Positions 1-64,000 of a stretch of DNA of 64,000 nucleotides are shown here, one piece after another. The position numbers and the translations under genes are program-made. Location of the stretch: positions 250,666,001 through 250,730,000 of the forward strand of contig NC_091473.1 in NCBI RefSeq assembly GCF_036971445.1, read 5' to 3'. Origin of the DNA: Narcine bancroftii (Eukaryota). The notes under the pieces were generated by a model. The model saw only the letters and a program-made list of their open reading frames with translations. It was not told where the DNA came from and did not search any database. The first letter of the stretch is position 1, and each line of letters starts with the position of its first letter.

Positions 1-227
1 AAATTTAGACATATAGCACGGTAACAGGCTATTTTGGCCCACGAACCAGTGCTGCCCAATTACACTCAATTAACCTACAACCCCCAGGTACGTTTCAAAC
101 ATCAGGAGGAAACTCACGTGGACACGGGGAGAACATACAAACTCCTTACGGACAGCACGGGATTCGAACCAGACTCCCGAACGCTAGTGCAGTAACAGCA
201 TTGTTCCAATGGCTACACTGACCATGC
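1..227 (-). mobile_element. tRNA-derived V-SINE (HE1-like) with CR1/HER1-type 3' tail
   Basis: Minus strand: tRNA-like head with B box GGTTCGAATCC, V-domain core GAGTTTGTATGTTCTCCCCGTG, tail GGGCCAAAATAGCCTGTTACCGTGCT. Homologous copies at 28217 and 32500. Confidence 0.8.
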
Positions 228-698
228 AATATTAGGTAACAAATCGTTGGCTCAAAAAGTTAAAAGGAGAAAATTGAATGATCTTTTCGATATCAGCAAA
301 AAAATTATTTATTTGTTCCTAAAATTATAGATGGTACTAGACAACAGAGTATTTGAAAGCATAGCCAACTTTTTTTTTTATACTGATGTAGGCTAAAGTT
401 CCTTTGTAATGTTCCAATAATAATTCAATTTTTTTCCTCCCCAAGGTACAGATTCACTCCTGGGAAAGATTTCAAAAGATGCTGTTCACTAGCATCATAC
501 CCAAGATCCCATTATTTATGCAGCAAGTGTCAGGAATTGACTCGACCCTGGAAATATTATGACAACTTGAATCTGCCTTCACTTGCTACCCATACCTGTC
601 CACCCAACTGGAGTCATTGAAGTTGAGAAAATGATTTTCCCCAAGAATGTAATCAAAAATTACAACCATTGAGTTAAAAATCAAATGGACAAACTTAC

Positions 699-840
699 AG
701 CTCTGGATGGGTCCCCAAAATCAACCTTCAACCGTCCCATGGCCCTGATGATTGCAATGATCGACTGAATTGTGTTACTGTAAACTACTGCTTTATATTG
801 TTTACACTCCTCTTCAGAGTATCCATCTTCATGAATGATT
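699..840 (-). CDS. GNAI3: G protein alpha-i subunit, coding exon 3 ([47 protein letters not shown])
   Basis: 142-nt exon, AG acceptor at 842-841, GTAAGT donor at 698, phase compatible with exon 2. HED plus [11 protein letters not shown] favours GNAI3 over GNAI1 (HEA) and GNAI2 (IMAI.KAM.NL); the paralog call is less certain than the family call. Confidence 0.93.
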
Positions 841-1067
841 CTGCAACAGAGAAATTGATGTGACAAGGGTAACTCATGTTCCATTACATCACTGACTAAT
901 TTAGGACAGAAACAAACTCCATACTAATGTCATATTGAAACCACATCAGAAAGGAAAAAATCTTATTTGAAGAAGTTCAAAATATTTAACTATCAGTTTT
1001 CTCAATCTCAGAATTAATTAGTCATGGTGACAAAATACAATGTTAAGGTTTGCTTCTTGTTGGATAT

Positions 1068-1400
1068 TGTAGCCATGTGCTACTCGAAAGAAGTCACACG
1101 CACGTAGTCTAGTCGGGTTAAGCTCAGACCCGACTTTTACACTTGCACCATTCCCGCCGTGGCCCCCCTTGGCCTGACGTCACAATATGCATAACAACAC
1201 CCTTCTCCCCCACCCACTCCCTGTCTGTTGGCTGCACAGCAAGGCTATCGCCATTTTGGGGTCGCTGGCCTTTAAGCTGCTCTTGCTGTTCACCCTCCGG
1301 TTCACTTGTCAGGGCCAGTGCTGCTGCGAGGGCTGCTGGCCTTTGATCGCACTTGCTTCCTGGAGTGCTGGCTCAATTGCCGCAGCGGCAGGATGCCACA
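1068..1400 (-). repeat. 3' LTR of Gypsy element 1
   Basis: Plus strand TGTAG...GCCACA, homologous to 5132-5525, adjacent polypurine tract on minus strand. Confidence 0.9.
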
Positions 1401-1589
1401 TGACCCTCCCTTCCCAGAACAGGCGGTATCATTCTTGCTATTGTCCTTGGAGGCAAAGTCTCTGCAGCCTTCGGTGGCCTGCCTCTTCGGCATGGTGCTG
1501 GTGTCTCGACCAGGCTCACCGTGTCCAGGTGTGGAGGCTTCAGCCTGTCTGTGGTGAAGTCCTCCGTCTTATCTCCGACCCAGCTCAAA

Positions 1590-4443
1590 CGTGGCCCCAT
1601 TGTTGCCAATGACCCAGAACAGACCTTCTTATGGCCTTTGAAGTGGTGGGCGACGTGGACCCCCTGCGAATGAAAACATACTCACAGTCCTGCTGGTCTT
1701 TGGGTACATTGGTCCTTGCGTGTCCATGTCTGGAAGGTGAAATCGGGGCCAGGTTGATGACTCTTTCCCTTAGCCTGCTGAAGAATGCTGCAGAGTCATC
1801 CTGCTGTCTACCTGGGAATGGTACAAATTCACCTGGGACCTCCAGTGGAGTTCTGTAGACAAGTACAGCCAAAGAGGTGTTGAGGTATCCTCGGGGACCG
1901 TGTGGATGCCAAACAGCGTGCATGGTAGTTCATCTACCCAGTTGAGTCCTTGGAATCTGGTCATGAGCACGGTTTTGAGGTGCCTGTGGAAGCACTCCAC
2001 CAATCCATGGGACTGTGAGTTGAAAGCTGTTGTGTGATGCAGCTGGGCACACCACAGGCTGGCAGGGTCTGATCATAGACTGGAGGTGAATTGGGCCCCT
2101 CTGTCCGATGGGATGTTGGACAGTAACCCGAAAAGAGAGGAGGACCCTGGCGCACGAGATTGTGGCCGTGTCTGCTAGTGGAACTGCTTCTGGCCACCTG
2201 GTGAAGCAGTCGACAATCGTGAACAGATAGTGGAAACCCTAGGATACCGGCAAGGAACCTACTATGTCCACATGGATGTGGTCGAACATTTGTTCTGCGG
2301 GCTCGAAGTGCTGAGGTGGGGTCTTGGTGTGCTGCTGTACCTTGGTTGTTTGGCACTGCATGCACGCCTTAGTCCACCCACTGACCTGTTTCCAAAATCC
2401 ATGCCACATACATTTGCTGGCCACCAGCCGGACCGTGGTCCTGAGGAATGGGTGAGGCAGTCTGTAGATGGAGTCGAAAACCCGTCATCTCCAAGCCACC
2501 GGATGATGGGTTTGACCTGACCAGTGGCCACTTTGCACAGGAGGGTGGTGTTTGCCTGTGCTGACTGGGACATCATGGGGCTGCAGTCCTGTATTGGAGC
2601 ACCTCCTCATCTTTCTGCTGCACCTCCGCCAGTGCCATGAAGTCCACTCCCCTTGATAGCGCGTGGATACTTCGACTGGACAGTGCATTGACCACCACAT
2701 TGTCCTTGCCTGAGACATGCCTTATAGCTGTGGTGTACTCCGAGATGAAAGACAGATGTTGTTGGCAGGCTGACCAGGGGTCTGAGATCCTAGCCAAGAT
2801 GAAAGTCAGGGGCTTGTGATCTGTGAAAGCCATGAAAGACCCGCCCTCTAGGAAGTACCTAAAGTGGCGGTTGGCTAAGTACAGCACCAGTTGCTCTCCA
2901 TCAAAAGCACTGTACTTCAGTTCTGGAGGCCACAGATGTTTGCTGAAGAAAGCCAGTGGCTGCCAACTTCCTTAGATCTTGTGCTCCAGAACTCTGCTGA
3001 TCGCTGTTCCTGAGGCATCCACCATCATGGCCGTTGGAGCGTCTGATCTGGGATGTGCCAGGAGAGTGGTGTCCACCAGGGCTTCCTTGCCTTCAGAAGA
3101 CTTCCGTTGACTCCTCGTCCCAGGTGATGGCCATTGCCTTGCCTGCCATCTGGGCAAACAAGGGCCGCATGATCCAGGCAGGTGTGATAGAAATTGGTCA
3201 TCCCCATGAACTCCTGTAGTCCCTTGGTCGTCCTGGGTCTGGGGAACTTCCAGATGGCCTCCACTTTACTGGGTAGCAGTGTGGCTCCTTTCCTAGTTAT
3301 CTTGTGGCCCAGGAAGTTGATGGCTCCAATCCAAACTAGCATTTGGCTGGATTGATTGCCAGGCTGAACTTGCTCAGTTGGGCGTAGAGGTTGTAGATGT
3401 GTGCCATGTGCTCCTGTTGGTTCCTGTTCGCTACCAGGACGTCATCCAGGAATGCGAAGGTGCCGTCCAGGTCTCTGCCCTCTGTGTCCATGAGTCACTG
3501 GAAGATCTGCGCAGTGTTCTTTAGGACGAACGGCATTCAGAGGAATTTGAAGAGGCCGAACGGGGTGATGATGGCAGCCTGGGAGTTATCATCAGGGTGT
3601 ACTGGGATCTGATGATATCCCCACACGAGGTTCACCTTGGAGAAGATCCTTTTCCCGTGTAGGTTAGCCACAAAATCCTGGATGTGCAGCATGGGGTACC
3701 AATCCGGTGCTATGGCCTCGTTGTGCCGGTGGTAGTTGCTGCATGGTCTCCAGCCCCAAGTTGCTTTGGGTACCACGTGCAGGGTAGAAGCCCAACTACT
3801 GTATGATGCCAAGCTCCTCCAGCTTCCTGAATTCCTCCTTCGCCAGCTGGAGCTTTTCCGGAGGAAAGAGTCTTGTCCTTGCATGGAGCAGTGGGCCCTG
3901 GGTCAGGATGTGGTGCTGTACTCAATGTCAGGACATCACCGTCGTGAATTGGAGCAAGAGCACTGCAGGGAACTCAGCCAGGACCCTGGTATACTCGTTG
4001 TCTGATCTTTGTAGAGTCCAGGTGGAATGCTGGGAGCCTGGTGACTTGGTGGGGGGGGGAAAGAGAAAAGGTTTGAAAAGTCTTGGCGTGAACTAATCTC
4101 CTTCCCTGGAGGTCCACTACCAGGCTGTGAGCACTCAGGAAGCCCGCCCCGAGGAACAGTTTATCCACTGTGGCCAGCGTGAACACCCACTAGAAGAGAC
4201 TGCCTCCAAACTGCAATTGGATCTTGCGGGTAACGTAGGTCCAAATCGTGCTGTTGTTGGCAGCCCTCAGCATGGGGCCCACTGTCTGTTTCTGATGTCC
4301 TGTCCTGATGGGGGCAGGATGCTGACCTCTGCTCCTGTGCCCACGAGGAAACATCATCCAGACTGGCAGTCCCAAACGTACTGGAGGCTGTCTTGGTGGC
4401 CACCCGTCAAGGCCATTAATGACAGCTTTACCCAGCGTTTCCC
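1590..4443 (-). pseudogene. Gypsy pol remnant (protease-RT-RNase H-integrase) with multiple stops and frameshifts
   Basis: ORF fragments 3974-4186, 3537-3884, 3025-3342, 2972-3157, 2573-2887, 2239-2424, 1770-2003 carry pol motifs in Gypsy order. Confidence 0.9.
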
Positions 4444-5090
4444 GAAACGTTCATGGAGGCCTGCACCCTATCTCTGGTGGTAGAAGCACCACTGGTCATC
4501 TGGATCATCTCCTATGCTGCTATTCTCTCAGTGCCTCTGCACGGGTCTGGCTGCAGGTTTAGTGACGAGCCCCACGGACGCAGAGCATTCTTTCTTCTGC
4601 TTCCACAGAAAGTCCACTTATGCTGTGACATTTGGGGGGTGGGTCGCTGAAATCCACGTCAGCCAGGAGCAGTTGGATGTCCTTGGGCAGTTGCTGCAGA
4701 AATGCCCGCTCAAACATGATGCAGGGCTCATGTTTACCCAGGAGGGCCAGCATCTTGTTCATGAGGGCTGAAGGGAGCCTGTCCCCTAGCTCTTCCAGAT
4801 GGATCAGACATGCCCCTCTCTCATGGCGTCAGAGTCCGAAGGTCTTGATCAGCAAATCCTTGAAGGCGGTGTACGCGTCTTCCGATGGGGGACTCCCTGA
4901 TGAAATTGGCCACCCGGCATGCTGTGTCCTGGTCCAGGGGACTCACCACGAGATGGTACCAGATGAATTCTGCTGAGATGAGCCAGATCTGGAACTGTGC
5001 CTCAGCCTGGTCAAAGAACACGCGCGGTCGATTAGTCCAGAAGGTTGGCAGCTTGAGAGCGACTGCGTTGACTGCTGCCTGTTCGCTCAT
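4430..5090 (-). pseudogene. Gypsy gag remnant
   Basis: MSEQAAVNAVALKLPTFWTNRPRVFFDQAEAQF start at 5090, FERAFLQQLP segment, WCFYHQR zinc-knuckle start. Confidence 0.85.
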
Positions 5091-5116
5091 TGCTGGGTTT
5101 ATATGCTGTCTAAACT

Positions 5117-5129
5117 GTTGGGGTCACCA
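5117..5129 (-). other. Primer-binding site complementary to tRNA-Trp 3' end
   Basis: Minus strand TGGTGACCCCAAC, 2 nt inside the 5' LTR. The tRNA-Trp 3' end is ...GTCGGGGTCACCA (one CpG-type mismatch). Confidence 0.85.
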
Positions 5130-5131
5130 AT

Positions 5132-5525
5132 TGTAGGCGTGTGCACTACTTGAAGGAAGTCACACACACAGCGCAGTCAGGTTAAGCTCTGACTTTTATT
5201 AAGGCTCAAGCTCTACTTTTATTCTTGCACGGTTCCCGCTGTGGCCACCCCCTTGACTGACGTCACAACATGCATGACAAAAGCAGGTTTCCTCCACGCA
5301 GGTACTTTCCTGCATAACAATGCCCTTCTTCACTATGTGCTGTCCCTGTCTGTTGGCTACGCAGCAAGGCCAGCACCATTTTGGGGCATCTCGTCTTTAA
5401 GCTGCCCTTGCCGTTCACCTGCTGGTTCATTTGATGGGGCTAGTGCAGCTGCGCAGGCTGGTGGCATTTGGTTGTGCTCACTGCCTGAAGCGCTGGCTTG
5501 ATCGCCGCAGCTGCAGGCCACCACA
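5132..5525 (-). repeat. 5' LTR of Gypsy element 1
   Basis: TGTAG...CCACA, homologous to 1068-1400, minus-strand AATAAA at 5200-5195 and 5223-5218. Confidence 0.9.
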
Positions 5526-5924
5526 TTATGATGACATGAATAATTTGCAAAGGAAATTTTCTGCCTAGTCTAGTGGTTGTAATCATGTTTGCATGGCCAC
5601 TAGCAAGGCCTTGATTATAATTCCTGTTTGATTAGACTTGGCTGCCAGCAGGAGCTGACACAGTGCAAGACATAGTATGCAAGACATAGTATGCAAGATT
5701 TGTAATGGAGGCTTGCAGCTTCATGGTGCTGTTCACATCAACTTTAAAGTAAAGAACCTTTTCCTTCATCCATGTGTTGTCTAAGAACTCACTCATACAA
5801 ATACAAGATGAAACAATGGTGACTCAACATTTTGGAACTCCCACCCAATATACGAAGTACATATAGTTCTAATGCATATAGCATTGATAAAACTCTCAAT
5901 TCTGCATCCCATTCCCATACTTGC

Positions 5925-6730
5925 ATGGCCTCGTATCCTATCCCACCAAGACCATCCATAAATTTGAGGAACAACACCTGATTTCCCATCTGAGTACCTT
6001 CCAGCCAGATGGCATTAACATCGACCTCCAGTTTCTGCTAACCTACTCTCCTTTCTCCCCTTCCCCATCTCTCTACCCTATTACAGGCTCCTGTTTTAGT
6101 AAAATTGGATTATCACTGTGTAAGACAGGAGGAACTGAATGGTCAGTTAACATTCAACATCAGCACCCACAAGTCACAGCCCAGTGACAATTCGATACAT
6201 TGGAAGAACTGAGGGAAGGTTGCCACAGTCTGTTCCAGATTCGATACATTTGTAAAGACATTGAGATTGTGCCAAGGGAGAACCACGCTGACGGCTAAAG
6301 AGAAAACAGCCTCTTGAAGCAGTTCTTGTGGCCAGCCTTTCTGTGGAATTCAGAGCAAAGCATGCCGTTAATGATTGGCACTTTTCAGTGGACTGACCTA
6401 TGCCAGGAAGGTCTTTTCAAAAGCAAAATACTTCATTTTGAGGGTGACTTGTTAGGCACGGTTCGTAACAACCCCGTTTCCTCTCATTTCGCCTAGCCAT
6501 CCTTCCTCCCCCATTACCTCCTGCCTTTGGAACCATGCTCCACCCCCCCCCAATCCCTCCCACCCTCATTTTATTTGGACACCTATCGAAATTTTTCCAT
6601 ACCTTGATGAAGGGCTCAAGCCCGAAATCTCAGTTATGCATCTTTATTTTCACCATGTTTGACCAGCTGAGTTTGTTCAGCATTGTGTTTTTACTTCAAC
6701 CACGATATCTGCAGACTTTCATGTTTTACC
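5925..6730 (+). mobile_element. Penelope-like element 3' remnant (GIY-YIG C-terminus, pyrimidine-rich UTR, hammerhead-like motif), interrupted at about 6080-6470
   Basis: KFEEQHLISHLSTFQPDGINID at about 5955-6025; TTGATGAAGGGCTCAAGCCCGAAA at 6604-6627; family tail ...TCTGCAGACTTTCATGTTTTAC. Confidence 0.75.
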
Positions 6731-7156
6731 TCCCAATGGGTCTCCCATTTGATCTTGGTAAATAGTGACAACATTTGAGAGCCAATCAAAACTTCAAACA
6801 AGTGCATGCATTAATGCACTGCATGCAAGAGAACCTCTCACTCTTTAAAGCAAATGTAATAATTCTTACCAAAATTGCTATTATAAATCCCAAGAAATGT
6901 AAATTAAGAATACAAGATTCACAAATCTATTCCTCACTTGAAAATATATCACTCATCAAAACAAGGGAATATAATCAAATACAAAGCATCTTGAAATGGC
7001 ATGAGATTAGCAAAAAGTGCTCACAAATCCACATTTATCCCAAAGCTGTATTAAAGTGACAATTTATATTTAATCAAAGACGTCATTTTTAAACTTGTCA
7101 AGTGTCAACATTTGCATCCAGGACCAAAGGTTCATCTAAAACGATTTCAGACTCAC

Positions 7157-7199
7157 TTCATTTGTTTCACAATGGTACTTTTTCCAGATTCTCCAGCAC
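7157..7199 (-). CDS. GNAI3: G protein alpha-i subunit, coding exon 2 (P-loop GAGESGKSTIVKQMK)
   Basis: 43-nt exon, polypyrimidine+TAG acceptor, GTGAGT donor; not in the ORF track but read directly. Confidence 0.95.
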
Positions 7200-9120
7200 C
7201 TACAAAGAAAAAGAGTAACCACCGTCACACTTGACATTTCACAACTTTTGATTGCAATCTTTGTGTACTGCAATCAAGCTCGACCATTCAATATTGTCAA
7301 TGCTACACACAAAAATGTTTAAAAAGATACATCTAACCAAACTGCAAAAACTTTGTGGTCAAGAATCAATAATTTTGTTTATTAATTTCTGGGGACCAGA
7401 TTTTAAGTATGCAAGAACATTACTAGAGATAATGTTTGGAAATAATACTTAAATTTCATGCTATCCCATCGAGATTCTCATCAAGATACATTTCTCACAT
7501 GCTGTGTAATGTACTTTGGGCAGCTTCCTGATAATAGACATTTAAAGGAGTCGTTGTCTAATTGAGTGGTGCAAGCCTTCCTGTTATTTCAAGTTGTACC
7601 ATTTACAGCCTATTTCAGTTATTACTAACCACAATGGCAACTGTGCTAGAATAGTAAGTCTAGGTTATGAATGCAGCACAGAAACTCCAAGAGATCTCAG
7701 TCTTACTGCAGTTGACAGTGTGACATTAGTTCTGTTAAGTAATCAAAGACTTTAATGTGCCAGTTGGTCTGACATAACCATTTCCAAGATTTTCAAACCA
7801 ATGGGAGGTGGAGAACTGGAGCAGCAAGAAGAAAACTGGTTTTCCATTTTGCAAGAAAGTGCTGGTATGAAATATGCTGGCCCCTATCGGAAGTAAAATT
7901 AACAAATACTTGCAACTTTTCTAATAAACAAGGTCATCCTAAAACATGCAAGTCTATAAATGCATCGGTAAATCATTCTGATTACAGACAGTGCAGCAAA
8001 CCAGATGTCTTTTCCTGGATTTAAAAAAGGTCCAGCTCCTACACTGGGGCCCCACAGAACCTTGGATAGGAATTTCAGTCAAAGATTTATTCGCTACAAG
8101 TTGTATATTCTTGCTAGTCATCTGATTTCATAATTTATCAAAAATTAACCCAAAATGTTCATTTTGTTTCTCTCCACTGATGGCTGAATATATTTTCAGC
8201 ATCTGCTTTTCATTTGACAGTAAAATTTGCAGTGAAATCAAAATTAATGGGGGATCATTTAACAAATTTTGTAAAGATAATTTATTGAACAATATTTCAA
8301 GTTCTATCATAATAAGAACATTATTTGTAACCTGCTGCAAAAACTTCTTAAGTTTCAACTGTGCCCTTTATAAATACAGAGGAACCTGAACTATATTCTT
8401 GATCTTACATTACATGTGCAGCCATACCAAATGTAGCAATCACGTTAATATTTTGAAACCTGTTCATAATTGAAGTGCAAATTATAATTGGGCTATAAAC
8501 CAAAATGTGACATATACAGAGCAAACATGATCAAACACACTGAAGTTCAACTTGCTGACCTTCTGATCCAGTTTGAAACAAATGAAATTCAAAAAAATTG
8601 AGAAATAAAGATTTTAATTACGTACCTATGGTAGAACGGTGGTAACTATAACTAACAAAAACTGACAAATGAAAATGAGGAGGGTGCAGTTTGTTACCAA
8701 TACTTATTTCAGAAAGACAGCCATGTCAGTGGAAATTTTAAAGACCTCTTTTGTATAGATGTAACAAAAACAAATTCTTCGTAGAAAAATAGGTGATTTT
8801 GCATTCTGCAACCTTATTATTAAAGCTTATACAACAACCCACAGGAAGCAATTATGGAACATGCGTACAACTAAGAAACAGTATTTTAAATTTGTGAATA
8901 AATAATGAGTTATCCCTCCTTAATAGGATAGATTTTTCCCTAGATTTAAACAATTTAAGTACAGGAAAGGAGGTTGTTCAAATTAGTGCATACTCATTAT
9001 TGTGCGGCCTCAAGATCACCTCTCAGCCACAGGAAACAAGTTGCAAAGCCCTGCATTCTTATTTTGCAAAGCCCTGCATTGCTTTTTTTGTGCTTCCAGT
9101 GACACCAAATCTTTACTGTA

Positions 9121-9312
9121 CAGGTAGTCCTCAACTTACAACCTATGCTAGTTACGTCCACCTGCACACACGACCAATTTTTAAAAAATACTCTACATAT
9201 GCTGAGATTCTTCACTAAAGGTTCATTTGTTGACATGCAAATCAGATACAACAAATCTAAGTTATGACCAATCCTTAGGTCCCAATTAAGGTCATAAATG
9301 GGTGACTACCTA
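9121..9312. mobile_element. Tigger/pogo-type MITE
   Basis: TA then CAGGTAGTCCTCAACTTACAACC, with degenerate inverted copy GGTCATAAATGGGTGACTACCTA at the right end. Confidence 0.65.
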
Positions 9313-9616
9313 TTCTGAATACTTAGACAAATCAGAAACCTATTTCTTGGGTAACAACAGCACATTGTGCTTTAATGATTTCTGATCCACTTTACCCTTT
9401 CCAAACTACAACCAAAGATTATCCACTGACATCACTCCATGCTACATTTTTTGCTTTCCAGCAGTTTCAGAGTTTATACACGTTAATTAAGGAATGGCAA
9501 TATACAGCCAAATCAATGTGGTATGCAAATAGGATTTAAGAGGTCACGAGATCAGCTATTCTCAAACCTTTTTTGGCTATGGTCGAGTGAAGCAATCAAG
9601 TTTAGTTGGTTTCTTC

Positions 9617-9815
9617 TTTACTTTGACTTTAGTAAGGCTTTTGACAAGGTTCCCCATAAGAGGTTAGTAAGGAAGGTGGTAGCATTAGGTATTAATGATG
9701 AAGCAGTGAAATGGATTCAGCAATGGTTGAATGGGAAATGCCAGAGAGTAGAGGTGGAAAACAGTTTGTCGAATTGGAGGCCGATGATGAGTGGAGTGCC
9801 TCAGGGATCAGTACT
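9617..9815 (+). mobile_element. CR1/HER1 LINE RT fragment
   Basis: YFDFSKAFDKVPH...SGVPQGSVL. Confidence 0.85.
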
Positions 9816-10060
9816 GGAGGGGAATACAAAATTGGCAACGGCCCCATTAACAATGAATTTATACACTGCAGCTATATACAACATGCTAGTGGTGGAAGTA
9901 ACGAATCCTTATGATGGTGAATGGGGTGTCAAAATGAAATGAACTGATTTGTCCTGCATGGTGGCATTAAGCTTCTTGGATGCTGTTGGAGCTGTATTTT
10001 CCAAGCAATGGAATACATTCCATTGTTGTCTTGGCACGTCTTGCAACTAATGAAAAGAGG

Positions 10061-10230
10061 TGAAGCACAAAAGTCTGCAGACAATGTGATTGTAGTAAAA
10101 ACAGAAATGCTGGAGGAACTGACATTTTGGGCCTAACCCCTTCTTCATGGTATGGCTCAGGCTCAAAACATTGATCATAAATCTTTACCTTCTATGGATG
10201 CTGCAAAACTTGCTGATTTCCTCAGCAGTT
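10061..10230. mobile_element. Penelope-like 3' termini in inverted arrangement
   Basis: Minus-strand tail (AAAAGTCTGCAGAC...ATGCTGGAGGAACT) joined to a plus-strand tail (GGCTCAGGCTCAAAAC...CTATGGATGCTGC). Confidence 0.6.
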
Positions 10231-10611
10231 CTAAGATTTTAATGAAAAAGGGCTTCAGGTGGCAGGTCAGGTCAGTTCCAACACCATATACTACCTTTGA
10301 CCCATTTATGTAATTGGTCCATAACAATACATTCTGAAGATGGGCATGCCCAGTGACTAGTGATAATACACGTTTGTTAACACTCAATGACTGGCATACA
10401 AACTCACGAAAAGATCAATGATGATCGGCAGGCCTAGCAAATTGCCCTGAGGATATCTTGCAGCAATGTCATGGGAGTTTGAACAATACTTGAACAATGC
10501 AACAACTACATGCTTTGTGCAAGACTCTAACCACTTCCTGGAAGACAGAGGAGTAAATCTATCTTGCATGTCCAATAAAACAACAGTGCGAAGTTCCCCA
10601 CAGGAGGTTAG

Positions 10612-11764
10612 TGACAAAGTTCCCCACAGGAGGTTAGGAAAAAAGGTGGAGGCATTAGGTATAAATGAGGAGGTAGTGAAATGGATTCAGCAATGGTTGG
10701 ATGGGAGGTGCCAGAGAGTAGTGGTAGAAAATTGTTTGTCCAATTGGAGGCCGGTGACTAGTGGAGTTCCTCAGGGATCAGTCCTGGGTCCACTATTGTT
10801 TGTTAAATATATATTAATGATCTGGAAGTAGGGGTGGAGAATGGATAAGCAAGTTTGCGGATGATACAAAGATTGGTGGTGTTGTGGACAGTGAGGAAGA
10901 TTACCGTAGATTAAAAGGTGATTTAGGAAGGCTGGAGGTGTGGGCTGAGAAATGGCTGATGGAATTTAATCCAGATAAGTGTGAGGTGTTACATTTTGGA
11001 AAGGCCAATCTAAATAGGTCATATGCATTAAATGGTCGGCTATTGAGATGTGCAGAGCAACAAAGGGATTTAGGAGTTGTGGTAAATAGTACCCTCAAGG
11101 CTGATACTCAGGTCGATGGTGTGGTGAAAAAGGCATTTGGAATGTTGGCCTTCATAAATCAGAGTATTGAAGAGTAGGGAGGTTATGATGAAATTGTACA
11201 AGGCATTGGTGAGGCCAAATTTGGAGTACTGTGTACAGTTTTGGTCACCAAATTATAGGAAAGATACAAACAAAATAGAGAGAGTACAGAGAAGGTTCAC
11301 GAGAATGTTGACAGGATTTCAGGGTCTGAGTTACAGGGAAAGGTTGCGCAGACTGGGGCTTTTTTCTCTGGAGCATAGAAGATTGAGAGGGGACTTGATC
11401 GAGGTGTTTAAGATTTTAAAAGGGACAGACAGAGTCAACGTGGATAGGTTTTTTCAATTAAGAGTGGGGGAGATTCAAACTAGAGGGCATGGTTTAAGAT
11501 TGAAGGGGGAAAATTATAAGGGGAACATGAGGGGAAATTTCTTTACGCAAAGAGTGGTAGGGATGTGGAATGAGCTTCCGGCAGACGTGGTTGAGGCGGG
11601 ATCATTGGTTACATTTAAGGAAAGACTGGATCGTTACATGGAGAGGAGAGGACTGGAGGGGTGTGGACCGGGTGCTGGTCAGTGGGACTAGGAGGGTGGG
11701 GATTTGTTACGGCATGGACTAGTAGGGCCGAACTGGCCTGTTCTGTGCTGTAAGTGGTTATATG
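10612..11764 (+). mobile_element. 5'-truncated CR1/HER1 LINE (RT C-terminal half and 3' UTR)
   Basis: GVPQGSVLGPLLF, KFADDTK, RPNLEYCVQFWSP, FFTQRVV, tail GGCCTGTTCTGTGCTGTAA. Confidence 0.93.
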
Positions 11765-13214
11765 AAAAAAATCAGGACTAGTTAAATTGCTCAGAGCTTA
11801 GCCTATAAGGCCTGGTAAAAGTTTAACAGAATTTCTCTGCTTTTCACTCTCTCCACTTGCTTGGTTTACTCTTTTGCTTGGCTTTATTAATTAGCATTAA
11901 ATATTCCAGTTTACTTTTTATAAAACATTCAGAGTTGCTTCTTTTTAACTAGCTTGAAGCAAAATTTATTGCCTCAGAATTTAAAATCACGTAGACTATA
12001 ATTTGAACTGCAAATGCACACAGCTACAATCGTGGAACAAGGGAGCAAAAAAAAAAATCAAGCTTTCTACTAAACATGGTCCCAGAATTACATAGGTCTG
12101 AAAAGGCTCAAAAGAGCCTTGTATTGAAATAGAGCCATTACATAGCAACAAAAAAAAAGTCAGGTAGATGTTAAAAAGCTGGGTAAAAGACATTGGCTCC
12201 AACAAGAATCTTGAAAGAGTGATTTTTGGAAGGAGTCTCAGGCTTCTGACACATGAAAGCACAGCTGCATCCAGCCACAATAAGAATACTGTAGAATTGA
12301 TATTTCAGGGAGTATGAAGAGATTATAAACAGGAAGAGCTGAAGTTCTGATGATATTTAAAAGGATGAGCACATTGAAAAATCAATGTATTTCTCAAATG
12401 GAGATTCAGATCAACCCACAAGCAAAGGAAGTGATAAGTGAATGGGGCTTTGTATAATTTGAAGCGCAAGTAGCAGAGATTTACCTTCAGGGAAAATGAA
12501 GGAAAGGAAATGAATTAGGAACACAATTAGCCAGGCAGCTTCTAAGAGATGGAATTAGGCAGTCTTAATGATGGCTTTCAAATAATCCTTCGGTAACATA
12601 TTAAAGAACGTTCTGGTTCAGCTTAGCTGATATCAAAAAGAGCAATGAAGTGTGTAGCCAGGAAGTAGAGTTTGGAGCAGAAACAATTTCAGTAGAACAC
12701 TTTCAAGCACTAACAATTTGGAATAACAAAACTGGAAAGGGTTTGGTGCAAGAAAAAAAGTGCTAGGGAATCTCAGCAGGTCACAGAGTGTCTATAGTAA
12801 GGAAAGGGATATAACCAATGTTTCAGGCCTGCACCCTTAGCAGGTTTGAGAGAAGCAATGGCAAGGAATGAGCAAGTATTGCTAGAGTACACATAGAAAC
12901 TGAGGTTCTTCGAGTGCTTCTAATAAGCAGTTGTAAATGGGAAATGGAAGCAAGTAAATAGAAAAAGGAATAAAAGCAAAAATGCCAGGATTGCCAGAAA
13001 GCATTTTCAAAAACGTATGGGAATTGTAGTAGGCTAATTGGGTGGCACGGACTCAGGAGTTGGAAGGCCCTGTTGCCATGCTGTATGTTTAAATTTCAGA
13101 ATCAAGCTAATTTGATATTCTAATAAAACAGCCTTTTAAGTACATTTCAAGTGCTTTGTGTAAAATTGAAATTAGACAAAATTATTCCACAAAGTTCAAG
13201 CTATGTCAGCATCC

Positions 13215-13540
13215 ATTTGCAGGACAAAAGGTGGTCTCTCAAGAAAGCAGCCTCTATCAAGGGCCCTCACCACCCAGACCATGTCCTTTTCTCACAGCTA
13301 CCATCAGGAAGTAGGTACAGGAGCCTGAAGACGCAGACCCAATGTTATAAAACAGCTGGCTTCCCAATAAATTTCTGAAAGGAAAATGAATCTGTTGACA
13401 TTACCTCACCTTTTTTTCTGCACTAATTATTCTGAAATATTGTATATATGGAACTGCAATTTATAGCAATTTTCCACCTGTTTGCACCATACTGCTGCAA
13501 CAAAAAAAATATCAAATTTCATGGCAATAAACCTGAATCT
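13215..13540 (+). mobile_element. Rex1/Babar-type LINE 3' fragment
   Basis: KKAASIKGPHHPDHVLFSQLPSGSRYRSLK and CAATAAACCTGAA tail; shared with 24790, 55224, 61780. Confidence 0.7.
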
Positions 13541-13809
13541 TTTTTTAAATTCATATTTTAAAAATTATAAACACTAACATTAATGCAAATACCACTGAGA
13601 ACTACTAATTCAAATGGTTTAATAATCTTTTCTGTCAGCAAAAATTTTTTCTGTCAAAATTTGTCTGAAGGGACTACAAGACCATAATGCATGAAATGTG
13701 AACATGTGACAGAAAATAATATTGCAGGTGATAAGACTGTTATTGTTAAGAACTTCAGCACAGCTGCAAAGAAAGGCAATGATAGATTTGAAATTCAAAA
13801 TGTTTCCCT

Positions 13810-14022
13810 TGTGGCGGCGCACTCTCTCATGGCGAACCAGCCCCACGTGGTGGGGCAGCCAAGGGAAGATGACGCCATCAGGAGTTTTTCCTGACTCAAG
13901 CCTCCTGCGCAGCATGCACCTTAGTGACTGAGCCAGCGCTGCCCTTAAAGGCCGCGCGCTAAATTCAAATAAAACAGTCGTTAATGACCCTCAGCGTGGT
14001 GGCTGTGCTTTCTTCAGCTACA
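13810..14022 (+). mobile_element. Solo LTR with 4-bp TSD
   Basis: TGTGGC...GCTACA termini, internal AATAAA, CCCT at 13806-13809 and 14023-14026. Confidence 0.85.
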
Positions 14023-15769
14023 CCCTTTTATTAAATAAATCTAAGTTTCCTCTTGATGATGTGAAGATATCACAACACTTTCTGAGAAAGTCAGAGTACT
14101 AAGAGCTGGAGGGAATGTTCACATACCCCCATTGCAAGCAGAAAGGCAAGCTTAACAATTAGCCTGAGAAGTCCAGTGCAAGAGAAATGTTCATTAAATC
14201 CACAGTGGATGGATAATCTGTTGAATTAATACACATCTGTTCACCATCTGCACAACAGGAACAGAAATTTCAACTCACAACATCTAAATCATGAACTAGC
14301 ACTGTATAAATGGGAACACCCAGCATTCCAATCTTCACACTGCAAAATGCTCCAATCACCAGATATTGGAAAAGCTGACAAACTTATCTGATTTCCACCT
14401 TCTGCAAAAGCCAAATATGCTAGAAGTATTCAGGTCCGACAACCCATAAAGGACAAAGTTCACATTCCATGTTAATGACCTACCATTGGTCAACTCTGCT
14501 TCTCTCTCCACAGATACTGTCTGATCCTGCTGATTATTAAGAGCATTTTCTGTTTACATTTCAATCAAATTGCTGGATAACAAAAGAAACAATTTTATTA
14601 AAAAATCCTACACACATTTTTTCCCTCAACTCTGTCCAAACTGAATTGCATTGATGCTTCAAGATCAAAATAAGATCTCAGCAGAATAGCCCAACTTGGA
14701 AGGGAAACTTATCAGTGGGAGAGGAAGTTAACACAGATGAGTCAGTTATTCAGCCGACTAGTTGTGGGAAAATTAAGACTTGCAATGTCCCAAACTTACT
14801 TCTAGATTTCCCTTCCTCATGTGTGACTGATTAAATAGACGATACTTATGGCCAACATCCCAGAAATAACTTTTTTGGTGTGGGGTGCACCAAGATAAAA
14901 GACAAAAATGCACATGTACGTTTACATTAGGATGTTCATTTTCTCTCTCACGTGATTATTGTTCTCAGTTCTGTTCAAAAATAGGAAGTACAATCTCAAA
15001 ATGATGCAAGGAGTAAATGGGAGCCTCAAATGTAATCCAAAACAGTTATAAACGCAAGAAAGAAAGCATGTTGAAATTGATGCTTCATAAAGAAACCATC
15101 TTTCTTCTTTGATATGTGATGTATATTCAAAGGTATAAACATCATTTATCAACTGTTTTCATTGCAAAATGAAGCCACATGAACAATTTCTCTCAGCAGC
15201 ACGAATAAGAGAATTTAATCTTTTGGCAAGGATATTTCAACAGGCAGATCATATGAATTGAGCATTTCAAATGTACTTGTTTAGCCAGCATTCATTGTAG
15301 CCTATAGTTTTCTATTTCATGGGTTTTTTAAAAATGTCACAACTTTGAACCATTTTCTTTTGGATGACACATCTTGCCATCTTAACAAGGAGCTTGACAA
15401 AGGGGTCAGGCCTGAAACATTCATTATACATCTCTGCTCTCCTATGGATGCTGCAGATCCTGTTGAATTTCTCCAGGTGTTGGTCATATTATTCATTTTC
15501 CCTGGCCATTTTAAAATAGTGGGACAAGATCTGAAAGGCCAGAATAACACTCACTGAAATGTCATTAATTTGCAAACAATTTACATTGATTAACCATTCA
15601 AAAGAACAATAGGCTGTAAACATACACTTTTAATTCAAAAATATTTAAGACTAATAGTCATTAAGACTATGTGGAAGCAAAGGGATATATAGTTAATAAA
15701 TAAATGCGACGATTACGATATTATTGCATAGACTACACTGTCACTTCGTGCTTCACTCATTTGATCTAT

Positions 15770-16150
15770 GCATGGCAGCAGCCAACACCATAAAGGACCC
15801 CATCACCCTGGTCACCTTTTCTCACTGCTACCTTCAGGAAGAAGATACAGAAGCCAGCACCAATTCTCGAACAAATTCTTTCCAAAGACCATCAGGCTTT
15901 TGAACCGCCCCTCATTACACTAATCATGGATGCATAGAAATCACAAAACTACTGTCTGCATTATTGTAGATTTGCTTTTATTTTCATGCACTAGGATAAC
16001 TGAACATTTATCGACCATCTTTTGTATTTATTGTCTCTTTTTAATTTATTTATGTATTCTATTGTTGTCTTTTGTTTGTTAAGCACCTGCTCAGCTGGCG
16101 CAAGAATTTCAGTGCACATTGGTATCATACAATGCATCTGACAATAAACT
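15770..16150 (+). mobile_element. Rex1/Babar-type LINE 3' fragment
   Basis: KDPHHPGH.FSLLPSGRRYRS-like segment and TGACAATAAA tail. Confidence 0.65.
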
Positions 16151-18154
16151 AGTTGTCGAGCTCCAATTCTTTCCTGTAATCCCAACACACACACACTATT
16201 CCATTCTACAGCAAAATTTAGATGGGATATTTTTTTTAAATTTTCAGCCGATGAGTTAAAATATAAAATTCAAAAAGTCATAATAATTCAATAAATACCC
16301 AGAAGTAAATCCAATTAATGGTTCAGGTAAAACCCCATCTATTCTCTACTTTCTCCAACCAAAAAATGCTCAACCAATGCACATATCCAGTATTTTCAAT
16401 AAACTTTCAAGTCAACCTAGCATTAAGAGTTGAATTTCATTAAAAAACATTTGATCTATTTAGTCAACTTTGAGAATATTTTATCTGCATTTATTTAATC
16501 AGTTGTTAACAATGTCATCAGATTTAGTTTTTAAAAAAGCGCAAACTATTAAATTATGAAAAGCACACATCAAAAATCAGGAAGGCAAACCCTATGAAAT
16601 AAAGCCATCTCAACACTTTACTCTCAGTTTAACAAGGATACAAAAAGCTACGTTAGAAGTAACTTTAAACACTACGGCAACAGATTGGAGTACTGAGAGT
16701 TGCACAAATCCAAATACTGACAGAAGCTACTGTACAACATTTGTTGCCCTGGGACATTTTTTTTCATTCACTTTGATGCTGGCCCTGGAACCCATCTTAA
16801 TCCTCTCCCAACAAATATTCATTATTGACTGTTGATTATGATATCATTACATCTACCTCCAGGCCATTTATGCTGAGAGACTTTTGGTTTTCAGATACTG
16901 AAATATAAACCAGGAGTTATAATCTCCTGAATCTCAGCAGCCAAACTGATTTCCATTTCCTCATTCCCAATTCCCATCCCTCACCTCCTGAAGGATCACA
17001 CGTTGGTGATGCATTCCTTGGCAAAATAGTGTTGAACTTTGAGGACTACATTTTTGGAAAAACTTACAAATAGGAATTTGGTCAGAACCTGACCAAACAA
17101 AATAATCCAACCATCACAATATAAACCAAAATGTTGTTTTAGAGAGGTTTATAAATTTTCTTAGGAGTTAAATGCCTCTTTTTAAATAATGTACCCAGTG
17201 TTTTTTTTTAAAAAATAATGGCTCAAATATGCAAATAAAAAAACAAGCCGACTTGTCTGCTTCAATATTTTTAATAACTAATTATTCAAACTCCCAAGAC
17301 ACAGTTTGCTCTGCAGGATCTTCCTCGTAAATGCCTCAAGCTGCAAGTTTCTACACTGCAACTTATGACCTGATCCAGTTTAAAAATTTCATTCATAGTT
17401 TTATACTGAATTGTTATGCTTTGCCACTTCAAAGCATACATTTCATCCTCCAGTCTCAAATGAAGTCCAATTGCAAATTCCATCTCATCGGTCCAAACCC
17501 CTGCATTCATCGTTGGTTTATCTCTTCCAATATTCATTACTGGTCAATGTCCTCTACACATTAAACCAACATCAGTGTATAAACAAATCAATTCTTCTCA
17601 GAAACATCCAATGTCAAAATATTTCATTCCAACTTTAACATCCTCCCTTTCACGCATTTTTTTTTGTCCCACATTTTATTCATGCAAAGTCACAAACTAA
17701 ATTTTCTAAAATGTTAGCTATGGCTTACTGGGTTGTTCTGTTAACTATCAGAAAGTGATAACTTCATTACAAATCCAGGCCGACACCTCAGCATATCCAC
17801 AGTGGCTGTACTAAAGAGAGGTGACAAAGATACAAAGGGATCCAGGGAAACAAGTTTTTTTCCAGCCTTTTAACAAACCATTAACAAAATCAAGGAATCC
17901 AACCTCTGGATACACCCATCCGCTTCCCTCACCATAGAGAGAGCCAGCCATTCATTTCCCTGCAATCTTATGTTGTTTTACTTTTGAGTGTTGTTCAATT
18001 GGCCTTTAAAGTATCACAGACATTCTTGCCAGTAATCCCAAATGCTGGGGCTTTTAAACTGATGATCTCCATCACATTTCTACTCTGACTTCTTTGCTCC
18101 TCAAATTTCCAACACCAATCTTTGGCTTCAGGAAGTTGAAATCATTTAAAAATG

Positions 18155-18435
18155 GCCGCCCCCCCCCCAGCGTGGGAGGGGGGGGGGCAGCCGCCCCCAG
18201 CGTGGGAGGGGGGGGGCAGCCGCCCCCAGCGTGGGAGGGGGGGGGCAGCCGCCCCCAGCGTGGGAGGGGGGGGGGGCAGCCGCCCCCAGCGTGGGTGGGG
18301 GGGGGCAGCCGCCCCCAGCGTGGGTGGGGGGGGGGCAGCCGCCCCCAGCGTGGGTGGGGGGGGGGCAGCCGCCCCCAGCGTGGGTGGGGGGGGGGCAGCC
18401 GCCCCCAGCGTGGGTGGGGGGGGGGGGCAGCCGCC
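18155..18435. repeat. G-rich minisatellite, 9 units of about 29-31 bp (CAGCCGCCCCCAGCGTGGG[A/T]Gn), GNAI intron 1
   Basis: Direct reading; units differ only in A/T and G-run length. Confidence 0.95.
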
Positions 18436-19212
18436 GGGCTCCTTCTGTGCAGTCAGGCCCTGAAATTAACCCCCTCGTCCCAGGAGTCCGAAGACACAGC
18501 GCCTCCTGGAGTCCAGGCTGACACACGACAGGGGAGAAAACAGGCGCAACCCCATGGCGTCTGCAGCACTGCTGCTTCCCCCCCCCCACCCCTCCCCCCC
18601 TCACAGCCCCCCCCCCCCTCATGCCTCGGCCTCTCCAGCCCCTGCTCCTCACCGAGCAGCAGCAGCTTGACCTCCCGGGACGACTTTTCACCGTCTTCGC
18701 GCAGGTTGCGGTCGATCATCCTGCTCCTCGCCATCGCCGCCTTGTCCTCGGCACTCATGGTGCAGCCCATCGCGGCGGCCGGGGTGGGGGGGGGGGGGGG
18801 GGGGGGGAACCAGGACCAGGACCAGGACCCGGGCTTCGTTGGGCTCCGCCGGTGGCTGCTTCGTTCCTTCGCCCAACTCCGCTTCACCGGCTGAACGCGT
18901 GGGTTTTCCTCACGGGGAGTCGGGAGAAAGGAGTGGAGGGGGGGGGACGGGATGGGGGGTGGGGGGGTCCTCACCCTGCACGAAGCTCCCTGTCCGTCCG
19001 AGGGCCACCGGCGCCCGAACCGTTAGCGGTTCAAACCCCACCGCTCTCCACCAGCCCTGACAGTTAGCGTTTGAAAGCGGAAACCCTGCCCTTTTCTGAC
19101 CTCACATCCTGTCCATTTCCGGCCATCGCGCGTTGCCTCACGGGAATTGTAGTCTCTCTTCGGAGCGCGGATGGGAAACACCTCGGCCATAGTGTAGATC
19201 TTTCAGTGGCCG
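18430..19212 (-). promoter_or_regulatory. CpG-island promoter/5' UTR of the Gi alpha gene
   Basis: GC- and CpG-rich island over exon 1 in AT-rich surroundings; ACTACAATTCCC (ZNF143/THAP11-type) at 19153-19142; ETS-like CCGGAAAT near 19115-19122; Kozak GCCGCCGCGATGG. Confidence 0.8.
18653..18770 (-). CDS. GNAI3: G protein alpha-i subunit, coding exon 1 ([39 protein letters not shown])
   Basis: 118 coding nt, ATG at 18770, GTGAGG donor at 18652; G2/C3 lipidation motif intact. Confidence 0.95.
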
Positions 19213-20330
19213 CCCATTCCCATTCCCATGCCCCATCATCTCATCCCTATTCCCAATCATTCCCCATTCCCAATCCCTATTCCCATTCCCATGCCCCATC
19301 ACATCCCCATTTCCCATCATCCCATTCCCATTGCCAATCTTCATTCCCCATCACATCCCCAATTCCTATTCCCATGCTGCATCATCTCATCCCCATTCCC
19401 TATTTCCAATCCTCATTCCCCATTCCCAATCCTTATTCCCATTCCCATGCCCCATCATCTCCCATCCTCATTGTCTATTCCCAATCATTCCCCATTCCCA
19501 ATCCCTATTCCCATTCCCATGCCCCATCACATCCCCATTTCCCATCATCCCATTCCCATTGCCAATCTTCATTCCCCATCACATCCCCAATTCCTATTCC
19601 CATGCTGCATCATCTCATCCCCATTCCCTATTTCCAATCCTCATTCCCCATTCCCAATCCTTATTCCCATTCCCATGCCCCATCATCTCCCATCCTCATT
19701 GTCTATTCCCAATCATTCCCCATTCCCAATCCCTATTCCCATTCCCATGCCCCATCACATCCCCATTTCCCATCATCCCATTCCAATTGCCAATCTTCAT
19801 TCCCCATCACATTCCCAATTCCTGTTCCCATGCCACATCATCTCATCCCCATTCCCTATTCCCAATCCTCATTCCCCATCCCATTCCCAATCCTTATTCC
19901 CATTCCCATGCCCCATCATCTCCCATCCTCATTGTCTATTCCCAATCATTCCCCATTCCCAATCCTCATTCTTCATTCCCAATCCCTATTCCCATTCCCA
20001 TGCCCCATCACCTCATCCCCATTCCCAATATTCATTCCCTATTCCCATTTCCCATCACATCCCCATTCCCCATCATCCCATTCCCCATCCCATTCCCTAT
20101 TCCCATTCCCATGTCCCATCCCCATTCCGAATCCTAATTCCCACCCCCCATCATCCCATCCCCATTCCCCATCATCCCATTCCCCATCCCATTCCCTATT
20201 CCCATTCCCATGTCCCATCCCCATTCCGAATCCTAATTCCCACCCCCCATCATCCCATCCCCATTCCCAATCCTCATTCCCCATCCCATTTCCATTTCCC
20301 ATCCCAAATCCCCATTTCCCATCCCATTCC
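19213..20330. repeat. (ATTCCC)n-derived satellite with 228-bp and 99-bp higher-order units
   Basis: Marker TTGCCAATCT recurs at 19331, 19559, 19787; marker TGTCCCATC recurs at 20112, 20211. Confidence 0.92.
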
Positions 20331-20579
20331 TTTGCTGGCATGTCAGCTCCAGGGGGCATTCGTGGGCATTGCCACCCCAAAAAGAGGTATTATGACCCCC
20401 CCCCCATCTGCAGCACTAGCGTCACTTGTGATGTGTCACTAGCATTTAGTGTCACCAGTCACCAGCAATAGAAGCAGCGCATTTGTCTGTTACGTCGGAG
20501 GGAGGTGGAAGGGAGATGGTGGTGGCAGTGCACAGAGGAGGTTCACGGTAGCAGGTAGGCACCCCCCACCCCTACCCTG

Positions 20580-21455
20580 GTTTCATGCACTGCCAGATGA
20601 GATCTCCAGAAGATGGCATTAACATTGATTTCTCGGACTTTTGTTTAAAAATCCCCTCCCCCTTCACATCTCCCCCCTCCACCCCTGCTACCTGCACCCA
20701 GCAATGTCTTTCTCTCTCCCCCTCTTTTCCCTGTCTCCTTTCACATAGATATAATCAATTCTCACCTCTCCCCTTATCCAATTACCAGTAATAACTTTTG
20801 TTGGTCTGGATTACTCACCCTGCTAGCTCTTCCTGTTTTCTGAAATTTCCTGCTTTTTGATCATTCTGGCTTTTCTTGAAGAAGGGCTCTGGCCTGAAAT
20901 CTCAGCAATATATCTTTGACTTCTATGGATGCTGAAAGACTGGCTGAATTCCTCTAGTATTTCAGTGTGGTTTTACTCTTCTTTGGCTTGGCTTCGCAGA
21001 CGAAGATTTATGGAGGGGTATGTCCACGTCTGCTGCAGGCTCGTTGGTGACTGACAAGTCCGATGCGGGACAGGCAGGCACGGTTGCAGCGGTTGCAAGG
21101 GAAAATTGGTGGGTTGGGGTTGGGTGTTGGGTTTTTCCTCCTTTGTCTTTTGTCAGTGAGGTGGGCTCTGCGGTCTTCAAAGGAGGTTGCTGCCCGCCGA
21201 ACTGTGAGGCGCCAAGATGCACGGTTGGAGGCGATATCACCCCACTGGCGGTGGTCAATGTGGCAGGCACCAAGAGATTTCTTTAAGCAGTCCTTGTACC
21301 TCTTCTTTGGTGCACCTCTCTCTCGGTGGCCAGTGGAGAGCTCACCATAGAACATGATCTTGGGAAGCCGATGGCCCTCCATTCTGGAGACGTGACCCAC
21401 CCAGCGCAGTTGGGTCTTCACAACAATCACAGCATCTGCAGACTTTTGTGTTTCA
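20580..21455 (+). mobile_element. Penelope-like 3' remnant split by a nested RTE
   Basis: DGINIDF end of GIY-YIG, TTGAAGAAGGGCTCTGGCCTGAAA motif; tail ...TTTTACT resumes as ACAATCACAGCATCTGCAG after the RTE. Confidence 0.75.
20977..21420 (-). mobile_element. RTE-clade LINE 3' end
   Basis: QLRWVGHVSRM...FPCNRCNRACLSRIGLVSHQRAC, 3' end ATCTTCGTC.GCGAAGCCAAGCCAAAGAAG. Confidence 0.92.
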
Positions 21456-21649
21456 TGTATTCACCCCTGCTATCTAATATTGTTTACCCTCCAAATCATA
21501 TTCCTTCTACCTTCCTACCCTCACTTTTTCCCTATCACTTCCTTCGTTTTCCTTTCAACCACTCTCCACTCCCTCTCCCCTCCTCTCACCTGCATTCCCT
21601 TTTCTCTTGCCACTGTCAATACAAAGAAAACTATTTCTTATTTAAAGAC

Positions 21650-22400
21650 AGGACACAGCCCAAGACATCAGGGTCAAAACCCTTCCACCATCAAGAATAT
21701 CTACAGGGAATGTTGCTCTTGGAGAACAGCAGCAATCACCAATGATCCATATCACTCAGCACACACTCTGTACTTGCTGCTGCCATCAGGAAAGAGGTCT
21801 AGGTCCCACAGACCACACTTAGAGCATTGTGTTCCTTTCTGTTCACCTCATTATTGGAAGGATGTGGAAGCTACGGACAGGGTGGAGAGGAGATTTACCA
21901 GGATGTTGCCTGGATTGGAAAATAAGTCTTATGAGGCAAGGTTAACAGATCTGGAGCTTTTCTCTTTGGAGCAAAGAAGGAAGAGAGGGGAATTAATGGA
22001 GATCTACAAGATTTAGAGAGACATAGATAAGGTGGACAGCCAGCACTTTTTTTTCCCCCAGAACAGGAATACCTTGCCAGGGCTGGTGGTGGAGGCTGAA
22101 ACATTAGAGGCATTTAAGAGACATTTAGACAGACACATGGATGAAAGAAAAATAGAGGATTATGAGATAGGAAGGCTTTAGTTTTTTTTAGGAATTATAT
22201 AGGTCAGCACAACATCGAGGATGGAATGGCCTGTACTGTGCTGTAATGTTCTATAAGACTTGCAGCACCACTTTCAGGGACCAGCTGCCACCCCTCCATC
22301 ATCAGATTCCTCAACAATAAATTCAATTAGGGACTTATTTAAGGACTCTTACTTTTGCACTTTATTGAATTTTTTTCACCTCTCTGTATTACACAGTTTG
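21650..22400 (+). mobile_element. Rex/Babar fragment with nested CR1 3' fragment (about 21809-22255)
   Basis: NIYRECC...LLPSGKR joined to RPHLEHCVPFCSPHY; Rex sequence resumes near 22280. Confidence 0.75.
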
Positions 22401-24789
22401 TTGACTGACCACCTTAAAAATTCACTCCTTCCATCACTGCTGTCGTGTGAAACTCATACCAAAATTCAGGTAGGACATCTTATTTCCATTTATTTCAGAA
22501 TTCCTGAATCTATAGTATTTTAATTTTATTTATGTCACCTAGAATGCAAGTGATCTTTTTATTTTTAAAAATTCTTTGATGGGATCTAGGTATCGCTTAT
22601 AAGTCCATCATTATTTTCTCTCTCTACTTGCTCATGAGAGGTGGTTGTGAGTCAATACCTTGAGCCACTGCAGTGCACTGGTAAAGGTGTTTCCACAGTC
22701 CTGTTGCTCAGGGTATTCCAAAAATGGTTAATACATTGTAAGAATATCTCCAGTGTCAGAGCCAATGGGTGGGAAAGATGGTTTACATTCGGTTCAGAAG
22801 ACCATGGGTCTGGAAGGGTCAGTAATCATATGAAAGCTGGACCTTCATTTCCTATTCACTCTTAGGATACTTCAAAATATCTACAGCCAGTGAGAAGTGG
22901 TTATTATTGTAATGTCAGATTGTTTGTAGGATAAAGACCTGAGGATTCAAACTGGACAACTTTAGCTGTTAACCTCCATGAGATCTTTCCTGATTGCAGC
23001 CTGTAGTAAGTTGCATTGGCAGCTGGAACATTTGAGTGGACACATTGGGTGGGTCAAGATCCCCCTGCCTGCTGTGGGCCAGAATTGCCCAGAGATCTAT
23101 AATGTATTAAAAAAAACACTTGACCCAATCTGTAGAGTCCCCAGGCCTGGAGATAGAACTTATGGAAAATTAGAGGCAGGAGGTCAGTACATAAATATTA
23201 CATTGGAGTATGGGTCATGGGGGAAAAGCTATGAATTCATCAGACTTGGCATTAGGGTTCAGAATGCAACAGCAGAGAGGGGAAAGTGGAGGAAGTAGTT
23301 TGCCATTGAGGTTTTTTTGACAAGCAGGAATAAAATCCCTTCAACAAAGTGCCAAGCTCGTCATGTGCACTTCATAAGCCTGTAGCCTTGAGATTAGAGG
23401 TGAATGCATGCCCTTTGCAATTCTTTTCTCGATCCAGAAAGAATAAACTCATTGTTTTCGTTTCTGTCCGAATTTTTCCCTAATCTCTTCTCAAAGCATT
23501 TAGTTGCAGCATGGTTTTTATTGTTGCAAGTTAACCCTTCTGGACTGAAGAATTGAAGGTCACTTGGTACGGGTTGTAGAATTAAACCAAATCCTAACCA
23601 CAGCCATTTTTTATAGCATTGGGACTGGACACAATAGCAAGCAGCACTAGAGGCTTTCATGGTCTATTCCACACCCCCCTCCCCCACCACCCTGTCCAAA
23701 TGACTGTGATTAATTATTTTTCTCTCCTGACTACCAGCTCAGATGAAATCAGTAAGTGTAGCCTCAGCCAGGAGAGGAACTTGGGTCCACTCTGGTCGAC
23801 GTGACTAAGTTTCACTTGGGTGCAAATTAAAACCATTCTGTAAAATGGATTATTTTTCTGCATTTTATTTGGTAGCACTTCAACAAAATTTCAGGAAGTT
23901 CAGTAAACTATAACCCATTGCTGCTCATGCTCTGTTTTGTTGATGTATATAACAGGTAATGTATTGCATTATGAGGGAACAATTATACAAGGAATGACAA
24001 ACTTTTCTGCAGTGTTTTCATTATCCTGGACCGGCCCAAAACTCTCTACAGCTCATGGAATAAATATCCCCTCCGTTTGTAATACAGAAAGCAAGACAGC
24101 CTATTTCTTTTTTATGTAAACACTAGACTGGATTGCTGATCTATATTGAGTAAAATAATTGTGATTTACACCATTCCTTTCAGAATGTGCAGTATGTTCT
24201 TTAAAAATCCTCATGCCTATATGCGCCTTTTGACTACAGTGTGTGTCATTCTATTATCTTATCTTAGTCACGTGTTGTATCAACACTTTCCACTGTTTAC
24301 TTTTAAGTGTGCTTTTATCATGGAAAATGTGTATGTAATCTACTGTACGATTGGACTGCTACCTCTCCAGAATTCTTTCAAATGCCTTTCTGCCATGGAT
24401 TTATAGTTTTTATGAGCATTTAAATTTCAAAGGTTCCAAATGAGGCTTTAACCTGTATTAAAATATATTATTTTACAAAATTATAATTGAATTTAACTAT
24501 TGAATTATTTTTTTTGTGCCTTCTAATTCTTTTGTTAAATGTTTTTACTTGAGTGGGGATGTCATTTGTTTACAGTAGCTTTTGTTCTTCGACCAGTTTG
24601 TAATTATTTGCATGTGCCCCCCCAAACTATTCCTCAGTTAATTAATAATTTTTAGGGATTTCTTAGAAATAGAGATTCCCTAAGAATCTCTATTTTCAGT
24701 TAATAAATAGTGAGAGGTAAAGAAGGACATTGGTCTTGCTGAGTTGAGAAAGAAGAGGTATTTAGGAGAAGTAGGAAATTGAAAGAAAC

Positions 24790-25338
24790 CCTGGCAAAAT
24801 TTTACAGAGGTGTGGTAGAAAGTGTGCTGACCAGCTGCATCATGGTCTGGTATGGAAACACCAATATTCCTGAGCTTTAAAGCCTTGCAAAAGGAAGTGG
24901 ACACAGACCAGGATATCACAGGCAAAACCCTCCCCACTATTGAGCACATCTACAGGAGAGCAGCACCAATCATCAAAGACCCACACCAGCCAGCACACGC
25001 TCTGTTCTCGCTACTGCCGTCACAAAAGAGGTATTGGTGCCACAAGACTCACACCACCAGGTTCAGGAACTGCTGCTCCCCCTCCACCATCAAACTCCTC
25101 ATGGACAAACTCAATCAGGGACTCATTTAAGGACTTAGTTGTGCACTTCTTTGATTTTCTTATTGTTCTCTCTGTATTGCACAGTTTGTTTACATTTCTT
25201 TGTTTGTTTACATACTTTACTCTTAGTACAGTTTATATTTTTCACTACCATTTAGTGGTGATTCTGCCATGCCTGCAGGAAAAAGGAATCTCAGGGTTGT
25301 ATGTGATGCCATCTATGTACTCTGACAATAAATCTGAA
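24790..25338 (+). mobile_element. Rex1/Babar-type LINE 3' end
   Basis: KALQKEVDT...KDPHQPAHALFSLLPS...RFRN, tail CTGACAATAAATCTGAA. Confidence 0.8.
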
Positions 25339-25475
25339 ACCAGATGGTAATTACAGGCTGCTAAATGCATTGGTGGTCTAATTATGTATGTTAACATTTA
25401 AAGCGTGCAATAGATTTTTTAAAAGAACTGAATTTTAAAATGTGGATTGAATTCTATCCACAATTTGCTGCTGTC

Positions 25476-25644
25476 ATTGGGCACCTGACTACATTAATTC
25501 ATACCTTGATGAAGGGCTCAAGCCCAAAACATTGGTTATGTATCTTAATCTTTGCCATATAAAGGACACTGTTTGACTGGCTGAGTTTCTCCAACATTGT
25601 GTTTTTACTTCAACCACAGTGTCTGCAGACTTTCATGTTTTACT
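25476..25644 (+). mobile_element. Short Penelope-derived insertion with hammerhead-like motif and 12-bp TSD
   Basis: TTTGCTGCTGTC at 25464-25475 and 25645-25656; CATACC-TTGATGA-A-GGGCTCAAGCCC-AAAAC-ATT-GGTTATG at 25500-25540. Confidence 0.85.
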
Positions 25645-26636
25645 TTTGCTGCTGTCTGACCTTGCTTGCCTTGACTTCCAGTGTGTAATCAAAGATCAAC
25701 TCACATATACAAATATTATTTGAAGGGATGCAGAGTATTGCCCAAATATTGTTGTGCAGGTTATCAGTTCAAATCAGTTGTTACTGGAACAACAGCTGGA
25801 GAATGCACAAAGCACCAGCTAAATATCCTTATACAGTACTTCTGGAAAATACTATAAACAGAACCATCATTTCTGTCAATGGAAAGAGGCCATTTGGCCC
25901 CTTGTCCATACTAGCTGCTGCTCGAGCGATACAATAAGTTAAATTTTCAACAGTTGGAGGTCAAATGATTAGAATAACTTGTTAAAAAATAGCCTTATTA
26001 TCTATGTGGGTTCAGATGCCAATTCAGCAACTTGAATCCTTATTGCAGTCTGCATCTGTTCTATCTTTCGACTGAGAGAGGCTAATCTTGCTTCTCTGAT
26101 TGAAATGATAGATCCCAAGGAATTCTCCTGATGATAAGACCAACATCTATCCTTCCAAACACCAGAAACAGATAACCAAGACTATTGATGTGTATCAGCC
26201 TTGCCCTGATGGAATTGATCACCTAATTTTAAGTGAATACTATTGTAAAATATGCAATTGGAAGCTAACTGAGAAAGATGCAAATCCGGGCATATTCTTT
26301 CCTACAAAAAAAGCAGAAAATGGTGGTGACAATCAACAGGTCACGCAGCATCGGTAGAATGAGAAACAGATTTAGTGTTTCAAGTTGATGACTTTTCTGA
26401 AGTTATCACCTCCAACATTGACCCTAATTTTTGTTGCACAGGTGTTGTTTGACCAGCTATTTATAATATGTTCTGTTTTTGATTTCAGTTTTCTAGCATC
26501 TGAAGATTTTAAAAAAATTTTAAATTATATTTTCTTTCTTAATTGTAAGGTGAAGCCATTTTATTCAGTGCTATTTCTAAATGTGATCAAGTTGGAAAGG
26601 ACTGGAAATTCATTCTACTTCCAACAGTATTTTATT

Positions 26637-26760
26637 TCTGCGGACACCGTGGTTGAAGTGAAAACAATGCTGGAGAAACTCAGCAGGTCAAACAGTGTCT
26701 GCAATAGCAAAGATAAAGATACAGAACCGACGTTTCGGGCTTGAGCCCTTCATCAGGGGC
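26637..26760 (-). mobile_element. Short Penelope-derived insertion with intact hammerhead core
   Basis: Same family as 25476 on the minus strand. Confidence 0.8.
26729..26756 (-). ncRNA. Minimal type I hammerhead ribozyme motif (putative)
   Basis: CTGATGA-A-GGGC-TCAA-GCCC-GAAAC-GTC: both conserved core boxes, 4-bp helix II, palindromic ACGT helix III, GUC triplet. Activity untested. Confidence 0.65.
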
Positions 26761-27524
26761 TACTCCTATCATTTTATTCCTATCTCTTTTTAAAAAAATT
26801 TTCCTCAGATATACATTGTGAACTCTCAGCAATTATTCAGTTTTGTAACAGGCAAGATTGCTTGTCTGAATTCTCACACTGTTTTCCCACAGTTCTTGTG
26901 TGTTCATCAAGGTACAATCTCTGCTTCTTCAATGAAATCTTGTGTGTCTGTTTTCTCTGGCCGATTCCGGTCCAGCTTCAGAGTCAACTTTGGTTCAGGC
27001 ACAACTCCAAAAATATGAACATATAATCCTGTCTGGCTGTTCTGAGCAGCATTGCAGGGTCCCTGAAGACCAAAACATGCCTTTAAGATGAAATATTGAA
27101 CCCTACTAAAACAAAAATTCAATGCATTACATTGAAGGAGAGGTGTGGAGATGAGTCTCTAGAAGTTGTCAGGTCAATATAACTGAGGGATACTGCATTT
27201 GTAAAGCACTGCATCTGCAGTATTTCCAATTTTTCGGCAATACTTAAAACAAAAAAAGGCTAGAACTACCCGGCAGCCCAGGCTGAACCTGAGAAAAGAG
27301 GAAAGAGTTGCCAATTCATGTTGAAAATCCTTCCTCTGAATGGTCTCATAAGTATAATAAATGTAGTCGAGTTGCAGATGTTTTCAAAAGAAAGCAATTT
27401 GTTTCATAATCGAAGGAAAGCAGATGCATTGACTAATGGTGCTGTTTAACTAATTTTAATAAATGATTCATGGTTGCAGATTAGATTATATCTTCTGATA
27501 AGAGTGTATATTTTTCCACCATCC

Positions 27525-27830
27525 CTCTTTGGCTTGGCTTCGCGGATGAAGATTTATGGAGGGGTAAATGTCCACGTCAGCTGCAGGCTCGCTGGTGACT
27601 GACAAGTCCGATGCGGGACAGGCGGGCACGGTTGCAGCGGTTGCAAGGGCAAATTGGTTGGTTGGGATTGGGTGTTGGGTTTTTCCTCCTTTGTCTTTTG
27701 TCAGTGAGGTGGGCTCTGCGGTCTTCTTCAAAGGAGGTTGCTGCCCGCCGAACTGTGAGGCGCCAAGATGCACGGTTGGAGGCGAGATCAGCCCACTGGC
27801 GGTGGTCAATGGGGCAGGCACCAAGAGATT
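27525..27830 (-). mobile_element. RTE-clade LINE 3' end
   Basis: SLGACPIDHRQW...CPCNRCNRARLSRIGLVSHQRAC and the family 3' terminus. Confidence 0.9.
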
Positions 27831-28216
27831 CCACCATCCAAGGACTGTGAAAATCTCACATCAATTTATTCAGCTGATAATAATAGTCTGTCAATGCTGG
27901 GGTTACACTTGATATCGTTAAACATTCTTGTTTGTGAGAAATATATGGGGCGAAATGCAAGTATTAGTTAACATTTCTGACAAATCAGTTACTTAAATAT
28001 AACCCTGTTTATTGTTTATTCACAATTTGCAAAACAAAAACAGTAAAAAAAGGAATGCATAGAAAACCAAAGATTTCTTCACATGTTCTGCCCAACCTAC
28101 ATCATCAATACACATTAACAGATTATCTCATTCAAGTTGAATGCACTTGGTTGTATGTAAAATTGTATTTCTCTAACTCGAAAATCATTGATTGAAGAAA
28201 CATTAATATATAGCCT

Positions 28217-28460
28217 GGCGGCACAATTAGCACAGTGGATGATGCGACTCTGTTAAAGCACCAGCGACTGGGGTTTGTATCCTGTGCTATCTGAAAGGAG
28301 TTTGTATGTTCTCCCCGTGTCTGCATGGGATTCCTCTGGCTGCTCCACCCTTCCCACCCTTCAAAAATGAACTGGGGGCTGTAGGTCAATTGGGTGTAAT
28401 TGGACGGCACAGGCTCATGGGCCAAAATGGCCTGTTACAGTGCTGTGTGTCTAAATTTTT
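28217..28460 (+). mobile_element. V-SINE (HE1-like)
   Basis: GGCGGCAC head, GGAGTTTGTATGTTCTCCCCGTG core, GGCCTGTTACAGTGCTG tail. Confidence 0.8.
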
Positions 28461-28488
28461 AAAAATTATAGTTAATTCTGTCCTTGAA

Positions 28489-28870
28489 ATAGAACATAGA
28501 GCAATATTGCGCAGTACAAGTCTTTTGTCCCATCATCATGTGCCAACCTTTCCAACCTCTTATGTGCCTATTCAAGAGCCTTTTAAATGTTGCTATTGTA
28601 ATAGCTCCAACCACTACCCCTGGCAATGCATTCCAGGCACCCACCACCCTCTGCGTAAAAAATGCCTCACCCCTGTCATCTCCCCTAAACTTTCCTTCAC
28701 TCACATGAAACAGATGTCCTCTGGTATTGGTCATTGTCACCTCAGGAAAAGGGTGCTGGCTGTCCACCTCTCATGCCCCTGTGCCTCTCGTAATCTTATA
28801 CACTCTTGTAAGTTGCCTCTCATCCTCTGTCATTTTAAAGGGAAAAGTCCTAGCTTGGTCAACCTTTCAA
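28489..28870 (-). mobile_element. CR1/HER1 3' fragment
   Basis: TRGH...FFTQRVVGAWNALP. Confidence 0.8.
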
Positions 28871-30548
28871 TGGTTCGAACAAACAATTGGTCTCTTGCAG
28901 TCGAGCACAAGTTGCTTCAACATCAGTTTTCCAATTAAACCATCCTGCAACTGTATTTTATTTCATTTCATGTTAACGCAATTGCCAATATAACATTGAT
29001 TTTCATGTTCAACTGGAAATTATAATTTTATTTGCAAAATCATCAACATAATTCATCCATTATTAAATTTGTATTCATGCAATATTTTCTTGAGAAATGT
29101 CATATATGTGACAGCTTGATAATTTATTTTATCCGAGATATGTAAACTAAATGTAGAGGTCAATCTTGGTTACACTACATTACTGGATATTGTTCATATA
29201 AAGGTGCAGTTGCAATATATTCAACTTCTTTTAGAAATAAATATTGATATCTAATTAGTAAATTAATGTAGCATTTTTCCTTGTTCAAGCATATGTACAT
29301 GCACATACACACATGTCGCAGGGTATTGAAGGCAAAGGTCTTGGTCAATGCATGCAAGAACACTGTCCTGCAGTGTTTTCATTTTCTTGAGTGTCAAATC
29401 TCCCTTCAGCTCTCTTGCAGAGAACATGATAATTGAGAAATGTGCTTGATAAAGCATGTGAAATGTTTCCAGCGGTAGTGGGAAATCCTGCAATTTTACT
29501 GTGATGAAATGAAGGTCCATTGTTTTATATCTTATTCTGATTCATTATCTGTGGAATTTCGCATCTCTCTCAAATTTACTTTGCTTTCTTGAAGATTTCA
29601 AAACCAACTTTGCAAAGAATCAGAGGTTGCCTTGTGATTTCTTCTCTTTACCTTACCCTATTAAGGTGGTTCATATTATGGGTGCTGTGTAACCTACTGG
29701 GGATGATGAAGAGAAAAAGGGGTTCAGAAATGTAAGAACGCAAAAATAGAAACAAGTGTCGCCCATTTAATTAAATCACTGCTTCCACCTTTACTTCAGT
29801 GCCAATTTCCTGCATATACCATAATTTCTTTACTATTTAACTCTGTCAATCTCTGTCTTGAATGTACTCAGCATCCAATCTACCGTGGTCCTTTAGGGTA
29901 GAAAATTCCAATGAATCGTCACACTTTTGGGTGAAAAAATTTCTTCTCATCTCAGTCTTGAATGGCTAACCTCTTATTTTGAATTCTTCAAATGACATGG
30001 GTGTAATCACGATAAGTATGGCTGCTAAATTTAATCCTGACATGTCAATAGGAATTCCTGATCTGGATGCCCCACCAGAAGAAATGTCAACTCACCTCCC
30101 CCCTCTTAAGAATTTTGTATGTTTCCATAAGATTACATCTCATTCTTCTGAATTTAGGAGACTATGAGGCCAACTCAATGCCTCTTCATATGACTTGGAA
30201 AAATGAGGGTATCAGTTAAAGCTAGCTGGAAATTTATGGTGGTAATCAAGAAGCCTGCAGATGCCAGAAAGCTGAAGCAACATGTAAGAGCTTTGGTCTG
30301 AAATATCAACTCTCTCTTGCTTCCTATGCATACTGCCTGACCGGCTTAGTTCCTCCATCACCTTGTGTTTTGCTCTCAAAATATAAAACCAAAAAGTAAA
30401 AGTTTTTAACACTTACTTATAAAAGAGATCAAAGTAAACACTGGTCCTACAAAAAGAAAATGTGGGCAATTAATAATGGAAAATAAGGAGGTAGATGATG
30501 AATTAAACATGTATTTTTTTATCTGTCTACACTGTAGACACTATACAG

Positions 30549-31976
30549 TGTCCTCCCAGAATCACAGTGCACCTTTCGCGCAAACAGAGGAACTACTGAC
30601 ATGGTCTTTGCCCTCAGACAGCTCCAAGAAAAGTGCAGAGAACAAAAGGGCTTTGGCAAATACTAGAGCGCCTCGAATGTCCCCCAAAGTTCCTCAACAT
30701 GGTTATCCAACTGCACGAAAACCAACAAGGTCGGGTCAGATACAGCAATGAGCTCCCTGAACCCTCCTCCATTAATAATGGCGTGACGCAAGGCTGCGTT
30801 CTCGCACCAACCCTCTTTTCAATCTTCTTCAGCATGATGCTGAAACAAGCCATGAAAGACCTCAACAATGAAGACGCTGTTTACATCCGGTACCGCACGG
30901 ATGGCAGTCTCTTCAATCTGAGGCGCCTGCAAGCTCACACCAAGACACAAGAGCAACTTGTCCGTGAACTACTCTTTGCAGACGATGCCGCTTTAGTTGC
31001 CCATTCAGAGCCAGCTCTTCAGCATTTGATGTCCTGTTTTGCGGAAACTGCCAAAATGTTTGGCCTGGAAGTCAGCATGAAGAAAACTGAGGTCCTCCAT
31101 CAGCCAGCTCCCCACCATGACTACCAGTCCCCCCACATCTCCATCGTGCACACAAAGCTCAAAACAGTCAACCAGTTTACCTATCTTGGCTGCATCATTT
31201 CATCGGATGCAAGGATCGACAACGAGATAGACAACAGACTCGCCAAGGCAAATAGCGCCTTTGGAAGACTACACAAAAGAGTCTGGAAAAACAACCAACT
31301 GAAAACCCTCACAAAGATTAACATATACAGAGCCGTTGTCATACCCACACTCCTGTTCGGTTCCGAATCATGGGTCCTCTACCGGCATCACCTACGGCTC
31401 CTAGAAAGCTTCCACCAGCGTTGTCTCCGCTCCATCCTCAACTTTCATTGGAGCGACTTCATCTCCAACATCGAAGTTCTCGAGATGGCAGAGGCTGACA
31501 GCATTGAATCCACGCTGCTGAAGATCCAACTGCGCTGGGTAGGTCACGTCTCCAAAATGGAGGACCATCGCCTTCCCAAGATCGTGTTATATGGCGAGCT
31601 CTCCACTGGCCACCGACACAGAGGTGCACCAAAGAAGAGGTAAAGGACTGCCTAAAGAAATCTCTTGTTGGCTGCCACATTGACCACCGCCAGTGGGCTG
31701 ATGTCGCCTCAAACCGTGCATCTTGGCGCCTCACAGTTCAGCGGGCAGAAACCTCCTTTGAAGAAGACCTCAGAGCCCACCTCACTGACAAAAGACAAAG
31801 GAGGAAAAACCCAACACCCAACCCCAACCAACCAATTTTCCCTTGCAACCGCTGCAACCGTGTCTGCCTGTCCCGCATCGGACTTGTCAGCCACAAACGA
31901 GCCTGCAGCTGACGTGGACATTACCCCTCCTTAAATCTTCGTCCGCGAAGCCAAGCCAAAGATAGAAAGAAAGAAG
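30549..31976 (+). mobile_element. 5'-truncated RTE-clade LINE (RT domain to 3' end)
   Basis: GVTQGCVLAPTLF, LFADD, FTYLG, C-terminal CxxC...H zinc finger, AAAG-rich tail; one internal deletion and a frameshift near 31640. Confidence 0.95.
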
Positions 31977-31987
31977 ATACTGTAGAG

Positions 31988-32235
31988 CAGGGATGGCTAA
32001 ACCTTTTTTGGTTGTGGGCCAGATGCAAAAAAAAGTCACAGACCAAACAATATTAAGCCTGGCAGTTTTCAACCACCATCGGCTTCTTTAATAGGCTGTT
32101 TAAAGCCTGTACAGGGCTGGCGGCAGTCAATCTGGGCAGTTGATCCCATGGGGGAATGCTGAGACTTCTATCGGGCCCCTTAAAAATGGGCAACAGACTG
32201 CAGTAGGGCCGATGGCCATAGTTTGGCCACCTTTG
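31988..32235. mobile_element. hAT (Charlie-like) MITE
   Basis: CAGGGATGGCTAA... and ...TTTGGCCACCTTTG termini; flanks CTGTAGAG / CCATAAAG resemble a decayed 8-bp TSD. Confidence 0.55.
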
Positions 32236-32499
32236 CCATAAAGCTTGCAAGAAACATCCCATTGTAGCTGTTATTCAGGAATTTAAAATGGAGGAAGGAA
32301 CTCGGTCAAGCCACTTGACAAATGCTGCTGAGCACATTGTAGGAACTGTGGTTCATTCCAGACCCTTAAAAGGTGTGACTAGAGCAACATTGATGTATTC
32401 ATTTTAATTTTACAAAAAAAATCCCGAAATTCTCAGAAGGTTCCACTAAATTGCAAAAGAACAAGAGGAACTCCTTTATTCAAAAGAAGAGACATAAAT

Positions 32500-32722
32500 G
32501 GCGGCATGGTTAGTGTAACGGTTAGCGACCAGGATCGGAATTCTAATCCGACGCTGTCTGTAAGGAATTTGTACATTCTCCCCATGTCTGCGTGGATTTT
32601 TCCTGATGGATCCCAGTTTCCTCCCACAGTTCAAAACCTATTGGGAGTTTAGATCAATTTGGTGGCATGGGCTCAAGGGCTGAAAAGATCTTTTACCCTG
32701 CTGTATTTCTATATTTAAATTT
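32500..32722 (+). mobile_element. V-SINE (HE1-like)
   Basis: GGCGGCATGGTTAGTGTA head, GGAATTTGTACATTCTCCCCATG core. Confidence 0.75.
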
Positions 32723-32729
32723 AGAAGGA

Positions 32730-33270
32730 GGAAACTACAGGGTAATTACTTCACATCTGTCATCAGGAAACTGTTAGAAGCTGTCGTTAGAGGCATTATA
32801 GCAGTATACAAGGTAAAGTCAACATTGTTTTGTCAAAAGGGGATCATGTTTAACCAATTTATTGGAGCTCTTCGAAGAAGTAACATATGCTGAGGATAAA
32901 GTACGTTGGATAAGCTATACTTAGCTTTCCAGAAGGCATTTGATAAGACAATGTGTCAAAGTTTATTTCAGAAAATAAAAGCTCATGTTGGAGAAGATAA
33001 CGTTTTGACGTGGTTAGAAGAGTGGCGAGCTAACAGGAAACAGAGGTCTTTTTTCTGTTTGGGAATGTGATGAATGATGTGCTATAGGGACAGTGCTGAG
33101 GTCTCAACATTGTGCAAATGACTTGGAGGTGAGCACCAAGAGTATGGCTTCTAAATTTAACTCAGACGTAGAGATAGGGATGAAATTAAACAATGAAGTG
33201 GATGGAAGGAAGCTATGAAGAGATGGAGATGTTAAGTGAATGGGATAATGTAAAATTGGCTATTTTGGCG
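32730..33270 (+). mobile_element. Old degenerate CR1 fragment
   Basis: SCLTNLLELFEEVT and FQKAFDK remnants; probably continues the fragment at about 30420-30540. Confidence 0.65.
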
Positions 33271-34129
33271 GGGAAAAATAGAGCATATTTATCTTCTTGA
33301 TAACAGTGCTGACATGTTCTGGAAAATTGTATCCAGTATTGGTTTCATTGGATTGGAAGTAGTGTGGACTAAGTTTACTGAACTTCCTTCCCATGTAATC
33401 CAGTCTGATCTGTATCAACCTGATCCCAAAATTACAGCATCGCCAGATGTATAGCTGCAAGAAGATCAATGTTAAAGCTTTCAAAAGAATCCATAAAGGA
33501 ATCTATTTTACAATGCTTCCAGCTTTAAGTTACAGGAGTTAACAGGTTGAAGCGAGCAGATACCATAGCTTCAGGGCTGTCCTTCAGGGCTTGGCATCTA
33601 TGAATAGCTTTTTATAACAAGAAAGTCCTGGACTAGTTTATGAGAATGACCAGGACATTGAAAAACTAATTGACCCCAAATGTAAACTGTATTTGAACCA
33701 CTACCATAGCTCAAAGGAAAATAAACTGGTGCATGTAGAACTGAATCCACTCCAGAACCAAGGTAACCTAAACCTCAATGGGTGGTTAAGTTATAATATG
33801 CAGCTAATGCTTGTATGCACTTGGAGAAGTTTACGAGAGAATGGGCATTAATCTCAAAATCTATGAATCAAGAGATCTCTGCCAGCCTGTCTGCTCTGTG
33901 CAACTCTGCATTGAAGAGTAAGGGTTCATGGCAGGACCCTAGAAATTTGGACCACCTTCCATATCACAGTGATGAGCTGTTTCTTTTCCTTTCATGAATG
34001 GTGGAGCTTTCAATCTTGGAACATCTTCTGTTTGCAGTTAATTAGCAACACTTGCAAATCTGTAGGGGTCATTTACTGCATCTGGTTTTCCCTATGCAGA
34101 TTCCTCGATGTAGGGGAGACTCGATGAAG

Positions 34130-34670
34130 ACTTCCAGATTGTTTCATTGAGCACCTTCACACTGTTGCAAGGGATCCCTGGTGTCCAAAAAAAAATTAAT
34201 TCCATGCACCATTGCCACATTGACATGTCTGTTCATGGTCTCAGATACTGTCAGATTAAGACCACCCTTAAATTAGAGGAACAACACCTTATATTCTGTC
34301 TTAGCAGTCTCCAACTAGACGATATCAATATTTGCTTCTCCAATTTCCAATAAACCCCTGCCCCAGACTTTTTTTTCCGACTCCTCTGTCTCCTTTCCTC
34401 CAGCTCCCCCAGCCCTTCCCTTCTTTCTCCTATCAGAGAACTATGCTTCCTGGCCCTTTGCCCTCTCCCCTATCACTTTTCAGCTTCTACCTGTATCAAT
34501 CTATTACCTGTTAGCCTGTGCTCCTCCTGCTTCCTCCCTCCTCTCCTCTCCCCCTCCCCTTGCCTTTGTATTCAAGTGTCCTCATTTTTCCATATTTCCA
34601 ACGCCCAAAATATTGGTTATCTTTTACTTCCTATGGTTGGTGCATGATCTCTTCAGCACTTTTCTGTATG
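34130..34670 (+). mobile_element. Penelope-like 3' remnant
   Basis: DMSVHGLRYCQIKTTLKLEEQHLIFCLSSLQLDDINI (GIY-YIG C-terminus) and pyrimidine-rich UTR. Confidence 0.8.
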
Positions 34671-35119
34671 GCAGAGGGTGAACAGACATAAGGTTCAGGC
34701 TTTAGCTTTAGAAGAGTGAATGCAGATAAATAGAAAAGAAAGATTTCATTTATGTTTTGTGTCACGTTGATGCAAGGTCCTGTGGCTAAAATCTAACACA
34801 AATCCCAAATCTCAGTTTACATCAAAATGTCAGCTTTCAAGATAGCATAGATTCCTTTCTACAAATAAATGGGAAGATGAAAATAATTAATTTTTTTTCA
34901 CCTAAATTTCAATCAGAAGACCTCATTGCAATCTCCTTAACTGTTTTCTGTGCACGGAACCAGAGTCATGGATCCACCTCAAGCCTTTTTCAAGACATTT
35001 TCTGAAATTGATGATTTGAATACTAACAATATGTCATCGTCATGGGTACCCTTAATCTTCAAGGATGATGGCCTTCATTCCATTGATCCACAGAGCAAAG
35101 ACGCTTGTGCGTTATAACA

Positions 35120-35459
35120 CAGTGGTTCTCAACCTTTTTCTATTCACTCACATACCACTTTTAGTAAGGGGTTGCTTAAGGTGGGATGTGAGTGGGAAGG
35201 TAAGCTTGAGAATCATTGCTCTAGACCCATTGTTACTGAAATATTTGGCTTGAGAAAAATTGTCATTGGCCCATTTCCTTTGGAGTTCTGAAACCGTGCA
35301 CATAACAAGTCAATTAGGTACGATTAAAACAGTGCTTTTCAAACTTTTTCTTTCCACCAACATACCATCTTAAGCAATCCCTTACTAATCACAGCATTGA
35401 TGGCATTAGGATTACTTGAAGTAGTATGTTAGTAGAAAGAAAAAGGTTGAGAACCACTG
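35120..35459. mobile_element. hAT MITE, composite of two TIR-bounded units
   Basis: Outer TIR CAGTGGTTCTCAACCTTTTTCT / AGAAAAAGGTTGAGAACCACTG; inner degenerate TIRs ending at 35218 and starting at 35330. Confidence 0.85.
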
Positions 35460-35622
35460 GTTTAACGTGTACTTGATGCTGCACTCCAAGAAGCTCATGA
35501 AATTTCACAAGTTAATCAACTAGTTCCAATGGCATGAAAACCACGACATTTGGAGCTGATGGATTTATTGCAGCCTTCGTCCACCTTCACAACCATTGAG
35601 TTCAGAGTAACTTCATCTGGCT

Positions 35623-38390
35623 AGAAACATAGAAAATAGGTGTAGGAGTAGGCCATTTGGCCCTTCAAGCCAACACTGCCATTCATTATGATAATGGCTG
35701 ATCAGTACCCGGTTCCTGCCTTCTCCCATACCCCCTAGTCCCCTTAGCCACAAGGGCCAAATCTAACCTACACTTAAATATTGACAGGGAACCGGCCTCA
35801 ACTACTTCCTGTGACAAAGAATTCCACACATTTACCACTCTCTGAGAGAAGAAATCTTTCCTCACCTCAGTCCTAAAAAAATTCCCCCTTATCCTTAAAC
35901 TATGGTCCCTGATTTTGGTTTTTCCCAGCATTTGAAACAACTCTCCTGCATCTAGTCTGTCTAAATCCTTAAGAAGTTTATGTTTCTATAAGACCCCCCC
36001 TTCAATCTTCTAAATTCCAGAGAATACATGTCTAGTCTATCCAACCTTTCTTCATATGTGAGTCCCTCCATCCCAAGTATCAGCCTAGTGAACCTTCTCT
36101 GCACCCCCCCCCCCCCGCCCCAAGCAAGGATATCCTTCCTCAGATAAGGCGACCAAAACTGCACACAGTACTCCAGGTGTGGTCTCACCGAGGCCCTGTA
36201 CAGCTGCAGCAGGATCTCCCTACTCCTAGGCTCAAATCCTCTTGCTTTGAATGCCAACCTACCATTCGCCCTCCTCACCGCCTGTTGCACCTGCACGCCC
36301 ACTTTCAACGATTGATGCACAGCAACACCCAAGTTTCTCTGCATCTCTCCTTTTCCTAAACAGATACCATTTAGACAATAGTCTTTCCTGTTCTTACCTC
36401 CAAAGTGGCCCACTCGCATAACTTGTCCAAATCATCCTGCACTCTTCTAGCATCCTCCACACAGCTAACCCTGCCACCCAACTTCGTATTGTCTGCAAAT
36501 GTCGAGATATTGCTATCTATTCCCACATCTAAGTCATTGATGTATATCGTAAACAACTGTGGCCCCAGCACTGAGCTCTGCAATACCCCACTAGTCCACT
36601 GGCTGCCATTCTGAAAGAACCCATTTATTCCTACTCTTTGCTTCCTGTCCCTCAACCAATTCTCTATCCACCTTAATACCATACCACCTATACTGTGCTC
36701 TTTAAGTTTATATGCTAGTCTTCTGTGCAGAACCTTATCAAATGCCTTACTAAAGTCCAGATATACCACATCCACTGGTTCTCCCCTATCCACTCTACTG
36801 GTTACATCCACAAGAAACTATTAGATTCGTCAGACGTGATTTCCCCTTCACAAAACCTTGCTGACTCTGTGCGATGATACCACTACTTTCCAAATGTACT
36901 GCAATTGCATCTTTAATAACCGATTCTAGCACCTTCCCTACTACCAATGTCAAGCTAACTGGTCGGTAGTTTCCCGATTTCTCTCTCCCTCCCTTTTTCC
37001 AATCCTCAGGAACTAATCCAGTATCCAAAGAGGTTGAAGCATTATCTCCAACGCATTCACTATTTCCTGGACTACTTCCTTCAGCTTCTCGGATGCAGAC
37101 TATCTGGCCCCAGGGATTCATCTGCCTCTAATCCCTGCAATTTAACTAATACAACTTCTCGACTTACAATTATTTCCTTTAGTCCCTCCGTCACAATAGA
37201 TCCCCGATCCTCAATAATTTCCTGTAGATTAGTTATGTCTTCCTTGGTGAAGACAGAACTAAAATAGTCATTCAAACAGTCTGCCATATCCTTGTTCCCC
37301 ATGATCAACTCACCTGTTTCTGTCTGCAACAGACCCACATTTGTCTTAACTAACCTCTTTCTCTTAACGTATCTATAAAAGCTTTTACAGTCATTTTTTA
37401 TGTTCCCTGCCAGCTTCCTCTCATAATCCCTTTTACCTTTCCTAATGAATCCTTTTGTCCTCCTCTGCAGAACTCTGAATTTCTACCAATCATCAAGTAT
37501 ATTATTCTTTTTGGCTAATTTTTAAGATCCTTCTTTGGATTTGACACTCTCTCAGATCTCCCTTGTTAGCCATGGATGCGCTACCTTCCTCGATTTATTC
37601 TTCATACAAACTGGGATGTACGTTTTCTGCACTTGCTCCAAGCTATCCTTAAATATTGCCATTGTATTTGTATAAGTGAAATAGTGAATGCGTTGGTGAT
37701 AATGCTTCAACCTCTTTGGATACTGGATTAGATCCTGAGGATTGGAGGGTGGCCAACGTAACTCCACTCTTTAAAAAGGGAGGGAGAGAGAAATCGGGAA
37801 ACTACTGACCAGTTAGCTTGACATTGGTAGTAGGGAAGGTGCTAGAATCGATTATTAAAGATGCAATTGCAGTACATTTGGAAAGTAGTGGTATCATCGC
37901 ACAGAGTCAGCAAGGTTTTGTGAAGGGGAAATCACGTCTGACGAATCTAATAGTTTCTTGTGGATGTAACCAGTAGAGTGGATAGGGGAGAACCAGTGGA
38001 TGTGGTACATCTGGACTTTAGTAAGGCATTTGATAAGGTTCCGCACAGAAGACTAGCATATAAACTTAAAGAGCACATTGTTAGTCCTTTAAGTACCATT
38101 TGCCAATCTATCTTAGCCAATTCACATCTCATACCATCAAACTCTTCAAGTTCAAAACCTTTGTATCCATATCAACTCTGTCACATTCCATCCTAATGAA
38201 GAATTCCACATATTGTGGTCATTCTTGCCCAAGGGGTTCTTCACAACAAGATTGCTAATTAACCCTTCTCCATTAATCAATACCCAGTTTAGAATGGCTC
38301 GTTCCCTCATTGGTTCCTCAACATGCTGATTTAGAAAACAATCCCACGTACATTCTAAGAAATCCTCTTCAACCTTACCCTTACCAATGC
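35623..38390 (-). mobile_element. Long CR1/HER1 LINE (endonuclease end to 3' UTR), decayed
   Basis: PLGKNDHN, NYRPVSLT, YLDFSKAFDKV, FADNTKLGG, RPHLEYCVQFWSP, FFSQRVV in the correct order on the minus strand. Confidence 0.93.
37678..38077 (+). repeat. Inverted duplicate of 36694-37066 inserted inside the same CR1
   Basis: Near-identical reverse complement; differs by a few substitutions and one 27-bp indel. Confidence 0.92.
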
Positions 38391-38703
38391 CTGTTCCACC
38401 ATTGAGGACTTGGTTGGATTGTTTTTTGTCAGGGACTTCACCTTCGACCTTACTGCCATGGGTGAGCATACCAGGAGCAGAGCTCCAGACTGCATCACTG
38501 TCGAAATCTCAGAAGCACATAAGGTTCTCCACCATGGCAAGGTGACAATCAATGCAGAAGTATCAACACATAGCTGTTAGCTGAAGACAATACTTTTCAA
38601 CTTGCCTGGCGTTTTTATATTTTGCATGTTGAATTTTGTTAAGAATTATAGACACCATTAAAATTTCTTGAGTTGGACTGTTGAGGAAGGATTAGTTCTG
38701 GTT

Positions 38704-39365
38704 TGAAACACAAAAATCTGCAGACGCTGTGATTGTAGTAAAACGCAAAAATGCTGGAGGAACTCAGCAAGTCTCACAGCATCCATAGGAGGTTAAGATA
38801 CATAACCAATGTTTTGGGTCCTTTGTCAAGGTATGAGCAAAAAGAAAGCAAGTGCCTGAATAAAAAGGTTGGGAAGAAAGGGGAAGGGGAGGAGCACAGG
38901 CCAACACACATAAGGTGATAAATGGATAGGTAGGAGGGTAGGAGAGGAAAGGTGAGAATTGATTGTGGGGGTGGGGGGGATTGGGGTTGGCCCCATGAAT
39001 GGAGAGATGGAGGAAAGGATACAGAGGGAAAAGGATAGGGGGAGAGACAGAGCTAGAGAAAAGGAGAAATAGGGACAGGGGAAGGGGAGAGATGAGAGGT
39101 GAGGGTGCTAAAAGAAACCGGTTAATGGCATCCAGTTGGAGGATGTCCAGATGGAATATGAGGTGTTGTTCCTTCGGTTTGTGGATGGGCTCAGTCTGGC
39201 AGTGCATGACACCATAGATAAACGTGTCAGCCTGGGAAAGGTGCAGGGAACTGATATGGGTTGCCACTGGGAGATCCCTGCTATTGCAGTGAATAGAGCC
39301 TAGATGTGGAACAAAATGTACTCCCAGTCTGCGTGCAATATTTCCAATGTAGAGGAAACCACAAC
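38704..39365 (-). mobile_element. Penelope-like remnant with GIY-YIG domain
   Basis: Minus strand GFLYIGNIARRLG...DLPVATH...EQHLIFHLDILQLDAIN, UTR and family tail. Confidence 0.85.
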
Positions 39366-39491
39366 GAAGCTTTCATAGTGAGATAGCATGGTTACAATCT
39401 AATGTACACATTCCAACTAATTAAAGGTTACCGATTCTCTGGGTGAAATTATACATTAAAAAATCTGCATACCTATGAACTAAGAATTCAC

Positions 39492-39670
39492 ACACACCAA
39501 AATGCTGGAGGAACTCAGCCGGTCTTTCAACGTCCACAGGAGACCAAGATATATTGCTGACATTTCGGGCTTGAGCCTTTCTTCAAGGGCTACTAAAAGA
39601 CCAGCTGCGTTCCTCCAGCATTTTGGTGTGTTTTTACTACATTCACCATTTCTGCAGACTTTCATGTTTC
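39492..39670. mobile_element. Short Penelope-derived insertion with inverted 5' part and 13-bp TSD
   Basis: ACTAAGAATTCAC at 39479-39491 and 39671-39683; 36-bp inverted arms 39492-39527 / 39596-39631. Confidence 0.88.
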
Positions 39671-40920
39671 ACTAAGAATTCACGCGTCTAATGACAGTTT
39701 GTTCTGAGTCGTCACAATAGAATTGGCTTTGGTGGCCAGATCTATAGCTTCCTCCCTCACATGCCATTTTCAGCATTTACCATTATTTATAATGAGGTAT
39801 AATTTTATCAGGCATCTGCTGGAATGAGTCAAAATTCAGCCGTTTTCGAAAAGCAACCGATTTCAAAGACCGGGCCTAACTGATACTGCATCACCAGCTG
39901 TCTCAACTTTGCCAACCTCCTCATTTCGGTAAACAACATTTATTCTTAGGCTAGTTATTAATTTTAAAATTGATTGATTTTTAAATTAAGGTTATCTTTA
40001 ATGGAATAGAAATGGGATTAAGTCTAAATCAACCGTGATCTCATTGAATGGGCATAGAGACTTGCAGCTAAATGTCCTTCTTTGGTCTCGGAATAAGATA
40101 ATTAATTTTCCTTAACCAGGTGACAGACTAAGTAAGCACAATCATTTCTTAAGAGGTCCGATTCCACTTGGAGAGCAGGCGATGGGGACATAACCATCAG
40201 GAGAGTGGAGATATAGATTGAAGTAGAGAGGAGTGATGTGAAAACAGGCTGGAGTTTGAGGGTGTTGCTGAGATTGATGGAATTGGGGTACCTGTGAGCA
40301 GACAGAAGTATTTTCCTCAGGTCTACTAGGTCAGTGCTGCAAGAATAAGTCCGTTGGAGGTGAGAGGTGTTGCATTAAAGCCAGTTAAATTGGGGCTGGA
40401 CATACTTGGGGAACAGTAGGCATTTGGGGAATCAAGATTTCTTTATTGTCATGTAATTGTACAGAACATGTAATATTGCACGATATTTTCTTCTGCCTGC
40501 TGTAAGGCATACAAAGAGTTATCATTAGTATTGCCCAGGTCCCCTTACAGTAAGAGAGAAGGAAAAACAAAAGAGAATCCTTTTAGAGTCACTGTGTGCC
40601 CATGGATTGTCCTCCAGCACTTCCACAGCCTCTGCAGCCACACAGAGGATTCATCGTCAACCCGAGCTCCAATTCAGGTGCTGCCGTCTTGGGCACAAAC
40701 CTCTGGCGGCTCTTTTAAAGCCTGTACTGAGCTGCTGGCATTAGGACAGGGTGGTTGAACCATTCAGAGCAGCGCTGTGTCTCTGCTATCCCGGGTCCGC
40801 ACCAGTGGTAGCACTACCATCACAGCAGCTTCGGCAGTGTTGCTTTTTTTTAAGTTTGGAATGTTGTTGAACAGAGTGACTTAGGGGTGAAATAAATTGA
40901 TGAAGTACTTTGACAAAGTG

Positions 40921-41060
40921 CCTTGGTGAAGGGCTCAAGCCCAAAAACACTGGTGATACACCTTGATCTTTGCTGTGTAAAGGACACTGTTTGACTTGCT
41001 GAGTTTCTCCAGCATCGTGTTTTTACCTCAACCACGGTGTCTGCAGACTTTCATGTTTTA
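40921..41060 (+). mobile_element. Short Penelope-derived insertion
   Basis: CCTTGGTGAAGGGCTCAAGCCC...CTTTCATGTTTTAC; ACAAAGTG on both sides may be a TSD; sits inside a CR1 remnant. Confidence 0.75.
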
Positions 41061-41799
41061 CAAAGTGACTTGGGGGTACAGGTACATAGTCCCATGAAAG
41101 TGGTGACATAGTGAGGCAGGGTGATGAAGAAGGCTTTTGGCATGCTTGCTTTTATCAGTCAAGGCACTGAGTACAGGAGCAAAAGACCATAACACAAATG
41201 AGCCTGCACTTGGAGAATTGTGCATTTTTGATCACCCAGCTACAGAAAAGATATTGTTGAGCTGGTAAGGATGAAAAAAAGACTCATGAGAATGTTGCCA
41301 GGATGGGTAGGAGAGGAGAGGCTGGCTAGGCTAGTATTTTTTATCCTGGAGTGTAAGTGGACCTAATATAGGCTTATAAAATCATGAAAGGGCAAAATAA
41401 GGCCATTAGTCAGAACCAATGGTGTTTTGGTGAGTTGCTTTAATGCTTTTTGTAGATGATGCCACAGAGTGCTGTAAATGAGGGAAACAAATGATAGACA
41501 GATGAGACCACTCAGAAGAGTGGGATAGTTTTAATTCTTATAATTTCATGCAAATTTAAATAACTGCCGCAAAAAAGGCAACTAAGCCAAACCAGTCCTT
41601 GCCAGCATTGACAAGTGATGTTGATAAGCTTGGGCCCGACAGATGGAATACAATGTGGCAAAAATTTGAGGTTGTCCACCTTGGTAAAAGAAATAGAGAG
41701 GGACAAAAAGTGTTCATGTTCAGAGGGATCTTCAGAGGTGACCTTCTACACAAGTCAGAAAGGTAAAGTAGTTCTCATTGGTGAGGGAGACTAGAACTG

Positions 41800-42325
41800 G
41801 TCGCCTAATTATAGGAAGGATATAAACAGAGTGGAGAGAGTGCAGAGAAGGTTTACCAGAATGTTGCCTGGGTTTAAGCATCTGGAGTATGGGGAGAGAT
41901 TGGACAGATTGGGTCTTTATTCTTTGGAGCGTAGAAGGTTGAGAGGGGATTTGATAGAAGTATTTAAGATTATGAAAGGGATAGACAGAGTGGATGTGGA
42001 TAGACTATTTCCGTTAAGAGGAGGAAAGATTAAAACAAGAGGACATGAGTTAAGAATTAAGGGGCAGAGGTTTAGAGGTAACATGAGGGGGAACTTCTTT
42101 ACTCAGAGAGTGGTAGCTGTGTGGAATGATCTTCCGGGAGAAATAGTGGCGGCGGAGTCAATTGTATTATTTAAGAAAAGGTTGGACAGGTATATGGATG
42201 AGAGGAAGATGGAGGGTTATGGGCATTGTGCAGGGAGGTGGGATTAGAAAGGGGTGTTTGGTTCGGTGCGGACTAGAAGGGCCTAATGGCCTGTTTCCGT
42301 GCTGTAATTGTTGTTATTATTATTA
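41800..42325 (+). mobile_element. Young CR1 3' end nested in an older CR1 (about 41630-42600)
   Basis: ERVQRRFTRMLPG...GRWD, (TTA)n tail; the host CR1 resumes at about 42326. Confidence 0.88.
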
Positions 42326-42825
42326 TCGCCTCAAGATCCAAGGTAGGAGATGAGGAGGAACTGCTTTTCCCAGAGGGCAGTGAATCTATGGAATTTGCTG
42401 CCCATTGAAGCAGTGGAGATGACCTCAGTAAATATATTTGACAGGTTGGATAGATTTTTACAGAGTAGGGGAATTAAGGGAGATGGGGGAAAAGGCAGGT
42501 GGGTGGAGATGAGTCGATCATCATCAGCCATGGACTCATTGAATGACAGAGCAGGCTCGACGGGCTGGATGGCCTTCTCCTGCTCCTCATGTTCTTGTGT
42601 AATGTGAAGATATAGGAAGTAATTGCGACACCAAATGGTCCATTAGCTTTTATTGCCACAGAGAATTAGTACAAGATTAGAAATGTTTTACAGCAAATAC
42701 ATAAAGCCCTGGTGAAATGACACCTGCAACATTGTATTCTGGACCAGTCTTCCGGTGGTTCTTCTATTTGTTATGTGAAATATTGCCTTACCTCCCACTT
42801 ATTTTCTGAATTGAACTTAACTGCC

Positions 42826-44298
42826 CAATATACTTGTGTCGATCTGTAAAAGTCGACCCCCTATTTTTGGCCAAAAAATCTGGAATTTTCCATGTATCTC
42901 ATTTAAAGGTCTCATCTCGGCCATGGCTGCCCACAGACTGAAGCTCCCAATGGGGTCACATACCCGGCCACCTGCCCAAAGGAACACCCAACACCTTGGT
43001 GGCAAAGTCTCACTTTGTTCCCTACTGCCCGCAGGCTGGAGCTCCCAACATCTTCAATGCGGATTTCCCACCCAGTCCCAGTTGCCCACAGACAGGACCC
43101 CTTGACGTCTCCCAATGATGTAGATACTTGCCACAGTCCAGACCTCCCCTGTACTGCTGTCCATGCAGGCTCCCCCGCCAGTTCCCACACCAACCTCAAC
43201 CTCCACAAGGCTGACATCACTGCTGGATGCCACAGGCTCATTCCCTCCACACCCTCCCCCACAACTCCTTACCCTTCCCTATGCCCTCACATCTCTCCCT
43301 AGTCAACCCCCATCTCCTTCTTTGAGCTCCCTCTTTCTTCCCTCCATCCCCCACCCAACACTGTGTTTTTACTTCATTTACAGTGTCTATAGACTTTCGT
43401 GTCTTACTCATGGTTTTTGTTTCTTGGTAGGACGTGTACAGACGTGTATCAGCGTGTACAGAGCCGTTGTCATACCGATGCTCCTGTTCGGCTCCGAATC
43501 ATGGGTCCTCTACCAGCATCACCTATGGCTCCTAGAACGCTTCCATCAGTGCTGTCTCCGCTCCATCCTCAACATTCATTGGAGTGACTTCATCACCAAC
43601 ATCGAAGTACTCGAGCTGGCAGAGTCCGCAAGCATCGAATCCACGCTGCCGAAGACCCAACTGCGTTGGGTGGGTCACGTCTCCAGAATGGAGGACCATC
43701 GCCTTCCCAAGATCGTGTTCTATGGCGAGCTCTCCACTGGCCACCGAGACAGAGGTACACCAAAGAAGAGGTACAAGGACTGCTTAAAGAAATCTCTTGG
43801 TGCCTGCCACATTGACCACCGCCAGTGGGCTGATATCGCCTCCAACCGTGCATCTTGGTGCCTCACAGTTTGGCGGGCAGCAACCTCCTTTGAAGAAGAC
43901 CACAGAGCCCACCTCACTGACAAAAGACAAAGGAGGAAAAACCCAACACCCAACCCCAACCAACCAATTTTCCCCTGCAGCCGCTGCAACCGTGTCTGCC
44001 TGTCTCGCATCGGACTTGTCAGTCACCAATGAGCCTGCAGCAGATGTGGACACACCCTCCATAAATCTTCGTCCGCGAAGCCAAGTGAAAGAGAAAGAGG
44101 ACTTGTGTTGACTTTAATTCATTGTGTTTTCGTTCTTTATTCGTTAAGACATCATTTGAACTTCTGCAACTGATATAGTCCTTGGATTCTAACATGAACT
44201 TCAGCCCCTCAAAAATAGTATCCATGTAATAGTCGACCTCATAAATTTAAGATTAAAAAATGGTCAAGAAAATTTGACTTATACAGAAGTATATACAG
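42826..44298. mobile_element. Tc1/pogo-type non-autonomous element with nested RTE
   Basis: Degenerate TIRs ATATACTTGTGT...AAGTCGAC / TTGACTTATACAGAAGTATATACAG-TA and subterminal AGTCGACC repeats. Confidence 0.55.
43448..44098 (+). mobile_element. RTE-clade LINE 3' fragment
   Basis: ISVYRAVVIPMLLFGSESW...FPCSRCNRVCLSRIGLVSHQ and the family 3' terminus. Confidence 0.92.
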
Positions 44299-45479
44299 TA
44301 GTTGTCTATTTTGCTATTAGTTCCACATTCTTTAATCAAACAATTAAAGTCCAAAAAGCTGGATGCCAGAAATCCAGTCCACCCAGGCGTCCGGACTTCT
44401 CGAAAACTCATCTAAAATCCAGTCCACCCAAGAGTCTGGACCTCTTGAAAACACTCGGTTTTTGCTTGCGTGCATGTGTAAGCGCCACAGATGTACAGCA
44501 GCAACAAGCAACCAAGCGGAAATGTAAGAAATAAATATTTATTTGTTTTGTTGTACTTTGTATTTTATTTGAGGAAATGTTTCATGAAGAAACTATTAAC
44601 ATTTATCTGTTTATTCTCAGTAAATTTGAATTTTAAAAGTACTGCCCGAGAATCCGGAAAATCTGAAGTGACTCAATCCCCAAGCAGACTGGAGTTTAGG
44701 ATTTTTACTGTATTAATTTATTATGAGTTTCCTTAATGACATCCTTTGAAAATCTAGACAAATTATATCTCTTTCTATGCTATTGTAACTCTCTCTATTG
44801 CCTCTGAACATGTAAGAAGATTGGTTGGGCAAGATATTCCCTTCTGAAATTCATCATTCTGGGTTCATTGTTATACCATTTAGTTTCTAGAAAATGTTCT
44901 TTTCGGAAAAATGTTTCGAATCATACGAATTTTCTATTTCATAGTTAAAATTACAGAAGGAAAAATGCCTCATTTATATTGACAATAATTTGCCAGGATT
45001 AAATATGAATAGGTACCCGCCAGTTTACAGTTGAAGATAACCAACAACCATGTAAAATCTGAATGGAAACTTGCCCTTTCCCTGTGCGCTGCATCATGTG
45101 GTGCTCTATGTTCATTCGTCAATTGCTGAGGCGTAGTTATCAGTGTCCTGCCATTCTTTAAATCCAGCAGTGGCATCTGCTGTCAGCACATTTATATCTC
45201 CCCAGCTCTTGTAGCAATCAAAGAGTTTCCCTCTGTGCCCTATCACATAAAGGAAGTAATTTGTGATTGTATCACAGGTGTGTCTCAGCTTGAAGAAACA
45301 TTATTACCGGGTTGCTTATCAGTACAAATGGGATTTGTCGAACAGATTAAACAGACACCTCTATTTCCCAAATACGTTTACTTTCTTGCCAGATGGTTAA
45401 ATGAAAAAAAATCAAAGCAACACTGGCTTAGGAATTCTAATGCATAACTCATCATTTTTGTGTCTTGTATTTAAATCTT

Positions 45480-45920
45480 TCCCTCTACCACGATCAACAC
45501 AGCCCTTACCCGTATATCCTCCATTACTCCTGAATCTGCCCTAGTCCCTTCTGCTCCCATGTGCAACAAGGACAGGATTTCCCTTGTCCTCACCACCTCA
45601 CCAGCCTTTGTATCCAACACTTCCTCCTCCACCATTTCTGCTACCTACTAGACACAGGGTTAGGGTTAGGGTTAGGGTTCCTTCTGTCTCCTTTTGCAGA
45701 GCCAAAATCAATTTTCACCTCTCCTCTTATCATATCCAATTAACACCTTTTTTTGGTCTGGACTCCTACCCCAGCCAGACTTCAGTCTTTATTCTGACGC
45801 CTTCCTGTTCTTTGCTTATTCCTTGAAGTAGGGCTCAGGCCCAAAATGTCGGTAATATATCATTTCCTCCCATGGACGGTGTGAGACCAGCTGAATTCCT
45901 GCAGTAATTCTGTGTGTTTT
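45480..45920 (+). mobile_element. Penelope-like remnant with internal deletion
   Basis: KDRI.LVLT...TSL.IQH..LHHF-type segment, then UTR, TTGAAGTAGGGCTCAGGCCCAAAATGTCGG motif and tail. Confidence 0.75.
45656..45679 (+). repeat. Interstitial telomeric sequence (AGGGTT)4
   Basis: 24 bp perfect. Confidence 0.9.
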
Positions 45921-46451
45921 TAATGTATTTAAATCACAACTATTAAATTGGGTTGTGTTCTCTGCACAAAGCATGCTTCTTTGAATGGAATTTGAAGTAC
46001 TTCATTTAACACCTGTTCCTTCCAACAAAGTGCATTGGGAAAACAGCATCAATCCCACAATTTCTCACTGTGAAGGTGCAGGACTTTCATTGTGGGAGGA
46101 GGCCTTCAGAAATCAATGACTGTATCTCCAAAATGGCTGAAATACCACAAACTTTTCTGGGCTATAGCCAGGAGCCCAAATGGGCAGCTTTTCCTTCAAC
46201 ATGCACAGTATATCATGTTATATACTTGCAGCAAGACAACAATTTCAGCAAGCAAGCTTTGTACTTAAACATTAATGTGCTTAATGACAGAACCTCAAAA
46301 GATTGTGTGGAAATTGAACTTCTTTCAGATGTTTTCTTAGGCATTTCTTCAGGGACAGGGAAGAGTTGTTTCTGCTCCAGGTTCGGATCATTTTGGTCAG
46401 TTCCATTCTCTAGTATGAAACTCAAGCCACACTTACCGGGACCAGATGCAA

Positions 46452-46670
46452 AGTTCAAAGTTCAGATTTATTGTCAGAGTACATACATGACATCACACAT
46501 AACCTCGAGATTCCTTTTTCCTGTGGCCCAGGCAGAATTTCAACTTGTCAATAGTGCAAAAAAACGGTTTGCAAGAAAAGATATGTATACAAAAGAGAGA
46601 AATGTAAAGAAAGAAATGTAAACAAACTGTGTAAAACAGAAAATAAATATTCAATGATAAATACTGTGCA
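46452..46670 (-). mobile_element. Rex/Babar 3' tail
   Basis: TTCAGATTTATTGTCAGAGTACATA is the reverse complement of the tail at about 25315-25338. Confidence 0.7.
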
Positions 46671-46884
46671 ATAAAGGGTTTCTCTTGTTGACTTTCTACA
46701 CTTGGGGGGGGGGGGGCTATTGCAAACACTGAATAATGACTGTGACCCAGGAAGTGGAGAGAGGAAGCCCTGCTCCTTAACTGTCCCACTGGCCTTTGAG
46801 ATTGGGAATGTGGGAGGCAGAACTTGACCTTCTTCCAAAGCTGTCAGTGAGTTTTAAACTTTTTTGAAATGTAGGCAGTCATGA

Positions 46885-47380
46885 TAGAAATAGAAAATAG
46901 GAGCCTGCAATTATGATCATGGCTGACTATGTAATTACAGGACCATATTGGTCCTTTCTCAACTGTAACCCTTGATTCCATTTACCAATAGGCCCACATC
47001 CAACTCCTTTTGAATATATTTCTATCAAACTGGCCTCAAGAATTTTCTGTGTTAGGGAGTTCCACAAGTTCACAATTCTCTGAGTGAAAACATTTCTACC
47101 CATCTCAGTCCTAAATGACTTGACCCTATCCTTGGACAGTGGCCACATCTCGGCTTTCCCAACATTGGGAACATTCTTCCTGCATCTGACCTGTCTGGTC
47201 CTGTCAGAATTTTATACGACTCAATTAGATCTCCTCTCATTCCTCTTAATCCCAATGAGTATGACCCTTGTCTATCCAGTCTTTCTTCTGCTACCTCAGG
47301 AGTCATTCTGATGTGCCTTTGATTCACCTCTTCAAGAGCAGGAATATCTTTCCTCAGGTCAGGAGAGCAAGAGTGCATGC
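46885..47380 (-). mobile_element. CR1 3' fragment
   Basis: SPDLRKDI...RGDLIESYKIL...FTQRIVNLWNSL. Confidence 0.85.
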
Positions 47381-47731
47381 CATGAACTGAGAGAATTCCT
47401 GGATTGGAGGTGGTCTCAGAAATAAGAAAAGGTGAAGTTCAGACAGGTTTCAACCATTTGCAAATAGGCCTGATATATTGAGATTTTCTAAGACACTTTT
47501 GTTGCAAGTGAAAACCAAATGAATTGTTTAGGCCAACTTCTCATGGGAACAGAAATATAATTAGTTGGGTAACTAAGCAAATATACAAGATAGTTAACAT
47601 CATAACCAAACTAACTGGGTTTAAAATCCCTTCTTTGTTTATTACCTCCATCTGTTGAATGTTTTGAGTATTGCAGTCCAATAAATTTCTAAATCTAAAT
47701 ATCTGTATAATGTCTGACTTTTGAATGGTTT

Positions 47732-50700
47732 TGTAGCGGCAGACAAAACACACAACCAGACAGGTTGAGCTCAGTGAGCAGAAAACTGGTTTATTTACTG
47801 GCTGCTGGGCTGGACTTATACTCCCAGCCCAGTCCGGCTGAGAACCGCGCTGGGGGGCGCTGATGTCACTTGGGCGTCTCGTGGTCCCCCAGCGCGAGCT
47901 TCTGAGCCTGGTGCTGAGAAGAAGAGGAAACCCTCGACGGTGCCATTTTGGCTCCGCCGCGTGGATTACAAGCGGGGCCATTTTGCCTGCCTAATGGCAT
48001 GATGCCACACAGCCCTCCCCCCCCCCCCCCCAGAACTGGTGCCAATGTCCTTTTCAGCTGGGCAGGCTTGCTTCTTGGGCTGGGCTACAATCACTGGTTC
48101 AGTCGAGGTGAGCTAGCTACAGCCTGTCCGCAGTAAACAGCTCCCGCCTGCCGCCGATGTCCAGCGTGAATGTAGACCCTGAATGCTGGACAACCCTGTA
48201 CGGCCTCACGTAAGGTCTCTGCAGAGGTGCCGTGGGTGGGACCCACTGAATAAAAATGTACTCTGCAGAGTTCAGTTTGCTGGGGACGTAAGATGGCCAT
48301 GTGCCATGTCTGGGCGGCGATGGGGGTGTGAAGGAGTCCAAGTGGGCCTGGTGGTGGGGAAGTAGCTTGTGCGGCGACCGCTGGGGGTTGTAAGCCACAT
48401 TGATGAACTCACTGGGCAGTGCCAGCGGTGTGCCGTAGACCAGCTCAGCTGATTATGCCTGCAGATCCTCCTTGGGCGTGGAGCGGATGCCCAGTAGCAC
48501 CCAAGGCAGTTCATCCACCCAGTCAGAACTGGTGAGTCGGGCCATAAGTGCCGACTTAAGGTGGCGGTGCAGACGCTTGACCACCCATTGGCCTGCAGGT
48601 GATAGGCTGTGGTGCGGTGTAGCTTTATCCCCAACCTGTTGGCGAGCCCTGCCCTGCCCCTTAAATGTCCCACTGGCTCAGAATGCAGAGGTGAACTGGA
48701 CGCCCCGATCACTGGTGAGGTGATTCGGAACGCCAAACCAGGTGACTCAACCATGCAACAGCGCTCGGGAGCAGGAGTCTGTGGAGGCGTCCGGCATTGG
48801 GATCATCTCTGGCCAACGAGTGTTGCGGTCTACCACGTGAACAGATAACTGATGCCCCGGGAAACTGGTAAGGGCCCGACTATGTCCACATGAATGTGGC
48901 TGAACCATTGCCGGATGTGCCTGTGCACTGTGGACATCTGGCAATGGGTGCATGTTCTAGCCCAGCCCACGATCTGCTACCGCAGCCCATGCCAGACGAA
49001 CTGCTCTGCCACAATAAAGACCGTGGACCTGATGGTCAGGTGCGAAAGGTTGTGGATGTGATGGAAAACTTGCCTGCACCACTGCTGGTGACCCACTGGC
49101 CGCGGGGTGCCCATGGAGACATCACACAGGATAGTGCCTTTTCCACTAGGAGTTGGGAGGACTCGGAACCACAGGCCCGTGATGGCAGTCCTGAAGCCTC
49201 GCGTCTCCTCATCGGACTTCTGGTCCTGGGCAAGCTGGTCAAAGTCGAGGCCGGGTGTCAGCGTGCAGGTGGCCAGTCATGAGAGTGCATCAGCGACCAT
49301 GTTGTCCTTCCCAGCCTTGAACCGAATGTCGGTGGTAAACTCCGATATGAAGGAGAAGTGATGCTGCTGGCGGGCCAACCATGATTCTTTTGCCATCGTG
49401 AGCGCCTCAGTGAGGGGTTTATGGTCAGTGAAGGTAAAAGTCCTCCCCTCCAAGAAATAGTGGAAATGCCGCACCTCCAGGTACATGCCCAGTAACTCAC
49501 GGTCAAAGGCGCTATAATTGCGCTCTGGTGGGTGGAGAAGCTGGCTGAAGAATGCCAGCGGCTTCCATTGTCCATTCACCTGCTGCTCCAGGATGGTGCC
49601 GACGTCTGTGGCAGAGGCATCGATGGAGAGCTCCATATTCAGGTCGGTGTGCGGGTGGGCGAGCATGGTAGCCTTCATGAGGGCGTTCTTGGTGGCCTCA
49701 AATGCACTGCAGGCCTCTGGGGTCCAGGTGAGCGTTTTGTGCTTGGCTGTGATGAGGGCGAATAGCGGCTGCATGATGCGCGCAGCTCCTGGGATGAATC
49801 AGTTATAGAAGTTGACCATACCCGCAAACTCCTGCAGCCCCTTGAGGTTGTCCGGGTGTGGGAACTCCTTGATAGCAGCGACCTTCGTAGCGGCAGGCAT
49901 GGCTCCTTTGGCCGTGATGGTATGGCCCAGGAACTGAATGGACTCTTTTCTGAACTGGCACTTGGCTGGGTTGATGGTGAGGCCAAAGTCAGCCAGCCGG
50001 GAGAAGAGGGCGCGCAGGTGGGCCTTATGTTGCGCCTGATCCCTGCTGGCAACGAGGATGTCGTCCAAGTAAATGAAGACGAAGTCCAGGTCCCTGCCCA
50101 CTTGAGTCCATGAAGCGCTGGAAGGTCTGAGCGGCATTCTTTAGCCCAAATGGCATGCAAAGTAATTTGAACAAGCCAAAGGAGTGATGATGGCCGTCTT
50201 GGGTATGTCCTCAGGATGCACTGGGATTTGGTGATATCCGCGCATCAGGTCAACCTTGGAGAAAACCCTCGCACTATGCAGTTTGGCCGTAAAGTCTTGG
50301 ATATGAGGGATGGGATAACAGTCGGGAATTGTCGCCTCATTGAGCCATCGATAATCCCGCAGGGGTGCCAGCCGCTGGAGGCTTTCAGGACCAGGTGGAG
50401 CGGAGAAGCTCACGGGCTGTTGGAGCACCAAATGATCCCCAGCTCCAGCAGATGTGAAAACTCTTCCTTTGCCACTTGGAGCTTGTCAGGCGGGAGCCGG
50501 CGTGCCTTGGCGTGAACCGGTGGACCCTGGGTGGGGATGTGGTGGAACACCCCATGGCGTGGTGAGGTTGTGGAGAACTGTGGCCTGAGGAGGGCTGGGA
50601 ACTCATCCAGGATTCGCTAGAAATCGTCTCTGGGCGTGCTGATCATGGCCATCTGCGGCTGCTCTGAGCAGGAGGTGTCGAGGCGAATGGCCTGGAAAGT

Positions 50701-51525
50701 CCAGACATCTACCAGGCGCCTACCTCGAATGTCCACCAGGAGGCCGTGGGCGAGGAGGAAGTCGGCCCCCAGGATGGCGGTTGGAAGGGACGAGATGCTG
50801 AACCTCCATGAGAACCTTCGCCGGCCGATCTGGAAGTCGACTGTCTTGTTTTCATACGTCTGGATCTCTGTTGTGTTGGCTGCACGGAGGGGAGGTCCTC
50901 GAGGTCGGTTCCCGGACTCGATGCCATGGCCAGGATGACACTGATCTGGGCCCCAGCATCGACAAGGAAGCACCAGCCGCTGACCGTCCCGCAGGTAGAG
51001 GAGGCTGTGTCCTTGGCCAGCCGCCACAGCCATTTACAGTGGGCGGCCTGCTTGTTCCCTGGAACGAGCAGGGCTGATGACACTTGCGAGCCTTGGCTCC
51101 CTACCACTGGTGGTAGAAGCAGAGGCCCGGAGTGGATCCCATGCCCCTGGTTATGCTCTTGGTGGCCCCTGCAGGGGCTGAGTGTTCTACTGCAGCGCTA
51201 GGGGCAGGCTTGGTGTGGTCATGCCCATGCCTCGTGACCTGTTAGACTGCCGAGGCCTCCGGGAAACGCTCGATCCATAGAACTTGGGCCTTCTGAGCAA
51301 CCTTCCTCGGGTCGATAAAGCTCTCTTGAGCCAGTAACGACCGGATATCCTCGGGCAAATTGTTGAGGACAATTTGCTCAAAGAGTGGACAGTTAGTGTG
51401 ATCACCCATGAGCACGAGCATCTCATTCATCAGCTCCACTGGGGACCTGTCCCTCAAGGCGTCGCGGTGCAGCATCCGAGCGGCACGCTGATGCCTAGGT
51501 AGTCCAAGGGATCTGGTGAACACTC
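47732..51525 (-). mobile_element. Gypsy LTR retrotransposon 2, CsRN1-like, lacking 5' LTR and gag N-terminus
   Basis: 3' LTR 47732-48009 (TGTAG...GCCACA), G-run PPT, gag C-x2-H-x9-C-x3-C knuckle (about 51068-51121), FLVDAGA protease, YLDD RT, TDHKPL RNase H, integrase TTAYH.QANG. Confidence 0.93.
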
Positions 51526-53072
51526 ACTGATGAAGAAACTCAGCAGGTCCAACAGTGTAACAAAGATAAATGTACATAACCAATCATAGAACATTACAGC
51601 AGGCCCCTTCGGCCCTTCTAGTTTGTGCTGAACCATTTATTTTTGCCTAGTCCTACTGATTGCACCCAGCCCTCTATACCTCTCCCATCCATGTACCTGT
51701 CCAAATTTCTCTTAAGTGTTACAACTGAGCCTGCATTCACCACCTCAGCTGGCAGCTCCCACCACTCTCTGTGTGAAGAAGTTACCCCTAAACTTTTCCC
51801 TTTCACTCTTAACCTCTAGTTTGTAACAAGGCTCATCGAGTTACCTCGATGAGACCGATATGTTGTTTATGTATCTTTATCTTTGCTACATAAAGTATGC
51901 CATTTGACCTGCTGAGTTTCTCCAGAATTGTGTTTTTACTTCAACCACAGTGTCTACAGACTTGTGTGTTTTACTTCTGAATTTGTCATGTTAAATTTTA
52001 ATGAATGTTTTTCTTGGATCTTTATTTTGATAAGTAGAAACTTACTGAACTGCAGAGCCATTCGCAAAATAAAGATAGAAGTTCAGGAAAAGGAAATATC
52101 AGGTTTATCTGACCATTTCTCTCCTCTGTCTTCCGTCTCAGTTCTGAAGTGTGGGTGACAACTTCATCCACCAATCATGAAGTGTCCCAGTAGCCATGTT
52201 GCTTCTTCAGTGCATCCAGAGAATATATCTTGAGCTACTGGAGTGTACAGTGTATAGACCTTTTGGGTCTATAAAAATTGAGGCTAGTGGGAAAGCAGTG
52301 TTCCTCAGGGCGGTGGGGAGGTGGGGGGAGGGGGTAGCTGGTCTTCTTGAATGAAGTGAGAACAGTTACACCCAATTGACCTACACCCTTATGTTTGGAA
52401 CAGTAGGAGGAAACCAAAGCACCCAGAGTATCAATCCTTCCATTGATCAGTGGCCTAATGCAATGTCTTTAAAATGCAGAAGTTAGGAAATCCTACTGCA
52501 ATTACAAGGGGCTCTGGTGAGGCACATTTATCTATTTTTGGTCTCCTGAACTAAGAAAAAAGCTACACATAAAGACAGAGGCAAAGAGTCTCATTCCATG
52601 GATGAGAGCTTGCTGTACAAGGACCAATTGAATATACCATTTAAACATAAAATTCTCAATGGAATTGGCACAATGGTGTTGGGAAGATGTTTCTCCAACA
52701 TTCAGACTCAGAATAAAGGGTAGGTTGTTTAGGATTGAAATGAGGAGAAATTTCTTCATTCAGAGAATGACGAATCTTTGGAATTCTTGACCTTAGGGTT
52801 CAGGCGTTGAATTCATTTAAAACAGAGATCAATAGATTTCTGGGTGTTAAGGAAATAGGGAAGATAAAAACGCAGATTAATTTTGAAAGTAAATGATGAG
52901 AATTTAAAAATGAAGCCATTTTCAGAGCAGGAAGCAGTGCAAGTGAGTGGGGGAAGTTGACAGATTAACATGATGGTGCATTTTGGATATGAACAAAGCA
53001 ATTGAATGTGTAGAAGTTCATGGGAGGAGCAATGTGTGAGTGTTTTGTGTGATCAAATCAGATTTGATGGGT

Positions 53073-53658
53073 TGACAGAGAAATGAGTCCAGACACAGAC
53101 TAAACAAACAAAAGATGACCTTTATTGCACACACGGGAAACGGGGAAGACACAAAACAACATTTGGTGCTAAAACAATGTAGGTATTCACATTGGATACA
53201 GTGATCACGATACCAAAGGCCACCTACTCTCTATAACACGCATGGAGTAATATTCAGTAACTAACCCACTCTTACTATAATTACATTTAAAAAAAAACAC
53301 TCTCTAACTAACGTTTCTGATTCCCAGTAGCAACAGGGTACAGTTCAATGCTAAGTAATCCCACGTAATACTACAGAGCCGCTCTAAGTGTCGTGCACAC
53401 CTTGCCAACGACTCCTCCAGTCCACAGTTTATGACCTGGGGTAGAGCAGTGTCTGTTCGTAGTTAGGAGCAAAAGAGGATGATCAGCTGCACGTTGTGGG
53501 CTTTTAAAGTGCAGTGAGCTGGGGAGTCCAGCCCAGGTAATCAGTTAGTGATTTAAAGGGGCCAATGGTGAGGTGTGCACGAATGGGTGGGCAGAGTCCA
53601 ACCTTGATTGGCAGGTGATGTGACTTCTGACTAGATTCCAGATGGAGAGGTCATGTCA
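53073..53658 (-). mobile_element. Probable solo LTR
   Basis: TGACA...TGTCA termini, minus-strand AATAAA near 53120, flanks GGGT/GAGT; right boundary uncertain. Confidence 0.45.
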
Positions 53659-55223
53659 GAGTCGACGTCAGAAGAGATCTAATATGGAAGCGTTAGGGTC
53701 ACCATGGTGGTGGTGGGGTGGGGGGGGGTTGGAGGCACAAACTGATGTTCAAGAATGCTCACCTGGGAGGGGGGAGTGGGTGCCAAACGTGCCATGGACC
53801 TCCTCCATCTGCTGCACTATCACACTTCCCCCTCCCTCTTATAGGACGTGGAGACAAAACCACGTGATTCATTTTGGTGACACCCCCTCTAATGACATCA
53901 CCTATTGTGGTCAGCAGCTTCCAAGTGACGCTAGTGCTGTGGGTGGGTGGAGAGGGGCACAATAACATTTGGGGGCAAGGCCTGCAAATGCTTCCCCCCC
54001 ACCCCCATGACACTGAGCCTGGGCTATGTGAGCCTCAACAGTCCACATTTCAACCTGGTTCCAGATGGAGAGGCCGCGTAACCCTCCACGATGCATACTG
54101 TAGTGAGTCAACAGAATTGTGAACAATTGCCCACAAATGTTGCTGCATGGCTTGAATCCTGGTTCCTGGTTCCAGAGCTCTCTGAAGCTCCTCCTCAACT
54201 GAAGGTTCTCACCCTCTCCTGACAATGGGTAAATGATATCAGGGATAAAAAAAACTCAGCCATGCCCTGCTCTATATTTAAGTGGTTGCTTTTCTCAATT
54301 GGACTGCCGACACTCACTCCCAGCCTAACAAGGCAGAAATCAGCCTTCAAATAGCAGAACACTGCAGTTAGTGGAGATTGCAATAGTTCCACACTGAGCT
54401 AAGCATTGTGGATATGGTCAGTAACTATTTCTTGCAGTGAAAGATGTTTATCAATTACACGAGGCAGTAAATAAGGATGCTCTGGTCCAGAATGCTGAAT
54501 GCAAACATTGCCATTTCTTGCTTGAACATTATGGTTATTTTCTGCTCCTTCTGTTGTTGCAGAAGATGAATTGGATGCACAAGTAAGGCTCTTGAGCCTG
54601 CAGCCATTCAATAGGGCTTGTGGCTTTCTCCCCCAAGTAAGTAAAACTTCAAAAGAAGACAAGTACAAGAACTGCAGATGCTAGAATCTTGAGCTAACAA
54701 AAAGAAGCTGGACAAACTCAGCAGGTCAGCATCCATGGAGAAAATGGTTAGTGTTTCAAGTCAGGGTCCTTTATTTCGACTCAAGCTCGGTTTGAAGCAA
54801 GGCTGCAAGGTAGATTAAATTCATCATTAATTTTATTCAATTAACCATGAGAGAAATAATTTTGAATTGCCACATTGTACTTACAGAAATTGGGGAAGTT
54901 GGGGACAAAGTGGATAAAATTGATGTGCTCCAACGGGTATTAATAACCCAAACAAGATGAATTGTGAGGTGAAGCATAAAAAATTCAAAATGTTAAATAA
55001 GTTCAAAGTCGAATATGCAGAATTGAGTGTGCAAATTTGAACCATGTATGAAACAGTTAATAAAGGCCTTGGAAGCATACAAGAGACTGGAAGTGTTGAG
55101 AAATGAGCTCCCCCCAACAAAAAAAATTTGCTGAGGAACTCAATCTAGAAAGTCTGCAGAACCTGGAGTCAAATGTAATACATAAATGTACTGGAGAAAT
55201 TCATCAGGTCATGCAGCATCCAG

Positions 55224-55889
55224 AGTTCTTGGGAGTCTCTATCTTGGAAGATCATTGCTGGACCCAACGCACTAATGGCATTGTGTTAAAAGCATGTCAG
55301 TGCCTCTACTTCCTCAGGCGTTTGCAGAGGTTCAGTATGATATCAGAAACCCTGCCAAATTTCTACAGATGTGTGGTGGAAAGTGTGCTGACCGGCTGCA
55401 TCACAGCCTGGTATGGAGACACCAATACCCTTGAATGTAAAGCGCTTCAAAAGGTAGTGGACGCAGCCTAGCCTTCCCACCTTCATGAACATCTACAGGG
55501 AACGATGCTGTCAGAGAGCAGCAGCAATCATCAAAAATCTACACCACCCAGCACACGCTCGGTTCTCGCTGCAGCCATCAGGAAAGAGGTATCGGTGCCA
55601 CAAGACTCGCACCACCAGGTTCAGGAACAGCTGCTCCCCCTCCACCATCAGACTCCTCAACGACAAACTCAATCAGCGACTCATTTAAGGACTCTTACTT
55701 TTGCACTTTATTGATTTAAAAAAAATTCTCTCTGTATTGCAGTTTGTTTACATTTCTTTATCTGTTTACATATGTACATTGTGTACAGTTTTTTTGTTGC
55801 ATTACCAGTAAGTGGTAATTCTGCCTCATCTGGAGGCAAAGGAATCATGTCATGTGATGACATGCATGTACACTGACAATAAATCTGAA
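55224..55889 (+). mobile_element. Rex1/Babar-type LINE 3' end
   Basis: FLGV...LYFLRRL...FYRCVVESVLTGCITAWYG...HHPAH, CTGACAATAAATCTGAA tail. Confidence 0.88.
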
Positions 55890-56296
55890 GTATTCTATCC
55901 AGTGGATGACCTAGGGGTTTCATCGGTACGTTTGTGTATTACTGGTGAGGATTTCAGCAGGAGAAAATGTGTCAACAATTCGATTCAGAACCTCTATCAA
56001 TATAAAGCTTATTTACAGACGATAACCTTAAAAAAAACCCACACACAAACACTTAGCCTAAGCTCAGCTCGTACATGTGGGAAGTACATGGACATTTGGT
56101 CTGAATTCCTATGAAGTCCATGGTTGGTGTCTGAGTCATCTCCTGCAGTTGGACAGCCATCAGCTTATTGAGCCACCCCATCCTCCATGCTGTTGCCCCC
56201 ATTTTCGCTGTGGTGGGCTGTCCCAACTTGGTCTGGGGGATGGTGCATAATAGTGACGATAATCTGCAGTTTAGCCGGCTCCTGGGATTTGCACCT

Positions 56297-56588
56297 TGTG
56301 GTGCGCTGTTAGATAGAATCAGACACACACAAGGTAAAAACTAAACAATAGCCTTTAATCCACAAAAACCTCCACAGAACCAGGTTGGCTGTGGCTGCAA
56401 CAACTCAGTGTGAGGCCTTGGGAGGCCGGTGCAGGCTTATATCCCGGAGGGTGATTGACACGCGACCGGGTGGGGCTTGATCCATTCAGGCCGACTGATT
56501 GGCAGCCGGCCAGGTGTTGTTCTGTCCCCTTACACTCCTGCAGGTACAAAGGTTGCCCCCTGCAGTAGGCTGGTGGTGGACCACTACA
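56297..56588 (-). mobile_element. Solo LTR with 5-bp TSD
   Basis: TGTGGTG...CACTACA termini, CACCT at 56292-56296 and 56589-56593, minus-strand TATAAG and ATTAAA. Confidence 0.85.
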
Positions 56589-56958
56589 CACCTCTCCCAC
56601 AATCTGCCCATTGCATGTTTAATGGAGGTATCTGATTTTGGTGGTGAATGCCCATCGGTGGTTCCCTGATCTTCATGCTCCACCCTCAACTCTCAGCCCT
56701 GAGCTGAGAAGAGGTGGTGAAAAAAGGAAAGCTGGAGAGGGTCAGGGATTATCTATTGACAGTAATGGCCAGTCAACCTTTTGGCCAGACCCTTTATCAA
56801 GCTTCTCTGTTGGTGCTGAGCATGGCTATTTATGGATATAGGCGAGGCTTTGACCTTGGCCACAGCGTGGTCTGATGTGTGGGGCTTGTTTAGAGAGCGG
56901 GGTTGGCTTGAATCCCAGTTCATTCCACTAATCACAAATGTTCTTGTTCCATGTGGCT

Positions 56959-57163
56959 GGGAAACTCCAAAACAGCACTGCCTGCTCTGACCTCAGCGGA
57001 ATGTCCCTGCAGTGGGAGAACAATCCTGACCTTGGTACGAGCCCTGCCCGTGATAATGCCTGCTTGAAGCTCTGACACCTATCCCAAGCCAAGCATATTC
57101 TCATAAGCCACACTCACTACCCCACGTCCCACTGTTGGGTGTGAGGGGAAATTCACTTTCACT
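56959..57163. promoter_or_regulatory. Putative NF-kB/IRF enhancer
   Basis: GGGAAACTCC 56959-56968, GGGACATTCC (minus) 56998-57007, GGGAAATTCA 57146-57155 overlapping AGTGAAAGTGAA (minus) 57152-57163. Confidence 0.4.
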
Positions 57164-57182
57164 CAACTTGAACAATTTTATG

Positions 57183-57308
57183 GAATGAAACATGAAAAAT
57201 CTGCAGTGATTGTAGTAAAAATGCAGAGATGGTGGAGGAACTCAGCTGATCTCACAGTGTCCATAGATATATTAACATTTCAGGCCTGAGCCCTTCTTCA
57301 TGACGTGC
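57183..57308 (-). mobile_element. Short Penelope-derived insertion with 14-bp TSD
   Basis: TGAACAATTTTATG at 57169-57182 and 57309-57322; TGAAGAAGGGCTCAGGCCTGAAA at its 5' end. Confidence 0.85.
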
Positions 57309-59670
57309 TGAACAATTTTATGACATATTTATTTTCAACCTCTCACTTCACGATTCACCAAAACACCTGCTAACAACTTAAGCATCTCCCCCTATTTAAT
57401 CATTTAGATTTTTTAAAAATAAACATATCCGAGAGGATATCACAGTCTAATGTGATTTCATCATTCTGCTCACTGCGGAATAATTATCAGGCTTCCCGTT
57501 GCTTTCTTCCTTACTTATATTCTATAATTATTTTGCTCTGGGCAGACCAGTGTGGACCTTGTGAATAAAACAATGGGGATTCCAATTCTTCTCCTTTATT
57601 GCCTGTCCAGTGCATAACAGTCAGAGTGGATATTCCAAGAGAAACACACACAAAAAAATAAACACTGCAGATGTTGGAACCTTGAGCATTCAATGAGAAA
57701 CTGAACCATATCCACGAGTGGAAATGGTCAATGTTTCACTTTTCTCTAAAGACTGGATATTAGCCATTAATGTCAAGATACAAAGATACAAAAATATAGA
57801 TATACAAAAACTTAAATAGATAAAAAATATATAGAAATACAAAATTTAAAGAAAATTTTCTCATGATCACGCTTCCTTCACATCTCGTGGAAAAAGAGCA
57901 AGCAGTTAGTCTGCAAGGATATTATGACACATTACATCACAGTCACTATGGTAACACTACAAACAATAGTTCTCTTAAAGAGACAGACACAAAATTAACT
58001 AAGAATCTAAAACAGAAGAATTTTACAGCCTGTCTTTGCACTTTTTTCTACACTCTCCACTATTTAACTTTTTGCATCACTATTCCCTAAACCATCATTT
58101 TATGATGAGTTGACTTGTCTGGCTAGCACACGAAGCACAGCATTGCTTGAGGCATCCTCCTCGAGGTGGGTCAGGACGGAGTGGAGGGGTCAAGGTTCTT
58201 GCATTGTTTGTGGGTAAGTTTGGTCAATAGGCAAACTGGAATGGGTCTATTATCACTGATAGGTGCCCTTTGATCCACTCCATTACTAGGCGCTCAAAGC
58301 ACTTCATAATCATGGAGTTCAGTCCCATTGAATGGTAGTCATTTAGTCCAGCTACCTGTGCTCTCTTGAGCACCAGGATATTGGTGGCTGCCTTGATCCT
58401 GCAGGGACAAATCCTGGAGAGAGATAAATAGTGTTCACTACCCTCTGTGAAACAAAATGTGCATGAGGCTCACTTTTAAATGACAGCGCCTTAATCCTTA
58501 ACTATGACCTCTCACCTGAGATTCTCCCACCAATGAAAATCTGAACTTCAATCCTGTCATGACCGCTAATGATCTGTTATGTGTTACCAGCATCAATAGG
58601 AAGACCGTAAACACCCGACACATCCAGAGACTTCATCTTCTCCTGGACAGTGGTGAACCTGTGGAGTTATAGGCTGCCAAATCAATTGAAAGTTACTGAG
58701 GAGGTAATTGGTTGCTTTTCTGAGGGGTAGAGGGATCAACAGATATTGGGTGAAAATTACAACATGTGGCTCCTGGAATGGCAGGAAGCCGCTGTGAAGG
58801 GATCAGATTTACCTGTTACGTTAAAATGCTGACACACAATTTGACCTTAATCATAATTCGTCTTGTTACTTTACTTTTACCATGGGATGTTTTTGTGAAT
58901 TTTTTTCAAATGGAAATGGTATGGGTGATATTTTTGTGATGCCTGGACTCATCAATATTCTTTTTGCACTTTTGCTATTGATCAGACTGTTCAGTTCACA
59001 CATGGTCAGTAGTATGCCTGTCCTGTTCTCTGCCTGGTTCACAGTGGGAGAGCCCACAGAAGGATGTTACAGAGAGGAACAGTTCCTTGCTGAGCAACTT
59101 GCCTATTTGAGCCAGTGACACTTGCCTGTGTTTGGCCCTGATCCTCGACTCCTTTCCTATCCATGTCACTGCCTGACTTTTGAATGCCAGAATTGTACCC
59201 ACTTATTTTAAATGCCAGAATTGTACCCACTTGTAGCTCCTCTTCTCTCAGCTTGTTCCATATTCCTACCACCCACTGGGTGGAAACAGTTGTCCCTCAA
59301 TTCCCTTTTGCATCTTCCCACTCATCTTAAACCTATCGTTGAAATGTAAATCTCCCTACTCTCCATTCTGATTTTGACACTGCCCAGTTGCAGATTCTGT
59401 GAGCCGATTGAACTCGGTTTCTGTGCACTTGGTTCACAGCAACTCTCTCTTCCCAACCAGCAAAATGTTTTCACAAAGTCTCAATGTCCCATATCTCTCT
59501 GTTTATTCAATGTACAACTGTATCCATCTCCCCATTGTGTTAATTAGCTGGTGCAGGCCAGCACTATAGCTTAGTACAGGCCCTTCAGCCCTCGATGCTG
59601 GGCTGTCGCACTCCCTATCCTATAACCCTCTCTTTTTCTTTCATCCATGCCTTTCTAAGAATCTCTTTAA

Positions 59671-60679
59671 TGTAGTTATGAGCCCAAAGGACCCCAAAAC
59701 CAAGCAGCAATAGACATTCACCAAGACAAGTAGCTACTTAAACAAAAGTTGTTTTTAATTATCTTTAAACATGAAAACAGTATCAAACTTTAAATCATCT
59801 CTATTAACTTAAGTAAACCCAACTTAACCCTTTTCTAATTCTAAGCACACGTGTATGTAATGTGTGTGTAAACGTAAGAAAAGTTCTTTGGTTCACAGTT
59901 CAATCTCACTTCTCATTCTTCCGAGTTCTCTGGTTGCAGGCAATTCTTATACTGTGCACAGAATTTCACATGTATAAAGTTCACCAGGCTTTGGTGCTCA
60001 AAAGGTAAATGCTTACCGCTCAGGAAGGTTCTCATAGGGTTTGCAGAGAGAGATTTGTTGATCCAGGATTTCCACAACTGAGGTACATCAATAGTCACCT
60101 CACTGTCTCACTGATGAAACTTGCCCCGTCAGGGTTCTCCAGACGATAACCTCTTTTCTTTTAGACTCCTACAGAGTTCATTTCTGTTCCACTTAATCCA
60201 AGAGAAGCATCAGACAAATAGCACTATATGGCCATCCACCTCTCTGGAGTTTGTTTCAGTTCCACCCAGCTTCTCCTGCTTGTTTCAGCTGTCTGTCTGT
60301 CTCTCTCTCTCCAACCGCCAGAAAGCCGATGTGACTCTCTCACTTGCAAAACCCCTGACCTTCTCCAGCAAACAATAGGAGTTAGTCTTCTTGATTAAGC
60401 TGTTGACTTTAGGTAAACAAAAACCCAGGATTGACCTTTCTGTGCACTCTGGCAAAACCTTTGCAAAGAGCTTTTAAGAGCCAGAGTGTCTCCTGCTTGT
60501 AGCTTTAATGACATCATTTCAATTAGCACCTATTGGTGAAATGTGCACAGCATTCTCCATAGTTTCTATAAATTCACTAAATATCTCTTCAGTATTTCAA
60601 ATAAGATCTGTTTTAAAGTGTGTGTGTGTATGTAACCTATGCTAATTTTGCCAATTTATCTCCCAAATGTTCCATTACA
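59671..60679. mobile_element. About 1-kb LTR-like insertion splitting a minus-strand CR1 tail (about 59560-60900)
   Basis: CR1 tail sequence is interrupted and resumes at 60680; TGTA...TACA ends; no clean TSD. Confidence 0.55.
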
Positions 60680-61315
60680 GTACCTAATATTTCAACCTCC
60701 ACAGCCATCCCTGATAAGTCATCCCTGGCACCCACAACTCACCATGTAAAAACCTGCCTCTGATGTCTCCCCTAAAACTTCATTCCCTTAACTTTGTACA
60801 CATGTCCTTTGGTGTTTGCTATTCCTGCCCTGGGACACAGCTGCTGGCTGTCCACCCTATCTGTGCTTCTCATAATCTTGTAGGCCTCTATCAGGTCTCC
60901 TCTTACTGGAAGATTCCAGTAATCCTCTCTGCCACATTTATGGTGCTGTGGATTGACCTTGGTCCATTTTTCTGCAGCATCCTTAACACACTGTGATTCA
61001 GTCGGCCAGGATACTCTCGATAGAACTCCTATAGAAGGTTGACATAATGGTGGGCAGTAGCTCTTCTCAGGAAGACCGATATAGATTCATTGATGTGTAG
61101 TGCATGTGGTCATTCCTGGTCCTCCTGAAGCCCATGCTCATCTCTCATCTTGTCCACATTGAGACTCAGGTTGTTATTCTCACACCATTTCACAAGATTG
61201 TCCATATCTTCTCTGTACTGAGTCAGCATTATTGCTGATGAGGCAAAATACCGTTGTGTCATCTGAAAATGAGATGACATTATTTTAAACCTCACACTGT
61301 AGTTTCATTACAAAA

Positions 61316-61349
61316 TTTCCTGCTGCTTCCTTCCTCATTTCTATTTAAA
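61316..61349 (+). promoter_or_regulatory. Putative leukocyte promoter (PU.1/ETS sites and TATA-like)
   Basis: CTTCCTCATTT (AAATGAGGAAG) 61330-61340, further TTCC cores, TATTTAAA 61342-61349, about 60 nt before the ATG. Confidence 0.5.

Positions 61350-64000: not shown

What the first reader, a model, noticed from the sequence alone, without database searches (positions are those of the whole stretch)
25464..25656. Family of 125-180 bp TSD-flanked Penelope-derived elements that begin near a hammerhead motif
Seen: clean TSDs of 12 bp (25476-25644), 13 bp (39492-39670) and 14 bp (57183-57308), plus similar short copies at 26637-26760, 40921-41060 and 15390-15490. They consist only of the terminal tail also found on longer GIY-YIG-bearing remnants (5925, 20580, 34130, 38704, 45480), and their 5' ends fall within about 30 nt of the hammerhead core. 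Two tail subfamilies are visible (...CAACCACAGTGTCTGCAG and ...TACAATCACAGCGTCTGCAG). Inference: either a SINE-like, ribozyme-carrying non-autonomous family without a Pol III head, or preferential RT termination at the ribozyme fold. Roughly 15-20 copies in 64 kb imply very high genomic abundance.
Basis: partly seen in the sequence, partly recalled or inferred. Interest (0 to 1): 0.7.

Follow-up and report, generated by a model that had tools for sequence, protein, structure and literature searches.

The report
Penelope stubs ending at ribozyme edge
These short repeats are stumps of a very abundant Penelope-type jumping gene, mixed in with its long copies rather than forming a family of their own, and they stop about nine to twelve times more often than expected at the front edge of its small hammerhead-ribozyme motif, likely because the RNA being copied begins there.

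Summary
The three TSDs are exact. The copies are end pieces of endonuclease-bearing, Neptune-type Penelope-like elements. In 160 random 10-kb stretches, 20 of 49 solo copies reaching the hammerhead end within -15..+12 of core position 3, against 2.3 expected. An independent set chosen by 3' sequence only gives 14 of 34 against 1.2. Simulation and flank composition argue against alignment bias. The mode (-6..-1) is the far 5' edge of the motif; there is no excess at the cleavage site or the 3' foot of the stems. Short and long copies intermix, without short-specific mutations (low power), so a SINE-like family is unsupported. The same segment is the 5' leader of near-full-length copies, and an initiator-like motif sits at -5. 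Best reading: cDNA primed internally in the leader runs off the RNA 5' end. Main rival: a predicted long-range helix over -6..+6. One cited copy (39492) is a head-to-head pair. About 300,000 insertions genome-wide; this window is ~3.5-fold richer than average. Truncation, tail and inverted copies are published; eight earlier notes of this scan report such stubs in other genomes.

The parts
25464..25475 (+). left copy of 12-bp target-site duplication
25476..25644 (+). focal short copy, subfamily A, from -30 to the long 3' end T2 (+138); numbering from hammerhead core position 3 = 25506
25500..25540 (+). minimal type I hammerhead motif, decayed in this copy: stem I 5' strand 25500-25505, core from 25506, expected cleavage after 25533; initiator-like A at 25501
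25610..25644 (+). optional ~35-nt tail between the two 3' ends T1 (~25609) and T2 (25644)
   Evidence: 3' end histogram; PMC11167929, PMC8557442
25645..25656 (+). right copy of 12-bp target-site duplication
39492..39588 (-). inverted arm (-2 to T1) of a head-to-head insertion, subfamily B
39595..39670 (+). forward arm (about +57 to T2) of the same insertion; 13-bp TSD round both arms
57183..57308 (-). solo short copy, subfamily B, aligned from -2 with 5 extra nt, 14-bp TSD
26637..26770 (-). solo short copy, subfamily A, aligned from -2; 8-bp candidate TSD
40921..41059 (+). solo short copy, subfamily A, starting at about -2; 8-bp exact repeat, longer with mismatches
15391..15481 (+). diverged short copy starting at about -3, no TSD found
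10057..10239 (.). second head-to-head insertion (arms from -7 and +7), 9-bp TSD
51516..51979 (.). probable head-to-head pair of A arms separated by about 260 nt of other sequence
38700..39372 (-). long remnant, subfamily B: GIY-YIG C-terminal frame (39121-39372), pyrimidine-rich 3' UTR, hammerhead, tail
5885..6731 (+). long remnant, subfamily A, interrupted
20576..21458 (+). long remnant, subfamily B, split in its tail by a younger LINE fragment (20980-21420)
34096..34679 (+). long remnant of an older type
45679..45926 (+). remnant with 3' UTR from -142 to T1; ORF fragment upstream near 45480

Best explanation
The short copies are end pieces of Neptune-type Penelope-like retrotransposons whose 5' ends pile up at the 5' edge of the hammerhead motif, likely because the element's reverse transcriptase starts internally in the 5' leader of the element's RNA and runs off an RNA end that would lie at about -5. 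SHOWN: element identity; two 3' ends ~35 nt apart; the peak and its position; no peak at the cleavage site; the same hammerhead-plus-tail segment precedes the ORF region in near-full-length copies; short and long copies intermix. FROM PAPERS: internal priming at two sites in the pLTR-ORF junction, extension of both target strands, no need for ribozyme cleavage in vitro (PMC11167929); transcription starting inside the pLTR (PMC2377424). INFERRED: a transcription start at the initiator-like A(-5); long copies come from priming in the downstream pLTR or from transfer of the run-off cDNA to it; head-to-head insertions come from two primings, one per target strand, one at each start site; the short copies are mostly dead-end by-products.
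For: Peak: 20 of 49 vs 2.3 expected (random A+B solo), 13 of 29 vs 1.07 (A only), 14 of 34 vs 1.19 (independent 3'-pattern set); pooled mode -6..-1, few ends upstream of -15. Controls: 19 of 689 simulated truncations made between -200 and -21 were miscalled into -15..+20; 19 of 20 peak copies have flanks <=0.58 pyrimidine whereas all 79 true UTRs are >=0.62; 0 copies in reversed DNA. Tail runs straight into the element body in 7 loci; 24 exact matches to one junction motif genome-wide. In three composite insertions the downstream unit again starts at -6 (L074), about -5 (L311) and +4 (L312) and is preceded by body sequence, as if the enzyme ran off and jumped; in L074 both units stop at the peak inside one 10-bp TSD. 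26 of 52 arms of head-to-head insertions end in the same window, so the boundary is set during cDNA synthesis. YYANWYY with A at -5 in 36 of 43 A and 22 of 35 B long copies, the only such position shared by both. Pairs are short-end plus long-end in 15 of 19 classifiable cases (P=0.003); the short-end arm reaches further 5' in 15 of 19 pairs differing by >10 nt (P=0.019), which simple fold-back of the long-end cDNA cannot give.
Against: No RNA 5' end was observed. The initiator motif is low in information (5 and 3 such sites in 370 nt of A and B). One leader-plus-body copy (L311) continues to -81, so templates extending upstream of -5 exist or a further transfer occurred. The focal copy itself starts at -30 and a TSD-bounded copy at about -24. 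Ends spread over ~25 nt with a second bump at +9..+11, wider than a clean run-off. In D. virilis the start site lies ~120 nt upstream of helix I, with an intron between (PMC2377424 and PMC4209133 passages), so a start at helix I is not the known arrangement. Few solo ends are TSD-validated: 6 of the solo copies in the random set plus window reached TSD score >=9. The window -15..+12 was chosen after seeing the random set; only the pattern set is a true replicate.
Confidence: 0.55

Rival explanations
1. A long-range RNA helix stops the enzyme: the stretch -6..+6 pairs with a complementary stretch ~30 nt past the tail, at the start of the element body (it includes a candidate AUG). This partner lies 3' of the priming sites, so cDNA synthesis would not melt it, and it exists only in leader-plus-body RNA, which would give short copies from the leader and long copies from the downstream pLTR.
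For: In the natural contiguous leader of L311, eight consecutive pairs have predicted probability 0.95-0.98 and appear in both MFE and centroid. Duplex energy beat shuffled body in 3 of 4 pairings (14, 71 and 8 of 1000 shuffles as good, using an upper-quartile copy). It covers the same positions as the peak and would explain U at core position 3. C at +1, the complement of the A-type body, occurs in 4 of 33 short and 0 of 43 long A copies (P about 0.03 by my arithmetic, uncorrected).
Against: Fourth pairing no better than shuffles (805 of 1000); other windows pair as well with the pyrimidine-rich body; whole-leader fold z=-0.61. A block should leave ends at the 3' edge (+6..+11), but the mode is at the 5' edge. 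L311 was copied through it. Only 7 body-bearing loci were seen. Not exclusive with run-off: the helix may simply close an RNA that starts at -5.
Confidence: 0.2
2. The cDNA is made longer and then cut or resected back to about -5 by the element's GIY-YIG nuclease or by repair, with microhomology joining.
For: The nuclease of an anole PLE cuts within its own pLTR at ATT (PMC11167929); several 5' junctions show microhomology with the target.
Against: About half of the copies keep this region intact (29 of 49 read through); the boundary is the same in A and B although the upstream sequence differs; composite insertions show the boundary at internal jump points.
Confidence: 0.08
3. A SINE-like non-autonomous family: short masters starting at -5 are transcribed and re-mobilised in trans.
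For: Very high number (42 solo copies at the peak in 1.6 Mb, ~87,000 genome-wide), own TSDs, common 5' boundary; an internal promoter is known for D. virilis Penelope (PMC2377424).
Against: Tree label changes 28 vs shuffled mean 31.1 (70 of 500 as low) in A, 18 vs 16.3 in B; between-minus-within distance P=0.15 and 0.22; best of 208 column tests (P=0.0026) is a variant of long copies; equal divergence (0.097 vs 0.107) and equal use of both 3' ends. Power is limited: 92 columns.
Confidence: 0.07
4. Solo pLTRs left by recombination between the two ends of full-length insertions.
For: Solo pLTRs are described in Adineta (PMC3846280 passages); this would give one TSD-flanked unit.
Against: Cannot make head-to-head arms that stop at the same boundary (26 of 52 arms); RT-bearing copies are few (6 in 1.6 Mb vs 144 insertions); still needs a 5' boundary at -5.
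Confidence: 0.05
5. The ribozyme itself sets the end, by self-cleavage (5' end at +28, retrozyme-like) or by stalling RT at its helices.
For: The motif is conserved and stem I covaries between subfamilies; a small bump at +9..+11.
Against: 1 of 50 and 0 of 35 solo copies end at +21..+35; 0 of 49 and 1 of 35 at +13..+20. Core position 3 is U in 63 of 68 A and 44 of 47 B copies and A has a GUU triplet. No multimeric arrays: 4 of 106 copies have a direct neighbour within 150 nt, all pairs of unequal units.
Confidence: 0.03

Closest known systems
Insertions of canonical endonuclease-bearing Penelope-like elements (PMC8557442, PMC3846280)
   Same: RT followed by C-terminal GIY-YIG, heavy 5' truncation, pLTR with hammerhead motif, optional 30-40-nt tail often at one end only, adjacent inverted 5'-truncated copy, partial tandems, TSDs of variable length.
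   Different: The passages I read describe truncation as variable; they report no sharp 5' boundary at the hammerhead edge, no shared boundary for inverted arms, and no leader-body helix.
Poseidon element of Anolis (PAc; PMC11167929)
   Same: Two adjacent internal RT start sites downstream of the hammerhead at the pLTR-ORF junction that define the tail; no sign that cleavage defines ends.
   Different: This element has a CX4CxxC linker (Neptune-type) and U at core position 3; its ORF does not start in stem II (frame from the core ATG stops after 17 codons in subfamily A, read). PAc 5' end distribution was not reported in the parts I read.
Minimal hammerheads of metazoan PLEs (PMC4209133)
   Same: Type I motif with long helix II, short helix I, palindromic helix III remnant, mostly as single dispersed motifs attributed to truncated PLEs, some as opposite-strand pairs.
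   Different: U3-G8 rather than C3-G8 or U3-A8; activity untested.
Non-LTR retrozymes (bioRxiv 10.64898/2026.07.22.740005)
   Same: Short, non-coding, hammerhead-bearing, pLTR-related, many monomers.
   Different: No tandem arrays of equal units; ends not at the cleavage site; copies not separate from the autonomous family.
Retroviral minus-strand strong-stop DNA (recalled)
   Same: Internal priming near the RNA 5' end, run-off, then a jump.
   Different: Primed by nicked target DNA, not tRNA; products are integrated; the analogy is inferred only.

Membership tests
EN+ Penelope-like element | RT domain followed by C-terminal GIY-YIG endonuclease in one ORF | tested here: met
   Collinear in L049/L050 and L211-L240; RVT_1 only E=5e-4, below cut-off; Atlas 0.94 to HTH_animal/RVT_1/GIY-YIG clusters; Pfam missed both short fragments
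EN+ Penelope-like element | [quoted passage not shown] | tested here: met
   8 of 14 readable decayed frames
EN+ Penelope-like element | pLTR: same segment at 3' end and in front of the ORF | tested here: met
   7 loci with tail running into the body
EN+ Penelope-like element | optional 30-40-nt tail; inverted truncated copy at 5' side; TSD | tested here: met
Neptune clade | CX2-5CxxC motif in the RT-EN linker | tested here: met
   5 of 14 frames, others frameshifted or decayed; criterion from PMC8557442
Neptune clade | placement in RT phylogeny with reference Neptune elements | not tested
   no reference sequences were at hand
Minimal type I hammerhead ribozyme | conserved core boxes with helices I and II | tested here: met
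   column counts; stem I C-6:G+34 in 49 of 68 A, T-6:A+34 in 23 of 47 B; no Rfam match
Minimal type I hammerhead ribozyme | Watson-Crick pair 3-8 | tested here: not met
   U3 with G8 in most copies of both subfamilies
Minimal type I hammerhead ribozyme | self-cleavage | not testable with these tools
   needs in vitro assay
SINE-like non-autonomous family | short copies form their own lineage with diagnostic mutations | tested here: not met
   limited power
SINE-like non-autonomous family | Pol III-derived head | tested here: not met
   5' junctions go straight from flank into the hammerhead edge
Non-LTR retrozyme | tandem arrays of equal hammerhead-bearing units | tested here: not met
   4 of 106 with a direct neighbour, units unequal; local arrays elsewhere in the genome not excluded by a 1.6-Mb sample
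Non-LTR retrozyme | monomer ends at the cleavage site; circular RNA | tested here: inconclusive
   DNA ends not at +28; circular RNA not testable

The most novel reading that the evidence does not exclude
Penelope-like elements make a strong-stop cDNA: the RNA starts at the hammerhead's 5' edge, where a long-range helix with the start-codon region silences the leader ribozyme; both nicked target strands prime on one RNA at the two adjacent start sites and run to that end; transfer of the run-off cDNA to the downstream pLTR or into the body builds long copies and partial tandems, and failure leaves tens of thousands of stubs and hairpins. The stubs would then be a genomic record of the missing steps of the PLE cycle.
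Probability: 0.3. Interest if true: 0.7.

Novelty: new member of a known kind. Interest (0 to 1): 0.4.

Why it matters
As a repeat it is ordinary: truncated Penelope-like insertions. The measurable part is that about 40% of copies reaching the hammerhead stop at its 5' edge, in solo, inverted and composite insertions alike. How PLEs finish an insertion and regenerate their pLTRs is open (PMC11167929, PMC2377424), and an in vitro system exists, so this boundary, the pairing of short-end with long-end arms and the predicted leader helix are directly testable. It also warns annotators against calling such stubs SINEs or retrozymes.

Tried and rejected
Rfam scan: only two chance miRNA matches on the 39492 palindrome. 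Pfam on two short fragments: nothing; PDB sequence search: nothing. A splice acceptor at the boundary, as in D. virilis: no AG at -8..-5 in either subfamily and no shared upstream exon at the junctions; an AG near -31 exists in many long copies but has no peak (2 of 29 end at -16..-35). Hidden short inverted arms next to the 34 peak solo copies: none at the threshold of 14 matches, though L074 and L084 show 12-17-nt ones by eye. My first reading that GUU at the cleavage triplet is CpG decay holds for B only. My first clade label, Poseidon, was dropped. TSD search over the whole upstream flank was too noisy for scores below 9. Look-up of earlier notes by sequence found nothing. Further pattern-selected loci could not all be taken: 30 of 43, 17 of 252 and 20 of 430 matches were examined, none of the 57, and 2 new of 24 junction matches.

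Full report
Observation. The three cited TSDs are exact and abut the cited ends. The short copies match each other and the ends of longer remnants. The window lies on a 258-Mb contig of a 3.33-Gb genome; the repeats look like those of cartilaginous fishes (recalled, not tested). Positions below count from hammerhead core position 3 (window 25506 = 0; expected cleavage after +27).

What the element is. The 30 best genome matches to the focal copy are 85-93% identical, and most continue upstream into a pyrimidine-rich UTR and nuclease-coding sequence. Longer loci show RT motifs followed by a C-terminal GIY-YIG region. Library support is modest but consistent: RVT_1 at E=5e-4, below cut-off, and Atlas hits of 0.94 to HTH_animal/RVT_1/GIY-YIG clusters. 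CxxC between GIY and YIG is kept in 8 of 14 readable frames and a CX4CxxC linker in 5 of 14, which by the criterion in PMC8557442 means Neptune-type; no RT tree was built. There are two 3' ends, T1 near +100 and T2 near +138: the known optional tail. In 7 loci T2 runs on into the element body, so hammerhead plus tail is both the 3' end and the 5' leader, as in the anole element.

Sampling. I drew 160 separate 10-kb stretches at random from 12 contigs, using lengths guessed from early hits, so two large contigs and the distal parts of some others were not sampled. Profiles for A (24 copies), B (23) and an older type C (5) found 201 segments, 161 with a 3' end, and none in reversed DNA. Counting a head-to-head pair once gives 144 insertions, about 300,000 genome-wide (bootstrap 243,000-360,000), 5.8 per 64 kb. 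A second set was chosen only by exact match to 33-41 nt near the 3' end: the first 30 of 43, 17 of 252 and 20 of 430 matches.

The peak. After dropping edge-cut copies, inverted arms, type C and scores under 40, 55 solo A+B copies remain; 49 reach +12 and 20 end within -15..+12, against 2.3 expected from the upstream rate (8.7-fold, Poisson P=8.5e-13) and also above the downstream rate (P=1.4e-6). Without the score and family filters it is 42 of 91 against 4.9. The pattern set gives 14 of 34 against 1.2 (P=4e-11). The interval was chosen after seeing the first set, so the second is the real replicate. Ends at +21..+35 number 1 of 50 and 0 of 35; at +13..+20, 0 of 49 and 1 of 35. The pooled mode is -6..-1 with a smaller bump at +9..+11 (all). 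In 1,020 simulated truncations of 51 long copies (44 in the training sets, 7 held out), 19 of 689 cut between -200 and -21 were miscalled into -15..+20 and median errors were about -1 nt. Flanks of 19 of 20 peak copies are at most 0.58 pyrimidine, against at least 0.62 in all 79 true UTRs, so unmodelled UTRs do not explain it. TSD validation is thin because copies are 10-19% diverged from their majority.

Not a separate family. On positions +12..+103, 47 short and 46 long A copies need 28 label changes against a shuffled mean of 31.1 (70 of 500 shuffles as low); 19 short and 39 long B copies need 18 against 16.3. Distance permutation gave P=0.15 and 0.22, and no column marks short copies. These sets pool random, window and search-selected loci and have only 92 columns, so a minor short-only lineage is not excluded.

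Inverted and composite insertions. 26 of 67 pattern-selected insertions are head-to-head and 26 of their 52 arms end in the peak. Of 23 pairs in the random set plus window, 19 are classifiable and 15 combine T1 with T2 (P=0.003 against independent choice). In 15 of 19 such pairs (both sets) differing by more than 10 nt, the T1 arm reaches further 5' (P=0.019). A fold-back of the T2 cDNA cannot exceed its own 5' end, so two primings fit better, although deletions at palindrome centres could blur this. That the tail is often on one end only is published (PMC8557442). L074, L311 and L312 carry leader plus 68-530 nt of body followed by a unit that starts at -6, about -5 and +4; L292's second unit starts at +43 and L311's upstream unit reaches -81.

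Mechanism. Priming inside the leader at T1 or T2 is shown in vitro for a relative (PMC11167929). A start site at the initiator-like A(-5), present in 36 of 43 A and 22 of 35 B long copies, would make 105-145-nt run-off products, while priming in or transfer to the downstream pLTR would give long copies. This is inferred; I put it at 0.55. The chief rival (0.2) arose late: the body ~30 nt past T2 is complementary to -6..+6, with pair probabilities of 0.95-0.98 in the natural leader of L311, better than shuffled body in 3 of 4 pairings, but with an unremarkable overall fold (z=-0.61). The two can both be true. Cleavage or stalling at the ribozyme's own helices is disfavoured by the histogram; the motif has U3-G8 in 63 of 68 A and 44 of 47 B copies, so its activity is uncertain, though stem I covaries between subfamilies.

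Literature. Read: PMC11167929 parts 1-2 of 4 (abstract, main text, start of methods); PMC4209133 parts 1-2 of 4; bioRxiv 10.64898/2026.07.22.740005 parts 1-3 of 5; passages only of PMC8557442, PMC3846280 and PMC2377424. Seven searches showed no paper whose listing or read text reports a 5' boundary at the hammerhead edge; most subscription papers and Repbase are outside the library, and no supplements were read (the anole paper's Fig. S2 and the preprint's tables may bear on this). Retroviral strong-stop DNA is recalled. Eight unchecked notes of this scan describe such stubs in other genomes, most with the same reading; my reading was recorded before seeing them, the term strong-stop is taken from one, and they are not counted as support. 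None of their shown lines mentions the initiator motif or the leader-body helix.

Verdict. Real and abundant, a new member of a known kind, with one robust quantitative feature that makes an open step of the Penelope cycle testable. Interest 0.4.

Noticed in passing
window 20980-21420; L059, L086, L111, L162, L176, L246, L287: A younger LINE (RTE-like C-terminus, label recalled) sits inside Penelope tails more often than expected: 3 of 62 of its 3' ends in the random sample abut a Penelope segment at +51..+53 by script, and L162 (same site) and L176 do so by eye. Possible insertion hot spot; it slightly inflates my +41..+60 endpoint counts.
   Followed up: partly
window 39589-39594 and 26759-26770: Extra bases at two 5' junctions read as the reverse complement of the body stretch that is predicted to pair with the hammerhead edge (compare L074); may record template contact at that helix. 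Seen in only 1-2 of 34 other peak copies.
   Followed up: partly
L074:8316-8645: One TSD-flanked insertion with a 17-nt inverted tail end, a leader from +2 running 68 nt into the body, then a second unit from -6 to the short 3' end.
   Followed up: yes
L273 upstream of the leader; L271: L273's leader is cut at +66 by sequence resembling an LTR-retroelement gag (recalled motif); L271 has an inverted 3' UTR piece joined at about +110.
   Followed up: no
L211, L213, L227, L221 N-terminal region: The ORF's N-terminal part holds imperfect ~40-60-nt repeats of variable number.
   Followed up: no
random sample L051-L210: Copies are clustered: 79 of 160 stretches have none, two have 6 and 8.
   Followed up: no
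window 18161-18435, 36694-38077: A 95%-identical tandem pair and a 92%-identical inverted pair of other repeats.
   Followed up: no

What the first reader, a model, noticed from the sequence alone, without database searches (positions are those of the whole stretch)
26722..26760. Minimal hammerhead ribozyme with intact core; most sibling copies carry U3
Seen (minus): CUGAUGA-A-GGGC(UCAA)GCCC-GAAAC-GUC-GG. Across copies the consensus is CAUACC-UUGA(U/A)GA-A-helix II-GAAACGUC-GGUUAUG, where CAUACC pairs with GGUUAUG (6 bp, one bulge) as helix I and ACGU is a self-complementary helix III; many departures are CpG decay. Known: Penelope-like elements carry minimal type I hammerheads with tiny palindromic helix III that cleave as dimers. 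Notable here: an extra A after A9, and C3U in nearly all copies, which weakens the 3-8 pair. Helix I of this particular copy is only 2 bp because of 5' truncation.
Basis: partly seen in the sequence, partly recalled or inferred. Interest (0 to 1): 0.7.

Follow-up and report, generated by a model that had tools for sequence, protein, structure and literature searches.

The report
Dead Penelope stub, wobble-core hammerhead family
This is a short leftover end of a very common Penelope-type jumping gene that carries a complete textbook self-cutting RNA motif but is predicted not to cut here, while about nine in ten otherwise intact relatives carry a U where a C is normally fixed, which likely means the family spread with a weakened ribozyme.

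Summary
The motif is real: minus strand 26756-26727, canonical core, 4-bp helix II, ACGU in place of helix III. It opens a 123-base truncated 3' end of a Penelope-like element (RT, CX2-5CxxC linker and GIY-YIG upstream in long copies), one of roughly 4 x 10^5 old fragments. The extra A after A9 is a published consensus feature, not new. The U3 claim holds genome-wide: 1959 otherwise intact cores have U3, 190 have C3; with the family's helix I, 186 against 6. G8 is kept, so the pair is a U.G wobble; one such case stands in a 2014 alignment. This copy's C3 is probably a private change or junction base; it has 2 in-register helix I pairs and no intact same-strand partner, so it likely does not cut. 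New here: 5' ends do not pile up at the cleavage site, in 253 stubs or in 73 copies with the upstream repeat, which fits copying from uncut RNA. In one subfamily U3 is predicted to favour a helix that locks the core to the strand before the start codon. The scan reported this family before on other DNA of this genome (e1-9879921).

The parts
26637..26759 (-). 5'-truncated 3' end (pseudo-LTR plus part of the tail) of a Penelope-like element, subfamily here called A1; 7 differences in 114 aligned bases from the group majority
26729..26756 (-). Hammerhead core and helix II: C3-A9 (26756-26750), extra A (26749), GGGC/GCCC with UCAA loop, G12-A15.1, palindromic ACGU, C17
   Evidence: helix II pair probability 0.95 in a 56-nt fold, 0.54-0.69 with longer flanks
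26728..26729 (-). Predicted cleavage site between C17 (26729) and G1.1 (26728); not shown to be cut
   Evidence: hammerhead numbering as in PMC4209133 and PMC3088659; position read
26757..26758 (-). Remaining 5' strand of helix I (CC), able to pair with GG at 26728-26727; in-register pair probability about 0.01
26771..26778 (-). AATAAAAT, candidate left target-site duplication, followed by 11 bases of filler (26770-26760) before the element
   Evidence: read; chance not tested (AT-rich)
26629..26636 (-). AATAAAAT, candidate right target-site duplication directly after the element
   Evidence: read; chance not tested
26308..26406 (-). Nearest same-strand family copy, older subfamily, core destroyed: no dimer partner in cis
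25474..25655 (+). Nearest well-preserved sibling (U3, G12A by CpG decay), on the opposite strand

Best explanation
This is a truncated 3' end of an old Penelope-like retroelement that carries the element's minimal type I hammerhead motif, likely copied into the genome from RNA that had not been cut, and it is predicted to be inactive here. Shown: the motif, its place about 270 bases after the RT/GIY-YIG ORF and again upstream of the start codon in long copies, the family size, U3 with G8 in the three least diverged subfamilies, and no pile-up of 5' ends at the cleavage site. Inferred: the source elements of subfamilies A1, A2 and B carried a U3.G8 wobble that weakened cutting; they multiplied all the same, because reverse transcription starts in the tail downstream of the ribozyme and needs no cut; helices I and II were still kept, perhaps for slow, protein-assisted dimer cleavage or as part of the leader's fold. 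This copy's C3 is likely a private U-to-C change or a base of the 5' junction, not a selected repair.
For: PLE anatomy: GIY-YIG C-terminus upstream of the motif, RT motifs, linker and endonuclease in ORF-selected loci, repeat-leader-AUG continuity in 73 of 115 distinct copies with the ORF start. Old and dead: the 149 non-self protein matches are 50-68% identical to the query, most with stops; groups A1, A2, B are 10-17% from their majority. U3: 1959 vs 190 and 186 vs 6; unbiased copies A1 39 U of 46, A2 10 of 11, B 27 of 28, with G8 in 37, 10 and 22. Uncut templates: 197 of 253 stubs start 5' of the site, 5 start within +32..+37 against about 8 expected; 49 of 73 leader-bearing copies span the site, 2 start within +31..+40 against about 3 expected. 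The Anolis PLE inserts uncut RNA and its ribozyme mutants do not affect insertion in vitro (PMC11167929). This copy: in-register helix I about 0.01, fold z -1.14, no intact partner, apparently intergenic. Helix I kept between masters: A1 U2.4-A with a U bulge, A2 C2.4-G1.4 with an A bulge (13 of 22).
Against: No cleavage assay exists, and the papers that measure changes at the 3-8 pair were not held, so 'U3.G8 weakens cutting' rests on recall and on the C3G/G8C data. Missing 5'-end pile-up has no C3-lineage control, profile ends are fuzzy by several bases, and by eye L321 (and perhaps L314) begins at or next to G1.1. Upstream repeats may arise by tandem insertion rather than from uncut RNA. 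C3 copies outnumber a matched loop U-to-C control 6 to 1 (p 0.125) and make 6 of 45 unbiased A1 copies against 4.5% background, so a small C3 sub-lineage or a mutation hot spot is possible. The helix I change between A1 and A2 is one event on one branch; by the count of structure pairs helix I is only 68% paired.
Confidence: 0.8

Rival explanations
1. The U3.G8 hammerhead was a working, deliberately slow ribozyme: two copies in a tandem transcript, helped by the element's protein, cut after C17 late in the cycle, and U3 tunes the rate.
For: All other core bases, the extra A and G10.1-C11.1 are kept in every subfamily majority; helix I is kept through a two-sided change between A1 and A2; the Anolis PLE ribozyme is protein-assisted; minimal PLE hammerheads are slow even as dimers; L321 seems to start at G1.1.
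Against: No excess of 5' ends at the site in 253 stubs or 73 leader-bearing copies; no A8 compensation in the U7 and A7 subfamilies.
Confidence: 0.35
2. U3 is a folding switch: in full-length RNA the core's 5' strand pairs with the strand just before the start codon, which turns the ribozyme off and opens the hairpin that holds the AUG.
For: On the majority leader of 20 B-type copies the long-range helix has probability 0.99 with U3 and 0.06 with C3, the AUG hairpin taking over (0.94); duplex -16.7 vs -13.9 kcal/mol.
Against: In the A-type majority (10 copies, the group of this copy) the long-range helix is 0.00 with either base; only 3 of 16 single B copies and 1 of 6 A copies favour it; the anti-strand did not follow the change to U7 in group A; its local partner at the ORF start explains it. 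It was found after the fact and rests on a folding model.
Confidence: 0.08
3. This copy regained C3 and was kept by the host as a working ribozyme in a transcript near the G-alpha-i gene.
For: Fully canonical core with both CpG sites intact, which 2 of 107 sampled copies have; same strand as the gene, about 8 kb upstream of its first coding exon; low-depth contigs of one possible RNA run lie beside it.
Against: 190 such cores exist genome-wide; helix I is 2 bp in register and no partner is near; no host exon was found near it in 149 open stretches scanned; it was picked for its intact core.
Confidence: 0.03

Closest known systems
Minimal type I hammerheads (min-HHR) in pseudo-LTRs of metazoan Penelope-like elements (Cervera and De la Pena 2014, PMC4209133)
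   Same: Consensus CUGANGAH-G..C-GAAAN-palindrome-NUH is met letter for letter by this copy, with the extra base after A9, G10.1-C11.1 and ACGU; mostly single truncated copies; the Acropora Neptune row has the same 4-bp GGGC helix II with a 4-base loop.
   Different: Family majority is U3 with G8. The paper discusses only U3-A8 (Schistosoma); U3.G8 appears unremarked in one row (Saccoglossus 1). No cartilaginous fish is in its Table S1 or Figure S3.
PAc, Poseidon element of Anolis carolinensis (Frangieh et al. 2024, PMC11167929)
   Same: Ribozyme in the repeat just upstream of the tail; copies end at two tail positions (clusters near +103 to +108 and +138 to +150); uncut RNA appears to be the template.
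   Different: PAc has C3-G8 and its ORF starts at helix II; here the AUG lies about 150 bases after the cleavage site, and the protein has the CX2-5CxxC linker that Poseidon lacks.
Neptune clade of endonuclease-bearing PLEs (as defined in Craig et al. 2021, PMC8557442)
   Same: C-terminal GIY-YIG with cysteine and histidine ligands, CX2-5CxxC linker after the RT, pseudo-LTRs, inverted 5'-truncated neighbours, tail.
   Different: No RT tree was built, so Nematis is not excluded by a test; no intact ORF was found among the loci examined.
Non-LTR retrozymes (PMC7229834; bioRxiv 10.64898/2026.07.22.740005)
   Same: Type I hammerhead, PLE-derived.
   Different: This copy is solitary, not a tandem array, and is plainly the end of the autonomous element.

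Membership tests
Hammerhead ribozyme (this copy) | Core C3 U4 G5 A6 N7 G8 A9, G12 A13 A14, A15.1-U16.1, H17 | tested here: met
   core definition from PMC3088659
Hammerhead ribozyme (family majority) | Watson-Crick pair between positions 3 and 8 | tested here: not met
   U3 with G8 in 1959 of 2149 otherwise intact cores; 55 UG, 11 CG, 17 UA of 107, the UA mostly with C7 or in decayed copies
Hammerhead ribozyme (this copy) | Helix II closed by G10.1-C11.1 | tested here: met
   4 bp, probability 0.54-0.95; one two-sided change between subfamilies at 10.4-11.4 (CG 54, UA 14 of 107)
Hammerhead ribozyme (this copy) | Helix I adjacent to the core | tested here: inconclusive
   2 bp in register, probability about 0.01; a longer helix forms one base out of register
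Hammerhead ribozyme (this copy) | Self-cleavage after H17 | not testable with these tools
   no assay; assembled contigs cannot show RNA ends
PLE min-HHR | Extra base between 9 and 10.1; palindromic 15.2-16.2; no stable helix III | tested here: met
   A at 9.1 in 98 of 107; ACGU duplex -3.1 kcal/mol and formed between two copies in a co-fold; features
PLE min-HHR | Located in the pseudo-LTRs on both sides of the ORF | tested here: met
   3' side; 5' side contiguous with the ORF start: (the two sides were seen in different loci, plus one tandem, L162)
Penelope-like element, EN+ | RT followed by C-terminal GIY-YIG endonuclease | tested here: met
   RT motifs (DKG, GxxMG, YIDD) and LIYCIRC..C...YIGET in decayed copies; Pfam GIY-YIG only at E 0.076, under its cut-off
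Neptune clade | CX2-5CxxC linker between RT and endonuclease | tested here: met
   exact motif in 9 of 29 decayed loci, recognisable in more; shared with Nematis
Neptune clade | RT groups with Neptune in a tree | not tested
   no reference RT set was held
Non-LTR retrozyme | Tandem units each with a hammerhead | tested here: not met
   no tandem repeat at the site; neighbours are scattered copies

The most novel reading that the evidence does not exclude
A vertebrate Penelope lineage turned its hammerhead from a cutter into an RNA switch: U3 lets the core pair with the strand before the start codon, so that ribozyme-off and translation-on are one fold, and the element then spread to hundreds of thousands of copies without needing to cut.
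Probability: 0.07. Interest if true: 0.65.

Novelty: new variant of a known kind. Interest (0 to 1): 0.27.

Why it matters
What PLE hammerheads are for is open: PMC8557442 suggests they may merely ride along, and PMC11167929 finds cutting dispensable in vitro. A family whose successful source elements carried a wobble at the 3-8 pair through several waves of amplification, with C3 relatives in the same genome, is a natural test case. The single copy flagged here matters little: it is one of about 190 cores with C3 and probably inert.

Tried and rejected
Rfam scan of the window: no hammerhead family at E up to 5. Idea that the open stretch 26907-27062 is a last exon, putting the motif in a 3' UTR: no Pfam family, no meaningful Atlas or representative hit, and the one contig over it runs unspliced through the supposed acceptor; rejected. 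RNA evidence: no RNA holder listed on record; the contigs laid cannot show ends or strand, so cleavage in vivo stays open. Idea that full-length copies start at the cleavage site, raised by two loci: not borne out in 73 copies. Young intact source element: none among 150 scored protein matches. A second, permuted hammerhead around the start codon: the letters GAAA..UC..CUGAAGA occur in that order, but helix II would have at most 2 pairs; not pursued. Papers not held: Lunse et al. on small PLE hammerheads, Przybilski and Hammann, Nelson and Uhlenbeck. Literature searches for C3U or U3-G8 and for cartilaginous-fish hammerheads gave no paper on this family.

Full report
Observation. The minus strand at 26756-26727 reads CUGAUGA-A-GGGC(UCAA)GCCC-GAA-ACGU-C-GG. 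All core bases of the hammerhead as defined in PMC3088659 (passages read) are present; the predicted cut lies between 26729 and 26728. Helix II folds with probability 0.95 in a 56-nt piece and 0.54-0.69 with longer flanks; the in-register helix I has 2 pairs and probability about 0.01, the model preferring a helix one base out of register; two copies co-fold through the ACGU palindrome. The 56-nt piece is no more stable than its shuffles (z -1.14). Rfam has no hammerhead match in the window.

The family. A search with this copy gives 22 hits in the window. An iterated profile gives 25 in the window, 76 in 590 kb of evenly spaced samples (one further 10-kb sample, a satellite, was left out) and 0 in the reversed sequences; scaled to the 3.33-Gb genome that is roughly 4 x 10^5 fragments, 2.5 x 10^5 covering the core (rough). 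Upstream of the motif, long copies run through a pyrimidine-rich stretch into the end of an ORF with a GIY-YIG-type endonuclease, a CX2-5CxxC linker (exact in 9 of 29 decayed loci) and RT motifs; Pfam GIY-YIG scores only E 0.076. By the definitions in PMC8557442 (passages) this is Neptune- or Nematis-like, not Poseidon; vertebrates are reported to carry Neptune and Poseidon (bioRxiv 10.64898/2026.07.22.740005, first part and passages). Walking upstream gave 123 loci, 115 distinct with the ORF start, of which 73 have the same repeat directly before a short leader and the AUG. So the motif sits in both pseudo-LTRs. The family is old: the 149 non-self protein matches are 50-68% identical to the query, most with stops. 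The flagged copy is a 123-base stub (26759-26637) that differs at 7 of 114 bases from its group, with a candidate 8-base target duplication and 11 bases of filler at the 5' junction (read, chance not tested). It lies about 8 kb upstream of the first coding exon of a G-alpha-i-type gene; the only other host domain found in 149 of 249 open stretches scanned is an Ig V-set exon 36 kb away on the other strand.

The extra A after A9 is listed as a conserved feature of PLE minimal hammerheads, consensus CUGANGAH (PMC4209133, main text parts 1-2 and supplement 2 parts 1-2 read; supplement 1 not searchable). U3 is real and inherited: 1959 exact matches of an otherwise intact core with U3 against 190 with C3, and 186 against 6 with the A1 helix I and loop. 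In copies not picked by a pattern, U3 is 39 of 46 (A1), 10 of 11 (A2), 27 of 28 (B) and 7 of 7 (C); the more diverged, mixed groups D and E have 10 U/6 C of 18 and 7 U/3 C of 11; 50 copies stayed unclassified (the groups rest on marker strings chosen by eye). G8 is kept, so there is no U3-A8 compensation as in Schistosoma. One U3.G8 row (Saccoglossus 1) stands unremarked in Figure S3 of the 2014 paper. Three searches for C3U or U3-G8 and two for hammerheads in cartilaginous fishes found no paper on this family; Lunse et al. was not held and may cover it. That a 3-8 wobble lowers the rate is recalled; C3G and G8C are reported to abolish cutting of a PLE ribozyme.

Is this copy's C3 special? 3.1% of A1 cores with full helix I have C3; background U-to-C in sampled A1 copies is 4.5%. 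Against this, a matched loop U-to-C pattern has 1 match against 6 (p 0.125) and 6 of 45 unbiased A1 copies have C. A private change, a junction base (the stub begins 3 bases before position 3), or a small C3 sub-lineage all fit; none points to host selection.

Structure kept in the masters. In a hand-picked alignment of 40 intact-core copies (39 of the 60 pattern loci plus this copy) helix I is 68% paired, and the whole structure beats 500 of 500 shuffles for cells paired and all slid controls; helix II was fixed by the search pattern and says nothing. The clearest signal is A1 (U2.4-A, U bulge) against A2 (C2.4-G1.4 in 13 of 22, A bulge), one event on one branch, and CG/UA exchange at 10.4-11.4 between younger and older groups.

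Fossil test of cleavage. [quoted passage not shown] Of 253 unbiased stubs that reach the tail region (of 285 hits), 197 start 5' of the site and 5 within +32..+37, against about 8 expected; starts cluster instead just 5' of the ribozyme (50 within -10..+4), partly because old groups match the profile poorly further up. Of 73 leader-bearing copies, 49 span the site, 2 start within +31..+40 (about 3 expected) and 22 further down. By eye L321 and perhaps L314 begin at G1.1. There is no C3-lineage control. The result agrees with PMC11167929 (parts 1-2 read): reverse transcription starts at the tail, uncut RNA is the main substrate, and ribozyme mutants insert normally. 3' ends here also fall in two clusters, as tails do.

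A side result. The strand just before the AUG (CUCUUC-R-AGGG) pairs locally with CCCUGAAG after it, holding the AUG in a loop, and the ORF start resembles the ribozyme's own 5' half (12 of 15 bases in group A, 8 of 3000 shuffles; 11 of 15 in B, 152 of 3000, found after the fact). In the majority leader of 20 B copies U3 shifts that strand to the ribozyme core (0.99, against 0.06 with C3), but in the A majority it does not (0.00), and single copies mostly keep the local hairpin (3 of 16 B and 1 of 6 A favour the long-range helix). It is a lead for one subfamily, not an explanation of U3.

Verdict. The flagged motif is an ordinary, probably inert member of a known class. The family-wide U3.G8 wobble is a modest variant that makes an open question testable; the scan has reported it before on other DNA of this genome (e1-9879921).

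Noticed in passing
L074 (G000:C17:70000001-70010000): A 51-bp satellite of at least 197 units made from the antisense of the element's end downstream of the ribozyme; it holds no hammerhead core.
   Followed up: partly
L287-L406, around the ORF start: Conserved hairpin with the AUG in its loop; the ORF start carries CCCUGAAGAAG, a near copy of the ribozyme's 5' half with C3, and CGAAA lies just upstream.
   Followed up: partly
window 39458-39647 and 10045-10232: Head-to-head inverted pairs of the element's end; the first gives the spurious miRNA-family matches in Rfam. Many such junctions genome-wide fall inside or just 5' of the ribozyme.
   Followed up: partly
window 684-18704, minus strand: Exons of a G-alpha-i-type gene, first coding exon near 18700, with a 30-bp G-rich tandem repeat (18164-18435) in intron 1 and a CCCATT-rich array (19244-20330) upstream.
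   Followed up: no
window 63284-63691 and L139:4132-4539, L137:8415-8852: Ig V-set exons on the plus strand; the window copy and the L139 copy score identically, in line with a recent segmental duplication (95% alike flank).
   Followed up: no
window 36694-38077: 305-base arms 99% complementary around a 774-base spacer, with a second inner pair of 69 bases, inside LINE sequence.
   Followed up: no
window about 1100-5150 and 48100-51200: Two decayed LTR-retroelement-like stretches with RT/integrase-like reading frames; observed only.
   Followed up: no
L277 (G000:C1:367541862-367545214): A nearly full-length element start joined directly to telomere-type TTAGGG repeats in the middle of a large contig.
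   Followed up: no
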